Below, one piece after another: positions 1 to 64,000 of a stretch of 64,000 nucleotides of DNA. How positions within the stretch are numbered: position 1 is the first letter of the stretch; each line of letters starts with the position of its first letter. The notes under the pieces were generated by a model. The model searched no databases. It saw only the letters and a program-made list of their open reading frames with translations, and was not told the origin of the DNA. The DNA is from Alphaproteobacteria bacterium. GTDB taxonomy: Bacteria; Pseudomonadota; Alphaproteobacteria; UBA828. Location: the NCBI GenBank assembly GCA_965221125.1, contig CBDCRW010000006.1, positions 576,001 to 640,000 of the forward strand, written 5' to 3'. A program made the translations under genes and the position numbers.

Positions 1-1263
1 CGCATCGATGTTCTCGAGGCGGAGGCCGAAGGTGTCGAGGCGGCCCGCCTCGTCCATATCGCCCATCTCCGCACTGGTCTCGACGGGTGGAGCCGCGTTG
101 GCGATCGCCGCCGTGACCTCCACGGTCTCGCCATCACGCCAGACGGTGAGCGCGGCAGAGGTGCCCGCGTCGATGGCGGAAATCATCCGGGTCAACGCCC
201 GCGTGTCTTCGACGGAGGCCTGATCCACGGCGATGATGACGTCGCCGGTCTCCAGCCCCGCCAGAGCGGCCGGGCTCTCCGGCTGCACGTGGGCGATGAT
301 CGCGCCCTCCGCGCTCTCCAGCCCGAGGCTCGCCGCAATGTCTTCGGTGACCGGCTGGATGTGGACACCGAGCCATCCGCGCATGACGCGGCCGTGGGTC
401 TTGAGGTCGTCCACGACGAGCTTGGCCGTCGCGGCCGGGATCGCGAAGCCGATGCCGACGTTGCCGCCGGTGGGAGAAACGATCGACGTGTTCACCCCGA
501 TGACCTCGCCGTGCAGGTTGACGGCAGGGCCGCCAGAGTTACCGCGATTGATCGGCGCGTCGATCTGCAGGTGGTCCAGGTAGGGGTTGGGGCCGGTGCC
601 GCGCCCGCGCGCGGAGACGATGCCGAAGGTCGCGGTCTTGCCGACGCCGAAGGGATTGCCGACGGCGACCACCCAGTCGCCGACGCGGGTGCTGTCGTCG
701 GCGGCGAAGGGCACGGTCGGCAGCGGCTCCTCGCTGTCTACCCGGAGCAGCGCAAGGTCGGTCCGCGTATCCTGGCCGACGATCTCGGCATCGAGCCGGC
801 TGCCGTCGTCGAGAATCACGGTCACGGTCTCGGCATTATCGATCACGTGATTGCTGGTCACGATGTAACCCTCGGCGTCGACGATGAAGCCGGAGCCGAT
901 GCCGCCGCTCGGCATCAATGAGCCGGGACCGAAGTCCGGCGTAAAGCCGAAGCGCTCCGCAAAATCCTCGCCGAAGAAGCGCTTGAAGTGCTCCGGCACG
1001 CGCGGGCCCTGCCCGTGCTGGGCGGTGAACGACGGGCGGGCCTTGTGCATGACCTCGATCGAGACCACAGCCGGGCTCACCGCCTCCACCACGCCGGCGA
1101 GGCTGGGCGTCGCCAGCACGTGATCGACCGTCGCAGGCGGTGTGACCGCCGTGGCCGTCTTGAGCGACGTGGCCAGGCCGCCGCCGGCCACTGCGATCAT
1201 GCCGAGGCCCGCCAGGGCCGCGACGATGACCATTCGTTTGCGTTGCGCCGATAGCGTGCTCAT
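1..1263 (-). CDS. degP: Periplasmic serine endoprotease, DegP/HtrA (Do) family; 3' end runs off the window
   Basis: Not in the ORF track because there is no stop in the window. Manual translation from ATG at 1263 gives a signal/TM segment, GSGFIV..GYIVTSNHV (His), TDLALL (Asp), QIDAPINRGNSGGP (Ser), then PDZ sequence RGWLGVHIQPV. Confidence 0.93.
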   Translation of the reverse strand, partial: MSTLSAQRKRMVIVAALAGLGMIAVAGGGLATSLKTATAVTPPATVDHVLATPSLAGVVEAVSPAVVSIEVMHKARPSFTAQHGQGPRVPEHFKRFFGEDFAERFGFTPDFGPGSLMPSGGIGSGFIVDAEGYIVTSNHVIDNAETVTVILDDGSRLDAEIVGQDTRTDLALLRVDSEEPLPTVPFAADDSTRVGDWVVAVGNPFGVGKTATFGIVSARGRGTGPNPYLDHLQIDAPINRGNSGGPAVNLHGEVIGVNTSIVSPTGGNVGIGFAIPAATAKLVVDDLKTHGRVMRGWLGVHIQPVTEDIAASLGLESAEGAIIAHVQPESPAALAGLETGDVIIAVDQASVEDTRALTRMISAIDAGTSAALTVWRDGETVEVTAAIANAAPPVETSAEMGDMDEAGRLDTFGLRLENIDA

Positions 1264-1386
1264 CGTTTCCTCACTTGCCGTTGCCGTGTTTCGCAGCGGC
1301 CGAAGGCGGGCCGCAGCCCTTCTATGGCAGGGCAAGCTGTCACCACGATGGACGCTTGGTTAACTCTTCGTCATGATTCGGGGGTC

Positions 1387-1788
1387 ATGATTCGGTTCGG
1401 GTATTCGGCGCTGAAGCGGGGTCCTTCGGCGGTGGGCGACCGGCTCCGGCCCTGCTCACTCTGGAACAACTGCGTCTGTAGTGAAGAGGGCGCCGCACCC
1501 CGGCACCGCATCGAGCCCTTTGCCGCGCCCGTCGACCCGGAGGCCGTCTTCGCTCGGCTGAAGACCCTGGTGGCGGCCATGGAGCGGACAACCGTGATCG
1601 ACGAAACGGACGAATACCTGTACGCGGTCTGCCGCTGGTTGTTCGGCTTCGCCGATGACCTCGAATGCCGCCTGCACGCTGCAGAAGGCGTGATCCACGT
1701 GCGCTCTCACGCGCGTTTGGGCGTTTTCGACCACCACGTGAACCGAAAGCGCGTCGAGGCGCTGCGTCAGAAACTCCGGAGCGCGTGA
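1387..1788 (+). CDS. DUF1499 family protein
   Basis: RLRPC...NCVCS, YLYAVCR..FGFADDLE, IHVRS.ARLG.FD..VNRKRVEALR pattern. Start at ATG 1387 preferred over 1324. Confidence 0.8.
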   Translation: MIRFGYSALKRGPSAVGDRLRPCSLWNNCVCSEEGAAPRHRIEPFAAPVDPEAVFARLKTLVAAMERTTVIDETDEYLYAVCRWLFGFADDLECRLHAAEGVIHVRSHARLGVFDHHVNRKRVEALRQKLRSA

Positions 1789-1815
1789 GCCGCGCAACCC
1801 GTCCGCGCGGCCCGC

Positions 1816-3201
1816 TCAGACGGCCGGTGCCGGAAAGGTCACGGTCACGCGAAGGCCGCCCAACGGGCTCTCGTCGAGCACGAGCGTGACCCGGTGCAGG
1901 GTGGCGACGCCTGCGACAAGGCTGAGCCCGAGGCCGCTGCCGCCGCCGGTGCGGCTCGCGTCGAGGCGGACGAAGCGTTGCAGCACGCGCTCCCGCTCCT
2001 CCGGCGGGATTCCGGGGCCCGAATCCTCGACCGTGAGCCGCACCCCGCCTCCGTCATCGGGCGCGAGGCTCACCCCGATCCGGCCCTCGGGCGTGTGGGC
2101 GAGCGCGTTGTCGAGCAGGTTGGCGACGAGCTGGGAGAGGAATTCGGCGTGGCCGGACACGGGCTGCGTCTCGTCCAGCGTGGACTCGATGGCGAGACCC
2201 TTCTGCTCGGCGAGCGGGGCATAGAGCTCGACCATGTCTGCGACGATGGCGCCGAGGTCCACGGGCACCAGGGCGATGCCGGCCTTGCCCGATTCGGCGC
2301 GGGCAATTTCCATCAGAGTGGCGAAGGTGCGCAGGATGGCGTCGGTCTCCGCGATGGCGCGTTCGAGGGCGGCGCGGCGGCCGTGCTCGTCCGCCGGGCC
2401 CTCGCTGAGCGCCAGCTCCAGCCGCGATTTCAGCCGCGTCAGCGGGCTGCGCAGATCGTGCGCGACGCTGTCGGTCACCGTGCGCAGGCCCGTCATCAGC
2501 GTCTCGATCTCGTCCAGCATCTCGTTCACGGTGATGGAGAGGCGGTCGAACTCGTCGCCCACGCCCGTGACCGGCATGCGCCGCGAGAGATCGCCGCGCA
2601 CGATGCGCTGGCCGGTCTCGCGCACGGCATCGACCCGGCGCAGCATGCGGCGGCTCATGACGAGGCCGCCGAGGAGACCCAGGACGAGCGTGATCCCGAG
2701 CGCGCCGCCGAGAGATTCCAGGATCACTCCTTCGAACACCGCCCTGCCGCGGGGGTCGCGGCCGACGAGCAGCCGGAAGCCGCCGGGCAGCACGAAGGTG
2801 CGGGCGCGGATGGTGCCGCCAGCGTCCTCGTCGTCCGCCCGCCGCGCCGAGACCTCGACCCAGCCGTCCTCCGCGCCGGCGGCCTCGCGCGGCCATGCGC
2901 TGAGGTTGCCGGCGAGCCGCCGCAGTCCGGGATCGGCGAGTAGGTAGACGCTGTCCGGATCGCCGTAGGGGCCGCTTCGCTCCTCGATGACGGCGACCAG
3001 CTGGCGCATGCCCCGCGCCCGGTACTGCTCGGCGAGGCCGCGAACCTCGGCCTCGATGGTGTCCGAGGTCTGACTGTCGATGACTCGCACGGTCGTCCAG
3101 TAGATGAAGGCGAGCAGCACCAAGACCGAGGCGCCGAAGAGGGCGACGTAGAGAAGCGAAAGCCGGAACGTCGACGTCCGGAGCAGTCTAGTCGCCGGCA
3201 C
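1816..3201 (-). CDS. HAMP-domain sensor histidine kinase
   Basis: Two TM segments, HAMP, H-box AHDLRSPLTRL, N-box NLLDNA, G-boxes DSGPGI and GSGLGL. GTG start overlaps the response regulator stop. Confidence 0.95.
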   Translation of the reverse strand: MPATRLLRTSTFRLSLLYVALFGASVLVLLAFIYWTTVRVIDSQTSDTIEAEVRGLAEQYRARGMRQLVAVIEERSGPYGDPDSVYLLADPGLRRLAGNLSAWPREAAGAEDGWVEVSARRADDEDAGGTIRARTFVLPGGFRLLVGRDPRGRAVFEGVILESLGGALGITLVLGLLGGLVMSRRMLRRVDAVRETGQRIVRGDLSRRMPVTGVGDEFDRLSITVNEMLDEIETLMTGLRTVTDSVAHDLRSPLTRLKSRLELALSEGPADEHGRRAALERAIAETDAILRTFATLMEIARAESGKAGIALVPVDLGAIVADMVELYAPLAEQKGLAIESTLDETQPVSGHAEFLSQLVANLLDNALAHTPEGRIGVSLAPDDGGGVRLTVEDSGPGIPPEERERVLQRFVRLDASRTGGGSGLGLSLVAGVATLHRVTLVLDESPLGGLRVTVTFPAPAV

Positions 3202-3892
3202 GTCCCGCTTCCTCGCGCGAGGGCGCACGAAAGCAGTACCCCACGCCGCGCACGGTGTGGATCAGGGGCGCCTCGAAGCCCTTGTCGATCTTGCCGCGGA
3301 GCCGGCTCACGTGAACGTCGATCACGTTGGTCTGCGGGTCGAAGTGATAGCCCCAGACGTGCTCCAGCAGCATCGTGCGGGTGACGACTTGGCCGGCGTG
3401 GCGCATGAGGTACGCGAGCAGGGTGAACTCGCGCGGTTGCAGGGCGATCTCGCGGCCCGCGCGCCGCACCACCCGGGCCAGCAGGTCCATCTCGAGATCG
3501 GCAAGGCTGAGGCGCGTCTCGCCGGCGGCGTCGCCTGCGCGCCGCGTCAGCGCCTCGAGCCGCGCCATGAGCTCGGAGAAGGCGAAGGGCTTGGTCAGGT
3601 AGTCGTCGCCGCCGGCCCTCAGCCCTTCGACCCGGTCGTCCACCTGGGCGAGCGCGCTCAGGATGAGCACCGGCGTGCGCCGCCCCTTGCGCCGCAGCGT
3701 CTCGATCAGCGCGAGACCGTCGAGGCCCGGCAGCATGCGGTCGACCACGAGGGCGTCGAAGCGGTTGTCGAGCGCGAGCGCGAGCCCGTCCGCCCCGTCG
3801 TGGACGAGCTCGACCACATGGCCGCTCTCGCTCAGGCCCTTCTCGAGGTAGCGGGCGGCCTCCACGTCGTCTTCGACGACCAGCACGTGCAT
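3188..3892 (-). CDS. OmpR/PhoB-family response regulator
   Basis: VLVVEDD, VVDRMLPGLDG, DDYLTKPF and winged helix ..NVIDVHVSRLRGKID..HTVRGVGY. Confidence 0.96.
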   Translation of the reverse strand: MHVLVVEDDVEAARYLEKGLSESGHVVELVHDGADGLALALDNRFDALVVDRMLPGLDGLALIETLRRKGRRTPVLILSALAQVDDRVEGLRAGGDDYLTKPFAFSELMARLEALTRRAGDAAGETRLSLADLEMDLLARVVRRAGREIALQPREFTLLAYLMRHAGQVVTRTMLLEHVWGYHFDPQTNVIDVHVSRLRGKIDKGFEAPLIHTVRGVGYCFRAPSREEAGRAGD

Positions 3893-4079
3893 GGTTGCAA
3901 CCTTGGCAGGCCGCGCGCTGCGATCAAGGGCCTCGCAGCACCCTCAACACATTGTGTGCCGCGCGGCACTTCGGCTGCTGGCCTTGAATGGACCATCGAC
4001 CGTGCCCGCCTTGCCGCGATGCCAGCGCAACAGATCGCCCGCTGCCCGGAAGCGGCAAGTCCGGCTCGTCGAAACACGA

Positions 4080-4255
4080 CAGAAAATCCTGCGCCGTCAA
4101 CGCGCCAAGCCCAACCTCGTGACCCAACTCAAAGTCCAGACGAGACCCAGACACCCAAATCCCCCCACTCTCACCCACAAGGTGAAACCCCCCGAACCCA
4201 TAACCCGAAGAAGCAAGACGTCAATCCCAGGACACAACAGGATCCACTCTGGGAA
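4080..4255 (-). pseudogene. Degraded, strongly strand-skewed gene fragment (tentative)
   Basis: Hand count over 4111-4250 on the + strand gives C58 A48 G20 T14. The minus-strand frame has G/C/T third positions and one in-frame TGA at 4221-4223. Confidence 0.35.
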
Positions 4256-4311
4256 TGAGGGCGGGACGTGCTCCTTGCGCGGGCGGGCCGGCGGGATACT
4301 CTGCAGGGACC

Positions 4312-4995
4312 ATGAAGAAGGCCCACGTCACCGCGTTCTTCGAGCGTCTCGCCGCGCACATCGAGGCGCCGACCACCGAGCTCGAGTACCGGAACCCCTA
4401 TACGCTCCTGGTTGCTGTGGTTCTGTCCGCGCAGGCGACCGACAAGGGCGTCAACAAGGCGACTAGGGCTCTCTTCGCCGAGGTCGAGACGCCGGCCGCG
4501 ATGGTTGCGCTCGGCGAGGCGCGGCTCAAGGAGCACATCAAGACCATCGGCCTCTTCAACATGAAGGCCAAGAACGTGATCGCGCTCAGCAAGGCGCTGG
4601 TGGACGAGCACGGCGGCGCGGTGCCGAACGACCGGACGGCGCTGGAGGCGCTCCCCGGGGTCGGCCGCAAGACCGCGAACGTGGTGCTCAACACGGTCTT
4701 CGGCGAGCCCACCATCGCGGTGGACACTCACATCTTCCGGCTCGCGAACCGGAGCGGGCTTGCGCCCGGAAAGACGCCGCGCCAGGTGGAGGATGGACTC
4801 AACCGCGTCGTGCCCCAGCGCTTCAAGCAGCACGCGCACCACTGGCTGATCCTGCACGGCCGCTACGTCTGCAAGGCGCGCACGCCAGATTGCCCAGCCT
4901 GCGTGGTGCACGATCTCTGCCGCTACAAGGGTAAGACGACAGCGGAGGCTGCCCCGCCATCACGGAGCAAAGGCAAGAAGGCTAAATCGGCTTAG
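4312..4995 (+). CDS. nth: Endonuclease III
   Basis: LVAVVLSAQATD, HhH LPGVGRKTANVV, AVDTHIFR, and Fe-S motif C-x6-C-x2-C-x5-C. Confidence 0.97.
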   Translation: MKKAHVTAFFERLAAHIEAPTTELEYRNPYTLLVAVVLSAQATDKGVNKATRALFAEVETPAAMVALGEARLKEHIKTIGLFNMKAKNVIALSKALVDEHGGAVPNDRTALEALPGVGRKTANVVLNTVFGEPTIAVDTHIFRLANRSGLAPGKTPRQVEDGLNRVVPQRFKQHAHHWLILHGRYVCKARTPDCPACVVHDLCRYKGKTTAEAAPPSRSKGKKAKSA

Positions 4996-5019
4996 GTTGA
5001 GGCGGCTGCGGCGGGCGGC

Positions 5020-5613
5020 TTAGTCCCCCTGCGACGCCGCCTGCGCTTCTTCTTCGGGCGCGGCCAGCGCGACCGGCTGCAAATCGGCCTCGCGATCCGC
5101 CGGATCGTACTCGGACTTCCCTTCCATGCGACCGCCGCGCTCGATCTCGAGCTGGCCGTAGCGGACGGTTCCCGAAACGCGGCCGGAGGCCCGGATGAAG
5201 AGCCGCCTCTTCACCTTGAGCTCGCCCTCGAACAGCCCGGCGATATCGGCGCTGTCCACCGTCACGGTGCCCTTGAAGACGCCGCCCTTCACGATCTCGA
5301 GCAGGCGTCCGTCCGGCATCGAGGCTTCAACGGTTCCCTCGACGGTGAGCCGCTCGCAATCGAGGACGGTGCCGCCGCTGATGGTGGTCTCGCGCCCGAC
5401 GGTGAGCCGCTTGGGATCGCTCTCCACCCGGCCCGGTGCATCGGCCGGCGCGGGATCAGGCGCGCCGCGCGGCACGTCAGGGTGGAAGACGACGGTCTTG
5501 CTCGGCACCCCGCGCCGCGTCGCTTCGACGACAACGGTCGGCGCGACACGCTCATCGCCGCCCTCTTGGCTCCGACCTTCCTCTTCCTGGTCTCCGCCCT
5601 TGCGCCGGAACAT
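5020..5613 (-). CDS. Bactofilin / polymer-forming cytoskeletal protein
   Basis: Beta-helix repeats LTVGRETTISGG..LTVEGTVE..LEIVKGGVFKGTV..ADIAGLFEGEL..GRVSGTVRYGQLEIERGG. Confidence 0.88.
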   Translation of the reverse strand: MFRRKGGDQEEEGRSQEGGDERVAPTVVVEATRRGVPSKTVVFHPDVPRGAPDPAPADAPGRVESDPKRLTVGRETTISGGTVLDCERLTVEGTVEASMPDGRLLEIVKGGVFKGTVTVDSADIAGLFEGELKVKRRLFIRASGRVSGTVRYGQLEIERGGRMEGKSEYDPADREADLQPVALAAPEEEAQAASQGD

Positions 5614-5835
5614 CTTTCCCTCCGCCCTCTGATTGCGGAACTGCTGGCGGTGCTGGCTGGTTCAGGACCAATCCCAGACAGTAGAGCGAGACCCTCGCCC
5701 ACGCAAACGAATTAGGGTCCCTCCCGCTGGATCGCTGGTGCGCCCCGTGCCACCATGACCCGCCCTCGGCGCCGGTTTCCGCCGGTGCGGGCGCAAGGGG
5801 CGGCAGGATTCTTCCACACGTCGCGGGATGGCGGC

Positions 5836-6600
5836 ATGGCAGCTGAGCGCCAGCGGTCCGGCGAGCGCATCGCCAAGCGAATCGCGCGCGCCGGGCTCTG
5901 CTCCCGCCGCGACGCGGAGCGGCTGATCGCCGCCGGCCGTGTGGCGCTCGGCGGCAAGGTCGTGCGGGACCCGGCGATCAACGTCGATGAGGCGAGCGTT
6001 ATCACCGTGGACGGCGCGCCGCTCCCGGCCGCGACGCCGACCCGGCTCTGGCGCTATCACAAGCCGACCGGCCTCATCACCAGCCACCGGGATCCGCAAG
6101 GGCGGCCGACCGTGTTCGAGAAGGTGACGGAGCGGCTCGGCTACGTGGTCTCGGTCGGTCGGCTCGATTTCAACTCCGAGGGGTTGTTGCTCCTGACGAA
6201 CGACGGGGCGCTTGCGCGGGAGCTGGAGCACCCATCGCGCGGCTGGCGGCGGCGCTACCGAGCCCGGGTGCGGGGTGAGCCCGACGAGGACGCGCTCGCC
6301 GCCCTGGAACGAGGCATTACCGTCGACGGCGTCCGCTACGGGCCGATCCAGGCGCAGCTCGACCGGCAGAACCGGCAGAATGCGTGGCTTACGCTCTCGC
6401 TCACCGAGGGGCGCTACCGCGAGATCCGCATCGTGCTCGCACATCTCGGCCTCTCCGTGAACCGGCTGATCCGCACGGCCTACGGGCCGTTCCAGCTCGG
6501 CGGGCTTGCGCGCGGGGAGATCACCGAGATACCGCCCCGCGTGCTGCGCGAGCAGCTCGGCGGCAAGCGGCGTTCGTCCGGTGCGGATCGTCGGCGGTAG
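5836..6600 (+). CDS. rluB: rRNA pseudouridine synthase (RluB/RsuA family)
   Basis: S4 domain ERIAKRIARAGLCSRRDAE and catalytic VGRLDFNSEGLLLLTNDG. Confidence 0.92.
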   Translation: MAAERQRSGERIAKRIARAGLCSRRDAERLIAAGRVALGGKVVRDPAINVDEASVITVDGAPLPAATPTRLWRYHKPTGLITSHRDPQGRPTVFEKVTERLGYVVSVGRLDFNSEGLLLLTNDGALARELEHPSRGWRRRYRARVRGEPDEDALAALERGITVDGVRYGPIQAQLDRQNRQNAWLTLSLTEGRYREIRIVLAHLGLSVNRLIRTAYGPFQLGGLARGEITEIPPRVLREQLGGKRRSSGADRRR

Positions 6601-7144
6601 CCTGCGCGGCCGGCGCCTGCGCGCGCCGGCGGGCGTGCGGGTGCGGCCCACGGCCGAGCGGGTGCGCGAGGCGCTGTTCGATATCCTGCTGCATGGCGGG
6701 ATGCCGAAGCCGCTGGAGGGCGCCCGGGTGATCGATCTCTTCGCCGGCACCGGCGCGCTCGGCCTGGAGGCGCTCTCCCGCGGCGCGGCACATCTCACCG
6801 CCGTTGAAAGCGAGGCCGACGTGCGGGGCGTGCTGCGCGCCAATATCGAGGTCCTGGGCTGCACGGACCGGGCCACGGTCATCGCCGGTGACGCGACCCA
6901 GCTCTCCCAGGCCCTAGCGGCCTGCGATCTCGCGCTCCTCGACCCGCCGTGGCGCGCGGGCCTGGCCGTGCCGGCGCTGGGCGCGCTGGCGGGCGGCGGT
7001 TGGCTCGCCGAGGGTGCGACGGTCGTCGTCGAGCACGGCGCGGACGACCCCTTCGAGCCGCCGCCCCGGCTCATGCTGCGCAACAGCCGCCGCTATGGCA
7101 GGACCGCGCTGACGTTCCTCACGCCGGCGGCCGTGCGAACCTAA
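6581..7144 (+). CDS. rsmD: 16S rRNA (guanine966-N2)-methyltransferase
   Basis: GTG start, then RIVGGSLRGRRL, RPTAERVREALF, DLFAGTGALGLEALSRGA, DPPW, RRYGRT. Confidence 0.93.
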   Translation: MRIVGGSLRGRRLRAPAGVRVRPTAERVREALFDILLHGGMPKPLEGARVIDLFAGTGALGLEALSRGAAHLTAVESEADVRGVLRANIEVLGCTDRATVIAGDATQLSQALAACDLALLDPPWRAGLAVPALGALAGGGWLAEGATVVVEHGADDPFEPPPRLMLRNSRRYGRTALTFLTPAAVRT

Positions 7145-9048
7145 CCTTCCGCACCGCCGCCGTAGCCGAGCGGGCGGACGGCCTCGGCGATCTCGCCCAG
7201 GATCGCCGGGTCGTCGATGGTGGCCGGGGTCTTGTACGCCTCGCCGTCGGCGATCTTCGCAATGGTGCCCCGCAAAATCTTGCCCGAGCGGGTCTTGGGC
7301 AGGCGGTCCACCACCACCGCCTGCTTGAAGGCGGCGACCGGGCCGATGCTCTCGCGCACCATGCGCACCAGCTCCACGACGATCTCGTCGGGCGGCCGGT
7401 TGACGCCGGCCTTCAGCACGACGAAGCCCAGCGGGAGCTGCCCCTTCAGCGTGTCCGCCACACCGACGACGGCGCATTCCGCCACGTCCTGGTGCGCGGC
7501 CAGCACCTCTTCCATGGCGCCGGTGGAGAGCCGGTGGCCTGCGACGTTGATGATGTCGTCGGTGCGGCTCATGATCCAGAGATAGCCGTCCTCGTCGAGC
7601 ACGCCGGCATCGCCGGTCAGGTAGTAGCCGGGGAAGCGCGTGAAGTAGGCCTCCTCGAAGCGCTTGTCGTTGTTCCAGAGCGTCGGCGTGAAGCCCGGCG
7701 GCAACGGCTGCTTGACCACGATGGAGCCGATGCTGCCGGCCGGCACCTGCTCGCCCGCCTCGTCCACCACCTCGATGCGATAGCCCGGCACCGCCTTGGT
7801 GGGCGAGCCGGGCTTGACCGGCAGCGCGCCGAGGCCCGTGCAGTTGGCGCCCATGGGCCAGCCGGACTCGGTCTGCCACCAGTGGTCGTAGACCGGGCGC
7901 TGCAGGCTCTGCTCGGCCCAGGCGAGGGTGTCGGGGTCGGTCCGCTCGCCGGCGAGGAAGAGCGTGTCGAAGCAGGAGATGTCGTAGTCCGCGAGGAGGG
8001 CCGCATCCGGGTCGTCGCGCTTGATCGCGCGGAATGCCGTGGGCGCGGTGAACATGGCGCTCACCCCGTGCTGCGCGATCACCCGCCAGTAGGCGCCGGC
8101 ATCGGGCGTGCCGACGGGCTTGCCCTCATAGAGGATCGAGGGGCAGCCGTAGATGAGGGGCGCGTAGACGATGTAGGAGTGGCCGACCACCCAGCCGATG
8201 TCCGACGCCGCCCACCACACCTGGCCGGGTGAGCGGCCGTAGACGCCGTTCATGGTCCAGTGCAGCGCCACGAGATGCCCGCCGTTGTCACGGACGATGC
8301 CCTTGGGATCGCCCGTGGTGCCGGAGGTGTAGAGGATGTAGAGCGGGTCGGTCGCAGCGACGGGGACGCAGTCCACCGCCTCTGCCGCGGCCATCACGTC
8401 TGCCCAGGTCTCGTCGCGCCCGGCGGTGAGCGGCGCCTCGAGTTCGGGCCTTTGCACGACGATGCAGCGCTCGGGCTTGTGGCTCGCGCGCTCGATCGCT
8501 TCGTCCAGCAGCGGCTTGTAGGCGATGACGCGGTTGACCTCGATGCCGCAGGAGCCGGAGACGATGAGCTTGGGCTTGGCGTCGTCGATCCTGGTCGCCA
8601 GCTCGTTCGCCGCAAAGCCGCCGAACACCACGGAGTGAACGGCACCGATGCGCGCGCAGCCCAGCATCGCGACGGCGGCCTCCGGAATCATCGGCAGGTA
8701 AAGAACCACGCGGTCGCCCCGGCCGACGCCGCGCGCGGCAAGCGCGCCGGCGAAGCGCGCAGCGAGGTCCTGCAGCTCGGCATAGGTGAAGCTCGTCACG
8801 GTATCGGTAACGGGGCTGTCGTAGATCAGCGCCGTCTGTTCGCCCCGCCCCGCGTCCACGTGGCGATCCAGCGCGTTGTGGCAGGTGTTGACCTCCGCGC
8901 CGGGGAACCAGCGGAAGAAGGGCGCGTGCGAGCCGTCGAAGACGCGGTCCCACCGCTTTACCCAGTCGATGCCCTCGGCCGCCTCGGCCCAGAAGGCCTC
9001 GGGGTCTGCGAGCGAGCGGGAATAGGTCTCATCGTAGCGGCTCGTCAT
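7141..9048 (-). CDS. prpE: Propionyl-CoA synthetase (acyl-CoA synthetase)
   Basis: YILYTSGTTGDPKG, WAASDIGWVVGHSY, DHWWQTESGW, RTDDIINVAGHRLSTG, LPKTRSGKILR. Confidence 0.9.
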   Translation of the reverse strand: MTSRYDETYSRSLADPEAFWAEAAEGIDWVKRWDRVFDGSHAPFFRWFPGAEVNTCHNALDRHVDAGRGEQTALIYDSPVTDTVTSFTYAELQDLAARFAGALAARGVGRGDRVVLYLPMIPEAAVAMLGCARIGAVHSVVFGGFAANELATRIDDAKPKLIVSGSCGIEVNRVIAYKPLLDEAIERASHKPERCIVVQRPELEAPLTAGRDETWADVMAAAEAVDCVPVAATDPLYILYTSGTTGDPKGIVRDNGGHLVALHWTMNGVYGRSPGQVWWAASDIGWVVGHSYIVYAPLIYGCPSILYEGKPVGTPDAGAYWRVIAQHGVSAMFTAPTAFRAIKRDDPDAALLADYDISCFDTLFLAGERTDPDTLAWAEQSLQRPVYDHWWQTESGWPMGANCTGLGALPVKPGSPTKAVPGYRIEVVDEAGEQVPAGSIGSIVVKQPLPPGFTPTLWNNDKRFEEAYFTRFPGYYLTGDAGVLDEDGYLWIMSRTDDIINVAGHRLSTGAMEEVLAAHQDVAECAVVGVADTLKGQLPLGFVVLKAGVNRPPDEIVVELVRMVRESIGPVAAFKQAVVVDRLPKTRSGKILRGTIAKIADGEAYKTPATIDDPAILGEIAEAVRPLGYGGGAEG

Positions 9049-9163
9049 GGGGCGGATCCCGGTCGGTGATGGCGCCGCCGATATTGGCGCGCGCTCGCGG
9101 GCCGGGCAAGCGGCTGTGCCGGGTGGCGGCTCTCTCCGAATGCGCCCAGGCGAAGGCCGCCGA

Positions 9164-9430
9164 TCACCGCGTTCTCCGGCGGTAGGCTTCGCGGCGGTGG
9201 GCGGCGCGCAGGACGAGCACGACCAGATCCTGCTCCCGCACCTCGTAGATCAGCCGGTAGTCGCCGACCCGGATGCGCCTGAGCCCCCGCAGCTCCCCCT
9301 TGAGCGCGCTGCCCGCGAACGGGTTCTCGGCCAGCCGGTCGATGGCCGCGATGAGGCGCTCCCGGTCGGACCTCTCGATGCGCTGCAACTCCCGTGCTGC
9401 GCTCTCCTTAATCCGTATCGCGCAGCGCAT
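9164..9430 (-). CDS. Type II toxin, RelE/ParE family
   Basis: 88 aa with LKGELRGLRRIRVGDYRLIYEV...HRREAY. Start overlaps the antitoxin stop. Confidence 0.92.
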   Translation of the reverse strand: MRCAIRIKESAARELQRIERSDRERLIAAIDRLAENPFAGSALKGELRGLRRIRVGDYRLIYEVREQDLVVLVLRAAHRREAYRRRTR

Positions 9431-9629
9431 GGCGAACCCGATCCCAGTCCAGCACCCGATCGCTCGGATCGCGGAGGCGTTCCACGGCGACCGAGAGGTC
9501 GTCGAAATCCTCCAGGTAGCGTTCGACGGCCTGTCGAATGACCTCGGCCCGGCTGCGCCGGAGCTTGGCGGCCGCCTCGTCCAGGGCTTCGACGAGTCCG
9601 TCCGGCAGGCGTGCTGTGACTTGACTCAT
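9408..9629 (-). CDS. Ribbon-helix-helix (CopG-like) antitoxin
   Basis: MSQVTARLPDGLVEALDEAA..LRRSRAEVIRQAVERYLED with an acidic C-terminus. Lies directly upstream of the toxin. Confidence 0.88.
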   Translation of the reverse strand: MSQVTARLPDGLVEALDEAAAKLRRSRAEVIRQAVERYLEDFDDLSVAVERLRDPSDRVLDWDRVRHALRDTD

Positions 9630-9647
9630 GCTCCACTCCGATGTCTT

Positions 9648-9683
9648 TTGACTTAGAATAATGTCAAATGATGTCATACTCAA
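9648..9683 (-). promoter_or_regulatory. Sigma70-type promoter and palindromic operator of the toxin-antitoxin operon
   Basis: Minus strand reads TTGAGT-17nt-TATTCT. Inverted repeat TTGAC-N10-GTCAA (9648-9667) straddles the -10, and TGACAT occurs twice. Confidence 0.7.
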
Positions 9684-9853
9684 ACGCCGCCGGCGCAGGT
9701 GCGGTTCGCCGTTCCGATGCGGCATCGCCGGAATGCGTGGGTGCGCCCGGATGCCAAAGTCGCGTTCCACGCCCAAGCCCGAACGCCTTGTCTTGGGCCG
9801 GCAATGCTGTACCGTTCGGCCGCCCCCTGTGACGATGCCGGGACAGTCCGGTC

Positions 9854-11317
9854 ATGGCCAGCCCGTCCGCCCTCGCCGCCTCCATCGAAGCGCTCGGCCT
9901 GAGCCGGGTCGCCTGTATCGGCGACCTGATGCTCGACCGCTTCGTCTACGGGCGGGTCGAGCGCACCTCGCCTGAGGCGCCGGTGCCGATCCTGCGCACC
10001 GATCGCGACGACCACATGCTGGGCGGCGCCGGCAACGTGGTGCGCAATCTCGTCTCGCTCGGTGCGCAGGCGACGCTGCTCTCGGTGATTGGCGACGACG
10101 AGGTGGGGCGCCGGCTCACCGGCATGGTCGGACGCGAGGAGCGGGTGGAGCCGCACCTGCTGGTCGAGCGGGGCCGGCCTTCCACAGAGAAGACCCGCTT
10201 CGTCGCCGGCGGCCAGCAGCTCCTGCGCACGGATTCGGAGACGACCGAGGCGATCTCGCAGCGCTCCGCCGAGAGCCTGCTCGGTCTTGCCCGGGATGCC
10301 TTCGCCGCCTGCGACGTGGTCGTGCTCTCCGATTACGCCAAGGGCGTGCTCACTCCCGACCTGGTGCGGCAGTTGATCGAGGCGGCCCGGAGCGCCGGCC
10401 GGCCGGTGGTGGTCGATCCCAAGGGCCGCGACTTCGGCCGCTACGCTGGCGCCACGGTGCTGACGCCCAACCGCGCCGAGCTCGGGCTCGCTGCGGGGGA
10501 GAGCGTGACGACCGAGGAGGCCGTCGTCGCCGCCTGCCGCAGCCTCATCGCCCGCCACCGCCTCGGCGCGATCCTGGTCACGCGCAGCCGCGACGGGATG
10601 ACGATCGTCTCGGCCGACGGCCGCGTTGCCCATCTCGCAGCGGAGGCGCGAGAGGTGTTCGACGTCTCCGGCGCCGGCGACACGGTGGTGGCGACCCTTG
10701 CCGCAGCGCTCGGCCAGGGCGCGGACCTCATCGCCGCCGCCCAGCTCGCGAACGCGGCCGCCGGCGTCGCGGTCGGCAAGGCAGGCACGGCGGCGGTGCA
10801 TGCCGCGGACCTGCTCCGCGCGGTGCGGGCGGGCGACCTCTCGGCCTCGGAAGCCAAGATCATGCCGCTCGGTGCGGCGCTGGAAGCGGCCGCCGGATGG
10901 CGCGCACGGGGGCAGCGCATCGGCTTCACCAACGGTTGCTTCGACCTGCTTCATCCGGGCCACATCTCGCTGCTGCGCCAGGCGCGCGAGGCGACGGACC
11001 GGCTCGTCGTCGGCCTCAACAGCGATGCCTCGGTGCGCGGGCTCAAGGGCGAGGGGCGCCCGGTGCAGGGCGAGGCGGCGCGGGCGCAGGTGCTCGCCTC
11101 GCTGGAGACGGTCGATCTGGTCGTCATCTTCGCCGAGGACACGCCGGTGCGCCTGATCGAGGCGCTGCGCCCCGATTGCCTGGTCAAGGGCTCCGACTAC
11201 ACCATCGACGAGGTGGTGGGCGCGGACATCGTGAAGGGCTACGGCGGCACCGTGCTGATCGCCGAGAACGAGCCCGGCTACAGCACGACGGGCACCATCA
11301 GGCGCCTGCGGGGGTGA
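9854..11317 (+). CDS. hldE: Bifunctional heptose-7-phosphate kinase / heptose-1-phosphate adenylyltransferase
   Basis: [30 protein letters not shown], then [13 protein letters not shown] and VGLNSDASV. Confidence 0.96.
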
Positions 11318-11335
11318 ACGGCTCCGACGTGGCGG

Positions 11336-13630
11336 TCAGACGCTGTCGGCGGGCTGAACGAAGCGGTCGATGATCTTCTTGGTGCCGGCCTTCTCGAAGG
11401 CGATCTCGAGCTTGTCGCCGTCGACCGAGCGAATGCGCCCGTAGCCGAACTTCTGGTGGAAGACGCGCTCGCCGGGCGCGTATCCGCCGGACGGCGCTTT
11501 GCCGGCGGCAGGCATGGGCGTCGCGTCGATGACTGGCGGCGTGCGCCGGCTGCGGTATGGCGCGTGCTCGGACATGAGGCGCCGCGCGGAGGCGGCCCCG
11601 CCGTGGCCCCGGTAGAGCCCGCCCGGCGCGGGCTGCATGGCGGTCTCTTCGGCGAGCGTCACGTGATCCTGCGCCAATTCTGCGACGAAGCGCGACGGGA
11701 TCGCGCTCACCCACTGGCCGTGCCGGTGCCGGTTGGCTGCGAAGAGGACGTGCGCGCGGCGCCGCGCGCGGGTGAGCCCGACGTAAGCCAGGCGGCGCTC
11801 CTCCTCCAGGCCGGCGGCGCCGGATTCGTCGAGCGCGAGCTGGTGCGGGAACAGCCCTTCCTCCCACCCCGGCAGGAACACGGTGTCGAACTCCAGGCCC
11901 TTGGCGCCGTGGAGCGTCATGATGTTGACCATCTCTTCCGCGCCGTCGCCTTCACGATCCATGACCAGGCTCACGTGGTCCAGGAAGGCGGCGAGGTCCT
12001 CGAACTCGGTGAGCGCGTCGACCAGCTCCTTCAGGTTCTCGAGCCGGCCGGGTGCGGCGGGCGAGCGGTCCTTTTGCCACATCTCGGTGTAGCCGGACTC
12101 GTCGAGCATCCTGCCCACGATGTCGGCGTGGGGCGTCCCGGAGAGGGCGGCGCGCCAGCCACGGAACTGCCCGACCAGCCGGCTGAGTGCGGTACGGGCC
12201 TGCGGCCTCAACTCGTCGGTCTCGATCAGCCGCTCCGCCGCGCGGCAGAGGGAGATGCCGTCAGCGCGCGCGAGCTGGTGCACGGGGCGCAGCGAGGCCT
12301 CTCCCAGGCTGCGCTTCGGCAGGTTCACGATGCGCTCGAAGGCGAGGTCGTCGTCCGGGCGCACCATGACGCGGATGTAGGCCACGGCGTCCCGGATCTC
12401 CTGGCGCTCGTAGAAGCGCAGGCCGCCGATCACGCGGTAGGGCAGGCCGATGGCGAGGAAGCGTTCCTCGAACGCGCGGGTCTGGAAGCCGGCGCGGACG
12501 AGAATGGCGATGCGGTTGAGGCTCTCGCCGTCGCGCTGCAGCGCCTCGATGGTATCGCCCACGCTGCGGGCTTCCTCGTCGCCGTCCCAGCTCTCGTTGA
12601 TACGGACCTTCTCGCCGTCCTCACCCTCGGTCCAGAGCGTCTTGCCGAGGCGGCCGGCATTGTGGGCGATCAGGCCCGAGGCGGCGGCGAGGATGTGCCC
12701 GGTGGAGCGGTAGTTGCGCTCCAGCCTGATCACCTGCGCGCCGGGGAAATCCTGCTCGAAGCGAAGGATGTTGCCGACCTCCGCGCCCCGCCAGCCGTAG
12801 ATCGACTGATCGTCGTCGCCGACGCAGCAGATACTGTGATGGGTCTGCGCCAGCAGCCTGAGCCAGAGGTACTGGGCGACGTTGGTGTCCTGATACTCGT
12901 CCACCAGCAGGTAGCGGAAGCGCTGCTGGTAGTCGGCGAGCACGTCGCCATGCCTGGTGAAGAGGGTCAGGTTGTGCAGCAGGAGGTCGCCGAAATCGGC
13001 GGCGTTCACGGTGCGCAGCCGCTCCTGATAGGCCGCGTAGAGGGTGGGCGCGCGCCCGTTGGCGTAGTCGGCGCCGTCCGCGCCCGCCACCCTGTCGACG
13101 GTGAGCCCCCGGTCCTTCCAGCGCTGGATGATGACCGAGAGGGTGCGCGCCGGCCAGCGCTTCTCGTCGATGTCGGCCGCCTGGATGATCTGCTTCAGAA
13201 GGCGGACCTGGTCGTCGGTGTCGAGGATGGTGAAGTCCGGTTTCAGCCCGGCGAGCTCGGCGTGGCGGCGCAGGATGCGCGCCGCGATGGCGTGGAAGGT
13301 GCCGAGCCAGAGGCCGGCGGCGGAGCGGCCGATCAGGCGCTCCACGCGGCCGATCATTTCGCGCGCGGCCTTGTTGGTGAAGGTGACGGCGAGCACCTGG
13401 CCGGGGCGGGCGCGGCCGGTGGCGAGAATGTGGGCAAGCCGCGTGGTGAGCACGCGTGTCTTGCCGGTGCCGGCGCCGGCCAGCACGAGCAGGGGGCCGT
13501 CGAGCGCTTCCGCCGCCTGGCGCTGCTCCGGGTTCAGGCCGTCGAGATAGGCCGACGGGGGCATCGGCACCGGCGGGCGGGCATCGGGCCCGGCGGTCGG
13601 GCCGGGCGCGGGATCGAAAAGCTCGTTCAT
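11336..13630 (-). CDS. uvrD: ATP-dependent DNA helicase UvrD/PcrA
   Basis: LAGAGTGKT, VTFTNKAA, VDEYQDTN, VGDDDQSIYGWRGA, NYRST, TLHGAKGLEF, EEERRLAYVGLTRA, and a C-terminal tudor-like domain. Confidence 0.96.
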   Translation of the reverse strand: MNELFDPAPGPTAGPDARPPVPMPPSAYLDGLNPEQRQAAEALDGPLLVLAGAGTGKTRVLTTRLAHILATGRARPGQVLAVTFTNKAAREMIGRVERLIGRSAAGLWLGTFHAIAARILRRHAELAGLKPDFTILDTDDQVRLLKQIIQAADIDEKRWPARTLSVIIQRWKDRGLTVDRVAGADGADYANGRAPTLYAAYQERLRTVNAADFGDLLLHNLTLFTRHGDVLADYQQRFRYLLVDEYQDTNVAQYLWLRLLAQTHHSICCVGDDDQSIYGWRGAEVGNILRFEQDFPGAQVIRLERNYRSTGHILAAASGLIAHNAGRLGKTLWTEGEDGEKVRINESWDGDEEARSVGDTIEALQRDGESLNRIAILVRAGFQTRAFEERFLAIGLPYRVIGGLRFYERQEIRDAVAYIRVMVRPDDDLAFERIVNLPKRSLGEASLRPVHQLARADGISLCRAAERLIETDELRPQARTALSRLVGQFRGWRAALSGTPHADIVGRMLDESGYTEMWQKDRSPAAPGRLENLKELVDALTEFEDLAAFLDHVSLVMDREGDGAEEMVNIMTLHGAKGLEFDTVFLPGWEEGLFPHQLALDESGAAGLEEERRLAYVGLTRARRRAHVLFAANRHRHGQWVSAIPSRFVAELAQDHVTLAEETAMQPAPGGLYRGHGGAASARRLMSEHAPYRSRRTPPVIDATPMPAAGKAPSGGYAPGERVFHQKFGYGRIRSVDGDKLEIAFEKAGTKKIIDRFVQPADSV

Positions 13631-13697
13631 GGGCCACGGTGCGGGAGGATTCGCCCACTATAGCACGGGCGCGGCACGTCTTGCCCGGCCGGGACCC

Positions 13698-14348
13698 TCA
13701 GGCGTCGGCGTCCTTCGTGCGATCGCAGCGCATGCCGAGGCTGTAGCGCTCCACCGTGATGCCGTCGAGGAAGTGGAAGGGCCGGTGCCTGGCCCCGCCG
13801 AAGCCCGGCGCCCGCATCAGGATGCCGTCGCCGGGCCCGGCTTCGAGCACGCGCTTATCCGCGCCGCCGCGGTCGGCGCAGAGACCGAAGCGGCCATCGC
13901 CGCTCAGCTGGACGATCACCACCAGACCGACGTAGCGCACGTGGTCGCGGTGCGGCGTGATGCCGCGCGCGCCGGGCGGGTAGCGCTGCAGGACCAGGTC
14001 GTTGAGGGGCAGCGTCTCCAGTGGCGGCGCGTCCATCGCGGTGAGCGCGTCCGCGACCAGCCGTTCGACGGCTTGCGTGAGCCGCCAGAGCGGGTGCGGC
14101 TCCGGGATCGAGAGGCAGATATCGAAATCCTGGTAGACGGCACGCTCTCCCTCCCCGATGACGGGCTTCGCGCTGCGGAAGGAGAGATCGCCGCCGGATT
14201 CGATGAAGGGCCGGCAGTCCGCACGCGCCAGCAGGGGCAGGACCGCAGCGTCCTCGCGCGCCACGCGATCAAGGGCGGCAGCCATCGCGCCGGGGCCCGC
14301 GCGAAGCGCCGGCAGCGCGGCACGATCGCTGCTCACCACAGCCTCCAC
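13698..14348 (-). CDS. 2OG-Fe(II) oxygenase, AlkB-like superfamily
   Basis: QRYPPG..GITPHRDH (HxD), a distal His (PFHFL) and RYSLGMR. Start uncertain by a few codons. Confidence 0.7.
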   Translation of the reverse strand: MEAVVSSDRAALPALRAGPGAMAAALDRVAREDAAVLPLLARADCRPFIESGGDLSFRSAKPVIGEGERAVYQDFDICLSIPEPHPLWRLTQAVERLVADALTAMDAPPLETLPLNDLVLQRYPPGARGITPHRDHVRYVGLVVIVQLSGDGRFGLCADRGGADKRVLEAGPGDGILMRAPGFGGARHRPFHFLDGITVERYSLGMRCDRTKDADA

Positions 14349-14364
14349 CTCGTCAGCGGACCGG

Positions 14365-14691
14365 TCAGTCGCCGATGGGCGGCGAGCATGGCGCGGGGTT
14401 CATCACCATCACGTCTTGCTCCTGGATCGCGTCCAGCGCCCAGACCGACTGGATGAAGGCCTGCCAGTCAGGATCCGCCGTCATCGCCGCCCGGCGCGTC
14501 TCGCGATCCGCCAGGCTCTCGTAGGCCCAGATCAGGACGATCCGGTTCAGCCGGCCGATCTCCGAGACATAGAGGCCGACGAAGCGGCCGAGATGGCGCT
14601 TCTGAATGGGGAGGCCTTCCGTCTGGTACTTCTTCAGCCAGCCGTCCACCGTGCCGGGGCGGAATGTGTAGGTCCGGTGCTCGACGATCAT
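14365..14691 (-). CDS. NIPSNAP family protein
   Basis: MIVEHRTYTFRPG..SEIGRLNRIVLIWAYESLADRETRRAAM.ADPDW. ATG overlaps the GMC stop. Confidence 0.9.
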   Translation of the reverse strand: MIVEHRTYTFRPGTVDGWLKKYQTEGLPIQKRHLGRFVGLYVSEIGRLNRIVLIWAYESLADRETRRAAMTADPDWQAFIQSVWALDAIQEQDVMVMNPAPCSPPIGD

Positions 14692-16346
14692 TGCGGGACT
14701 CCTTCCGATGGTGCGTGCGCTTCGTCGCTGCCGGCGACGAACTGGGCGGCCTTCTCGCCGATCATGATGGCCGGCGCGTTGGTGTTGCCGCTCGTGATGA
14801 CGGGCATGACGGAGGCATCGGCGACCCTGAGCCCGGCGATGCCGTGGACCGCGAGCCTCGCGTCCACCACCGCCATCGGGTCGGTGCCCATGCGGCAGGT
14901 GCCGACAGGGTGGAAGGTCGTCATCGCGTTGGCGCGGAGCCAGGCCGTGAGCTCGGCGTCGCTCTGCAGCGCATCGCCCGGCGCAAGCTCGCGCCCGCGA
15001 TAGGCGGCGAAGGCCGGCTGCGCGATCACCTCGCGCACCATGCGGATGCCGGCCACGGTCGTGCGGCAGTCGGCCTCGTCCTCCAGGTAGTTGGGCTGGA
15101 TCAGCGCCGGCGCGGCGGGATCGGCGGAGCGGAGCCCGATCCAGCCCCGGCTCTCGGGCACGATGGGGCCGACGCGCAGGGTGAAGCCGTGGGTCTCCTC
15201 CAGCGGGGTCTTCCTGAGCGGATTGGGGATGTGGAGGTTCGCCGTGCTCTCCAGCGCGGGCATGAAGTGTACCTGGATGTCCGGCGCCAGCAGGTCCGGC
15301 CGGGTCTTGAGGAAGGCCCCCGCCTCGTAGGGGAAGGTGGTGGCGATGCCGCGGCCAAACAGCAACCCAGCCGCCACCGAGCGGACCATCCTGTCGACCC
15401 GAAGCTCGCGGTAGAGGGTGATCGGCTCGGTGCAGGTGTAGGCGATGACGCAGTCCACGTGGTCCTGGAGGTTGCGGCCGACGCCGGGGAGCTCGTGGAT
15501 CACCGGGATGCCGTGCCGCTTCAGCTCGTCGCCCGGCCCGATCCCGGAGAGCATGAGGAGCTGCGGCGTGTTGACCGTGCCGCCGCAGAGGATGACCTCG
15601 CGCGCCGCATGGACGGTGCGCGCACCGGCCCCCTCTGCCACCTCGACGCCGGTCGCGCGGCCGCCCTCGACCACGACGCGGCGCACGAGGCAGCCGGTGA
15701 GGATCGTCAGGTTGCGCCGGTGCCGGACCGGGCGCAGGAAGGCGACGGACGTGGAGCAGCGCCTGCCCCGCCTGATGGTGAAGTCGTAGCGCCCGAAACC
15801 TTCCTGCTCCGCCCCGTTGAAGTCGTCGTTGACGGGCCAGCCGGCCTGGGCGCCCGCCTCGAGGAAGGTGTCGAACAGCGGATTGGTCCCGCGCGCACGA
15901 CATACCGTGAGCGCGCCGCCGGTCCCGTGATAGGCATCGTCGCGCTCGACATGCCCTTCAGAGCGACGGAAGGCCGGCAGCACGTCGTCGTAGGACCAGC
16001 CGGCAAGACCCATCTGCGCCCAGCGGTCGTAGTCGTGGCGGTTGCCACGCACATAGACCATGCCGTTGATGGTGGACGAGCCGCCGAGCACCTTGCCGCG
16101 CGGCCAGTAGAGCGAGCGGCCGCCCAGGCCCGGCACCGGCTCGGTGTGGTAGCGCCAGTTGTAGATGCCGGAGTGGAAGAGCCTGCCCATCAGCATGGGG
16201 AGCTGGAAGAGCGGATTGCGGTCCCTGCCGCCGGCCTCGATGAGGAGGACGGAACACCCGGAATCGGCGGACAGCCTGTTGGCGAGCACGCATCCCGCCG
16301 AGCCCGCGCCAACGATGACGTAATCGCAGGAGCGCGCGCGCGGCAT
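14688..16346 (-). CDS. GMC oxidoreductase (choline dehydrogenase-like)
   Basis: DYVIVGAGSAGCVLANRLS, WPRGKVLGGSSTINGM, VGRNLQDH, FHPVGTCRMG, GNTNAPAIMIGEK. Confidence 0.93.
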   Translation of the reverse strand: MPRARSCDYVIVGAGSAGCVLANRLSADSGCSVLLIEAGGRDRNPLFQLPMLMGRLFHSGIYNWRYHTEPVPGLGGRSLYWPRGKVLGGSSTINGMVYVRGNRHDYDRWAQMGLAGWSYDDVLPAFRRSEGHVERDDAYHGTGGALTVCRARGTNPLFDTFLEAGAQAGWPVNDDFNGAEQEGFGRYDFTIRRGRRCSTSVAFLRPVRHRRNLTILTGCLVRRVVVEGGRATGVEVAEGAGARTVHAAREVILCGGTVNTPQLLMLSGIGPGDELKRHGIPVIHELPGVGRNLQDHVDCVIAYTCTEPITLYRELRVDRMVRSVAAGLLFGRGIATTFPYEAGAFLKTRPDLLAPDIQVHFMPALESTANLHIPNPLRKTPLEETHGFTLRVGPIVPESRGWIGLRSADPAAPALIQPNYLEDEADCRTTVAGIRMVREVIAQPAFAAYRGRELAPGDALQSDAELTAWLRANAMTTFHPVGTCRMGTDPMAVVDARLAVHGIAGLRVADASVMPVITSGNTNAPAIMIGEKAAQFVAGSDEAHAPSEGVPQ

Positions 16347-16349
16347 CGC

Positions 16350-17204
16350 CTACCAGTCCACCGCCACCGCGCCCATCGCCCCGAGTCGCCGGTTGCAGAG
16401 CATGAACGGATTCTCCAATGCGAGGAACGCGTCGGCCTCGGCCGGGTGCGGACGCAGGATGACGCGCTCTGCGGTGGCCGCATCCGATGCGCCCAGGCCT
16501 GCCACGGCCAGGGTCTCCGCCGCCGCATCGCCGAAGCCCATGAGGACGACCGGCGTTCCCCGCCCGGCCAGATGCTCGATCACCCGGATCATCAGGGGGC
16601 GCCAGAGCGGCAGGTGGCCCCTCCGCTGGTGGGTATCGACCGCGCGCTGGAAGCGCGAGAGCGAGAGCGACGAATTGAGCAGCAGCACGCCGGACGCGAC
16701 CCAGCGGTCGGCCAGCGCTTCGGGTGCCTCCAGGTCGACCGCGCCGGCTTCGATGGCGGCGAGCGTCGCCGGCCAGTCGGCGAAGCGCCGGGCATACCGG
16801 GCTTCGCCGGTGCGCGCGGCGATGATCGCCTGGATGAAGGCGCGGACGCTGGGCGAGAACATCTTGTCGAGCTCCCGCCACTGCGCGACGTTGCCGGCCT
16901 CGAAGGCCCGGCCGGTGGCGAAGGCTGGGCAGGGATAGGGGTCCTGGCCCAGGATCACGCAGCGCACGTCCTCCGGCGCGATTCCGTCGAAGGCGCGGAG
17001 CATGTGGGTGCCCGCCGGCGCGCCGGGAAAGACGGCGCCGCGCCGGGCTGGGAAGATCGGCTCCCAGGGCTCGATCTCGAGCGTGGGGTCCACGTCCCCG
17101 TAGGCCAACGCAACGCCTCGGACGACGTCGCGCCAGGCAGGCTCGACATCCTCCTGCCAGCCTCGCAGCGTGTCCCTCAGCGCCGATCTCAATCGCTTCG
17201 CCAT
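16350..17204 (-). CDS. Atypical uracil-DNA glycosylase family-1-like protein
   Basis: VRCVILGQDPYP, ATGRAF, SPSV, WVASGVLLLNSSLS, GH..W, RPHPA, NPF..CN..L....VDW appear in UNG motif order. Confidence 0.8.
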   Translation of the reverse strand: MAKRLRSALRDTLRGWQEDVEPAWRDVVRGVALAYGDVDPTLEIEPWEPIFPARRGAVFPGAPAGTHMLRAFDGIAPEDVRCVILGQDPYPCPAFATGRAFEAGNVAQWRELDKMFSPSVRAFIQAIIAARTGEARYARRFADWPATLAAIEAGAVDLEAPEALADRWVASGVLLLNSSLSLSRFQRAVDTHQRRGHLPLWRPLMIRVIEHLAGRGTPVVLMGFGDAAAETLAVAGLGASDAATAERVILRPHPAEADAFLALENPFMLCNRRLGAMGAVAVDW

Positions 17205-17230
17205 GGCGCCAGCTTGTCCCTCGGCTCACG

Positions 17231-17298
17231 AGAAAACCAGACGTGCGCGTCACGTTTTCTTGGAGCGTAGTGCGTTTCCTCTTCACACGGAAACGCAC
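17231..17298. promoter_or_regulatory. Two inverted repeats upstream of the UNG-like operon
   Basis: AGAAAAC(17231)...GTTTTCT(17260) and perfect GTGCGTTTCC-N9-GGAAACGCAC (17270-17298). Confidence 0.5.
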
Positions 17299-17367
17299 CA
17301 GGATTTTATCGCTCACGGCAGCTGGCCGTCTTGCGATTCCGCGCGCCTGCCGGCGCGACGGGAGGGA

Positions 17368-18267
17368 TCAGGCGGCGAAGCGGACCAGCGCCTCCTGCAG
17401 GTGCTCCGCCATGGCCCGCGCAGCCAGCGTCGGCAGGCGGTCCGACGGCGCGATCAGGCTCAGCCGCAGGCGGGACAGCCGCTCGTCCGCGAGCGGCACC
17501 GCGACCAGGCGCCCGCTGGCCAGCTCCTCCGTGAATCCCATGCGCGTGTAGAACGCGACGCCCGCGCCCTGAAGCAGGAGGTGCTTCAGCGCAGCCAGCG
17601 TGTTGGAGATCACGGCCGGCTCGTGCGCGCGCTTGAAGGCGTCCATCTCGGGGCCGAAGAAGGCCTGCATCGAGCTCGAGCTGTCCTGATAGAGCAGCCG
17701 GCTCGTGCCGCAGTCATCTAGCGTCAGCGCGGATCGCGCCGCCAGCGCGTGGTCCGGGCGCATGATGGCGTGCATCGGGCAGGGAATGTCGTGTACCACC
17801 GTGATGCCGCCTTGCCGCGTCGGCGAGAAGGTGAGCCCGAGATCAGCGTTGCCCTGGCCGATGGAGTGCATGATCTCCATGGGATCGCAGGCCACGACCC
17901 GGATCTGCACCGCCGGATGGTCGGCGATGAAGCGCCCGGCCGCGTCGGGCAGAAAGTGAACGGTCAGGCTGTCCAGGGTGGCGATGGTCACGACGCCGCT
18001 GAGCACGCCGCGCAGCTGGTCGATCTCGCCCCGCAGCCGGGTGAAGTCGTGCAGCGTCGCCTGCGCGTGGCGCAGCACGAGGCGCCCGGCATCGGTGAGC
18101 CGCATGCCATCGGGTCGCCGTTCGAACAGCGGCGTGCCGAAGTAGTCCTCGATCTTAAGGATCTGCCGGTTGACGGCGGAGGGCGAAATGTGGAGGCGCT
18201 CCGACGCGCGGCGGATCGATCCGTCCTCCGCCACCGCCTCGAAGTAGCGCAGCACCGCCGCGTGCAT
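17368..18267 (-). CDS. LysR-family transcriptional regulator
   Basis: LRYFEAVAEDGSIRRASERLHISPSAVNRQILKIEDYFGTPLFER HTH; 299 aa. Confidence 0.95.
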   Translation of the reverse strand: MHAAVLRYFEAVAEDGSIRRASERLHISPSAVNRQILKIEDYFGTPLFERRPDGMRLTDAGRLVLRHAQATLHDFTRLRGEIDQLRGVLSGVVTIATLDSLTVHFLPDAAGRFIADHPAVQIRVVACDPMEIMHSIGQGNADLGLTFSPTRQGGITVVHDIPCPMHAIMRPDHALAARSALTLDDCGTSRLLYQDSSSSMQAFFGPEMDAFKRAHEPAVISNTLAALKHLLLQGAGVAFYTRMGFTEELASGRLVAVPLADERLSRLRLSLIAPSDRLPTLAARAMAEHLQEALVRFAA

Positions 18268-18273
18268 CCGCTC

Positions 18274-18606
18274 TCAGCCTCCGTCCGGCCTCCACGCCGC
18301 GACGGCGGGGTGATCCCGCTCGGTGCGGAAGGCCGGGCTCAGGCCGCCGGGCTGGCCCCAGCCGGTGACCGATGCGCCGAAGAACTCGGCGTTGATGGCG
18401 ACGAAGCCTGCGGACTTCCGGGGCAGGTCGTCTTCGTACCAGATGGCCTCGACCGGACAGACCGAGACGCAGAGCGCGCAGTTCACGCACTCGTCGGGCT
18501 GGATGTAGTACATCCGCCCGCCCTCGTAGATGCAGTCGACGGGGCAGACGTCGGTGCAGACGCCGTCCTTCACGTCGATGCAGGTCTCGGCGATGACGTA
18601 GGTCAT
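18274..18606 (-). CDS. Dicluster (7Fe-type) ferredoxin, FdxA-like
   Basis: MTYVIAETCIDVKDGVCTDVCPVDCIYEG..YIQPDECVNCALCVSVCPVEAI. Confidence 0.92.
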   Translation of the reverse strand: MTYVIAETCIDVKDGVCTDVCPVDCIYEGGRMYYIQPDECVNCALCVSVCPVEAIWYEDDLPRKSAGFVAINAEFFGASVTGWGQPGGLSPAFRTERDHPAVAAWRPDGG

Positions 18607-19379
18607 CGGCCCGACCATGCCGGTGCGCGCTTCTCCCGGAAGGCGGCGACGCCTTCCTCCGCATCCCGGCTCTGCAGCGCATCCACGAGGCTAGGCAGGC
18701 AGGCGTTGCGGGCCTCCGCGACCGTGAGGTGCGCGGTGTCGTGGACGGAGCGCTTGATCGCCTTGAGGCTGAGCGGGGCGCAGGCGACGATGTCCCGGAC
18801 CCAGGCATCGACCGCGTCGTCCAGCGTCCCCTCCTGCACGACCTCGTTGACGAGGCCGAGGCCCAGGGCCTTCGCCGCGTCGATGCGCCGGCCGGTGAGC
18901 AGCATGCCCATGGCGAGCGCGCGCGGAATCCGGCGGGGCAGCGTCACCATGCCGTCGAGCGGCAGGCGGCCGACGCGGGGCTCCGGCAGGCCGAACGACG
19001 CGCCCTCGGCAGCGATCGCGAGATCGCAGCCCAGCACCATCTCGAAGCCGCCGCCGAGCGCGAGCCCGTTCACCCGGGCGACGACGGGCACGGAGAGGCG
19101 GCCGCCGAGCGCGATGCCACCGAAGCCGTGATCGCCGGTGGCGGCCCAGTAGGCCAGCCCGTCGGGGCCGTCCTCCTTCATGTCCGCGCCGGCGCAGAAG
19201 GCGCGGCCCGCGCCGGTGAGCACGACGCAGCGCACGCGCGCGTCCCGGTCGATCTCCGCCCAGATCCTGCCCAGCGCCGCGTCGGTCGCGGAATCGACGG
19301 CGTTCAGCCGCTCCGGCCGGTTCAGCGTAACCCGGGCGATGCCGTCCGTGACGCTGAAGTCCACGCTCACGCCGCGCAC
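18603..19379 (-). CDS. Enoyl-CoA hydratase/isomerase family protein
   Basis: VTLNRPERLNA, AFCAGADMKE, VNGLALGGGFE, FGLPEPRVG. Confidence 0.93.
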   Translation of the reverse strand: MRGVSVDFSVTDGIARVTLNRPERLNAVDSATDAALGRIWAEIDRDARVRCVVLTGAGRAFCAGADMKEDGPDGLAYWAATGDHGFGGIALGGRLSVPVVARVNGLALGGGFEMVLGCDLAIAAEGASFGLPEPRVGRLPLDGMVTLPRRIPRALAMGMLLTGRRIDAAKALGLGLVNEVVQEGTLDDAVDAWVRDIVACAPLSLKAIKRSVHDTAHLTVAEARNACLPSLVDALQSRDAEEGVAAFREKRAPAWSGR

Positions 19380-20551
19380 CCGTCTTCGGCCGCCACCTCC
19401 GCCAGCACCTCGTTGGTGTGCTCACCGAGCGTGGGCGGCGCGCGGCGCACCGCGAACGGCGCGGCCGACATGTCGATGGGCGAGGCCACGAGACGCACCG
19501 GCCCGCCGGCGGTCGGCGCCAGCTCGACGATCAGGCGGTTGCAGGCGGTCTGCGGGTCCTCGAGGGCGGCCTGGAGCGATTTCACGGGCGCGCACAGGAT
19601 GTCGACCTCGCCGAGGCGCTCCAGCCAGTGGTCCGTCGCGTTGCCGGCGAAGCTCTCGCGGAAGATCGCCTGAAGCTGGGGCCGGTGGGCCTGCTGCTGC
19701 TCCAGCGTGGCGTACCTGGCATCAGCGGAGAGGTCGCCGATGGCGAGCGCCCGGCAGATGTCGCGGAGCGGGTTCTCCTTGAAGGCGCCGACCATGACGA
19801 TGGCGCCGTCGCTGGTCTCGAACACGCCGGAGAGCGGCATGGCGGCCCAGTTGAGCTCGCGGCCCCGCATCATCCACATCGCCGCCTCCTGCATCTGCAT
19901 CGCCAGCATGGAGTTGTAGAGCGAGACCGCCACCTGCTGCCCCTCGCCGGTCCGCTGGCGCTGGAGCAACGCGAGCAGGATCCCCTGTACCAGGTGCATG
20001 CCCGCGGCGTAGTCGGCGAGCGTGGTGGGATAGATGGAGAGCGGCAGCGCCGGGTCCGCGCGGCGGTGCATGGCGCCGCTCATGGCCTGGGCGAGCACGT
20101 CCTGGCCGCCCTTGTGGACGTAGGGGCCGTCGAGGCCGAAGCCGGTGCCGACGGCGTAGACGATGCGCCGGTTGATGCGGCGGAGCTCGTCGTAGCCGAG
20201 GCCCATGCGCTCCATGACGCCGGGGCGGAAGTTGTTCACGACCACGTCCACCGTCTCCACCAGCCGCAGCACGGCCGCCTTGTCGGCGTCGGACTTGAGG
20301 TTGAGGGTGACGCTGCGCTTGTTGCGGTTGAGGCTCGAGAACACCGGGTTGTTGCCGCCGTCCGGGTCCTCGCCGACGCTCCAACGCGAGATGTCGCCCA
20401 GCCCGGCGCGTTCGATCTTGATCACGTCGGCGCCGTAGTCGCCCAGCATCTGCGTGCAGCACGGGCCCATCATCACCTGCGTGAAGTCGAGGACGCGCAC
20501 GCCGTCGAGCGGCAGCGGGCCGCCGCCGGCTGCGCCTGCATTCGCTGCCAT
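19367..20551 (-). CDS. CaiB/BaiF family III CoA-transferase
   Basis: PLDGVRVLDFTQVMMGP..LGDYGADVIKIE, LNRNKRSVTLNLK, NFRPGVMERMGLGY, PPTLGEHT. Confidence 0.94.
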   Translation of the reverse strand: MAANAGAAGGGPLPLDGVRVLDFTQVMMGPCCTQMLGDYGADVIKIERAGLGDISRWSVGEDPDGGNNPVFSSLNRNKRSVTLNLKSDADKAAVLRLVETVDVVVNNFRPGVMERMGLGYDELRRINRRIVYAVGTGFGLDGPYVHKGGQDVLAQAMSGAMHRRADPALPLSIYPTTLADYAAGMHLVQGILLALLQRQRTGEGQQVAVSLYNSMLAMQMQEAAMWMMRGRELNWAAMPLSGVFETSDGAIVMVGAFKENPLRDICRALAIGDLSADARYATLEQQQAHRPQLQAIFRESFAGNATDHWLERLGEVDILCAPVKSLQAALEDPQTACNRLIVELAPTAGGPVRLVASPIDMSAAPFAVRRAPPTLGEHTNEVLAEVAAEDGCAA

Positions 20552-21912
20552 CAGGCGGCCTCCGTCACGTGCGCATTGGCGGCCGGCCGGTCGCCAGGGT
20601 CGGCCCCTTGGGCGCGCATCTGCCGCTGGATGCCGCGCACGTCCACGTCGCGCACCAGGATGCCGCCGTCGAGGGCCTGGGCGGCGGCGATGCCGGCGGC
20701 CTCGCCCATGGCCATGCAGGGCGGGATCTCGCGGCTGATCTTCTGGGCCTGCGGGGTCGCCGAGTAGTGCCGGCCCGCGACCAGCAGCTGGTCGACGCCC
20801 ACCGGCAGGATCGCGCGGTAGGGGGTGTAGTAGTCGCGGCCGCGGCAGACGCTGTCGTGGAAGTGCACGCGGTCCTTCACGTCCCGCTTGGTGACCACGT
20901 ATTCGCCTTTGAGCAGCCGGGTCTGGCGCACGCCGGTCTGCGGCGCGAAGTCCACGAAGTACGCCTGCTCGAAGCCCGGCAGGTTCTCGCGGGCAAACTC
21001 GAGCAGCCCCTGCATGCGCCGCCGGCCCTCGAACTCGGCGGCCGTCAGATCGGCGACCTTCATGCCGTCGAACCCGGTCATGTGCGGGCAGTTGCACCAG
21101 ACGATGCCGGGCAGCGGCGTCTTGAGCCACCAGTGCTGCCAGCTGCCGCCGATCAGGCGCTTGGCCTGGCGGTCGAGCGCCGCGAAGCGCTCGGGCTCCT
21201 CGCGCTCGAAGCGCTCCGCCGCCTCGGTATCCACGCCGCCGATGCGGGAGACCGTGGTGACGATGTAGGCGCCGTCCTCGTAAGCCGCGCCGGCGCTGGC
21301 CGCCACATCGAGATCGCCCGTGGCATCGATGACCGCACGCGCCCGGATGGCCTGCGCGCCCTCCTTGGTCTCGACGATGACGCCGGCGGCGCGGCCGTCC
21401 TCCACGATGGCGGACTGGAACCAGCTGTGCAGGCGCAGGCGGACGCCGGCCTCCCGCACCATGTCGAGCGAGGCCTGCTTGAAGCCGTCCGGGTCGAAGG
21501 CGGCGGCGAAGATGATGGGATGCGGCTTCGACTGGGTGTGGAAGTCGAAGAGACCCCAGCGCCGCCACTTGCGCCACATCTCCTGGGTCGCGCGGACGGC
21601 CGGGTCGCGATCGGCCTCGGGCGGGTAGACGCAGAGCCCCTTGGCGTGCATCCGCTCGATGATCTCCATCGCAAGCCCGCGCACGGAGACCTCGGTGTCG
21701 TTGTGCATGTCGTCGAGCACCAGCACCATGCCGCCGGACGCGAGGCCGCCGAGGTAGGGGTAGCGCTCCACGAGCACGGCGTCCGCGCCGTTCCGCGCCG
21801 CGGAGACCGCCGCGGCGATGCCGGCGGGGCCGCCGCCCACGACCACCACGTCGGCATCGGCGACCACCGGCACGTGGGCTTCGGGGCGGATCAAGATTTC
21901 GGGCGATGACAT
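20551..21912 (-). CDS. FAD-dependent oxidoreductase
   Basis: DVVVVGGGPAGIAAAVSAARNG, LGGLASGG, VIDATGDLD, LLVAGR, CMAMGEAAG. Confidence 0.9.
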   Translation of the reverse strand: MSSPEILIRPEAHVPVVADADVVVVGGGPAGIAAAVSAARNGADAVLVERYPYLGGLASGGMVLVLDDMHNDTEVSVRGLAMEIIERMHAKGLCVYPPEADRDPAVRATQEMWRKWRRWGLFDFHTQSKPHPIIFAAAFDPDGFKQASLDMVREAGVRLRLHSWFQSAIVEDGRAAGVIVETKEGAQAIRARAVIDATGDLDVAASAGAAYEDGAYIVTTVSRIGGVDTEAAERFEREEPERFAALDRQAKRLIGGSWQHWWLKTPLPGIVWCNCPHMTGFDGMKVADLTAAEFEGRRRMQGLLEFARENLPGFEQAYFVDFAPQTGVRQTRLLKGEYVVTKRDVKDRVHFHDSVCRGRDYYTPYRAILPVGVDQLLVAGRHYSATPQAQKISREIPPCMAMGEAAGIAAAQALDGGILVRDVDVRGIQRQMRAQGADPGDRPAANAHVTEAA

Positions 21913-21943
21913 GCAATTGCCTCCGGGTGTGGGCGCGACGGGA

Positions 21944-22783
21944 TCAGTAGACCGCGCCCGGCTTCCACTTCAGGACCTGGCGTTCGACGAGGGACGTGGT
22001 CACGAAGAACGCGACTGCGAGGCCGGCGCCCAGGATGACCGTGGCGTAGAGCAGCGGGGCGCGGAAGTTGTAGGTGGCCTCGATGATGAGGGAGCCGAGG
22101 CCGTAGTTGGAGCCTATCCACTCGCCCACGATGGCGCCGATGACGCAGGTGGTTGACGCGATCTTCAACGCCGCGAAGAGGAAGGGCAGCGAGCTCTGCA
22201 GCCTGATCTTGAACAGGACCTCGCGGTCGTTGGCCGACAGCACGCGCATCAGCTCCAGCATCTGCGGGCTCACCGCCTTCAGTCCCCGCACCATGTTGAC
22301 GAGGGTCGGGAAGAAGCAGATCAGGGCCGCGATGACGATCTTGGGCTCGTAGCCGTTGCCCAGCATCAGCACCAGGATGGGAGCGATCGCGATGATCGGG
22401 ATCGTGTTGATGAACACCGCGATGGGATAGAACGCGCGCTCCGCCAGCCCGCTGTGCACGAACCAGACCGCGAGAAGCACCGCGATGGTGTTGCCCAGCA
22501 CGAAGCCGCATACCGCCTCCAGCAGGGTCGGCAGGAAATTGATCCAGAGGATGTGGCCCTGGTTCGCGAACACCTGCAGGACCTGCCACGGGCTCGGCGC
22601 GATGTAGGTCGGGATTTCGAACCCGGTGACGATGAGGTGCCAGACGACCACCATGCCGACGGCGGCGATGACGGCCGGCGCGCGGCGGAAGCGCCGGCGC
22701 ATCTTCGTTCGATCCAGACGCTTGGCCCCGGCCGCAGCGGCCTGCGGCTTGGCGGCTTTGGCGCCCACCTCCGTGGACGTCAT
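21944..22783 (-). CDS. ABC transporter permease (NitT/TauT/THI5 type)
   Basis: Multi-TM; PIIAIAPIL, FFPTLVN, SLPFLFAALK, GAIVGEWIGSNYGLG. Confidence 0.92.
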   Translation of the reverse strand: MTSTEVGAKAAKPQAAAAGAKRLDRTKMRRRFRRAPAVIAAVGMVVVWHLIVTGFEIPTYIAPSPWQVLQVFANQGHILWINFLPTLLEAVCGFVLGNTIAVLLAVWFVHSGLAERAFYPIAVFINTIPIIAIAPILVLMLGNGYEPKIVIAALICFFPTLVNMVRGLKAVSPQMLELMRVLSANDREVLFKIRLQSSLPFLFAALKIASTTCVIGAIVGEWIGSNYGLGSLIIEATYNFRAPLLYATVILGAGLAVAFFVTTSLVERQVLKWKPGAVY

Positions 22784-23595
22784 CGCGGCACATCCAGGAG
22801 GCCGCGCAGGTGCGCCGTGACCTGCACGAACTCGAGCGTGTCGCGCATGCCGAGGACGCGGGGCGAATCGAAGGAGATGTCCAGGTATTCGCGGACGCGG
22901 CCCGGCTGGGCCGAGAGCACCAGGCACTTCTGGCCGAGGAACGCGGCTTCCGGCACCGAGTGCGTCACGAACATGATCGTGGTGCCGGTCGTCTTCCAGA
23001 TGCGCAACAGCTCCTCGTTGAGGTTGTCGCGCTTGATCTCGTCGAGCGCGCCGAAGGGCTCGTCCATCAGCAGCACGCGGGGGCGGCAGACGAGCGCCCG
23101 GGCGATGGAGACGCGCTGGCGCATCCCGCCGGAAAGCTCGTGGGGGAGCGCGTCCTCGCGCCCTTCGAGGCCCACCAGCGCCAGCAGCTCCTCCGGCTCC
23201 GCGTGCTGCTCCACGCCGCCGCCGCGACGGCCGACTTCCAGCGGCAGCCGCACGTTGTCGATCGCGCTCCGCCAGGGCAGCAGCGTCGCATCCTGAAAGA
23301 CGAAGGCGAAATCGCGCGCGCGGCGTGCCTCCTCCGGCGTGCGGCCGAAGACGCGGATGTCGCCGCCCGAGAGCGGCACCAGATCGGCGATGGCGCGCAG
23401 CAGCGTGGACTTGCCGCAGCCGGACGGGCCCAGCATGGTGACGAAGCCGCCCTCGGGCACGCTGAAGCCCACCCTCTCCAGGGCGGTGACGCTGCCGGTC
23501 TCCGTCTCGAAACGGACGACCAGGTCGTTCACCGAGATCGCCGTGGCGGCGGCGCTTACCGTCTCCGCCCCCGCCACGGCAGCGGCTTGCGTCAT
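22780..23595 (-). CDS. ABC transporter ATP-binding protein (NitT/TauT type)
   Basis: GPSGCGKST, LSGGMRQRV, LLMDEPFGALD, FVTHS. Confidence 0.95.
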   Translation of the reverse strand: MTQAAAVAGAETVSAAATAISVNDLVVRFETETGSVTALERVGFSVPEGGFVTMLGPSGCGKSTLLRAIADLVPLSGGDIRVFGRTPEEARRARDFAFVFQDATLLPWRSAIDNVRLPLEVGRRGGGVEQHAEPEELLALVGLEGREDALPHELSGGMRQRVSIARALVCRPRVLLMDEPFGALDEIKRDNLNEELLRIWKTTGTTIMFVTHSVPEAAFLGQKCLVLSAQPGRVREYLDISFDSPRVLGMRDTLEFVQVTAHLRGLLDVPR

Positions 23596-24638
23596 CCGAC
23601 CTCTTTCCTCACGGCCTCCGTGGCGGAAAGGATATCCAGAGTCATCACGTCGTCTACGGTCGGCGTCGGACCCTGGAACTGCTCAAGCTCGGCGTAGGAG
23701 TCGATCTGGGCCTGCCAGTTGGCCGGGTTCATGGCCGCCCAGCCCTCGGCCGCCGTGACGTCGTTGAACGCGAAGCCCAGCACCAGGCCGGACGCCTCCA
23801 GCTCGCTCGCGCGGTCCAGGTTCTGGTACTCGGCGACGAGGTGGTCGACGCCCGCCTCGGGGTTCTTGCGCGCCTCGCCCCAGCCGCGGGCGGAGCCGGT
23901 GAGGAAGCGGGCCAGCACGTCCGCGTGCTCCGCCAGCATCTCGTCGGTGGCGTAGTAGACGTTGGCGTAGAGCTGGATGCCGGCGTCCCACAGCATCATG
24001 TCGACGCGGTCCTCGCCGAGCACCTTCAGCGCGTTGGTGTTGGTCATCCAGCCGGTCACCGCTGCGGCCTGGCCGGTCATCACCTGGTTCATGTCGCTGC
24101 CCATCTTGACGATCTCGACCTGGTCCTCGGCGATGCCGTTCTTGGCCAGCAGCGCGCGGAGCAGGATCACCGCCGTCGGCTGCGTCGCGATGGTCTTGCC
24201 GATCATGTCCTGCGGCGTGTTGATGGGATTGCTGCCGAGCGAGAAGTAGGTGAAGGGGTGCTTCTGGTAGCCGGCCGCAAACGCCTTGACCGGGATGCCG
24301 GCGGAGCGCGCCAGCATCAGCGACGGGCTGGAGGAGAGATGGCCGACCCCGGCCCGGCCGGCGGCGACCGAGGCGACGCCGTCCACGCCCGGCCCACCCG
24401 GCGTGACCTCAAGCTCGATGCCGAGCTCCTCGTAGATTCCCGTGCGCTTGGCCACGATCTCGCCCATGATGCCGTTGCTGGCGAGCCAGCCGAGCTGCAT
24501 GTTGACCTTCGCCGCATCGGCGCCGAGGGCCTCGACGCTGACGAGGGACGACACGGCTGCGACGCCGCCGAGCGCTGCACCGCCCTTGAGAATCTGGCGG
24601 CGGCTCAATTGGGCATGTGGGTGCCGGTGCTGAGTCAT
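23592..24638 (-). CDS. ABC substrate-binding protein, NMT1/THI5-like, with Tat signal
   Basis: SRRQILK Tat motif, QLGWL, G.YEELGIELEVTPGGP, PQDMIGKTI, RGW..ARKNPE. Confidence 0.88.
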   Translation of the reverse strand: MTQHRHPHAQLSRRQILKGGAALGGVAAVSSLVSVEALGADAAKVNMQLGWLASNGIMGEIVAKRTGIYEELGIELEVTPGGPGVDGVASVAAGRAGVGHLSSSPSLMLARSAGIPVKAFAAGYQKHPFTYFSLGSNPINTPQDMIGKTIATQPTAVILLRALLAKNGIAEDQVEIVKMGSDMNQVMTGQAAAVTGWMTNTNALKVLGEDRVDMMLWDAGIQLYANVYYATDEMLAEHADVLARFLTGSARGWGEARKNPEAGVDHLVAEYQNLDRASELEASGLVLGFAFNDVTAAEGWAAMNPANWQAQIDSYAELEQFQGPTPTVDDVMTLDILSATEAVRKEVG

Positions 24639-24833
24639 GGTCTTTCCTCCCAGGTGGTTGTCAGGCTGGCGGCGGACGGTGCGGCCCGCGCGCCGCAGGC
24701 GTGCCGGGGCTGCGGGAGGCGTGGCGGTGCGATGCGAACCATCATCCCACTCGGCTCATCCCGAAATCCTCCCGTCGTCGGGTGCAACGGTAGCCAGCCT
24801 GCCCGTTCGAGGGAATTGCTAAATTCTGCCCCA

Positions 24834-24856
24834 TGTGTTGCTCGATTTGCAACGCA
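24834..24856. promoter_or_regulatory. LysR-type recognition box in a divergent promoter
   Basis: TGTGTTGC-N7-GCAACGCA, a T-N11-A dyad, lies between the divergent SBP and oxygenase genes. Confidence 0.6.
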
Positions 24857-24948
24857 ACGCGCGCAAAGAATCGCGCCATAATTGTGGCGAACGGAACATG
24901 GCGCGGCCCGCCTGCGGCACCGGCCGGGCGGCACCAGGGGGAGCGATC

Positions 24949-25956
24949 ATGACTGAGGCAAGAGCGGATCGCGCGCATGTGGCGGCGTTCGACGAAGTGC
25001 CGCAGATCGACATCGGGCCGCTGTTTCGGGGCGACGAGCGGGCGCGGCGGGGCGTGGGCGATGCGGTGCGCGATGCCTGCCGCGACGTGGGCTTCTTCTA
25101 CATCCGCAACCACGGCATTGCGCAGGCGACCATCGACGATCTGTTCGCGCAGATGGCGCGCTTCTTCGCCCTGCCGGAGGACGCGAAGCGCGAAATCCAC
25201 GCGAGCAAGTCGCGGTGCTTCCGCGGCTACTCCGGGCTCTTCGAGGAGCGGCACGACGCTGCGACCGACTACTACGAGCCGCACGAGGTGATCGACTTCG
25301 GCCGCGAGAACCAGCCCGACGACCCGCCGGAATGCGCGGCGAGCCTGCTCTACGGCCCCAACCTCTGGCCATCGGAGCCGCCGGCGCTGCGCCGGGCAGT
25401 GGAGGCCTACTACGCGGCCATGGTCGAGGTCTCGAACGCGCTGCTCCGCGCCTTCGCGCTCGCCCTGGCGTTGCCGGAGGCGTACTTCCTCGACAAGTTC
25501 GACCGTGCCGCAGGCGCGCTCAGGCTCCTGCACTACCCGCCGCAGGCTCCGGACGAGAGACGGCTCGGCGTCGGCGCGCATACCGACTACGAGATGTTCA
25601 CGATCCTGGCGCAGGAGGCCACGCCCGGCCTCCAGGTCCTGAACGGCGCGGGCGCCTGGATCGACGTTCCGCCGGTCGCGGGCACCTTCGTGGTCAATAT
25701 CGGCGACCTCATGGCGCGCTGGACCAACGACCGTTTCACCTCGAACATCCACCGCGCCGCCAACCGCACCGCCCGCCACCGCTACTCCATCCCCTTCTTC
25801 ATGGGGGCCAACGTCGACACCGAGATCCGCTGCCTCGCGAGCTGCACCGGGCCGGACGAGCCGCCAAGGTATCCGCCGGTGCTGGCGGGCGCGCATATCG
25901 AGGCCCGGCTGCTCGAGCTGCAGCACGCCCTGGTGGAGGCCAAGAGCGCGGACTGA
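24949..25956 (+). CDS. Isopenicillin-N-synthase-family 2OG-Fe(II) dioxygenase
   Basis: VPQIDI, GFFYIRNHGI, GPNLWP, LRLLHYPP, GAHTDY, VVNIGD..ARWTND, HR, RYSIPFF. Confidence 0.93.
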   Translation: MTEARADRAHVAAFDEVPQIDIGPLFRGDERARRGVGDAVRDACRDVGFFYIRNHGIAQATIDDLFAQMARFFALPEDAKREIHASKSRCFRGYSGLFEERHDAATDYYEPHEVIDFGRENQPDDPPECAASLLYGPNLWPSEPPALRRAVEAYYAAMVEVSNALLRAFALALALPEAYFLDKFDRAAGALRLLHYPPQAPDERRLGVGAHTDYEMFTILAQEATPGLQVLNGAGAWIDVPPVAGTFVVNIGDLMARWTNDRFTSNIHRAANRTARHRYSIPFFMGANVDTEIRCLASCTGPDEPPRYPPVLAGAHIEARLLELQHALVEAKSAD

Positions 25957-26007
25957 GACCGTTCCGCGTCAGCGACAGCCCTGCGGCAGCGGGATACCGT
26001 TGTTTCA

Positions 26008-26076
26008 TTGACACCGCCCGCTCCCACGGTTTCAAATGGTCGCGACCCCGTGCCCGAATTACTGGACACGCGTGTC
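26008..26076 (+). promoter_or_regulatory. Putative promoter and palindromic operator of the PotABCD-like operon
   Basis: TTGACA at 26008-26013, a weak -10 (TCAAAT), and perfect palindrome GACACGCGTGTC at 26065-26076. Confidence 0.45.
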
Positions 26077-26228
26077 AGGAGTGAGGGGCCGCTGTCGGGT
26101 ATCGGCGAGGTCGTCTCGCGCCGGATGGCGCCGACGGCGATCCTCACCGCCCGGCCAGACGGCCGCCCCGTTTCGCAGGAGGGCGCAACGCGCAGCCATT
26201 CGACCACCGACGCGGCAAGGAGGCTCCG

Positions 26229-27398
26229 ATGAGAGACAGCGACAAGCGGAAGAAATCCGATCGTACCGGGTTCAAGATCAACCGGCGGACCCTGTTGAAG
26301 GGAGGCGCGGCGGCCGCAGGTGTCGCGGCGGCCGGCTCGCTCACGATTTTCTCGCGCACGGCGCGCGCCGCCGACACGCTGCGGGTGCTGTGCTGGCCGG
26401 GCTACGAAGAGAAGAACGTGATCCAGGAGTTCGAGGACACGCACGGCGTCAAGGTCGAGTTCAAGATCTACATCGGCGGCGAGCAGATGCTCCAGTTCTT
26501 CAACCAGACGCCGCGCGGGACCTACGACAACGTGCTGGCGGACGCCGAGTACATCCGCAAGCTCGCGGCCATCGACGCGATCGAGCCCTACAACCCGGGC
26601 GAGGTCACCGAGCTCGCCAACTACCACCCGAAGTTCAACGACATGCACCAGGTGCAGGCCGGCGACGGCATGGTCTGGGGCACGCCGACGCGCTTCAGCT
26701 TCTACGCCATCTCCTACAACTCGGACCACATGAGCTTCGAGGAGAGCGGCGACTGGAACTCGCTGTTCCTGCCCAAGTTCCAGGGCAAGATCGGCATCTT
26801 CGACTGGTACCTGCCGAACATGGGCAACGCGAGCCTCGCGGTGCATCCCAACAAGGAGAACCCCTACGACCTGACCGACGACCAGCTCGGCGCGGTCCGC
26901 GACTGGCTGCTGAAGCTCAGGCCCCAGGTCAACATGTTCGGCTCCAGCGCCCAGCCCATCGTGCAGGCGATGATCAACGGCGACGTCGTCGCAGGGATGA
27001 TCGGCGACCTCGACATCGACCTGAAGCTCGCCGGCTACACCAACATGGAATCGACGATCCCGGTGCAGGGCGGCATCCGCTGGCAGGAAGTGGCCACCAT
27101 GTGCAAGCAGAGCGAGAACAAGGAGCTCGCGCTGGAGTGGATCAAGTACATGAGCCAGGCCCACGTGCAGGCCAAGCTGGCCTACACCAAGGCGTTCAAG
27201 GCCCGTGGCCCCAATCTCAAGATCGCCGAGCACTGGGACGATGAGCAGAACCAGCTCATGGGCTACTATCCCGATCCCAACAACTCCAGCCAGATGTGGG
27301 TGGAGACGCTGATCGACCGCAGCGTCGGCCGCGATCTTCCCGTGCAGCAGGACGAGAAGGCTTGGATCGATATCTTCAACGAGTTCAAGACGGGCTAG
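26229..27398 (+). CDS. PotD/PotF-like ABC substrate-binding protein with Tat signal
   Basis: NRRTLLK Tat motif, LRVLCWPGY, FEDTHGVKV, DWNSLF.PKFQGKI. Confidence 0.88.
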   Translation: MRDSDKRKKSDRTGFKINRRTLLKGGAAAAGVAAAGSLTIFSRTARAADTLRVLCWPGYEEKNVIQEFEDTHGVKVEFKIYIGGEQMLQFFNQTPRGTYDNVLADAEYIRKLAAIDAIEPYNPGEVTELANYHPKFNDMHQVQAGDGMVWGTPTRFSFYAISYNSDHMSFEESGDWNSLFLPKFQGKIGIFDWYLPNMGNASLAVHPNKENPYDLTDDQLGAVRDWLLKLRPQVNMFGSSAQPIVQAMINGDVVAGMIGDLDIDLKLAGYTNMESTIPVQGGIRWQEVATMCKQSENKELALEWIKYMSQAHVQAKLAYTKAFKARGPNLKIAEHWDDEQNQLMGYYPDPNNSSQMWVETLIDRSVGRDLPVQQDEKAWIDIFNEFKTG

Positions 27399-27421
27399 AT
27401 CGCCGCAGCCCGTCGTGCACC

Positions 27422-27463
27422 GAGCGGGCGGCGCGCCGCCGCGGCGGCGCGTCGGCCCCGCTC
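27422..27463 (+). other. GC-rich intercistronic stem-loop after the SBP gene
   Basis: GAGCGGG...CCCGCTC encloses CGCGCCGCC-GC-GGCGGCGCG. This position is typical for mRNA-stabilising hairpins in ABC operons. Confidence 0.4.
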
Positions 27464-27493
27464 CGCACCCGCTCCGCGCGAGCCTGACGAGCG

Positions 27494-28627
27494 ATGGCGC
27501 ATGAAGCAGGGAGCGCGGTAGCGGGCGGCGCGGTCGCCGACCTCGAGGTGCGCGGCATCGCCAAGCGCTTCGGCTCGGTGGTCGCCATCGAGCGTGTCGA
27601 CATCGACGTCCAGCGCGGCGAGTTCGTCGCCATCATGGGGCCGAGCGGCTGCGGCAAGACAACGCTGCTCCGCATCATCGCAGGGCTGGAGAGGGCGGAC
27701 GCAGGCACGCTGCTGCTGCGCGGCGACGACATCGGCGACGTGCCGGTGCACAAGCGCAGCACCCGGCTTATCTGGCAGGACTACTCGCTCTTCCCCTTCC
27801 TCAACGTCCGCAAGAACATCGAGTTCGGGCTGACGCTCAAGCGCCACGACAAGAAGGAGGTGCGGCGGAAGGTCGAAGCCGTGGCGGAGCAGGTTCACCT
27901 GACCCCTCTGCTCGCGCGCCGCATCGGCCAGTTGAGCGGCGGCGAGAAGCAGCGGGTCGCCATCGCCCGGGCGCTCGTCACCGAGCCGGAGATCCTGCTT
28001 CTCGACGAGCCGCTCAGCTCGCTCGACGCGCACCTGCGGATCAAGGTGCAGAGCGAGCTCACGGTGCTGCAGCGCGAGCTCGGAATCTCCTTCATCTACG
28101 TCACCCACAACCAGAGCGAAGCCTTCGCCATGGCGGACCGGGTGGTGGTCATGAACAAGGGCGTCGTCGAGCAGGTCGGTCGGCCGGCCGAGATCTACAA
28201 TCGGCCGGAAACCCACTTCGTCGCCGAGTTCGTGGGCGCGAACAACATTTTCGAGGGCCGGCTCTCGGAGGTGGCGGGCGGCGCGGTGGTCGTCGACTGC
28301 AGCCACGGCGCGGTCCGCATCGCCGGGCACGGGAGCGATCTAGAGCGGGGTGCTGCTGTCGAACTGGTGGTGCAGGCGGACAAGCTGCGCCGCCGCCAGG
28401 ACGGCGACGATGGCCGGAACACGATCCGGGCGGTCCTGAAGGGCCGCGAGTTCACCGGCTCGCAAGTGATCTACTACCTGGAGACCGCGCAGGGCGTCGA
28501 GGTCAAGATGGTCCTGCAGGAGCCCTTCACCGAGGGCGAAGGGACCGAGATCAACTCCGAGATGGAGCTTTGCTGGGCGCCCGAGGACACCGTCATCCTC
28601 GGGCACCGGGATGCGGACCAGCCGTGA
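27494..28627 (+). CDS. PotA-like ABC ATP-binding protein
   Basis: GPSGCGKTT, LSGGEKQRVAIARAL, LLLDEPL, YVTHNQSEA, and a TOBE-like C-terminus. Confidence 0.94.
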   Translation: MAHEAGSAVAGGAVADLEVRGIAKRFGSVVAIERVDIDVQRGEFVAIMGPSGCGKTTLLRIIAGLERADAGTLLLRGDDIGDVPVHKRSTRLIWQDYSLFPFLNVRKNIEFGLTLKRHDKKEVRRKVEAVAEQVHLTPLLARRIGQLSGGEKQRVAIARALVTEPEILLLDEPLSSLDAHLRIKVQSELTVLQRELGISFIYVTHNQSEAFAMADRVVVMNKGVVEQVGRPAEIYNRPETHFVAEFVGANNIFEGRLSEVAGGAVVVDCSHGAVRIAGHGSDLERGAAVELVVQADKLRRRQDGDDGRNTIRAVLKGREFTGSQVIYYLETAQGVEVKMVLQEPFTEGEGTEINSEMELCWAPEDTVILGHRDADQP

Positions 28628-28666
28628 GCCGGGCTCGCGCAGCGCCCCGCCGGTGACGAGGGCCCC

Positions 28667-29575
28667 GTGACCGACGGCAGCGTGATTCCCCCGTCCAACA
28701 GGAGCCCGCTCAAGCTCGCCTTCCTCGCGCCACCGGCCGGCTACTACGCGATCTTCTTCATCGCGCCCCTGGCCTTCCTCGTCGTTCTCGGCTTCTGGAT
28801 CGTGCGCGACTACCAGATCGTCGCCGAGTTCTCGGTCGGCAACTACGTCGACATCTTCTCCCAGTTCTTCAGCCGCTCGCGCTTCGGCTGGGCGCTGATC
28901 CAGTCGGTCTACATCGCGGTGACCACCAGCGTGTTCGCCGTGATCTTCTGCTACTTCCTGGCGATGGGGATCGTCTTCTGCGTGCCTGAGCGCTATCAGC
29001 GGCTCTTCCTCGTGCTCGCGATCCTGCCGTTCTGGAGCAGCTACATCCTGCGGCTTTTCGCCTGGCAGCTGATCCTGGCGCAGAAGGGGGTGCTCAACTA
29101 CGTCCTCGGCGGGCTCGGCCTCGACGATCCCCTGATCATCACGAACACGCAGATCGGCACGCGCATCGGCCTGATCCACTACCTCTCGCCGATCCTGATC
29201 ATCATCCTCTACATCACGCTCATCAACGTGAACCGGAACCTGATCGAGGCGGCGCGCGAGCTGGGCGCCACGCGCCTGCAGGCGTTCTGGCGCGTCATCG
29301 TGCCGCTCAGCCGGCTCGGACTGACGTTCGCCTTCGGCTTCGGCGTGATCGTGAGCTTCGGCGACGTGCTTTCCGGCCTGCTCGTCGGCGGCGGGATCGG
29401 GCAGTCCTTCCTCGGCTCGTATCCGCTCTACTCCAACATGATCATGGCCGACTACAACAGCTACACCAACCTGCCCCGCACGGCCGCGCTAGCGACGGTC
29501 ATGGTCGTCATCATGGTGGTGATGCTGGTGGTCGCCTACCGCATGGCCGACCACGCCAGAGAGCGGCTGGCCTGA
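28667..29575 (+). CDS. PotB-like ABC permease
   Basis: Multi-TM; LPFWSSYILR and EAA loop LIEAARELGA. Confidence 0.92.
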   Translation: MTDGSVIPPSNRSPLKLAFLAPPAGYYAIFFIAPLAFLVVLGFWIVRDYQIVAEFSVGNYVDIFSQFFSRSRFGWALIQSVYIAVTTSVFAVIFCYFLAMGIVFCVPERYQRLFLVLAILPFWSSYILRLFAWQLILAQKGVLNYVLGGLGLDDPLIITNTQIGTRIGLIHYLSPILIIILYITLINVNRNLIEAARELGATRLQAFWRVIVPLSRLGLTFAFGFGVIVSFGDVLSGLLVGGGIGQSFLGSYPLYSNMIMADYNSYTNLPRTAALATVMVVIMVVMLVVAYRMADHARERLA

Positions 29576-29577
29576 CG

Positions 29578-30396
29578 ATGGGCCGGTTCAACCTCTACGT
29601 CCGCGACAACGGCTACCGCATCGCAGGGCGGGTCTACCTCTTTCTCGGCTTCATCTTCCTGCTGCTGCCGATCGCCTTCCTGATCCTCTTCTCGTTCCAG
29701 AAGAACGTCTATTCTTCGCTCCCGCTCCAGGGCTGGTCCATGCAGTGGTACGACAAGCTGGTCGACGACGGCGTCCTCTTCGATGCGCTGCTGAACAGCC
29801 TCTACGTCTCGCCCATCGCGGCGACGGCGGCCTCGATCATCGGCTTCCTCGCGGCCTATGCGATCAACCGCTTCGTCTTTCCCGGCCGCCTGCTGATGGC
29901 GACGATCCTGATCCTGCCGATCCTGATACCGCCGCTGATCCTGGGCGTCTCGCTGCTGGGCCTGCTGTCGCGCCTCGGGCTGCACGGCCAGCTCTACAGC
30001 ATCATCATCGCGCACACGCTGCTGCTGACCGCGCCCGCCATGGCGATCATCCAGCTTCGCCTCGCCCAGATGCCGCCCGCGCTGGAGGAGGCCGCCTGGG
30101 ACCTCGGCGCGAACGAGCTTCAGACCGTCTGGCGCGTGGTGCTGCCCTGGGCGCTGCCCGGCATCGCCGGCGGCTGGCTGCTGGCGTTCACCTTCTCGTT
30201 CGACGAGTTCATCATCGCCTGGTTCGTCTCGGGCTTCGACCAGACGCTGCCGGTCGCCGTCTACAACGTGATGATCGCCTCGCACGACCCCTCGCTGAAC
30301 GCGATCGGGACGATCGTGTTCGGCCTGCTGCTGCTGGCCCTGCTCGGGGCCGAGCTGCTGATCATTCCGCTCTTCATGAGGCGCCGCACCGCCTGA
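29578..30396 (+). CDS. PotC-like ABC permease
   Basis: Multi-TM; LEEAAWDLGA, LAFTFSFDEF, QTLPV. Confidence 0.92.
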   Translation: MGRFNLYVRDNGYRIAGRVYLFLGFIFLLLPIAFLILFSFQKNVYSSLPLQGWSMQWYDKLVDDGVLFDALLNSLYVSPIAATAASIIGFLAAYAINRFVFPGRLLMATILILPILIPPLILGVSLLGLLSRLGLHGQLYSIIIAHTLLLTAPAMAIIQLRLAQMPPALEEAAWDLGANELQTVWRVVLPWALPGIAGGWLLAFTFSFDEFIIAWFVSGFDQTLPVAVYNVMIASHDPSLNAIGTIVFGLLLLALLGAELLIIPLFMRRRTA

Positions 30397-30426
30397 GCGC
30401 GCCGCGGGCCAGGGAAGGAACGTGCC

Positions 30427-30942
30427 ATGGACAAGACGGACTACATGCAGCGCGCCATCGACCTCGCGCGCGAGAAGATGAACGAGGGCACCGGCTACTG
30501 GCCGTACGGCTGCGTCATCGTCAAGGACGGCGAGATCGTGGGCGAGGGCTGCAACGACATGGGTTTCTCGCTGGATCCCACGGGCCACGGCGAGATCGTG
30601 GCTCTCCGCGACGCCTGCAAGCGGCTCGGCACCATGGACCTCACCGGCTGCGAGCTCTACACCAGTTGCGAGCCCTGTTCGCTCTGCTCCAGCGCGATCT
30701 GGCTGACGAACATCGCCAAGGTCTATTACGGCGCCTCGCTGGAGGATTGCCGCGGACACGGCTCGGACTTCGACCCGCTGCGCCGCGACGTCGCCAAGCC
30801 GATCCACGAGCGGAGCATCCCGGCCGAGCGCGTCCTCGGCGAGCAGGGGAGCGCCCTGCTGGCGGAGTGGGCTGAAATGATCAGGACCGATCCGGCGATG
30901 CAGGAGCAGCGCAGCCGGGCCGCCCCCATCGGCGAGCGCTAG
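30427..30942 (+). CDS. Nucleoside/nucleobase deaminase (cytidine-deaminase fold, GuaD-like)
   Basis: PYGCVIVKDGEI, DPTGHGEIVALR, LYTSCEPCSLC (HxE...PCxxC Zn motif). Confidence 0.9.
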   Translation: MDKTDYMQRAIDLAREKMNEGTGYWPYGCVIVKDGEIVGEGCNDMGFSLDPTGHGEIVALRDACKRLGTMDLTGCELYTSCEPCSLCSSAIWLTNIAKVYYGASLEDCRGHGSDFDPLRRDVAKPIHERSIPAERVLGEQGSALLAEWAEMIRTDPAMQEQRSRAAPIGER

Positions 30943-30986
30943 GCGGGGTCGGGCGGGCGTCGCGGACGAGCGGCCGGAGGGCGATC

Positions 30987-31400
30987 ATGAGCCTCGATGC
31001 CTTGCGCAATCTGACCGACATCGGCCTCTTCGTCTCGGACCTGGAGCGCGCTATTGCGTTCTACGGCGAGACGATGGGCTTCGCGCTCAAGCGCCGCGAC
31101 ATCGGCTTCGCCGAGTTCTACACCAACGGCGTGGGCCTCGCGCTCTGGGAGGTCTCGGACGTGACGCAGGCGCTCGAACTGGAGAAGACGCCGCGGCAGG
31201 GTCTATCCGTCATGGTGGCGGTTCGCGTGGAGACGGCGGACGCCGTGGACGCGCTCCACGACGCGCTGGCGGCCAAGGGCGTGACCATCGTCCAGGCGCC
31301 GACCACCCACGCCTGGAACGCACGCACCACCTACTTCAGCGACCCGGACGGCAACCTCTGGGAGATCTACGCCTGGGTCGACGCCCCGCGAACGGTCTGA
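30987..31400 (+). CDS. VOC/glyoxalase family protein
   Basis: LFVSDLERAIAFY...WNARTTYFSDPDGNLWEI. Confidence 0.9.
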   Translation: MSLDALRNLTDIGLFVSDLERAIAFYGETMGFALKRRDIGFAEFYTNGVGLALWEVSDVTQALELEKTPRQGLSVMVAVRVETADAVDALHDALAAKGVTIVQAPTTHAWNARTTYFSDPDGNLWEIYAWVDAPRTV

Positions 31401-31494
31401 GCGTGGTCAGGCGCGCCGATTGGCCGCCGGTGGCCGCGGCCCTATAGTCCCGCCGCCGCCGCGCACGCGGCAGACGTTCCGGGAGGAGGTGCGG

Positions 31495-32493
31495 ATGGGG
31501 TCGCTGGATGTCGTCGGGATCGGCAACGCAATCGTGGACGTGGTGGCCGAAGCCGACGACGCACTGCTCGCCGAAGAAGGCATGCCCAAGGGCTCGATGA
31601 CCCTGGTCGACGCCGCGCGCGCCGACACGCTCCGCGCCCGCATGGGGCCTGCGGTCGAGGTCTCCGGCGGCTCGGCGGCCAACACCATGGTGGGCGTGGC
31701 AAGGCTCGGCGGCGCGGCCGGCTACGTCGGCAAGGTGCGGGACGACGCGGCGGGCGGGGTGTTCCGCCGCGACATCCAGGAGGCGGGCGTCGCCTTCGCG
31801 ACGCCGGCGGCGGATGGCGCCGCGACCGCTCGCTGCCTGATCTTCGTCACCCCCGATGCCCAGCGCACGATGGGCACTCATCTCGGCGCCTGCGTCGAGC
31901 TCGGCCCCGCCGACATCGATCCGGATTTCATCGCGCGCGCCCGGCTGCTCTACATGGAGGGCTATCTCTGGGATCCGCCGGCGGCCAAGGAGGCCTTCCG
32001 CAAGGCGCTCGGGATCACGCGACAGGCCGGCGGGCGTGTCTGCCTCTCGCTTTCCGACAGCTTCTGCGTGGAGCGCCACCGGGTTGAGCTTCGCACGCTG
32101 GTAGCGAACCACATCGACGTGCTGTTTGCGAACGAAGGCGAGGCGATGGCGCTCTACGAGGTGAGGGACTTCGACGCGGCACTCGCGGCCGCCCGCGCGG
32201 ACTGCGCCGTCGCCGCGTTGACCCGCAGCGCCAAGGGCTCGGTGGTCGCGGGCGAGGGCGCGGTCCATGCAATCGAGGCGGCGCCCATCGAGCGGCTGGT
32301 GGATACCACCGGGGCGGGCGATCTCTACGCTGCGGGCTTTCTCTTAGGGCTGGCGCGGGGCTTCGACCTCGCCCGCTGCGGCCGGCTCGCCTCGCTCACG
32401 GCCGGCGAGATCCTGGGCCACTACGGCGCCCGGCCGGAGGCGGACATCGCCCCCTTCGTGGATGCAAGCCGGAACTCTCAGGGCAGCGCCTAA
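31495..32493 (+). CDS. Adenosine kinase-like PfkB carbohydrate kinase
   Basis: DVVGIGNAIVD, SGGSAANT, YMEGYLWD, FANEGE, VDTTGAGDLYAAGFL. Confidence 0.9.
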   Translation: MGSLDVVGIGNAIVDVVAEADDALLAEEGMPKGSMTLVDAARADTLRARMGPAVEVSGGSAANTMVGVARLGGAAGYVGKVRDDAAGGVFRRDIQEAGVAFATPAADGAATARCLIFVTPDAQRTMGTHLGACVELGPADIDPDFIARARLLYMEGYLWDPPAAKEAFRKALGITRQAGGRVCLSLSDSFCVERHRVELRTLVANHIDVLFANEGEAMALYEVRDFDAALAAARADCAVAALTRSAKGSVVAGEGAVHAIEAAPIERLVDTTGAGDLYAAGFLLGLARGFDLARCGRLASLTAGEILGHYGARPEADIAPFVDASRNSQGSA

Positions 32494-33566
32494 TCAACCT
32501 TGGGCAGCACCTCGTTCTTGAGCAGCGCCATAGACTGGTGCCAGGCCTCGTAGGGCTCCCAGTCGTGGCCCATGGCGAGCAGGGTCCCGAAGGGGCCGAG
32601 TTCGCCTCGCAGATCGTTCAGCTTCTGCGCGACCTCGTCGACGGAGCCCACGATGAAGACGTTGTCCACGAGGTAGTCCATGGTCACGTCGCTGTCGGCC
32701 ATGTCCTGGTCGTTCTTCAGCAGCCGCAGCATGCCGACCTTGGGCAGGAGCCTGAAGAAGTAGTCGCGGAAATCGCGGGCGAGGATCCCGCCCGCGATCT
32801 TGCGGGCCTCGGCGCCGGTTTCCGCCACCACGACCTCGCGGGCGACACGCCAGACGCTGGGGTCGGGGGCGCGACCCGCCTCCTGCGCGCCTTCCTCGAT
32901 GGCGTCCCAGTGGGTCTTGAGCAGCACCGGCGGCACGAGGTTGATGGACATGGGCATCCAGCCCTTGGCGGCGGCCATCTTCAGCGTGGACGAGCGGGGC
33001 GAGACGCCGGCGACGCCGATGGGCGGGTGCGGCTTCTGGTAGGGGCGAACGTGCGCCCGGAGCCCGATGTCGGTCTCGGTCTCGGGCACGGTGAAGCGGA
33101 AGCCGTCGCTCTCGTAGACGCCGGGCTCGGGATCGGTCCAGAGCTTCAGGATGGTGTCGAGCGCAGCCCGCGTGTAGCTCTGGTTGTCGATGGCGGGGTC
33201 GTCGCCCCAGTAGCCGAAGACCCGCATGTCGCCGGGGAAGCTGCCTGTGCCGACGCCCCAGTTGAAGCGGCCCTCCGCCATGTGGTCCAGCTGCGCGATG
33301 CGGTGGGCGAGGACGAAGGGATCGTGGTTCGGGATGCAGCTCACCCCCGTGCCCAGCCTGATCTGCTTCGTCAGCGGCAGCGCCTGCGCGATGAGCAGGT
33401 CCGGCGCGGGGATGTTCTCCCACTCCGACGTGAAGTGCTCGCCGATCCAGACCTCGGAATAGCCGAGCGCGTCGAGCTTGACGATCTGATCCAGGTCCGC
33501 CTTGAGCGTCTCGGTGAAGTTCGCGCCCGGCGGGTGCAGCGGCATGGTGAACAGGCCGAGTTGCAT
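32490..33566 (-). CDS. LLM-class (luciferase-like) flavin-dependent oxidoreductase
   Basis: GLFTMPLHP, LGYSEVWIGEHF, IRLGTGV, LDHMAEGRFNWGVG, IVGSVDEV. Confidence 0.92.
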   Translation of the reverse strand: MQLGLFTMPLHPPGANFTETLKADLDQIVKLDALGYSEVWIGEHFTSEWENIPAPDLLIAQALPLTKQIRLGTGVSCIPNHDPFVLAHRIAQLDHMAEGRFNWGVGTGSFPGDMRVFGYWGDDPAIDNQSYTRAALDTILKLWTDPEPGVYESDGFRFTVPETETDIGLRAHVRPYQKPHPPIGVAGVSPRSSTLKMAAAKGWMPMSINLVPPVLLKTHWDAIEEGAQEAGRAPDPSVWRVAREVVVAETGAEARKIAGGILARDFRDYFFRLLPKVGMLRLLKNDQDMADSDVTMDYLVDNVFIVGSVDEVAQKLNDLRGELGPFGTLLAMGHDWEPYEAWHQSMALLKNEVLPKVD

Positions 33567-33653
33567 GGAACCGTCTCCAGCGGTGTTCGTCCACGTGAGC
33601 GCCCACAATACCGGGGGCGCCCGGCCCTCGCGAATCTGGGCGGGGGCGTCCCT

Positions 33654-34526
33654 TCAACTCGGAGGCGGCGCGGCTGCCTTGGCCTCGATGGTGTCGCGCG
33701 CGACCTTGGCCTCGCGGTAGGCGAGATAAAGCGTGCTCGCGAAGATGACCACGCCGCCGACCCAGACGTAGAGCACCGGGACCTCGTTGAACAGCAGGTA
33801 GCCGTAGAGCGACGACCAGATCAGGCGCAGGAAATCGACCGGGAGCACCACCGTGGTGTCGGCCTCGCGAAAGGCTTGGGCGAGGCAGAGATGGCCGAGC
33901 GTGCCGACGCTCCCCATCAGCGCGAACCAGCCGAGGTCTTCCAGAGACGGCCATTGCCAGACGAAGGCCGCCGCGATCGACGAAAGCGGCGTGAGGAAGA
34001 CCGCCATGTAGGCCGTCATCGTCAGGCTGGATTCCGTGCGCGACAGCACCTTGAGCAGGATCAGCGCGGCGGCCCAGACAGCCGATGAGCCGAGGACCAG
34101 CAGCGAGCCGGGGTCGAGCGCCGCCATGCCGGGGCGGATGATCACCAGCGCGCCCGCGAAGCCCAGGATCAGCGCCGCGATGCGCCGGATGCGCACCACT
34201 TCGCCCAGCAGCAGAACCGCGCCCACGGTGACGAACAGCGGCGCCGTGAAGCTCAGCGCGGCGATGGTGCCGAGCGGCGTGATCGGCACCGCGGAGAAGA
34301 ACATCAGCATGGCGGAGACGTGGACCGCGCCGCGCACGGCGTGGAGCGGCAGCTTGCGCGTGCGCAAGGCGCCGAAGCCGTGGCGCAGCAGGAACGGCGC
34401 GATGAAGACGAGGCCGAAGAAGTTGCGGAAGAACGCGACTTCGAAGGGGTGCTGCTCGCTCGATGCGATGCGGATCACGGCGTGCATCGTGGCGAAGGTG
34501 ACGGTCGCCACGAGCAGCAGGAGCAT
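33654..34526 (-). CDS. DMT/EamA family transporter
   Basis: Ten hydrophobic segments; EVAFFRN, FTAPLF..LLGE, IIRPG. The frame stays open upstream, so the start may be somewhat earlier. Confidence 0.9.
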   Translation of the reverse strand: MLLLLVATVTFATMHAVIRIASSEQHPFEVAFFRNFFGLVFIAPFLLRHGFGALRTRKLPLHAVRGAVHVSAMLMFFSAVPITPLGTIAALSFTAPLFVTVGAVLLLGEVVRIRRIAALILGFAGALVIIRPGMAALDPGSLLVLGSSAVWAAALILLKVLSRTESSLTMTAYMAVFLTPLSSIAAAFVWQWPSLEDLGWFALMGSVGTLGHLCLAQAFREADTTVVLPVDFLRLIWSSLYGYLLFNEVPVLYVWVGGVVIFASTLYLAYREAKVARDTIEAKAAAPPPS

Positions 34527-34602
34527 GCCGCGCGCAGGCGGCGGCAGGGCTTGATAGGCGGCGAGAAGCGGCGCGAGCAGTCTGGCCCAGCGCGGGAGGC
34601 CG

Positions 34603-34998
34603 TTAGGGACGCGGCTTCTCCTCGGTGGGGCCGCCGACCTCCTTCCAGGCGCCGAAGCCGCCCGCGATGTGGGCGACGGGGCTAAGTCCCATGTTTTGCG
34701 CTGACTGGGTCGCCAGCGCCGAGCGCATGCCGCCCGCGCAGAAGAAGACGAACTTCTTGCCGCTCGCGAAGAAGGGCTTGTGATAGGGGCTCTCGGGGTC
34801 GATCCAGAACTCGATCATGCCCCGCGGCACGTGGCGCGCGCCGGGGACGGCGCCTTCGCGCCAGAGCTCCCGGATGTCGCGGATGTCGACGAGCTCGACG
34901 TTCGCGTCGTCCAGCAGCGCGATGGCGTCCTCGGCCGCAAGCGTCTCGATCTCGGCCTCGGCGTCCGTCACCAGCTCCTTGATGCCCTTGGTGATCAT
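34603..34998 (-). CDS. Rhodanese-like domain protein
   Basis: VDIRDIREL..EG.VPGA.HVPRGMIEFWIDPESPY, FFCAGGMRSALA, HIAGGFGAW. Confidence 0.92.
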   Translation of the reverse strand: MITKGIKELVTDAEAEIETLAAEDAIALLDDANVELVDIRDIRELWREGAVPGARHVPRGMIEFWIDPESPYHKPFFASGKKFVFFCAGGMRSALATQSAQNMGLSPVAHIAGGFGAWKEVGGPTEEKPRP

Positions 34999-35069
34999 GC
35001 TCGTCTCCCTGCGCCTGTCCGGGCGGCGGGATGATGGCCGATGCCGGGCGCGGACGCCAGCGGCCCGCG

Positions 35070-36032
35070 TCAGCCTTCGTCGGATGACGGTGGCGGCGTC
35101 TCCAGCGCGGCCAGCAGGGCGAGCAGCCGCGCGTCCCGCTCGACCGCGAGCGCCGGGATCGACTGTCCGCCCAGCATGGCGTCCACGGCGCTGCCGATGG
35201 TCTCGACCGCGTCCACGTCGAGGCGGGGCGGGCCGGAACTGGCGGACCAGTCCTGCAGGCCCGGCCCGAAATGGCGGAGCGCCCCGCGCATGCCGCCCTC
35301 GCCGCCGGCGAGATGCATGGTGAGGAACGGCCCCATGAAGGCCCAGCGGAGGCCGGGCCCGTGGGAGACCGCCGTGTCGATGTCGGCGGCGCTCGCCGTG
35401 CCGGAGAGCAGCAGGCGGAAGGCTTCGCACAGGAGCGCGGCCTGCAGGCGGTTGGCGATATGGCCGGGGACCTCGCGCTCCACCCTGATCGCGCGCTTGC
35501 CGTGGGCGTTGTAGAAGGCGAGCGCCCAGTCCACCACGTCGGGATCGGTAGCGCGCCCGCCCACCACCTCGACCAGGGGGACAAGATGGGGCGGGTTGAA
35601 GGGGTGGCCCACGACGAAGCGCGCGCCGCTCTGGAAACCTTCCTGAAGCTCGCTGATGAGGAGCCCCGACGAGCTCGACGACAGGATGGCGTCGGCCGTG
35701 AGCGCCGAATCGATTCGGCCGTAGAGTTCGCGCTTGAGCGCCACGTCCTCCGGCGCGTTCTCCTGAACGAAGATCGCGCCTTCGACGGCAGCCTCCGGCG
35801 CACCCACCACGCGGACCCGTGCGGGATCGGCGCCGGGCTCAAGGCCGAGGCGCTCCATCGCAGGCCACGCCGCGTCGATGAAGGCCCGGAGGCGGCCGGC
35901 GGCGTCGGGTGCAGGGTCCCACGCCGTGACCGAGAAGCCGCGCGCCAGAAAGTAGGTCGCCCAGCTCGCGCCGATCGTCCCGGTGCCGAGCAGCGCAATA
36001 TCGCCGACCGTTTCAGGTGCGGGCCGTGCCAT
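35070..36032 (-). CDS. 3-hydroxyacyl-CoA dehydrogenase NAD-binding family (L-carnitine dehydrogenase-like)
   Basis: [62 protein letters not shown]. Confidence 0.88.
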
Positions 36033-36168
36033 GGGGTGCCTCCTTCGCTCGCCGGTGGGTCGATGGTCAGGGGCGGCGCTGTCGAATTTGCCGCCCGGCG
36101 GTATATATACCGGGACCAACCCGCAATCGAGGGACCGGGCCGGACCGGCGTGTTGGTGTAAGGAGAGC

Positions 36169-36591
36169 ATGATGGCGGACAAGGTGGTGAAGACGGACGC
36201 GGAGTGGCGCGCGGCGCTGACCGAGGAGCAGTACTACGTGACCCGGCAGGGGGGCACCGAGCGGCCCTTCACGGGCGCCTACTGCAGCGAGAAGAGGCCG
36301 GGTGCGTACGTCTGCGTCTGCTGCGGCGCTCCCCTCTTCGATTCCGCCGACAAGTTCGAGTCAGGCACCGGATGGCCGAGCTTCACGAAGCCGGTCGATC
36401 AGGCCAACGTCGGCACGCTGGAGGACAACAGCTACGGCATGCGCCGGGTGGAGGTCGTCTGCAGCCGCTGCGACGCCCACCTCGGCCACGTCTTCCCGGA
36501 CGGGCCGGCGCCCACGGGGCTGCGCTACTGCATGAACTCCGCCTCGCTCGTGCTCACGCCGAGCGACGAAGGCGGATCGGAGGACTCCTAG
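36169..36591 (+). CDS. msrB: Peptide-methionine (R)-S-oxide reductase
   Basis: [54 protein letters not shown]. Confidence 0.97.
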
Positions 36592-36639
36592 CCGGCAACT
36601 CTCGCCACGATTGCGGCGGCGGGGACGTGAAGGCGGGTG

Positions 36640-37566
36640 CTATTCCTCTTTCGAGGAGGCCACTTCGCGGACGATATCCCGAAAGATCCCGAACGGAGAC
36701 AGGTCATCGGCGGAGCGCCGCGAGACCATCCCGGCGCGGTAGCGGAGCGAGCCGAACGCCACCGGCAAGGGCTTCAACGGGTCTCCGGGTATCCTGTCGA
36801 GGAAGGTGAGCGAGAGCCACGACAGGTAGGGGCCGACCCGCATCAGGGACAGGCCGCCGGAGCCCGCGCGCGTGACGGTCTTCACCCGCCTGCCGGTGCG
36901 GTCGTAGAGCTGGTCGAGAACCCCGGTCAACGCGGGCCGCCCGTTCGCGGCGTCCGATCGCAAGGGTGCGTCGAAGTCGATCCACGGGTAGTCGGCGAGC
37001 ACCTCTTCGCCCGCAATGCCCGAATGCAGCGGATGGCTCCTGTGGGCGACGATCCCCCACGTCATGTCGAGAAAGCGTTCGCTCCTCAGGAACTGCGGCA
37101 GGGGTTCGTTGCTGTTGATGCCGCCGCAGTGGAGGTCGCTGTCGCCGTTCGCCAGGAGGCGGATCCCCTCCGACAGGGGCGTGGTCTTCAGCTTGACCTC
37201 CACCCCGGGGCAGGTCTCGTGAAACCTGGCGATGATCTCGGGCAGGACGGCTCCCATCCACACGGGACCGGCGGTGACCCGCAGGCTGCCGGTGCGGCCG
37301 GAGAGCGTGGCGTTGATCTTCTCCTCGGCGACCTCGATCTCGTAGAGGATGTGGCGCGCCAGATCCGCGACCACGGCGCCGAGCGGCGTGAGCCGGACGC
37401 CCGTGGACATGCGGTCGAAGAGCCGGCCGCCGAACTGGCGCTCGAGCCGCGCGACCACCCGCGAGAGCGCTGGCTGCGTGATGCCGAGCTTGTCGGCTGC
37501 GGAGAGAATGGCGCCGGTCTCCGCGACGGCCAGGAATTTGGTCAGGTCCTTGCGTTTCTCAAACAT
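36640..37566 (-). CDS. LysR-family transcriptional regulator
   Basis: FLAVAETGAILSAADKLGITQPALSRVVARLERQFGGRLFDR HTH. Confidence 0.93.
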   Translation of the reverse strand: MFEKRKDLTKFLAVAETGAILSAADKLGITQPALSRVVARLERQFGGRLFDRMSTGVRLTPLGAVVADLARHILYEIEVAEEKINATLSGRTGSLRVTAGPVWMGAVLPEIIARFHETCPGVEVKLKTTPLSEGIRLLANGDSDLHCGGINSNEPLPQFLRSERFLDMTWGIVAHRSHPLHSGIAGEEVLADYPWIDFDAPLRSDAANGRPALTGVLDQLYDRTGRRVKTVTRAGSGGLSLMRVGPYLSWLSLTFLDRIPGDPLKPLPVAFGSLRYRAGMVSRRSADDLSPFGIFRDIVREVASSKEE

Positions 37567-37661
37567 CTTGTGTCCACATCCTTCGGGGATTAACTCGATG
37601 TCCCTCACGCATGGATGTGGCAAGCAAATCGAATATCGTCTAACATAGAATTCTGATTTCG

Positions 37662-37682
37662 GTGATATGAATTACTTATCAC
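37662..37682. promoter_or_regulatory. LysR-type dyad upstream of lysR
   Basis: GTGATA-N9-TATCAC in an AT-rich stretch. Confidence 0.55.
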
Positions 37683-38017
37683 GCTCTGCCGTTGGGGAGC
37701 ATGACAGCACGCTCTTGGCCAAACGGAGGACGTGAGAGCATTGAGATTTGTGATATGGCGCTCTGCATCCTCAGGCAGAGCCATCCGGCATGCCGAACCA
37801 CTGTGTCGGTTTCGGCAGAGTGACCCTAACATTTTGTTTTGAAATCCGTTATTCGGCGCGATGGCGGAGGCCGCAGGGCGCGCGCCAGGCGCCGGTCACG
37901 GGATGATTCAATCGAAGGTCGAGGCTCAGCGCGACGGGAATCGAGGTTGCTCACTCTTGCAGTGTTGCTTCTTTCTGACTTGAAGCACGCGTTCTGCACA
38001 AGCGTCGGATGCCTAGT

Positions 38018-38034
38018 TATGCTGCTTGTGCATA
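38018..38034. promoter_or_regulatory. Second LysR-type dyad
   Basis: TATGC-N7-GCATA followed by an AT-rich tract. Confidence 0.45.
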
Positions 38035-38222
38035 TATTTTTTGTAGATGGTTATTGTGTGGCGGATCGCGCCGCGCTTAGTGCCCCGTGCGAAACGGGGT
38101 TTCCGAGAGTAAGCACACCGAATAACCGTGTGATCTCGATAAGCGCGTGGGAGCGACGGGTTGCGCCGAACTCCGAGTGGGTCGAGGGTGGCCTTCCTGG
38201 TGAACACCCCCGCTGCGATCGC

Positions 38223-38240
38223 CTGTCGCAAAACGGTCAC
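38223..38240 (+). promoter_or_regulatory. Pho box (PhoB binding site)
   Basis: CTGTCGC-AAAA-CGGTCAC resembles the CTGTCAT-A(A/T)A(T/A)-CTGTCAC consensus, about 110 bp upstream of phoX. Confidence 0.7.
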
Positions 38241-38349
38241 CTGAGTGCCGGCGGGCCGTAACCGGCCATCGTTATCTCCGGCAATGCGTGCGGCGCTGGA
38301 TGGGCGGCACGGGCCCGGTGCAAACTTCACTCGACCACGGGAGATGGAC

Positions 38350-40251
38350 ATGCGCGATCATGCGGTGACGGCACAAGACGCGATCTCACGGGACGATGCC
38401 GGCGGGAGCAACGACCGGCACGCCCTGCCCACCGATTTCGAGCTGCTTGCCGCCCGCGCGGTCTCGCGGCGCGGCTTCCTGCGCGGCGGCGCGGCCTTCG
38501 GCGCCGCCGCGTTCGTGCTGGGGGCCGGCGGCATGGCGGCAACGCCCGTGCGCGCTGCGGCGGCGGGCCTGGATTTCACGCCCGTCGCCGCCAATGGCCT
38601 CGACACGGTGACCGTGCCGGAAGGCTACGGCTGGCACGTGGTGGCGCGCTGGGGCGATCCGCTCTGGTCGGAAGGCGCTGCGTTCAACCACGCGACGCGC
38701 GGCACCGGCGCGAGCCAGGAGAGGGCTTTCGGCGACAACTGCGACGGCATGGCGCTCTACACGCACGAGGGCCGCAGCGTGCTCGCCGTGAACAACGAGT
38801 ACACGAACCTCGGCATCGCCTTCGCCAACCGGGAATCGGGCGAGCCGGAGACCGATGACGACGTGCGCAAGTGCAAGGCTGCGCACGGCGTCTCCGTCGT
38901 CGAGATCGCGCGGCAGGACGGCGTCTGGGGAATCGTGCAGGACTCGCCCTACAACCGGCGCATCACCCCCGACACGCCGATGGAGATCACGGGGCCTGCC
39001 CGCGGCCACGACCTCGTGAAGACCGCAGCCGACCCCGTTGGCACGACCGCGCTTGGCACCTGGAACAACTGCGGCAACGGGCGCACCCCCTGGGGCACCT
39101 ATCTTGCCTGCGAGGAGAATTTCAACGGCTACTTCTCGTCGAGCGATCCCGACCTCGCCCTCAGCGCGGCGCAGAAGCGCTACGGCATCAAGCTGGAGGA
39201 CAGGGGCTATCGCTGGGCGATGACGGACGAGCGCTTCGACATCGCGAAGCACCCCAACGAGGCCAACCGCGCGGGCTACGTGGTGGAGATCGACCCGCTG
39301 GATCCGGCGTCCGTGCCGAAGAAGCGTACCGCGCTCGGCCGCTTCAAGCACGAGAACGCGGAGGTGACGCTGGCGGCCGACGGCCGGGTCGTGGTCTACC
39401 TCGGCGACGACGAGCGGGGCGAGTTCCTCTATCGCTTCGTGAGCGACGGCACGTACGCCGAGGGCGGCGAGAATCGGGACCTGCTCGAGAGCGGGACGCT
39501 CTCCGTCGCGAAGTTCGCCGACGGCGGGCGCGGCGCGTGGATCGCGCTCACGCCCGAGACCACCGGCATGGCGTCGCAGGCCGATATCTGCATCCACACC
39601 CGCCAGGCGGCGTCGGCGGTCGGCGCCACGACCATGGACCGGCCCGAATGGGTGGCCGCCAACGCGGCCAGCGCCTATTGCTGCCTCACCAACAACAAGA
39701 ACCGCGGCGTCAAGCCCAACGCGGGCGGCGATGCGACGCCGGTGGGCGGCCCCAACCCGAGGGAGAAGAACAAGTACGGCCAGATCGTGCGTTGGACGCC
39801 CGATGGCGGCGACCATGCGGCCGACACGTTCGCATGGGATCTCTACGTCGTCGCGGGCAACCCGGCGGTCCACGAAGACGCCCGCGCAGGCTCGGCCAAC
39901 GTGACCGCCGACAACATGTTCAACTCGCCCGACGGCCTCGCCTTCGACAGTCGGGGCCGCCTCTGGATCCAGACCGACGGCAAGTACTCCAACGAGGGCG
40001 ACTTCGCCGGCCAGGGCAACAACATGATGCTGGTGGGCGACCCCGCCACCGGCGCGATTCGCCGCTTCCTCGTGGGCCCGAAGGAGTGCGAGGTCACCGG
40101 AATCACCTGGAGCGCCGACCGCACGACTCTCCTCGTCGGCATCCAGCACCCCGGAGAGAAGGGCAACAGCCACTTCCCCGAAGGCGGCGAGGCGGCGCCG
40201 CGCTCCTCCGTGATCGCGATCGCCCGCGACGACGGCGGCGTCATCGGTTAG
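38350..40251 (+). CDS. phoX: PhoX family alkaline phosphatase, Tat-exported
   Basis: SRRGFL Tat motif, GDNCDGM, NNEY, NNCGNGRTPWGTYLACEEN, GRFKHE, MDRPEW, SPDGL, WIQTDG, ECEVTG, IQHPGE. Confidence 0.95.
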   Translation: MRDHAVTAQDAISRDDAGGSNDRHALPTDFELLAARAVSRRGFLRGGAAFGAAAFVLGAGGMAATPVRAAAAGLDFTPVAANGLDTVTVPEGYGWHVVARWGDPLWSEGAAFNHATRGTGASQERAFGDNCDGMALYTHEGRSVLAVNNEYTNLGIAFANRESGEPETDDDVRKCKAAHGVSVVEIARQDGVWGIVQDSPYNRRITPDTPMEITGPARGHDLVKTAADPVGTTALGTWNNCGNGRTPWGTYLACEENFNGYFSSSDPDLALSAAQKRYGIKLEDRGYRWAMTDERFDIAKHPNEANRAGYVVEIDPLDPASVPKKRTALGRFKHENAEVTLAADGRVVVYLGDDERGEFLYRFVSDGTYAEGGENRDLLESGTLSVAKFADGGRGAWIALTPETTGMASQADICIHTRQAASAVGATTMDRPEWVAANAASAYCCLTNNKNRGVKPNAGGDATPVGGPNPREKNKYGQIVRWTPDGGDHAADTFAWDLYVVAGNPAVHEDARAGSANVTADNMFNSPDGLAFDSRGRLWIQTDGKYSNEGDFAGQGNNMMLVGDPATGAIRRFLVGPKECEVTGITWSADRTTLLVGIQHPGEKGNSHFPEGGEAAPRSSVIAIARDDGGVIG

Positions 40252-40325
40252 GGCGTCGCAGGGCGTCGATCTGTCGCAGTTGACCGGAGAGGCTAAGTCA
40301 GTAGTATTGCCGCACCGGTCTTGCA

Positions 40326-40534
40326 GGTGAACCCCGCGGGAGAGTTCGCGCGGCCCGGCCGCGCGGCGCCGAAGGAGCAAGCGTCCCGGAAACTCTCAGG
40401 CATCAGGGACCGTGGGGGGATGCGACTCTGGAAAGCAGGCGGCAGACGCTGCGCTGCCTCACCGACGGGGTAAGCCGGCGGCTGCCAATCGGCCGCAGGG
40501 TTAATCTCTCAGGTTCCGAGACAGAGGGGGCACC
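40326..40534 (+). ncRNA. Tandem glycine riboswitch
   Basis: Aptamer 1 GCGGGAGAG...CGCCGAAGGAGCAA...GAAACTCTCAGGC...GGACCG; aptamer 2 CTCTGGAAAG...CACCGACGGGGTAA...AATCTCTCAGGT...GACAGAGGG. Lies directly upstream of gcvT, with candidate promoter TTGACC-16-TAGTAT at about 40280. Confidence 0.95.
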
Positions 40535-40588
40535 GGACGATCCCGTGCGGGGTCGCTGCCCTGTGTCTGCGTTTGCCTGGGAGAAGCC

Positions 40589-41701
40589 ATGAGCGACGAC
40601 GCCGGTACCCTCGCCCGAACGCCGCTCTTCAACGAGCACCGCGCCCTCGGCGCCACGCTGGTGCCGTTTGCGGGCTACGAGATGCCCGTGCGCTACGAGG
40701 CCGGCATCATGGCGGAGCACATGCACACGCGCACCGCCGCCGGGCTGTTCGACGTCTCGCACATGGGCCAGCTCCGGCTCACCGGGCCCGGTGCCGCGGA
40801 CGCGCTGGAGCGCCTCGTGCCGGGCGACATCGCGGGTCTCGCTGCCGGCGCCATGCGCTACACCCAGTTCACTAACGACGATGGCGGCATCCTCGACGAC
40901 CTGATCGCCACGCGCACCGACGACGGGCTCTCCCTGGTCGTCAACGCTTCGTGCAAGGACGCGGACATCGCCCACCTGGAACGCCGGCTCGATGCCGGCG
41001 TTGTCCTGTCGGTGCTCGCCGAGCGCGGGCTCGTCGCGCTGCAGGGGCCGAAGGCGGCGGCGGTGCTCGATCGCCACGCGCCGGGATGCGGCGGGCTCGC
41101 GTTCATGACCGCCGGCACCTTCGCCATCGGCGGGGTGGACGCGCTGGTCTCCCGCTCTGGCTACACCGGTGAGGACGGTTTCGAGATTTCGCTGCCCGCG
41201 GACGAGACGGCATCGTTCTGGCGGCGGCTCATGGCCGAGCCGGAGGTCGAGGCGGTCGGGCTCGGCGCCCGCGATTCGCTTCGCCTCGAGGCCGGGCTCT
41301 GCCTCTACGGCCACGATATCGACGAGACGACGTCGCCGGTGGAGGCCGGACTTGCCTGGTCCATCGGCAAGCGGCGGCGGGCCGACGGCGGCTTCCCCGG
41401 CGCTGCGCGCATTCAGCAGGAGCTGGCGGCAGGCCCCGCGCGCCGCCGCGTCGGCATCCTGCCCGACGGTCGCGCGCCCGCGCGCGAAGGCACGCCGGTG
41501 CTGGACGCAAGCGGCGGCGAGATCGGCACCGTCACCAGCGGCGGCTTCGGGCCCACGGCGGGCGGGCCGGTCGCCATGGGCTACGTCGCGGCCGGGGCCG
41601 CGGAGATCGGCAGGCCGGTGTCGCTGCTGGTGCGGGGCAAGCCCCGGCCGGCGACCATCGTCAAGCTACCGTTCGTCCCCCACACCTATCACCGACCGTG
41701 A
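40589..41701 (+). CDS. gcvT: Glycine cleavage system aminomethyltransferase T
   Basis: [56 protein letters not shown]. Confidence 0.97.
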
Positions 41702-41714
41702 GCGAGAGGATGCC

Positions 41715-42098
41715 ATGAGCGGGCTCAAGTACAGCAAGGACCATGAATGGGTGCGCGTCGAAGGCGATGTCGGCACCGTCGGCATCTCCGACTACGCGCA
41801 GGAGCAGCTGGGCGACGTCGTCTACGTCGAGCTGCCGGAGGTGGGCCGAGCCGTCGCCCAGAACGAGGAGGCCGCAGTGGTCGAATCGGTCAAGGCGGCG
41901 AGCGAGGTATACGCGCCTGTCTCCGGCGAGGTCGTCGAGGTCAACCAGGCGCTGGAGGACGACCCGTCGCTGGTGAACGGCGACCCGACCGGCGAAGGCT
42001 GGTTCCTCAGGCTCCGGCTGAGCGCGCCCGGCGAGCTCGACGGGCTGATGGACGACGCGGCTTATGCTGATTACGTCGCCGGCCTCGGCGACGACTAG
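41715..42098 (+). CDS. gcvH: Glycine cleavage system H protein
   Basis: [27 protein letters not shown], lipoyl site VESVKAAS. Confidence 0.97.
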
Positions 42099-42171
42099 AC
42101 GCGACAAGGGAGCGTTCGCGGGACGCGGCGCCCATAAGCCGACGCCCGCCGGCAGGGAGGGAGCAAGCGCG

Positions 42172-45066
<2,895 letters not shown>

Positions 45067-45110
45067 GCGGCGGACCTATCGCAAATACGCCCAGTGAAAA
45101 TACAGACTAT

Positions 45111-45734
45111 TCAGCTATCTGAGCCAACAATTTGTTCCTTTGTGATTTCGCCCAATCTCTCAGAGAATTTACTCGTTATATAATTCTCGTCAAAATTCCA
45201 AATGCTTCCATCTTCCAACCTTGCTTGCCGAACGTAGACACCAACTACTCCGAATTTCTCAAACTTGAATAGGTAAACTGGGTCGTAATCCCACTGCATT
45301 CTGATCGACGGCGGATCCATAGTGATGCCTGTAAGCCCACCAAGATACTCCTTGAACGCATCGTAGACAATGATACCGAATTTCACTGCAACGACTCCTT
45401 CCCCTTCTGCATCAACAGTAATTGTTAGCGTCTCCTTGGATAGCCGGCGGAGTCTGCTCTTATCGTGATCTGCCAGGTATCGAAACAGAGCATCGTAATA
45501 CGCATCCGCGAGTGCAGCGGTTTTTGATGGAACGTGACGTACAGTCACTTTCTTTATGAAGACAGGGCTAACTTCTTCATTTATTTGGAATGCTTCATTG
45601 AAATATACAACACCAGTCTCATTCTCGTAAATGTTAACTCGTTCAACGCGAGCCTCTTGTGCATGTACAACGGAGAATGTCAAAAGAACTAGTAAAGTTC
45701 CGGCAGCCACGCACAAGACAGACTTCATTATCAT
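45111..45734 (-). CDS. Hypothetical exported protein, low GC
   Basis: 207-aa ORF with a signal peptide (..VVHA/QE) and AAGGAGA RBS. GC is about 42% in a sampled 60-mer, against about 70% in the flanks. Confidence 0.8.
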   Translation of the reverse strand: MIMKSVLCVAAGTLLVLLTFSVVHAQEARVERVNIYENETGVVYFNEAFQINEEVSPVFIKKVTVRHVPSKTAALADAYYDALFRYLADHDKSRLRRLSKETLTITVDAEGEGVVAVKFGIIVYDAFKEYLGGLTGITMDPPSIRMQWDYDPVYLFKFEKFGVVGVYVRQARLEDGSIWNFDENYITSKFSERLGEITKEQIVGSDS

Positions 45735-45746
45735 GTCTCCTTATCC

Positions 45747-46301
45747 CTACCGATTGGCGCCGGGGACCCAGAGGGTGTCGGTGGCGCCGTCGTCGTTGAG
45801 GTGGCGGGCGAGCACGAAGAGGTGGTCGGAGAGCCGGTTTGCGTAGATCACCGCGAGCGGATTGACGGCCTCCTGCTCCGCCAGCGCCGTGATCAGACGC
45901 TCGGCGCGGCGGACCACCGTGCGCGCGAGATGCAGTGCCGTAGCGGCGCGCCCGCCGCCGGGCAGGACGAAGGATTCGAGCGGCTTCAGGCGCTCGTTGA
46001 GCGCGTCGATCTCGCCTTCCAGCCGATCGATCTGGGATTGCGCGATGCGGAGCCCGTCCTCGAGCGAACCGGGCCGGCAGAGGTCGGCGCCGAGGTCGAA
46101 GAGATCGTTCTGGATGCGCTCCAGCATCGCGTCCGCTTCGCCCTCGGTCTCGAGCCGGGCAAGGCCGATCGCCGCGTTCGCCTCGTCCACCGTGCCGTAG
46201 GCCTCGACGCGGGCGTCGTGCTTCTTCACCCGCGCGCCGCCGCCGAGCGAGGTCTCCCCCGCGTCGCCGCCGCGGGTGTAGATCTTCGTGAGGCGGACCA
46301 T
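45747..46301 (-). CDS. pduO: ATP:cob(I)alamin adenosyltransferase, PduO type
   Basis: MVRLTKIYTRGGDAGET, AYGTVDEAN, IQNDLFDLGADL, SFVLPGG, ARTVVRRAER, NRLSD.LF. Confidence 0.95.
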   Translation of the reverse strand: MVRLTKIYTRGGDAGETSLGGGARVKKHDARVEAYGTVDEANAAIGLARLETEGEADAMLERIQNDLFDLGADLCRPGSLEDGLRIAQSQIDRLEGEIDALNERLKPLESFVLPGGGRAATALHLARTVVRRAERLITALAEQEAVNPLAVIYANRLSDHLFVLARHLNDDGATDTLWVPGANR

Positions 46302-46306
46302 TCGCG

Positions 46307-46501
46307 CTACTTCTGAACGACGAACACCAGCAGCGCGAGCAGCGCGATCGCCGCGAATTGCAGCCCGACCCGCCAGCGCATGAAGACGTTGCTCTTGCTG
46401 TTCTTGCCGCCTGAGTACATGGCGCCGAGCCCCAGAACGAGTGCGACCACAACCGCGCCCATCAGCACGTAGACGGCGATCTCGAGAATGTCGGCGAACA
46501 T
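46307..46501 (-). CDS. Twin-transmembrane-helix small protein (HIG1-like)
   Basis: Two TMs with SN.FMRWRVGLQ. Conserved position upstream of pduO in alphaproteobacteria. Confidence 0.85.
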   Translation of the reverse strand: MFADILEIAVYVLMGAVVVALVLGLGAMYSGGKNSKSNVFMRWRVGLQFAAIALLALLVFVVQK

Positions 46502-46696
46502 GGCTCACCTTGCGGCCGCGCGGCGGGCGGGATCGAGAGCGGCCCTTCGCCTGCGCTTATAGCGCGTCGCCGGCGCGCTGCCCACGCCAATCGGCGGCGC
46601 GGCAGGCGCCCGCGCGCTTGTTCCGCCTACCCCGGAGTGTCAATTTGCGATCGGCTAGATGGAAGCGCGACCCAAGAGTTTTCGCGAGGTGATTGC

Positions 46697-47692
46697 ATGA
46701 ACGTGGCAACCGAGACGCGGTCCGCGCCGGTGCGGACCGGCGAGTTCAAGTACCTGGCGGCGTCGGTCGAGAGCTCGCTCTACCGCAACGGCAAGGTGTT
46801 CACCCGCCGGGACAGCAGCGGCAACGACATCCCCTGGCAGGGCGGCGAGCTGGAAGCGCGGCCAATGCCGGTTCATGACGGGCGCGGCCTGCGGGGGACG
46901 GAGCGCCGCACGCTCGGCGCGAGCGGCTTCGAATTGCTGGAGCACGCCGGCGCGCCTCCGGGCATCGACTATCTGGATCACGAGCAGGTCGTGCGCGACT
47001 ACTACCCGCACTGCGCCGAGGCCGTCCGCGAGGCGACGGGTGCGCGCATCGTCGCGGCCTTCGACCACAACGTGCGCTCGGCCTCGGGCAAGCGGAGCGG
47101 CAAGCGCATCGCGGGCGGGCAGAACGTGCAGCGCCCCGCGCACGTGGTGCACGGCGACTACACGCTGACCAGCGGGCCGCAACGCCTGCGCGACCTGGCG
47201 AATCCGCCCGCCGTCAACGACACCTACCGCACCATGCTTGCGGACGGCGAGACGCTCCTCGACGCGGCGGACGTGGGCCGCGCCATCGATTCGGGCCGGT
47301 TCGCGCTCATCAATCTCTGGCGGAACATCGCGGACGAGCCGGTCGCGACCCACCCCCTCGCGCTCTGCGACGCGTCGAGCGTGCATCCCGACGACCTGGT
47401 GGTCTTCGAGATCCACTACGCCGACCGTATCGGCGAGAACTATTTTGCCAAGCACTCGGACGACCATCGCTGGTACTTCTTTCCCGCCATGACCGGCGAC
47501 GAAGCGCTGCTGATCAAGCAGTGGGATTCGGCCGGCGGGATGGCACGCAGCGGAGGCGCGCGTGCGGACACGATGAGCCCGGACGCACCCTGCACCTTCA
47601 GCTTTCACAGCGCCTTCGCGGACCCGACGACACCAGAGGACGCGCCGGACCGCTGGAGCATCGAAGTGCGCTGCGCGGTGCTCTACGACTAG
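46697..47692 (+). CDS. CmcJ/NvfI (AsaB-like) family oxidoreductase
   Basis: GFEL, YYP, FDHNVR, VVHGDYT, INLWRNI, PLALCDA, HRWYFFP.M..DE.LLIKQWDS, HSAF, RWSIEVR. Confidence 0.85.
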   Translation: MNVATETRSAPVRTGEFKYLAASVESSLYRNGKVFTRRDSSGNDIPWQGGELEARPMPVHDGRGLRGTERRTLGASGFELLEHAGAPPGIDYLDHEQVVRDYYPHCAEAVREATGARIVAAFDHNVRSASGKRSGKRIAGGQNVQRPAHVVHGDYTLTSGPQRLRDLANPPAVNDTYRTMLADGETLLDAADVGRAIDSGRFALINLWRNIADEPVATHPLALCDASSVHPDDLVVFEIHYADRIGENYFAKHSDDHRWYFFPAMTGDEALLIKQWDSAGGMARSGGARADTMSPDAPCTFSFHSAFADPTTPEDAPDRWSIEVRCAVLYD

Positions 47693-47703
47693 GGCAGCGC
47701 GGG

Positions 47704-48354
47704 GTGAGCACCCTGGAGGGGCCGGAACGGCCGCCGGCGAACGGTGGAGCGCCCCGCAAGCTGGTCCTCCTGCTGCACGGCCTCGGCGCCGACGGCAACG
47801 ACCTGATCGGCCTCGCCGAGCCCTGGGGGCGGCTCCTGCCCCACGCCCATTTCGCCGCCCCCGACGCGCCGGAGCCCTGCGACATGGCGCCCACGGGCCG
47901 GCAGTGGTTCAGCCTCGCCGACCGCTCGCCTGCCAGCATGGCGGAGGGCGTCGTCCGCGCGGCGGACGCGCTCAACGCCGATATCGACGCCAGGCTGGCG
48001 GCGCTCGGCCTCGGCGAGAGCGACCTCGCGCTGGTGGGCTTTAGCCAGGGCACGATGATGTCGCTCCACGTCGCCTATCGGCGCGCCGCGGCGTGCGCCG
48101 GCGTGCTGGGCTTCTCGGGCCGGCTCGTGGGTGGAGAGCGTCTGGAGAGCGAGCTTCGGGCGCGGCCCCCTGCATTGCTGGTCCATGGCGATGCGGACGA
48201 CCTGGTGCCGGTGGGTGCGCTCTTCGAGGCGGCGACCACGCTCGGCGCCTGCGAGGTGCCGGTGCAATGGCACGTGAGCCGGGGGATCGGCCACGGCATC
48301 GCGCCGGACGGCCTGCAGATCGGCGGGCTCTTCCTCCGCGACGTGCTGAGCTGA
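47704..48354 (+). CDS. Phospholipase/carboxylesterase (alpha/beta hydrolase)
   Basis: LLHGLGADGNDL, GFSQG, HGDADDLVP, GHGI. Confidence 0.92.
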   Translation: MSTLEGPERPPANGGAPRKLVLLLHGLGADGNDLIGLAEPWGRLLPHAHFAAPDAPEPCDMAPTGRQWFSLADRSPASMAEGVVRAADALNADIDARLAALGLGESDLALVGFSQGTMMSLHVAYRRAAACAGVLGFSGRLVGGERLESELRARPPALLVHGDADDLVPVGALFEAATTLGACEVPVQWHVSRGIGHGIAPDGLQIGGLFLRDVLS

Positions 48355-48373
48355 GGCTGAGAAAAGAGGCGCG

Positions 48374-49618
<1,245 letters not shown>

Positions 49619-49627
49619 GGGTGATGC

Positions 49628-50215
49628 CTAGGTTTGGTCCGCCGCGGCGTCCGCCGCAAGGTCCGCGTCGCCGGCGGTGATCCCGAGGGCGCGGAGGTTC
49701 TCTTGCGTGGTGTTGTCGAAGGCGATGCCGCGGCTCCGTGCCGCGTGGACGGCGCGGCGGACGATCCGGTCGAACCCCTCGATCTGCGAGTCGATCCTGA
49801 GGCTGCGCCCGCCGGCCTTGAGGGTGAGCTGCATCCAGCCGCGCTCGCGGTTGCGCCGGGTCGCGTAGTAGCCGAGCGTGCAGCGTGTCAGCCGGTCCCA
49901 GGCCAGTTGCCGGCGCAGGAGGCCGTCTGCGACGATATCCTCCTCGCTCACCCTGAGAGACGTCCGATGCCGGAGCGCCGTGCGGGCGCCGTAGACGGCG
50001 AAGAGCGCACCGAGGCCGCCCAGCACCCAGGCGGCGGGGCCGGCAGATGCTGCCAGCCCGAGGGGCCCGAGCGTGAAGAGCAGGCCGAGCCCGGAATAGA
50101 GGTAGTCGAGCAGCACCGCGCGGACAGGATAACGATGGCGGCTCTCGCCGGCTTCCGCCGCCTGCGCCGCCTCGAAGCCGGGCTCAGGCGCGGTTTCGGG
50201 AACGGGAGCGTTCAC
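49628..50215 (-). CDS. Hypothetical membrane protein (two TMs plus a soluble, possibly PH-like domain)
   Basis: C-terminal part of the ORF-track frame. GTG start overlaps the ligase stop; host-like codon usage. Confidence 0.7.
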   Translation of the reverse strand: MNAPVPETAPEPGFEAAQAAEAGESRHRYPVRAVLLDYLYSGLGLLFTLGPLGLAASAGPAAWVLGGLGALFAVYGARTALRHRTSLRVSEEDIVADGLLRRQLAWDRLTRCTLGYYATRRNRERGWMQLTLKAGGRSLRIDSQIEGFDRIVRRAVHAARSRGIAFDNTTQENLRALGITAGDADLAADAAADQT

Positions 50216-51852
50216 CCCGAGCGCCCCAGGCGCTCGCGCCTGACGCGGATGCCGGCAGCCTCGCGGTCCCAGCTGTCCTCGGTGATGCCGTCTGCGCGCA
50301 GCCTGTGCTTCTCGATCTTCTCGGTGGGCGTCTTGGGCAGGGCGTCGACGATGCGCACGTAGCGCGGGATCATGAAGTGGGCGAGGCGCGACTCGAGAAA
50401 GGCCAGCAGGTCCGCCGGATCGAGCGCGTGTTCCAGCCGCAGCGCGACCACCGCCATGACCTCGTCCTCGCCAAGGTCGCTCGGCACCGGGATGACGGCA
50501 GCCTCGCGCACCGCCGGATGGGCCGCGACCTCGGTCTCGACCTCGAGCGAGGAGATGTTCTCGCCGCGCCGGCGGATCGTGTCCTTCAGGCGGTCGACGA
50601 AGTAGAGATTGCCGTCCCCGTCCACGCGGCCGGCGTCGCCGGTGTGGAACCAGCCGTTGCGCCAGGCCCGCGCGGTCGCCTCCGGCTCCTTGTAGTAGCC
50701 GTGGTTGATGGCCCAGGGCGTGTCGGCGCGCACCACGATCTCGCCCGTCGCACCCACCGGCACCTCGCAGTCGTTGGCATCGACCACGCGAAGCTCGCAG
50801 CCGGGCCGCACCGTGCCGGCGCTGCCGGGCACGGTCATGGGCACGGTGGTCATCACCGGGCAGCAAAGCTCGGTCATGTTGTAGATCGAGTAGACCTGCA
50901 AGCCGAAACGCTCCATGAACGCGTCGACGTCGTTCACGAGCGGCACCATGCCGACGGTGCGCAGCGGATGGTCGCGGTCGCGCGGCGAGGGCGGCTCCTT
51001 CTCCAGGAACTGCGCCATGACGCCCAGCATGAACACCGAGGTGACTCCGGTGCGGCGCACCGTGTCCCAGAACGTGTGCGTCTTGAAGTACTCGACCAGC
51101 GTGATGGAGGCGTGCTGGCAGAGCATGCCGTAGGCGATGGTCGCGCCGCCCAGGTGGAAGAGCGGCAGGCTGATGAGGTAGCGGTCCTCCGGCGTGATGA
51201 AGCGCCAGGTGTCGGGGCCGAAGTTCGAGAAGGCGTGGCAGTAGGAGCTGAGCACCGCCTTGGACGGCCCCGTGGTGCCGGAGGTGAAGATGATCGACTG
51301 GGTGTCCCACGGCTCGATCGGGCGGGCGAGCGGGGCCAGCGTCCCGCCTTCCGGGTGAAGCACGGTCTCGTCCAGCGCCGTGAGACCTTCGATGGCAGGC
51401 GGCGGGCCGCCCACGGCCACCAGGGTCTCCAGGTCGGCGAGAGCAACCGTGGCGAGCCGCGGCGCAAGCTCCGCGTGGGCGACGATGATGCGGGCGTCGG
51501 AGCGCGCCACCACGTGCTCCAGTAGGCGGCCCTTGTAGGCGGTGTTGATGGGCACGTAGACGGCGCCCATGTAGTTGGAGCCCAGGAACATGCGGAGCGC
51601 GTCGGCGCCGTTCGGCAGCCACGAGAGCACGTGGTCGCCCTGGCGAAGGCCGAGCGCCTGCAGGCCGATGGCGGTTTGGATCACCTCCGCGCGGGTGCGG
51701 GCGTAGCTCCACTCGGTGCCGTCCTCGAAGACGCAAAAAATCTTGTCGGGCGTCGCCGCCGCCAGCCGGTCGAGCAGGTAGCGGAGCACGCACCTGTCCG
51801 CCGCCGGGACTCGCGGATCGCTGTGGGACGTCGCCCCGGGCTGTTCCACCAC
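50212..51852 (-). CDS. AMP-binding acyl-CoA ligase (crotonobetaine/carnitine-CoA ligase-like)
   Basis: IIFTSGTTGPSK, YNMTE, GWFHTGD, FVDRLKDTIRRRGENISS.EVE, LPKTPTEKIEK. Start approximate. Confidence 0.9.
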   Translation of the reverse strand: MVEQPGATSHSDPRVPAADRCVLRYLLDRLAAATPDKIFCVFEDGTEWSYARTRAEVIQTAIGLQALGLRQGDHVLSWLPNGADALRMFLGSNYMGAVYVPINTAYKGRLLEHVVARSDARIIVAHAELAPRLATVALADLETLVAVGGPPPAIEGLTALDETVLHPEGGTLAPLARPIEPWDTQSIIFTSGTTGPSKAVLSSYCHAFSNFGPDTWRFITPEDRYLISLPLFHLGGATIAYGMLCQHASITLVEYFKTHTFWDTVRRTGVTSVFMLGVMAQFLEKEPPSPRDRDHPLRTVGMVPLVNDVDAFMERFGLQVYSIYNMTELCCPVMTTVPMTVPGSAGTVRPGCELRVVDANDCEVPVGATGEIVVRADTPWAINHGYYKEPEATARAWRNGWFHTGDAGRVDGDGNLYFVDRLKDTIRRRGENISSLEVETEVAAHPAVREAAVIPVPSDLGEDEVMAVVALRLEHALDPADLLAFLESRLAHFMIPRYVRIVDALPKTPTEKIEKHRLRADGITEDSWDREAAGIRVRRERLGRSG

Positions 51853-51937
51853 CGTCGCTCGCTCGTTGGCCGCTGTTACTGACGGCCCCCTTGTAGCCCG
51901 GAGCCGTGCTGCGATTAACCCGGAATTCTCGTCGCTG

Positions 51938-53068
51938 TCAGGCGTCGGCGTGGACGGCGTCGAGAGCACGGTTCAGGGTGGCGGCGGCGGTCTCGAGGCC
52001 GTGGCGCTCGAGCACCCGCGCCGCGGCGGCTGCGCCCATGGTGGTGCGCCTCTCGGCATTCGTCGAAAGCTCGACCACGGCGCCGGCGAAGGCGACGTCG
52101 TCGTTGCGCGGCGTGACGAGGCCGGTCTCGCAGTCGGCGATGACGGCCGCGGGGCCGGGCCAGTCCCGCGCCACCACCGGCAGGCCCGCGGCCTGCGCCT
52201 CCAGCACGGCCGGGCTGAGCGCATCCTGGTAGGCAGGCCAGACATAGAGGTCGCAGGCAGCGTAGACCGCGCGGAGCGTGTCGGCCCGGCGGGCGCCGGC
52301 GAAGACGGCGCGGCCTGGCCCAAGCGGCGCCAGCGTCTCCTCCACCAGCTCGCGCGCTTCGCCGTCGCCCACCGCGAGGAGCTGCCAGGGCGGCTCGGCG
52401 ATGAGGCCGAGGGAGCGGCCCAGCAAGCGCCAGGAGGCAAGCGCCGCGCCGGGGCGCATGGGAGCCACCGCCAGCAGCCACGGGCGGGCGGGATCGAGCG
52501 GCAGCGCTTGGGCGAGCGCGCGCCGGGCCTCGTCGCGCTCCGTCGCCCGGTAGGGCGCGGGGTCGAGGAAGGGCGCGAGCCGGTAGAGCCGCGCGCTGCT
52601 CGCGACGAGCGGCCGGATGCTCTCCTCGTCTTCGGCCGTGAGCGAGAGCACCGCGTGTGCGCGAGCGATGGCGCGGGCCGCATAGGCGTGCCAGCTCGCG
52701 TCGGCGCCGCCGCCCTGCGGGCGGGCGCAAGACGCGCCCACCAGCACATAGGGAATGCCCAGCGTCTCGGCCACGATCGCGCCGATCAGGTCGGGCGCCG
52801 CCTGGTGCAGCCGGCAGGTGAGCCAGGCCTCGGGCCGGGCGACGCTCGGCAGGTCGCGGTACGAGGCGACGAGGCGCATCGCGTGCTTCACGGCCTTACG
52901 CTCCAGGGCGGCTCGCCTGCTGCCCTCTTCGGTGCGAAACTCGGACGGCACAAGCACCTGGTGGCCGCCGACGTCGAGCGCCCGCGCAAGCAGGTGAACC
53001 AGCGTCGGCCCGGCCGATGCCGCCGCCGTATCGGGATCGTCAACGGGGGTGTAGAGCGCGATCCGCAT
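51938..53068 (-). CDS. Glycosyltransferase family 4 protein
   Basis: MRIALYTP, YAACDLYVWPA, VLEAQAAGLPVVA, ETGLV. Confidence 0.85.
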   Translation of the reverse strand: MRIALYTPVDDPDTAAASAGPTLVHLLARALDVGGHQVLVPSEFRTEEGSRRAALERKAVKHAMRLVASYRDLPSVARPEAWLTCRLHQAAPDLIGAIVAETLGIPYVLVGASCARPQGGGADASWHAYAARAIARAHAVLSLTAEDEESIRPLVASSARLYRLAPFLDPAPYRATERDEARRALAQALPLDPARPWLLAVAPMRPGAALASWRLLGRSLGLIAEPPWQLLAVGDGEARELVEETLAPLGPGRAVFAGARRADTLRAVYAACDLYVWPAYQDALSPAVLEAQAAGLPVVARDWPGPAAVIADCETGLVTPRNDDVAFAGAVVELSTNAERRTTMGAAAAARVLERHGLETAAATLNRALDAVHADA

Positions 53069-53165
53069 GTCAGGCGGGGATCGTCGGTGCCTGCGGCGCA
53101 GAGGGGTTTGCGCCCCACGCCCCGCATCGGCGATTATCCCGCGCCAGCAACAGGGAGGAACCCCG

Positions 53166-53873
53166 GTGACCGAGACACCCCTCAACGAGGCCGAATTGGC
53201 GGCGCTCCGCGCCTACGACACGCCCACGATCTGCAACGCGCTCGAAATCGTCTGCCCCGAGCGCCGTGCGCTGGGCTTCACGACCGAGACGCTGATCTGC
53301 TCCTTCCCGGAGCTCGAGCCGATGGTGGGCTATGCGCGGACCGCGACGATCCGCTCCATGGAGAAGCCCGCCAAGGACGGCGATGCGATGGCCGCCGACC
53401 GCGTCGCCTACTACCGCTACGTGGAGGAAGGCCACCGGCCCTCGATCATGGTGATCCAGGACGTGGACTCCCGGCCGGGCGCGGCCTCCTGGTGGGGGGA
53501 AGTGCATTCCGCCGTGCATCAGGCTCTGGGCTGCCTCGGCGTTGTGACCAACGGCGCGGTGCGCGATCTCGACATGATCGCCGACGGCTTCCAGTTCCTC
53601 TCCGGCACCGTGGTGCCCTCCCACGCCTGGGTCCATCTGGTGAGCCACGGCGAGCCCGTGGATGTGAGCGGCATGCTGACGCACACCGGCGACCTGGTGC
53701 ACGCCGACCGCCACGGCGCGGTGATCATCCCGCACGAGGCAGCGCGCGACGTGCCGGCGGCGGCCGAGCTCTGCATGCGCCGGGAGGCGCCGATCCTGGC
53801 TGCGTGCAAGGAGCCGGGATTCTCGGCCGACGTGATGGAGCGGGTGCTGCGCGAGGCGAAGGAGATTCACTAG
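53166..53873 (+). CDS. RraA/HMG-aldolase family protein
   Basis: DTPTICNALE, GYARTA, WWGEV, VVTNGAVRD, GDLVHADRHGAVIIP. GGAGG RBS before GTG. Confidence 0.88.
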   Translation: MTETPLNEAELAALRAYDTPTICNALEIVCPERRALGFTTETLICSFPELEPMVGYARTATIRSMEKPAKDGDAMAADRVAYYRYVEEGHRPSIMVIQDVDSRPGAASWWGEVHSAVHQALGCLGVVTNGAVRDLDMIADGFQFLSGTVVPSHAWVHLVSHGEPVDVSGMLTHTGDLVHADRHGAVIIPHEAARDVPAAAELCMRREAPILAACKEPGFSADVMERVLREAKEIH

Positions 53874-54634
53874 GCCGTGCGGGAAGCGGCGCGGGCCCGC
53901 GTCGCCTCGCCGAACGCGCCGAAGATCGCCATCGAGAACGCATCCTCCGTGACCTTCCACTCGGGGTGCCACTGGACGCCGAGGGCGAACGAGGCGGCGT
54001 CGCTCACGCGCACGGCCTCGATCTGACCGTCGGGCGCGGTCGCCTCCACCGTGAGCCGGGGCGCGAGGCGGTCGATCCCCTGCGCGTGCAGCGAGTTGAC
54101 CGCAACCTCCGGCGCGGGCCAGAGCGACGCCAGCAGGCCGCCGTCGGCGAGCGCCACGTCATGGGCCGGCCCGTACTGCACGTCGCGAGGCTGGCTGTCG
54201 TCCGAGCGATGGTCGATGCGCCCCGGCAGGTCGTGGACGGCCTGGTGCAGGCTGCCGCCGAGGGCGACGTTGAGCTCCTGAAAGCCGCGACAGATGCAGA
54301 AGACGGGAACGCCCCGCTCGATCGCGCCGCGGATGAGCGGGAGCGTCGTCGCGTCGCGCTCGGGGTCGTGCAGCGTGCCGTCGGCGCTGGGCGGCCCGTC
54401 GTAGCGATCGGGCTCCACGTTGGATGGGCTGCCGGTGAAGAGCAGGCCGTCGAAGCGGTCGAGAACGGCGTCGAAGTCGAGCGCCGCGCCGAACGCCGGC
54501 AGCGAGAGCGGCAGGCCGCGGGCGGCCTCGGCGACCGCCCGCATGTACTTGTCGCCGACGACATGAAAGGGGTGGATGCCGATCTGCCGTGCACAGGCGG
54601 GCAGGCCGATCAGGGGAACCGGCGGGGCGCTCAT
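53870..54634 (-). CDS. puuD: Gamma-glutamyl-gamma-aminobutyrate hydrolase family (class I glutamine amidotransferase)
   Basis: DGLLFTGSPSNVEP, ICRGFQE.NVALGG, VNSLH.QG, GVQWHPE. Confidence 0.88.
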   Translation of the reverse strand: MSAPPVPLIGLPACARQIGIHPFHVVGDKYMRAVAEAARGLPLSLPAFGAALDFDAVLDRFDGLLFTGSPSNVEPDRYDGPPSADGTLHDPERDATTLPLIRGAIERGVPVFCICRGFQELNVALGGSLHQAVHDLPGRIDHRSDDSQPRDVQYGPAHDVALADGGLLASLWPAPEVAVNSLHAQGIDRLAPRLTVEATAPDGQIEAVRVSDAASFALGVQWHPEWKVTEDAFSMAIFGAFGEATRARAASRTA

Positions 54635-54640
54635 GGCGGC

Positions 54641-55999
54641 TCAGCTATCACGGGGTGAGAGCGCGGGCAAGAAGCCGCCTCGCCGCTGGATACGCAGGTA
54701 GATCGCACCGAGGCCGATGCCGCGCACGGCGTAGAGCAGCGTCATCGCGAGCCACAGGCCGTGGTTGCCCATGGGCTCGCGCAGGAGCCACGCGCACGGC
54801 ACGAAGACGATGAAGGCCAGCATCATCGTGTTCCGCATGTCGGCGGTGCGCGTGACGCCGGTGAACACGCCGTCGAAGAAGATGCCCCAGACCGCCACCA
54901 GGGGCAGCGCGATCAGCCAGGGGAGATAGTCGTAGGCGACGGCGCGCACGTCCTCCAGGTCGGTGAGGACGCGGACGATGGGTGCGCCCGCGGCGCCGTA
55001 GACGGCAAGGGTGAGGAGGGCGAGCGCCAGGCACCAGAGGAGGCAGGCCCGGATGGCGCGGGCGAGATCGGCGCGGCGTCGGGCGCCGAGCGCGCGGCCG
55101 GTGAGCGCTTCCGCCGCGAAGGCGAAACCGTCGTAGGCGAAGTTGAAGAAGATGACGAAGTTGAGCAGCACCGCGTTCGCGGCCAGCACGACGTCGCCCT
55201 GGCGCGCGCTCAGCGTGGTGAAGAGCGCGAACGCCGTGATCACGAAGAGCGTGCGCAGGAAGATGTCGCGGTTGATGCCGAGGAAGCGCCGCATGGCGGC
55301 GGCATCGAGGACGTGGCGGGGGCGCCAATGGCCGCCGTGGCGGTTGGCAAGGCGGGCGGTGACGGCGGCGCCCAGGATCAGCCCGGCGTAATCCGCCGCC
55401 ACCGTGGCCCAGGCGGCACCGGCGACGGCGAGGCCGAAGCCCAGCACCAGCACCAGGTCGAGGACGATGTTGATGCCGTTGACGGCGAGCAGCAGCACCA
55501 GCGCGGCGCGGGTGTTCTGCATCCCGATGAACCAGCCCACGAGTGCCACGTTGGCGAGCGCGGCCGGCGCACCCCAGATGCGAATGAAGAAGTAGCGCAT
55601 GCCTTCGCCGGCGACGGCCTCGCTCGGCTCGACCAGGTAGAAGGCGAGCCAGCCGATCGGCCCCTGCAGCGCGAGAAGCGCCACCGCTAGCACCAGGGCG
55701 ATCAGGAGCGCGCGGACAAGCGTGGCGCGGGCTGCGTCGAAGTCGCGGGCGCCGTAGGCCTGCGCGGTGAGCCCGGTGGTGCCCATGCGCAGGAAGTTGC
55801 AGCCGAAATAGAGGGTGTTGAAGATGAGCGCGCCGACCGCGACCGCGCCCAGGAAATGCGGCTCGGGCAGGTGGCCGATCACCGCCGTGTCGACGGCGCC
55901 GAGCAGCGGCACCGAGAGGTTGGAGACGACCATCGGCCAAGCCAGCCGCCAGACCCGGCGGTGCCAGGCCCACTCGCGAATTAGAAGCGAGCGCCGCAT
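54641..55999 (-). CDS. dinF: MATE family efflux transporter, DinF-like
   Basis: SNLSVPLLGAVDTAVIGHL, FLRMGTTGLTAQA, DIFLRT, DGFAFAAE. Confidence 0.9.
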   Translation of the reverse strand: MRRSLLIREWAWHRRVWRLAWPMVVSNLSVPLLGAVDTAVIGHLPEPHFLGAVAVGALIFNTLYFGCNFLRMGTTGLTAQAYGARDFDAARATLVRALLIALVLAVALLALQGPIGWLAFYLVEPSEAVAGEGMRYFFIRIWGAPAALANVALVGWFIGMQNTRAALVLLLAVNGINIVLDLVLVLGFGLAVAGAAWATVAADYAGLILGAAVTARLANRHGGHWRPRHVLDAAAMRRFLGINRDIFLRTLFVITAFALFTTLSARQGDVVLAANAVLLNFVIFFNFAYDGFAFAAEALTGRALGARRRADLARAIRACLLWCLALALLTLAVYGAAGAPIVRVLTDLEDVRAVAYDYLPWLIALPLVAVWGIFFDGVFTGVTRTADMRNTMMLAFIVFVPCAWLLREPMGNHGLWLAMTLLYAVRGIGLGAIYLRIQRRGGFLPALSPRDS

Positions 56000-56044
56000 C
56001 GGACCCCTATCCCTGCGGGTGGGCAGCCACGCGGCACCGGACGG

Positions 56045-56704
56045 TCAGCGGTTGGTGGGCGTCTTGTTGCGCGGATCGTCGAACACGAAGAGCCTGCGCG
56101 GCAGCCTCATGTTGGTCTTGAGATCGTGCAGGGTGACGGTGGTCACGAGGCCCTGCGCGTCCGTCACACGCCACTTGACGAGGCGCAGCGGGTCGGCGGT
56201 CAGCACCAGGGTCAGGCTTCCGCCGCGTGGGTCGTCCTCGTGTACCACGGTTACTTCGATGAAACCGCCGCGCCGGGCGAAGCCCGTGACCTCCAGGTCC
56301 TCGCCGAAGCGCGTCACCTCCCGCGTGAGCGCGCCGAGCGGTGTCTCGTAGATGAACCAGTCGTTGATCTGGCCGAGCTCCATGTCGTGGTAGTGGATCC
56401 AGAGGCCGTCGCCCACGATGAGCACCGGCACCGGCGGCGCGTACTCCACGCGGAGCAGACCGGGCCGGCGCATGTAGATGACGCCTTCGGCGGGCTCGCC
56501 CTCCGGCCCGATCTGCTTGAAGTCCGCCCTCAGAGTCTGGAGCCCGTTGAGATAGCGCTCGACGGCGGCGAGCGTTTCCTGCGCCGCCCCATCGAAGGCA
56601 AGCGCGCCTGAGTCCTGCGCCTGCGCCGGCTGGAGGGCGGCGAGCCACAGGGCGAACATGGGCGTGAGGCAGAGGAGCGCGGCAGCGCGTATCAGCTTCG
56701 GCAT
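56045..56704 (-). CDS. lolA: Outer-membrane lipoprotein carrier protein
   Basis: Signal peptide, YLNGLQTLRADFKQ, RPGLLRVEY.PP, TPLG.L, W.VTDAQG. Lies downstream of ftsK. Confidence 0.88.
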   Translation of the reverse strand: MPKLIRAAALLCLTPMFALWLAALQPAQAQDSGALAFDGAAQETLAAVERYLNGLQTLRADFKQIGPEGEPAEGVIYMRRPGLLRVEYAPPVPVLIVGDGLWIHYHDMELGQINDWFIYETPLGALTREVTRFGEDLEVTGFARRGGFIEVTVVHEDDPRGGSLTLVLTADPLRLVKWRVTDAQGLVTTVTLHDLKTNMRLPRRLFVFDDPRNKTPTNR

Positions 56705-56760
56705 GATGTGTGGAATGTAAGGTGCGCGGGCCGCGCGAACAATCACAGGTAAGTGAGGAT

Positions 56761-59199
56761 TTATCCGGCGGAGTGGTCGGAGACCAGGACCTCGCGCTTG
56801 CCGACATGGTTGGCCTGGCTGACCACGCCTTCGCTCTCCATCCGCTCGATGATCCGAGCAGCGCGGTTGTAGCCGATCTGCAGATGGCGCTGGACGAAGC
56901 TGGTGGACGCCTTGCGCTCGGCGGCGACCAGCGCCACGGCCCGGTCGTAGAGCGGATCCAGCTCGGCGTCCTCGTCGATGCCGCCGCCGGCCGCTTCGGG
57001 CTCCTCGGTGATGCCCTCGATGTAGCTGGGCTCGCCGCTGGCGCGCAGGAAGTCGGTCACGCGCTCGACCTCGGCGTCGCTCACGAAGGGTCCGTGCACC
57101 CGCGTCACGCGCCCGCCGGCCCCGAGATAGAGCATGTCGCCCTGGCCCAGGAGCTGCTCGGCGCCGGCCTCGCCCAGGATGGTGCGGCTGTCGATCTTGG
57201 AGGTGACCTGGAAGCTGATGCGCGTCGGGAAGTTGGCCTTGATGGTGCCGGTGATGACGTCGACCGAGGGCCGCTGCGTCGCCATGATGAGGTGGATGCC
57301 GGCGGCGCGCGCCATCTGCGCCAGCCGCTGCACCGCGCCCTCGATGTCCTTGCCGGCGACCAGCATGAGGTCGGCCATCTCGTCCACGACGACGACGATG
57401 AACGGCATCGGCGTGAGGTCGATCTCGAATTCCTCGTGGATGGGCGCGCCGGTCTCGGCGTCCATGCCGACGTTGACCCGCCAGGTGAGCGGCTCCCCCT
57501 TCTCCCGTGCTTCCGCCAGGCGCTTGTTGTAGCCGGAGATGTTGCGGACCCCGAGCTTCGACATCGCCTTGTAGCGGGTCTCCATCTCCCGCACCGTCCA
57601 CTTGAGCGCGACGACCGCCTTGCCGGGCTCGGTCACCACCGGCGTGAGCAGGTGCGGGATGTCGTCGTAGACCGAGAGCTCGAGCATCTTGGGGTCGATC
57701 AGGATCAGCTTGCACTGGTCCGGCGGCAGCCGATAGAGGAGCGACAGGATCATGCTGTTGATGGCGACCGACTTGCCCGAGCCGGTGGTGCCGGCGACCA
57801 GCAGATGGGGCATGCGGGCGAGGTCGGCCACCACCGGGTTGCCGCCGATATCCTTGCCGAGCGCGAGCGTGAGGTTGGACTCGGTGCTCTCGAAGCTGGC
57901 GCTCGCCAGCAGCTCGCGCAGAAGCACGGTCTCGCGCTCGCTGTTGGGGAGCTCGATGCCGATGACGCTGCGGCCCGGAATCGTCGCGGCGCGGACCGAG
58001 ATCGCGCTCATGGAGCGCGCGATGTCGTCGGCCAGCCCGATCACCCGCGAGGTGCGCGTGCCGGGCTGCGGCTCCAGCTCGTAGAGCGTGACCACCGGCC
58101 CCGGCCTCACCTGCGCGATCTCGCCGAAGACACGGAAATCCTCGAGCACGGAGATCAGCATCTCCGCGTTCTGCTGCAGCGCCTCGTCGCTGACGCTCCG
58201 GTTCGCGCCGGTGCCATCGGCATCGGTGAGCAGCGCAAGCGCCGGGAGCGTGTATTCCCCGCTGTCCTCCAGATCGAGGGCGGGCTGACGCTCCTTCCTC
58301 TCCCGCTTGCCGGGCTTCACCTTGCGCCGGCGCTTCTCGACGATGGCGGGCTCCGCCAACGGCTCCTCGATTTCGACCTCGCCCGGCGCCCGCGGCAGCA
58401 GGCTGGGCTCTCGCCGCTGCCTGCGTTTCGCCTTCGCCTCGGCCCGTTCGCCGTGCCGCAGCCAGCGGGCCGGCGTGGGTTTCTCGTCGTCCGCGCTGCG
58501 CTCTTCCCGCTCGACACGCTCGCCGCGATCGCTGGCCCGGCCTGACGTCCCGCGGGCGAGCCAGAGGACGCCGAGGACGGCGTGGCGCAGGAGCCAGTAA
58601 ACGCTCCACAGCAGCGCGCGCCATTCCCGCCAGGGCACCCCAAGCGCGACCGCCAGCGCGAGCACGGCGGCGATGAGGAAGACCGCGCCGATGCCGGCGG
58701 TGACAATCCCGGTGCCGCTGAGCCCCAACGTGCCCAGCTGTGCCAGCAGGATCCCGCCCGCTGCCCCGCCGGCGCCCGCCGCAGCGGGCCAGTCGGCGAG
58801 GCCGAGCGACGCGCAGCCGACGGCGGTGAGCAGGACCGCGAGCGGCGCCAGCGCGAAGCGGAGGAGCCGCCGCGAGAGCCCGCGGTGGCTGAACAGGGCC
58901 CAGGCCCAGGCGGCGAGGATCAGGGGCAGCAGGGCAGCGCCGATGCCGAGCCACTGCAGCAGCAGGTCCGCACCATAGGCGCCGGGGCGGCCGATGAGAT
59001 TGGCCGGCGCGGCGTCGCCCGCGCTGTTGAAGGAGGGGTCGGCCGCCGAATAGGTGGCCAGGGCTGCGCCGACGATGACCGCGAGGCCGCCGAGTGCCAG
59101 CCCGGCGAGTTCGCCCAGCCGGCGGGCGAAGAATGTCCCCGAGCCCGAAGGCAGGACGGTCGTGCGCGCGTCGCGTGCGGTGCTTGCTACCAATTGCAA
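56761..59199 (-). CDS. ftsK: DNA translocase FtsK
   Basis: N-terminal TMs, [40 protein letters not shown], gamma domain [15 protein letters not shown] start approximate. Confidence 0.97.
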
Positions 59200-59248
59200 C
59201 CCCGAGGTGCGTGTTTCAACGAATCGGACACCGCTTGTGTTACAGGGA

Positions 59249-59277
59249 CTTATATAGTTCGGCTACGGGAGAGTCAA
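59249..59277 (-). promoter_or_regulatory. Sigma70-type promoter of ftsK
   Basis: Minus strand reads TTGACT-17nt-TATAAG. GANTC sites at 59221, 59271 and 59350. Confidence 0.65.
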
Positions 59278-59454
59278 AGCTGCAATTTTGGACCAAACCA
59301 AGTACATGGAGCGAGGCTCCCGCGGCCAAGCCCTTGGAACGGAACACAAGACTCGGTGACCGTCGGGATTGGATCGCGGACACCGGGCGCGCAGCGTCGG
59401 CGCCGATTGTGTGCGACGATACGCGCTCCGGGACCGAATGGGGGGCTGGCGACC

Positions 59455-60207
59455 ATGGACACTCTCGAGACCCGTCTGCAGGCAATCCTCGACGACTACG
59501 TGGCGGAGGGCATCGTCGGCGTCTCGCTCGCGCTACGGGCGCCGGGTGCGGCCGACGTCCTGGTCGCGAGCGGGCTCGCCGACCGCTCGCGCCGGGAGCC
59601 GCTGACGCCCGGCCATCTCTTCCGCATCGCGAGCTGCACCAAGACCTATGTCGCAGCCTGCCTGCTGCAATTGGTGAAGGAGGGCCGGGTCGACCTCGAC
59701 GAGCCCTATCCAGCCCAGCGCATGGCGCGCGCCTACTTCCACAAGGAGGACGAGGACGGCCAGTGGGACATCGCGGGCGCCGGCGCGTCGGTCGACGGCT
59801 GCTGGGATGCGACCGACTGGTTCCCGCTCTCCGGCGCGAACGCGGCGGGCGACATCGTGGCTACGCCGCGCGACCTGATGCGCTGGATGGACGCGCTCTT
59901 CGCCGGCCGCGTGCTGGACGATGCCCGGCTGCACGAGATGGCCGGCAATGTGAAGGAAGCGAGCTTTCCCGGCGCGCCGATCACGGCCAACGGGCACGGC
60001 ATTCTCGTCTCAACGATCGACGGGCTGGAGATCAAGGGCCACATCGGCCAGCTGCCGGGCCACACCACCTGCACCGGCCACCACGAGGCCTCCGGCGTGA
60101 GCGCGACGCTCTGCCAGAACTCCGGGGCAGGCGACTTCGAATCATTCTACCTCACCGGGATCCACGCTCCCTTCGCCGCCTGCTTCCGGGCCGCGGGGGC
60201 AGCATAG
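59455..60207 (+). pseudogene. Beta-lactamase-family serine hydrolase with an apparent in-frame internal deletion
   Basis: FRIASCTK (SxxK), LQLV.EGRVDLDEP and C-terminal GHIG are present. The LLxHxSG and YxN segments are absent; only 250 aa. Confidence 0.7.
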
Positions 60208-60226
60208 AAGGCGCCGGCCCGCCCTC

Positions 60227-61000
60227 CTAACCCGGCGGCAGGCCGGCGGTGAGGCCGCCGTCGATCACGAGGGCCGTACCGGTGACCCAGCGGGCCTCGT
60301 CGGAAGCGAGGTAGAGGAACGCGCCCGCGATCTCGGCGGGCTGGCCCATGCGGCCCAAGGGGTGCGCGGCCTCGACCGCCGAACGGCTCGCCACGGGGTC
60401 GTCCTGCGCCTCGAAGTAGGTCAGGACCATAGGCGTTTCGACGAAGCCGGGGCAGACGCAGTTCACGCGGATGCCGTGGGCGGCGCCGTCGAGCGCCATG
60501 CACCTGGTCAGCATCACCACGCCTGCCTTGGCGGCGGAGTAGCCGTGCTGGCCGGCCATGCCGATGACGCCGGCGACCGATGCGGTGTTCAGAATGGTCC
60601 CGCCGCCGGCCTCCACGAAGCGCGGCCAGATCGCGTGGCTGGTGCGGTAGATGCTGGTGAGGTCGAGGTCGAGCACGCGGTCCCACTCGTTGGCGGCGAG
60701 GGTCTCGACCGTGCCGATGGTGGGAATCGCGGCGTTGTTCACCAGAATGTCGACGCCGCCGAGCGCCTCCCATGCGGCATCGATCATGGCGGCGACGGAT
60801 TGGTCGTCGCCGACGTCGGCGGCGATGCCGACGGCCGTTCCTCCCCGGCCGGAGATTACTGTTGCCTGCTCGCCCGCGCCGGGGCCGTTCAGATCGGCGA
60901 TGGCGACGGCGGCACCTTCCGCCGCGAAACGCTCGGCCGTGGCCGCGCCGATGCCGGACGCACCGCCGGTGACCAGCGCGCGCTTGCCTGCGAGGCGCAT
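60227..61000 (-). CDS. Short-chain dehydrogenase/reductase
   Basis: TGGASGIG, LVNNAA, YSAAK (YxxxK), IRVNCVCPG, IDGG. Confidence 0.95.
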   Translation of the reverse strand: MRLAGKRALVTGGASGIGAATAERFAAEGAAVAIADLNGPGAGEQATVISGRGGTAVGIAADVGDDQSVAAMIDAAWEALGGVDILVNNAAIPTIGTVETLAANEWDRVLDLDLTSIYRTSHAIWPRFVEAGGGTILNTASVAGVIGMAGQHGYSAAKAGVVMLTRCMALDGAAHGIRVNCVCPGFVETPMVLTYFEAQDDPVASRSAVEAAHPLGRMGQPAEIAGAFLYLASDEARWVTGTALVIDGGLTAGLPPG

Positions 61001-61006
61001 CAGCGG

Positions 61007-64000
<2,994 letters not shown>

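Follow-up and report, generated by a model that had tools for sequence, protein, structure and literature searches.

The gene at 16350..17204 on the minus strand of the window (the whole 64,000-nucleotide stretch of DNA that was analysed) begins with ATG and encodes a 284-amino acid protein with a family-1 uracil-DNA glycosylase (UNG) fold and a uracil pocket formed by Q87, D88, Y90, F101, N177 and H253. Our preferred explanation, in which we have reasonable but by no means full confidence, is that this UNG-like protein is a catalytically intact member of a UNG sister family that was recruited from DNA repair into the catabolism of imported pyrimidines. Because the DNA-probing loop is lost and, in hundreds of bacterial species, the gene heads an operon for pyrimidine-nucleoside uptake and breakdown, a small molecule rather than DNA is the probable source of the uracil that the enzyme removes.

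To our knowledge, every UDG-superfamily protein characterised so far has a nucleic acid as its substrate, and no paper was found that links a UDG with GMC and NIPSNAP proteins or that describes the UNG-like operon. If the explanation is correct and a UDG member works on a free metabolite, the chemistry known for this textbook repair fold would become broader. A gap in the picture of bacterial pyrimidine-nucleoside catabolism would also be filled for the carriers of these genes, namely rhizobia, marine Paracoccaceae, Variovorax and MAGs of the window's clade. Such genes on Sinorhizobium megaplasmids, which are currently named 'uracil-DNA glycosylase', would need to be re-annotated (no UNG-like copy was found on pSymA of S. 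meliloti 1021). Finally, the enzyme could possibly be useful as a Ugi-insensitive, uracil-specific glycosidase.

The UNG-like protein and its family

As originally predicted, the translation and the alignments contain the family-1 UNG motifs in order, with the catalytic Asp, Asn and His positions retained. The motifs are G86-Q-D88-P-Y90-P91, A96-T-G-R-A-F101, S117-P-S119-V and G172-V-L-L-L-N177, followed in the C-terminal half of the protein by G196-H197..W201, H253-P-A-E-A-D258 and N265-P-F..N271..L274..D283-W284. In an alignment of 52 diverse family members (28-69% identity), N177, F101, G86 and P89 are invariant, and D88, Y90, H253 and S119 are at least 90% conserved. In the alignment, S119 falls at the Ser of the DNA-pinching motif PPS, an observation that counts against the small-molecule reading.

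Several regions differ from those of ordinary Ung. The sixth residue of motif A is Pro instead of His (GQDPYP for GQDPYH), both in the window protein and in the majority of its family. The Leu-intercalation loop, which is HPSPLSAxRGF in five ordinary Ung proteins, is HPAE----ADAF in the window protein. This alignment confirms the reported change from HPSPLS to HPAEAD with no intercalating Leu; the loop is four residues shorter and the Ser residues are replaced by Ala, Glu or Asp. The stretch following HP varies in length and sequence and is not conserved across the 52 members. The insertion that had been noticed between the PS motif and GVLLLN is also present (residues about 131-165), and it is about 31 residues long rather than 35. 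The other changes are an N-terminal insertion, seven residues after ATGRAFE.G, seven residues after LT, and GFGDAA in place of the WG(S/A)HA of ordinary Ung (GS to GD). The pI of the 52 members ranges from 4.8 to 11.1, and neither it nor the net charge is informative on DNA binding. Domain fusions give no hint of function either: family members of greater length are fused to GMC fragments or a MoCo-binding domain as chimeras, or they have N-terminal extensions that have no Pfam match.

The homology to family-1 UNGs is well above what chance would give, and the standard family models recognise the protein only at low scores. The NCBIfam ung models (TIGR00628, NF003588-92) give E values of about 1e-17 and 51-65 bits against cut-offs of 143-237, which is below the equivalog threshold, and TIGR00628 gives 30-37 bits on both UNG-like copies in a search of the genome. 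The Pfam UDG model PF03167 scores 14.5 bits (E 0.037) on the window protein, below the gathering cut-off of 24.3, and 19.8 bits on its paralogue. The original prediction had proposed comparing a predicted structure with Ung. The AF2 model (pLDDT 95.5) has a family-1 UNG fold in this comparison, as the best 50 Foldseek matches are all family-1 UNGs (probability 1.00, TM 0.62-0.74 normalised to the target). Judged by this model, membership in the UDG superfamily is clear at the fold level despite the sub-threshold Pfam score.

When a family profile was run on a sample of 401 genomes of the phylum, only the two copies in G000 and a match in G666 exceeded 300 bits. Matches in a further 34 genomes reach 58-70 bits, cover part of the profile and are in open frames of about 220-345 amino acids, as would be expected of ordinary Ung. 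The UNG-like protein belongs to a distinct family, which a wide score gap sets apart from ordinary Ung. Relatives occupy at least about 500 stretches in a one-genome-per-species collection, a count in which ordinary Ung is not separated.

The operon, its neighbours and its control

Three genes follow the UNG-like gene on the minus strand of the window. A GMC flavoprotein oxidoreductase (14688..16346, 552 amino acids) starts 3 nt past the UNG-like stop, a NIPSNAP dimeric alpha+beta-barrel protein (14365..14691, 108 amino acids; PF07978, E 1.5e-30) overlaps the GMC stop by 4 nt, and ORF216 (13698..14348, 216 amino acids), which has a 2OG-Fe(II) oxygenase fold, begins 16 nt after NIPSNAP. This is the gene layout that had been described. 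The next gene downstream, a UvrD/Rep-type helicase (11336..13630, minus strand), is not a conserved companion of the module. A LysR-family regulator (17368..18267) is encoded upstream on that strand and is common only to the window and locus L006.

The original prediction named random neighbourhoods of the homologues as evidence against itself. Instead, the neighbourhood is conserved across 80 species loci from Alpha-, Beta- and Gammaproteobacteria (51-88% identity), which were gathered with a 10-row family alignment. Neighbour counts take in only those loci with enough flank. The GMC gene comes immediately after the UNG-like gene in 74 of 78 loci, with a median gap of 8 nt, and NIPSNAP follows GMC in 71 of 77, in agreement with the view that the UNG-like gene heads a conserved small-molecule operon. 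A Bmp/PnrA-type SBP is present in 68/74 loci, an ABC ATPase in 66/70 and a divergent RutR-like TetR regulator in 70/78. No further conserved neighbours were found among the 80 loci, and no defence or mobile genes are conserved beside the UNG-like gene.

Some loci display other patterns. For example, an IU-nucleoside hydrolase (PF01156) is present in 16 of 67 loci, a pyrimidine-nucleoside phosphorylase replaces NIPSNAP in L039, and the triad of UNG-like, GMC and NIPSNAP genes is accompanied in L083 and L084 by an NCS1 permease, a TonB receptor and a luciferase-like monooxygenase. The pyrimidine nucleoside context that had been proposed thus rests on the Bmp/PnrA ABC transporter, on the RutR-like repressor and its boxes, and sometimes on a nucleoside hydrolase, a phosphorylase or an NCS1 permease. 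The UNG-like gene is solitary in 3 of 78 loci (L022, L030 and L055) and L011 lacks the GMC gene, both of which count against the small-molecule reading. Distant family members (27-47% identity) adjoin other GMC subfamilies in 3 of the 11 loci examined. The gene order is GMC-Dabb-UNGlike with 4-nt overlaps in the distant locus L133 and GMC-UNGlike-GDPD-PNP_UDP in L124.

The window triad is a second copy and has no transporter or regulator of its own; a complete operon is located on contig C5 of the same genome, which therefore has two triad copies. Three other UDG-superfamily genes in this genome are above the Pfam cut-off, and these serve repair.

ORF216 had been called an AlkB-like 2OG oxygenase and had been given a part in the pathway. 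The 2OG fold is real, and residues H133, D135, H192 and R201 are invariant. The AlkB likeness is only partly borne out because the best Foldseek matches of the model (pLDDT 89.6) are prolyl-4-hydroxylases (2e-8), with ABH2 and ALKBH5/6 further down. ORF216 has no Pfam match, even at E 5, and PF13532 is carried by 3 of 120 of its homologues among those listed. Its part in the pathway is not supported: among the 80 loci it is beside the triad only in the window and L006. A THI5/NMT1 transporter near the triad is likewise common only to these two.

A second gene cluster (24835..32493, plus strand) encodes a DIOX-type 2OG oxygenase, an SBP_bac_8 ABC transporter, a CDA-type deaminase, a glyoxalase and a PfkB kinase. 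The DIOX-type enzymes are the family of thymine dioxygenase (5c3p, E 8e-35). The first seven genes, that is, those without the PfkB kinase, have orthologues with 82-96% identity at L008, L011 and L014. These orthologues are directly divergent from the UNG-like gene, the deaminase cluster in L008 and L014 and its 2OG oxygenase in L011; in the window, a 7.4-kb block separates the cluster from the UNG-like gene. Co-occurrence with GMC, NIPSNAP, THI5 or deaminase genes had been suggested as a check, and it holds for GMC and NIPSNAP and, in the three relatives, for the CDA-type deaminase cluster, but THI5 recurs only in L006.

The GMC protein has both of its expected domains, PF00732 (E 4.5e-61) and PF05199 (E 9.1e-38). 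It reaches the cut-off of the broad PRK02106 subfamily (677 vs 605) but misses that of BetA proper (583 vs 732). Its nearest solved relatives oxidise primary alcohols and include choline dehydrogenase/oxidase, chloramphenicol oxidoreductase and alcohol oxidases; it also resembles the aryl/primary-alcohol oxidases HMF oxidase and pyridoxine 4-oxidase. A complex prediction for GMC and NIPSNAP with the UNG-like protein as partner scored 0.00, which says nothing either way.

The divergent TetR regulator matches TIGR03613 (E 1.2e-49) and the YcdC-like C-terminal domain PF08362 (E 5e-42), and its 169 bits are below the RutR equivalog (TIGR03613) cut-off of 368. The RutR-box consensus and its uracil-sensitive binding are those given for E. 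coli RutR in PMC2475637. RutR-box-like palindromes with at most four mismatches are present in 62 of the 79 sequence windows upstream of the UNG-like gene vs 444 of 4271 control windows, and those with at most two mismatches in 20/79 vs 6/4271. The copy in our stretch has no adjacent RutR-like regulator and a single degenerate box. This palindrome (17235..17253, minus strand), common to the window and L006, is 31-49 nt upstream of the UNG-like start; in a hand comparison it agrees with the operator-like box of the full operons at 15 of 19 positions, and it scores as a weak terminator-like hairpin as well. BmpA, the relative closest to the SBP among those with a solved structure, binds thymidine with no detectable uridine binding (PMC13325309), and other relatives bind bases or atrazine. 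Both observations count against the small-molecule reading.

A proposed pathway and its alternatives

The original idea of a UNG fold repurposed as a small-molecule N-glycosidase agrees with the operon and its pyrimidine context, and its links to the 2OG enzyme ORF216 and to THI5/NMT1 are not supported. The scheme that we infer would be as follows; the inference covers the type of substrate, the sequence of the reactions, what NIPSNAP does and the identification of uracil as inducer. A uracil-bearing nucleoside or nucleoside-like compound would be taken up by the Bmp/PnrA-type ABC transporter or, in some lineages, by an NCS1 permease or an SBP_bac_8 ABC system instead. The UNG-like enzyme would bind uracil by its ring, using the conserved UNG pocket, and hydrolyse the N-glycosidic bond of the free molecule, with an Asp-activated water making the attack and His stabilising the leaving uracil. 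The translationally coupled GMC enzyme would oxidise an alcohol of the sugar moiety, either after the cleavage or before it, in which case it would make the true substrate. The NIPSNAP barrel may handle the sugar product, e.g., as a mutarotase or isomerase, and the uracil set free would probably be the ligand to which the divergent RutR-like TetR responds by releasing its repression.

Two further observations count against the scheme. A nucleoside hydrolase or phosphorylase is already present in some of the operons, which would make a simple uridine hydrolase superfluous in them. Furthermore, the GMC enzyme is nearer to primary-alcohol oxidases than to anomeric sugar oxidases, and therefore oxidation of the sugar after cleavage fits less well than oxidation of the 5'-CH2OH. 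In its fullest form, to which we give about an even chance, the proposal is that the UNG-like, GMC and NIPSNAP proteins form an undescribed oxidative pathway for a pyrimidine nucleoside. The UDG-superfamily enzyme would be the first whose substrate is a free small molecule, perhaps a compound of the deoxyuridine or uridine type or a GMC-oxidised derivative, its uracil would feed a RutR-type switch, and the cassette would have moved between Bmp ABC, NCS1 and SBP_bac_8 ABC systems.

It is unlikely that the protein is still a uracil glycosylase of DNA or oligonucleotides, Ugi-insensitive and preferring ssDNA like the Nitratifractor salsuginis UNG or BdiUng, and under RutR-type control because nucleoside import and turnover raise dUTP and uracil incorporation. 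The closest solved and characterised relatives (N. salsuginis UNG and ordinary Ung) are DNA glycosylases, which counts against the small-molecule reading, and the catalytic and uracil-pocket residues are all kept, together with S119 of the PS motif. BdiUng acts on ssDNA without a classical motif B (PMC5449639), and so a glycosylase can remain active after losing the Leu loop. In the window, the gene is two genes upstream of UvrD and near a 2OG oxygenase with AlkB-like relatives, but this UvrD/ORF216 neighbourhood is found only there and in L006. Repair would also leave unexplained the coupling to GMC at 3-8 nt (74/78 loci) and the presence of unrelated GMC subfamilies in the distant clades. 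Besides its two triads, the genome has three other UDG genes, and in the UNG-like protein a shorter acidic stretch has replaced the Leu loop and the phosphate-binding Ser residues.

A shade less probable again is that the UNG fold binds or cleaves a non-classical uracil derivative (one with a non-sugar group on N1, a C- or O-linked pyrimidine glycoside or an oxidised pyrimidine), or that it serves as a uracil-recognising partner of GMC rather than as an independent hydrolase. The SBP relatives that bind free bases or atrazine and not nucleosides, the resemblance of GMC to HMF oxidase and pyridoxine 4-oxidase, the hydrolase or phosphorylase already in some operons, and the DIOX-type oxygenases that adjoin the L011 gene and are nearby in the window would all fit such a derivative. 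However, both the Asp that activates the water and the His that serves the leaving group are conserved, which is what an N-glycosidase would be expected to show, and so is Y90, whose equivalent Tyr in UNG excludes 5-substituted uracils.

An anti-phage glycosylase of the Brig1/Brig2 kind, which would excise modified bases from phage DNA, is very improbable and was rejected, for although there are UDG homologues that have taken on a defence role (bioRxiv 10.1101/2025.10.29.685425) and the DNA-contact loops of the UNG-like protein are divergent, PADLOC (2023 library) gives 0 matches for all four proteins, the metabolic neighbourhood is conserved across 80 species, the G+C of 0.70 at the UNG-like locus is the same as in the rest of the window, and the uracil pocket is unmodified.

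Comparison with known systems

Brig1 and Brig2 (bioRxiv 10.1101/2025.10.29.685425) resemble the UNG-like protein in being UDG-fold proteins that have been repurposed away from repair. Unlike it, they act on DNA and occur in defence or mobile contexts, whereas the UNG-like context is metabolic.

The control region resembles that of the E. coli RutR regulon (rutR-rutABCDEFG). The palindromes agree with TTGACCAnnTGGTCAA in 10-13 of its 14 positions, a level of agreement also seen at genuine E. coli sites (PMC2475637), the divergent TetR is of the YcdC/RutR type, and a luciferase-like (RutA-type) gene is beside the regulator in L083 and L084. However, the genes under the regulator of the UNG operon are not rutA-G.

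The IU-nucleoside hydrolases and the pyrimidine-nucleoside phosphorylases cleave free pyrimidine nucleosides and, as indicated above, share some of the operons, but their folds are unrelated to that of the UNG-like protein and so is their chemistry (Ca2+-dependent ribohydrolase and phosphorolysis, respectively). Their presence beside the UNG-like gene suggests a different substrate for the UNG-like enzyme.

BdiUng (Blr0248) of Bradyrhizobium diazoefficiens is Ugi-insensitive and has a broadened substrate range, according to PMC5449639. Its motifs there (GQDPA, YVMVN and VGT) differ from those of the UNG-like protein, and its overall fold is closer to family 4. Membership in a BdiUng-type group was rejected on the motifs and on the absence of 5GN2, 5GN3, 5GNW and 5GRK among the PDB matches checked (45 at E up to 1 for the protein and 59 at E up to 1e-5 for the family profile).

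The N. salsuginis UNG (PDB 5x3g/5x3h) is the best PDB match both by sequence (phmmer, 5x3g, E 4.7e-11) and by fold (E 1.6e-11), and it has in common with the UNG-like protein a helical insertion between the PS motif and GVLLLN. It reportedly excises uracil from DNA and resists Ugi. The alignment with it ends at residue 226 for the single sequence and at position 262 of 287 for the profile, leaving the C-terminal end unmatched, and its family-profile score of 86 bits is no better than those of B. subtilis and E. coli Ung (95-100 bits).

Finally, the family-1 Ung proteins (TIGR00628) have the same fold, motif order, uracil pocket and catalytic Asp, His and Asn as the UNG-like protein, and the same C-terminal NPF..N..L..G..IxW. 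The UNG-like protein differs from them in its low identity (18-26% in the Foldseek structural alignments and 26-30% in the sequence alignment), in its N-terminal and four internal insertions, including the one of about 31 residues, and in having no HPSPLS Leu loop, and its gene is located in a transporter/oxidoreductase operon rather than alone.

The UNG-like protein and its family

The UNG-like gene (window 17204..16350, reverse strand) begins with an ATG and encodes 284 amino acids. All of the family-1 UNG motifs named in the original prediction can be read in the translation in canonical order: G86-Q-D-P-Y-P91, A96-T-G-R-A-F101, S117-P-S119-V, G172-V-L-L-L-N177, G196-H..W201, H253-P-A-E-A-D258 and N265-P-F..N271..L274..D-W284. 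Profile and sequence matches indicate that the homology to family-1 UNG is far above chance and that the protein is not an ordinary Ung. The five NCBIfam ung equivalog models match it with E-values of 1e-13 to 1e-17 (51-65 bits, with cut-offs of 143-237), Pfam UDG scores 14.5 bits against a cut-off of 24.3, and a phmmer search of the PDB finds 5x3g (4.7e-11) and Mycobacterium tuberculosis Ung (1.3e-10). A predicted structure, as had been proposed for comparison, agrees with the fold: the AlphaFold2 model, built on 52 family members (mean pLDDT 95.5, pTM 0.93), has family-1 UNGs as all of its best 50 Foldseek matches in the PDB, the top one being 5x3g, 'WT UNG from Nitratifractor salsuginis'.

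The protein was aligned with five ordinary Ung proteins from proteobacterial genomes. Against these it has an N-terminal insertion, GQDPYP in place of GQDPYH, ATGRAFExG with seven more residues in place of AHGLxFSV, SPS in place of PPS with S119 retained, seven additional residues after LT, and GFGDAA in place of WG(S/A)HA. The predicted insertion of about 35 amino acids is present and has a length of about 31 in this alignment. The loop HPSPLSAxRGF becomes HPAE----ADAF, which is four residues shorter and has Ala, Glu and Asp at the Ser positions; the loss of its Leu, read earlier from the sequence, is seen here as well. The uracil pocket and catalytic residues are intact and of the UNG type, and the DNA-intercalation loop is lost.

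In a family alignment of 52 members (28-69% identity), W16, W24, P52, G86, P89, G98, F101, G172, N177, H197, W201, P254, L274 and W284 are invariant and D88, Y90, T97, E102, S119, W144 and H253 are at least 90% conserved; the residues after HP differ in both length and sequence. Selection thus acts on the uracil pocket and on both catalytic residues, Asp and His, and not on the minor-groove loop. A library of 50%-identity representatives has 853 clusters at E<=1e-3, 210 at E<=1e-10 and 77 at E<=1e-30, the strong ones mostly 275-300 amino acids long and covering residues 1-284. In a 401-genome sample of the phylum, full-length scores of the family profile exceed 300 bits in just two genomes, that of the window, with two copies, and one more. 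A further 34 genomes have partial matches to the profile at 58-70 bits, and the open frames concerned are about 220-345 amino acids long, as expected of ordinary Ung. The gene is present in three of the 301 genomes of a class sample.

The conserved operon and its variants

The window's genome (4.58 Mb in seven contigs, 92% complete, 5.8% contamination) contains a second, complete copy of the operon on another contig, C5 (C5:83380-84228, with a UNG-like protein 74% identical to the window copy; locus L003, 7570-15027). Its order is a divergent RutR-like TetR gene, UNG-like, GMC, NIPSNAP, a Bmp/PnrA-type substrate-binding protein (SBP), a double ABC ATPase and permeases. Two copies, L012 and L018, likewise occur in another metagenome-assembled genome (MAG), JAJEEP01. 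Three other UDG genes in the window's genome are above the Pfam cut-off, and the genome has no ordinary ung. An unrelated HhH-GPD base-excision glycosylase gene lies 11 kb from the UNG-like gene (4255-4995; PF00730, E 5e-22).

A tblastn scan of one genome per species (E<=1e-3) gave at least 509 stretches encoding a relative, a count that is not split from ordinary Ung. Neighborhoods were compared in the best 80 of these (51-88% identical), which belong to MAGs of Alphaproteobacteria, Gammaproteobacteria and Pseudomonadales and to Mesorhizobium, Rhizobium, Ensifer, Shinella, Hoeflea, Brucella (formerly Ochrobactrum) species, Paracoccaceae and Variovorax. Counting only loci with sufficient flank, GMC directly follows the UNG-like gene in 74 of 78, with a median tblastn gap of 8 nt, and NIPSNAP is present in 71 of 77, so that the co-occurrence expected for these two genes holds. 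The Bmp SBP (68/74), the ABC ATPase (66/70) and the divergent TetR (70/78) are present as well, and an IU-nucleoside hydrolase occurs somewhere in 16 of 67 loci. Clustering of all called ORFs gave no further conserved neighbors besides two transporter permeases, with a GC3-filtered calling that may miss small or atypical genes. The conserved operon combines a RutR-like switch and a nucleoside-type transporter with a GMC enzyme and an alpha+beta barrel. It also lies on pSymA-type megaplasmids of Sinorhizobium meliloti, which make up 31 of the 36 plasmid records with a match; there the gene is named 'uracil-DNA glycosylase' wherever the record is annotated; the pSymA of strain 1021 is without it. 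On plasmid CP130046.1 the gene is at 830653-831501, and pSymA of strain AK57 reads TetR, UDG, GMC, NIPSNAP, BMP SBP, ABC, permeases, nucleoside hydrolase, amidohydrolase. The AK57 annotation has the GMC and transporter genes in fragments.

Exceptions to this pattern are informative. For example, two Pseudomonadales MAGs (L083 and L084) are without the Bmp system and have a TonB-dependent receptor after the UNG-like, GMC and NIPSNAP triad, followed by an NCS1 'cytosine/purine/uracil' permease (L083) or an amidohydrolase (L084); beyond their RutR-like gene is a luciferase-like monooxygenase, the family to which RutA belongs. L039 has a pyrimidine-nucleoside phosphorylase in NIPSNAP's place, L016 and L019 are without NIPSNAP, L011 is without the GMC gene, and the UNG-like gene is solitary in L022, L030 and L055. 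A contig labelled Lacunisphaera (Verrucomicrobiota; L054) carries a UNG-like gene near-identical to that of a Devosia MAG (L044) with the same isolate-name prefix (end branches of 0.034 and 0.0056 in a quick ML tree), which looks like a binning error rather than transfer.

In the window, the spacing originally described was borne out: 3 nt separate the UNG-like gene from the GMC start, GMC and NIPSNAP overlap by 4 nt, and 16 nt lead to a 216-codon ORF (ORF216). The quick ML tree (82 rows, none dropped) groups the window copy and L006 with L007 (SH-aLRT 98), which has the full Bmp operon, and the C5 paralogue with L012 and L013 (SH-aLRT 99). Because of this grouping and a single degenerate palindrome remaining upstream, the window copy is a derived triad whose own transporter and RutR-like gene are missing. 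In three Rhodospirillales MAGs (L008, L011 and L014), the triad locus lies immediately next to, and is divergent from, orthologues (82-96% identical) of a window cluster at 24835-31400, which encodes a DIOX_N/2OG-FeII_Oxy oxygenase, an SBP_bac_8 ABC transporter, a CDA-type deaminase and a glyoxalase. The last three adjoin the triad in L008 and L014, and a DIOX-type 2OG oxygenase and an SBP lie beside the UNG-like gene in L011. The suggested deaminase link is seen in L008 and L014. In the window the triad and the cluster are also divergent, but a 7.4-kb block (LysR, ferredoxin, enoyl-CoA hydratase, CoA-transferase, FAD oxidoreductase and an NMT1-type ABC transporter) lies between them; it is shared only by L006, and the proposed association with THI5/NMT1-type transporters is not supported. 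The best PDB match of the cluster's oxygenase is ethylene/succinate-forming enzyme (1e-60), with thymine dioxygenase at 8e-35. A PfkB kinase gene follows (31420-32493), then a luciferase-like monooxygenase on the other strand (stretch 24835-33608).

The regulator and the partner proteins

The operon's TetR protein has a YcdC-like C-terminal domain (PF08362, E 5e-42), and of the NCBIfam models RutR fits it best (TIGR03613, E 1.2e-49), with a score of 169 bits that falls short of the cut-off of 368. In the E. coli study, RutR is presented as a uracil-sensitive repressor of pyrimidine catabolism with the consensus TTGACCAnnTGGTCAA, and genuine sites among those listed in its Table 1 match 7 to 13 of 14 consensus positions (PMC2475637). 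We sought this E. coli consensus in the 270 nt that precede the UNG-like gene, with control windows from the same loci. With up to four mismatches it is present at 62 of 79 loci and in 444 of 4271 control windows; with up to two, at 20 of 79 and in 6 of 4271. In the MAG clade closest to the window, its place is taken by two related palindromes of the TGAC-N-GTCA type. The degenerate palindrome upstream of the window gene (17235-17253) matches the L010 box at 15 of 19 positions by hand comparison and also scores as a weak terminator-like hairpin.

The GMC enzyme has complete N- and C-terminal GMC domains and scores above the broad 'choline dehydrogenase' subfamily cut-off and below that of BetA. 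Among solved structures an O2-dependent choline dehydrogenase is closest to it (1.5e-138); other near relatives are a chloramphenicol-oxidising enzyme, alcohol oxidases, fatty-acid photodecarboxylase, choline oxidase, pyridoxine 4-oxidase, aryl-alcohol oxidase and HMF oxidase, with glucose oxidases far weaker. These nearest relatives point to oxidation of a primary alcohol. The nearest solved relative of the Bmp SBP is Borrelia burgdorferi BmpA (1.4e-20), and PnrA and an atrazine-binding protein are among the others. The BmpA study reports binding of thymidine, then cytidine and adenosine, with undetectable binding of uridine (PMC13325309).

ORF216 (13698..14348, reverse strand), predicted to be an AlkB-like 2OG oxygenase, matches no Pfam family up to E 5 and has 299 homologues, nearly all unnamed; PF13532 occurs in 3 of the 120 listed, one named AlkB by its source. 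By its modelled fold (pLDDT 89.6) it is a 2OG-Fe(II) oxygenase, with H133, D135, H192 and R201 invariant. That part of the prediction stands, but prolyl-4-hydroxylases are the best match (2e-8), PHD2 and a Burkholderia 2OG oxygenase come next, and ABH2 and ALKBH5/6 rank lower. Because it accompanies the triad only in the window and L006, ORF216 is outside the conserved module. Its gene is directly upstream of a UvrD-type helicase gene, the two spanning 11336-14348. Sequencing runs labelled sponge metagenome contain part of 13600-17400 (best share 0.58), and no RNA run covers it among the runs listed.

Possible functions and known systems

The UNG-like protein is rather likely to be a glycosidase that acts on a small molecule in the catabolism of pyrimidine nucleosides; less confidence attaches to any one order of the steps than to this general statement. 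Its substrate would be a free compound that bears uracil, either a nucleoside or nucleotide-like, whose N-glycosidic bond the enzyme would hydrolyse, and uracil would be the inducer. The GMC enzyme may oxidise the sugar, either as the released pentose, with NIPSNAP perhaps a mutarotase, or, ahead of cleavage, at the nucleoside's 5'-CH2OH. UNG-type hydrolysis inverts the anomeric center, and L-rhamnose mutarotase is a barrel protein of NIPSNAP's kind and size. A substrate of the 2'-deoxyuridine type is attractive, given that IU-nucleoside hydrolases require a 2'-OH and deoxyuridine residues are the natural UNG target; in L039, the phosphorylase would make such cleavage redundant.

The intact pocket would also suit a glycosylase that acts on DNA or oligonucleotides and is under pyrimidine control, which we consider unlikely in view of the distant relatives. 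Members of 35-42% identity served as seeds for a metagenome scan, which gave 80 loci. The eight that are at least 56% identical to the window protein repeat, within the extent of their contigs, the context of RutR-like, GMC, NIPSNAP and Bmp genes, and 18 others (27-47% identity) have no tblastn match to the window's neighbor genes. Pfam searches of selected neighbors in 11 of these 18 found a GMC domain adjoining the UNG-like gene in three: GMC-Dabb-UNG-like with 4-nt overlaps (L133, 4918-7855), GMC-like, UNG-like, GDPD and a PNP_UDP_1 phosphorylase (L124, 599-6759), and UNG-like, gluconate-2-dehydrogenase subunit 3 and GMC (L127, 258-3601). Other neighbors are amidohydrolases (three), GDPD (two), a histidine phosphatase and a GIY-YIG nuclease, and four of the 11 loci have unrelated ones. 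The pairing of UNG-like proteins with GMC enzymes of different subfamilies and an alpha+beta barrel of NIPSNAP's superfamily thus recurs at depth, and a repair function explains this poorly. The context of the three loci (35-42% identity), which also includes large amidohydrolases, is possibly a related but different pathway. Next comes an enzyme for a uracil derivative, or a partner of the GMC enzyme, with a substrate that is not a nucleoside; this is also improbable. Phage defence of the Brig1/Brig2 kind is very improbable given the metabolic context, the ordinary G+C and the absence of a PADLOC match.

The protein can be compared with known UNGs. Its family shares a middle insertion with N. 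salsuginis UNG, and the family profile scores 95-100 bits with B. subtilis and E. coli Ung and 86 bits with N. salsuginis UNG, so the family is a sister of family 1 rather than a sub-branch of the N. salsuginis type. Nor is it the BdiUng family, which is described with GQDPA and YVMVN motifs and a family-4-like fold (PMC5449639) and whose PDB entries are absent among the matches listed for protein and profile. A full-text search, mostly of literature outside subscription journals, found no description of the family or operon. As far as this literature goes, the proposed role is unreported for the UDG superfamily; the fold is a known one, and so is the type of operon.
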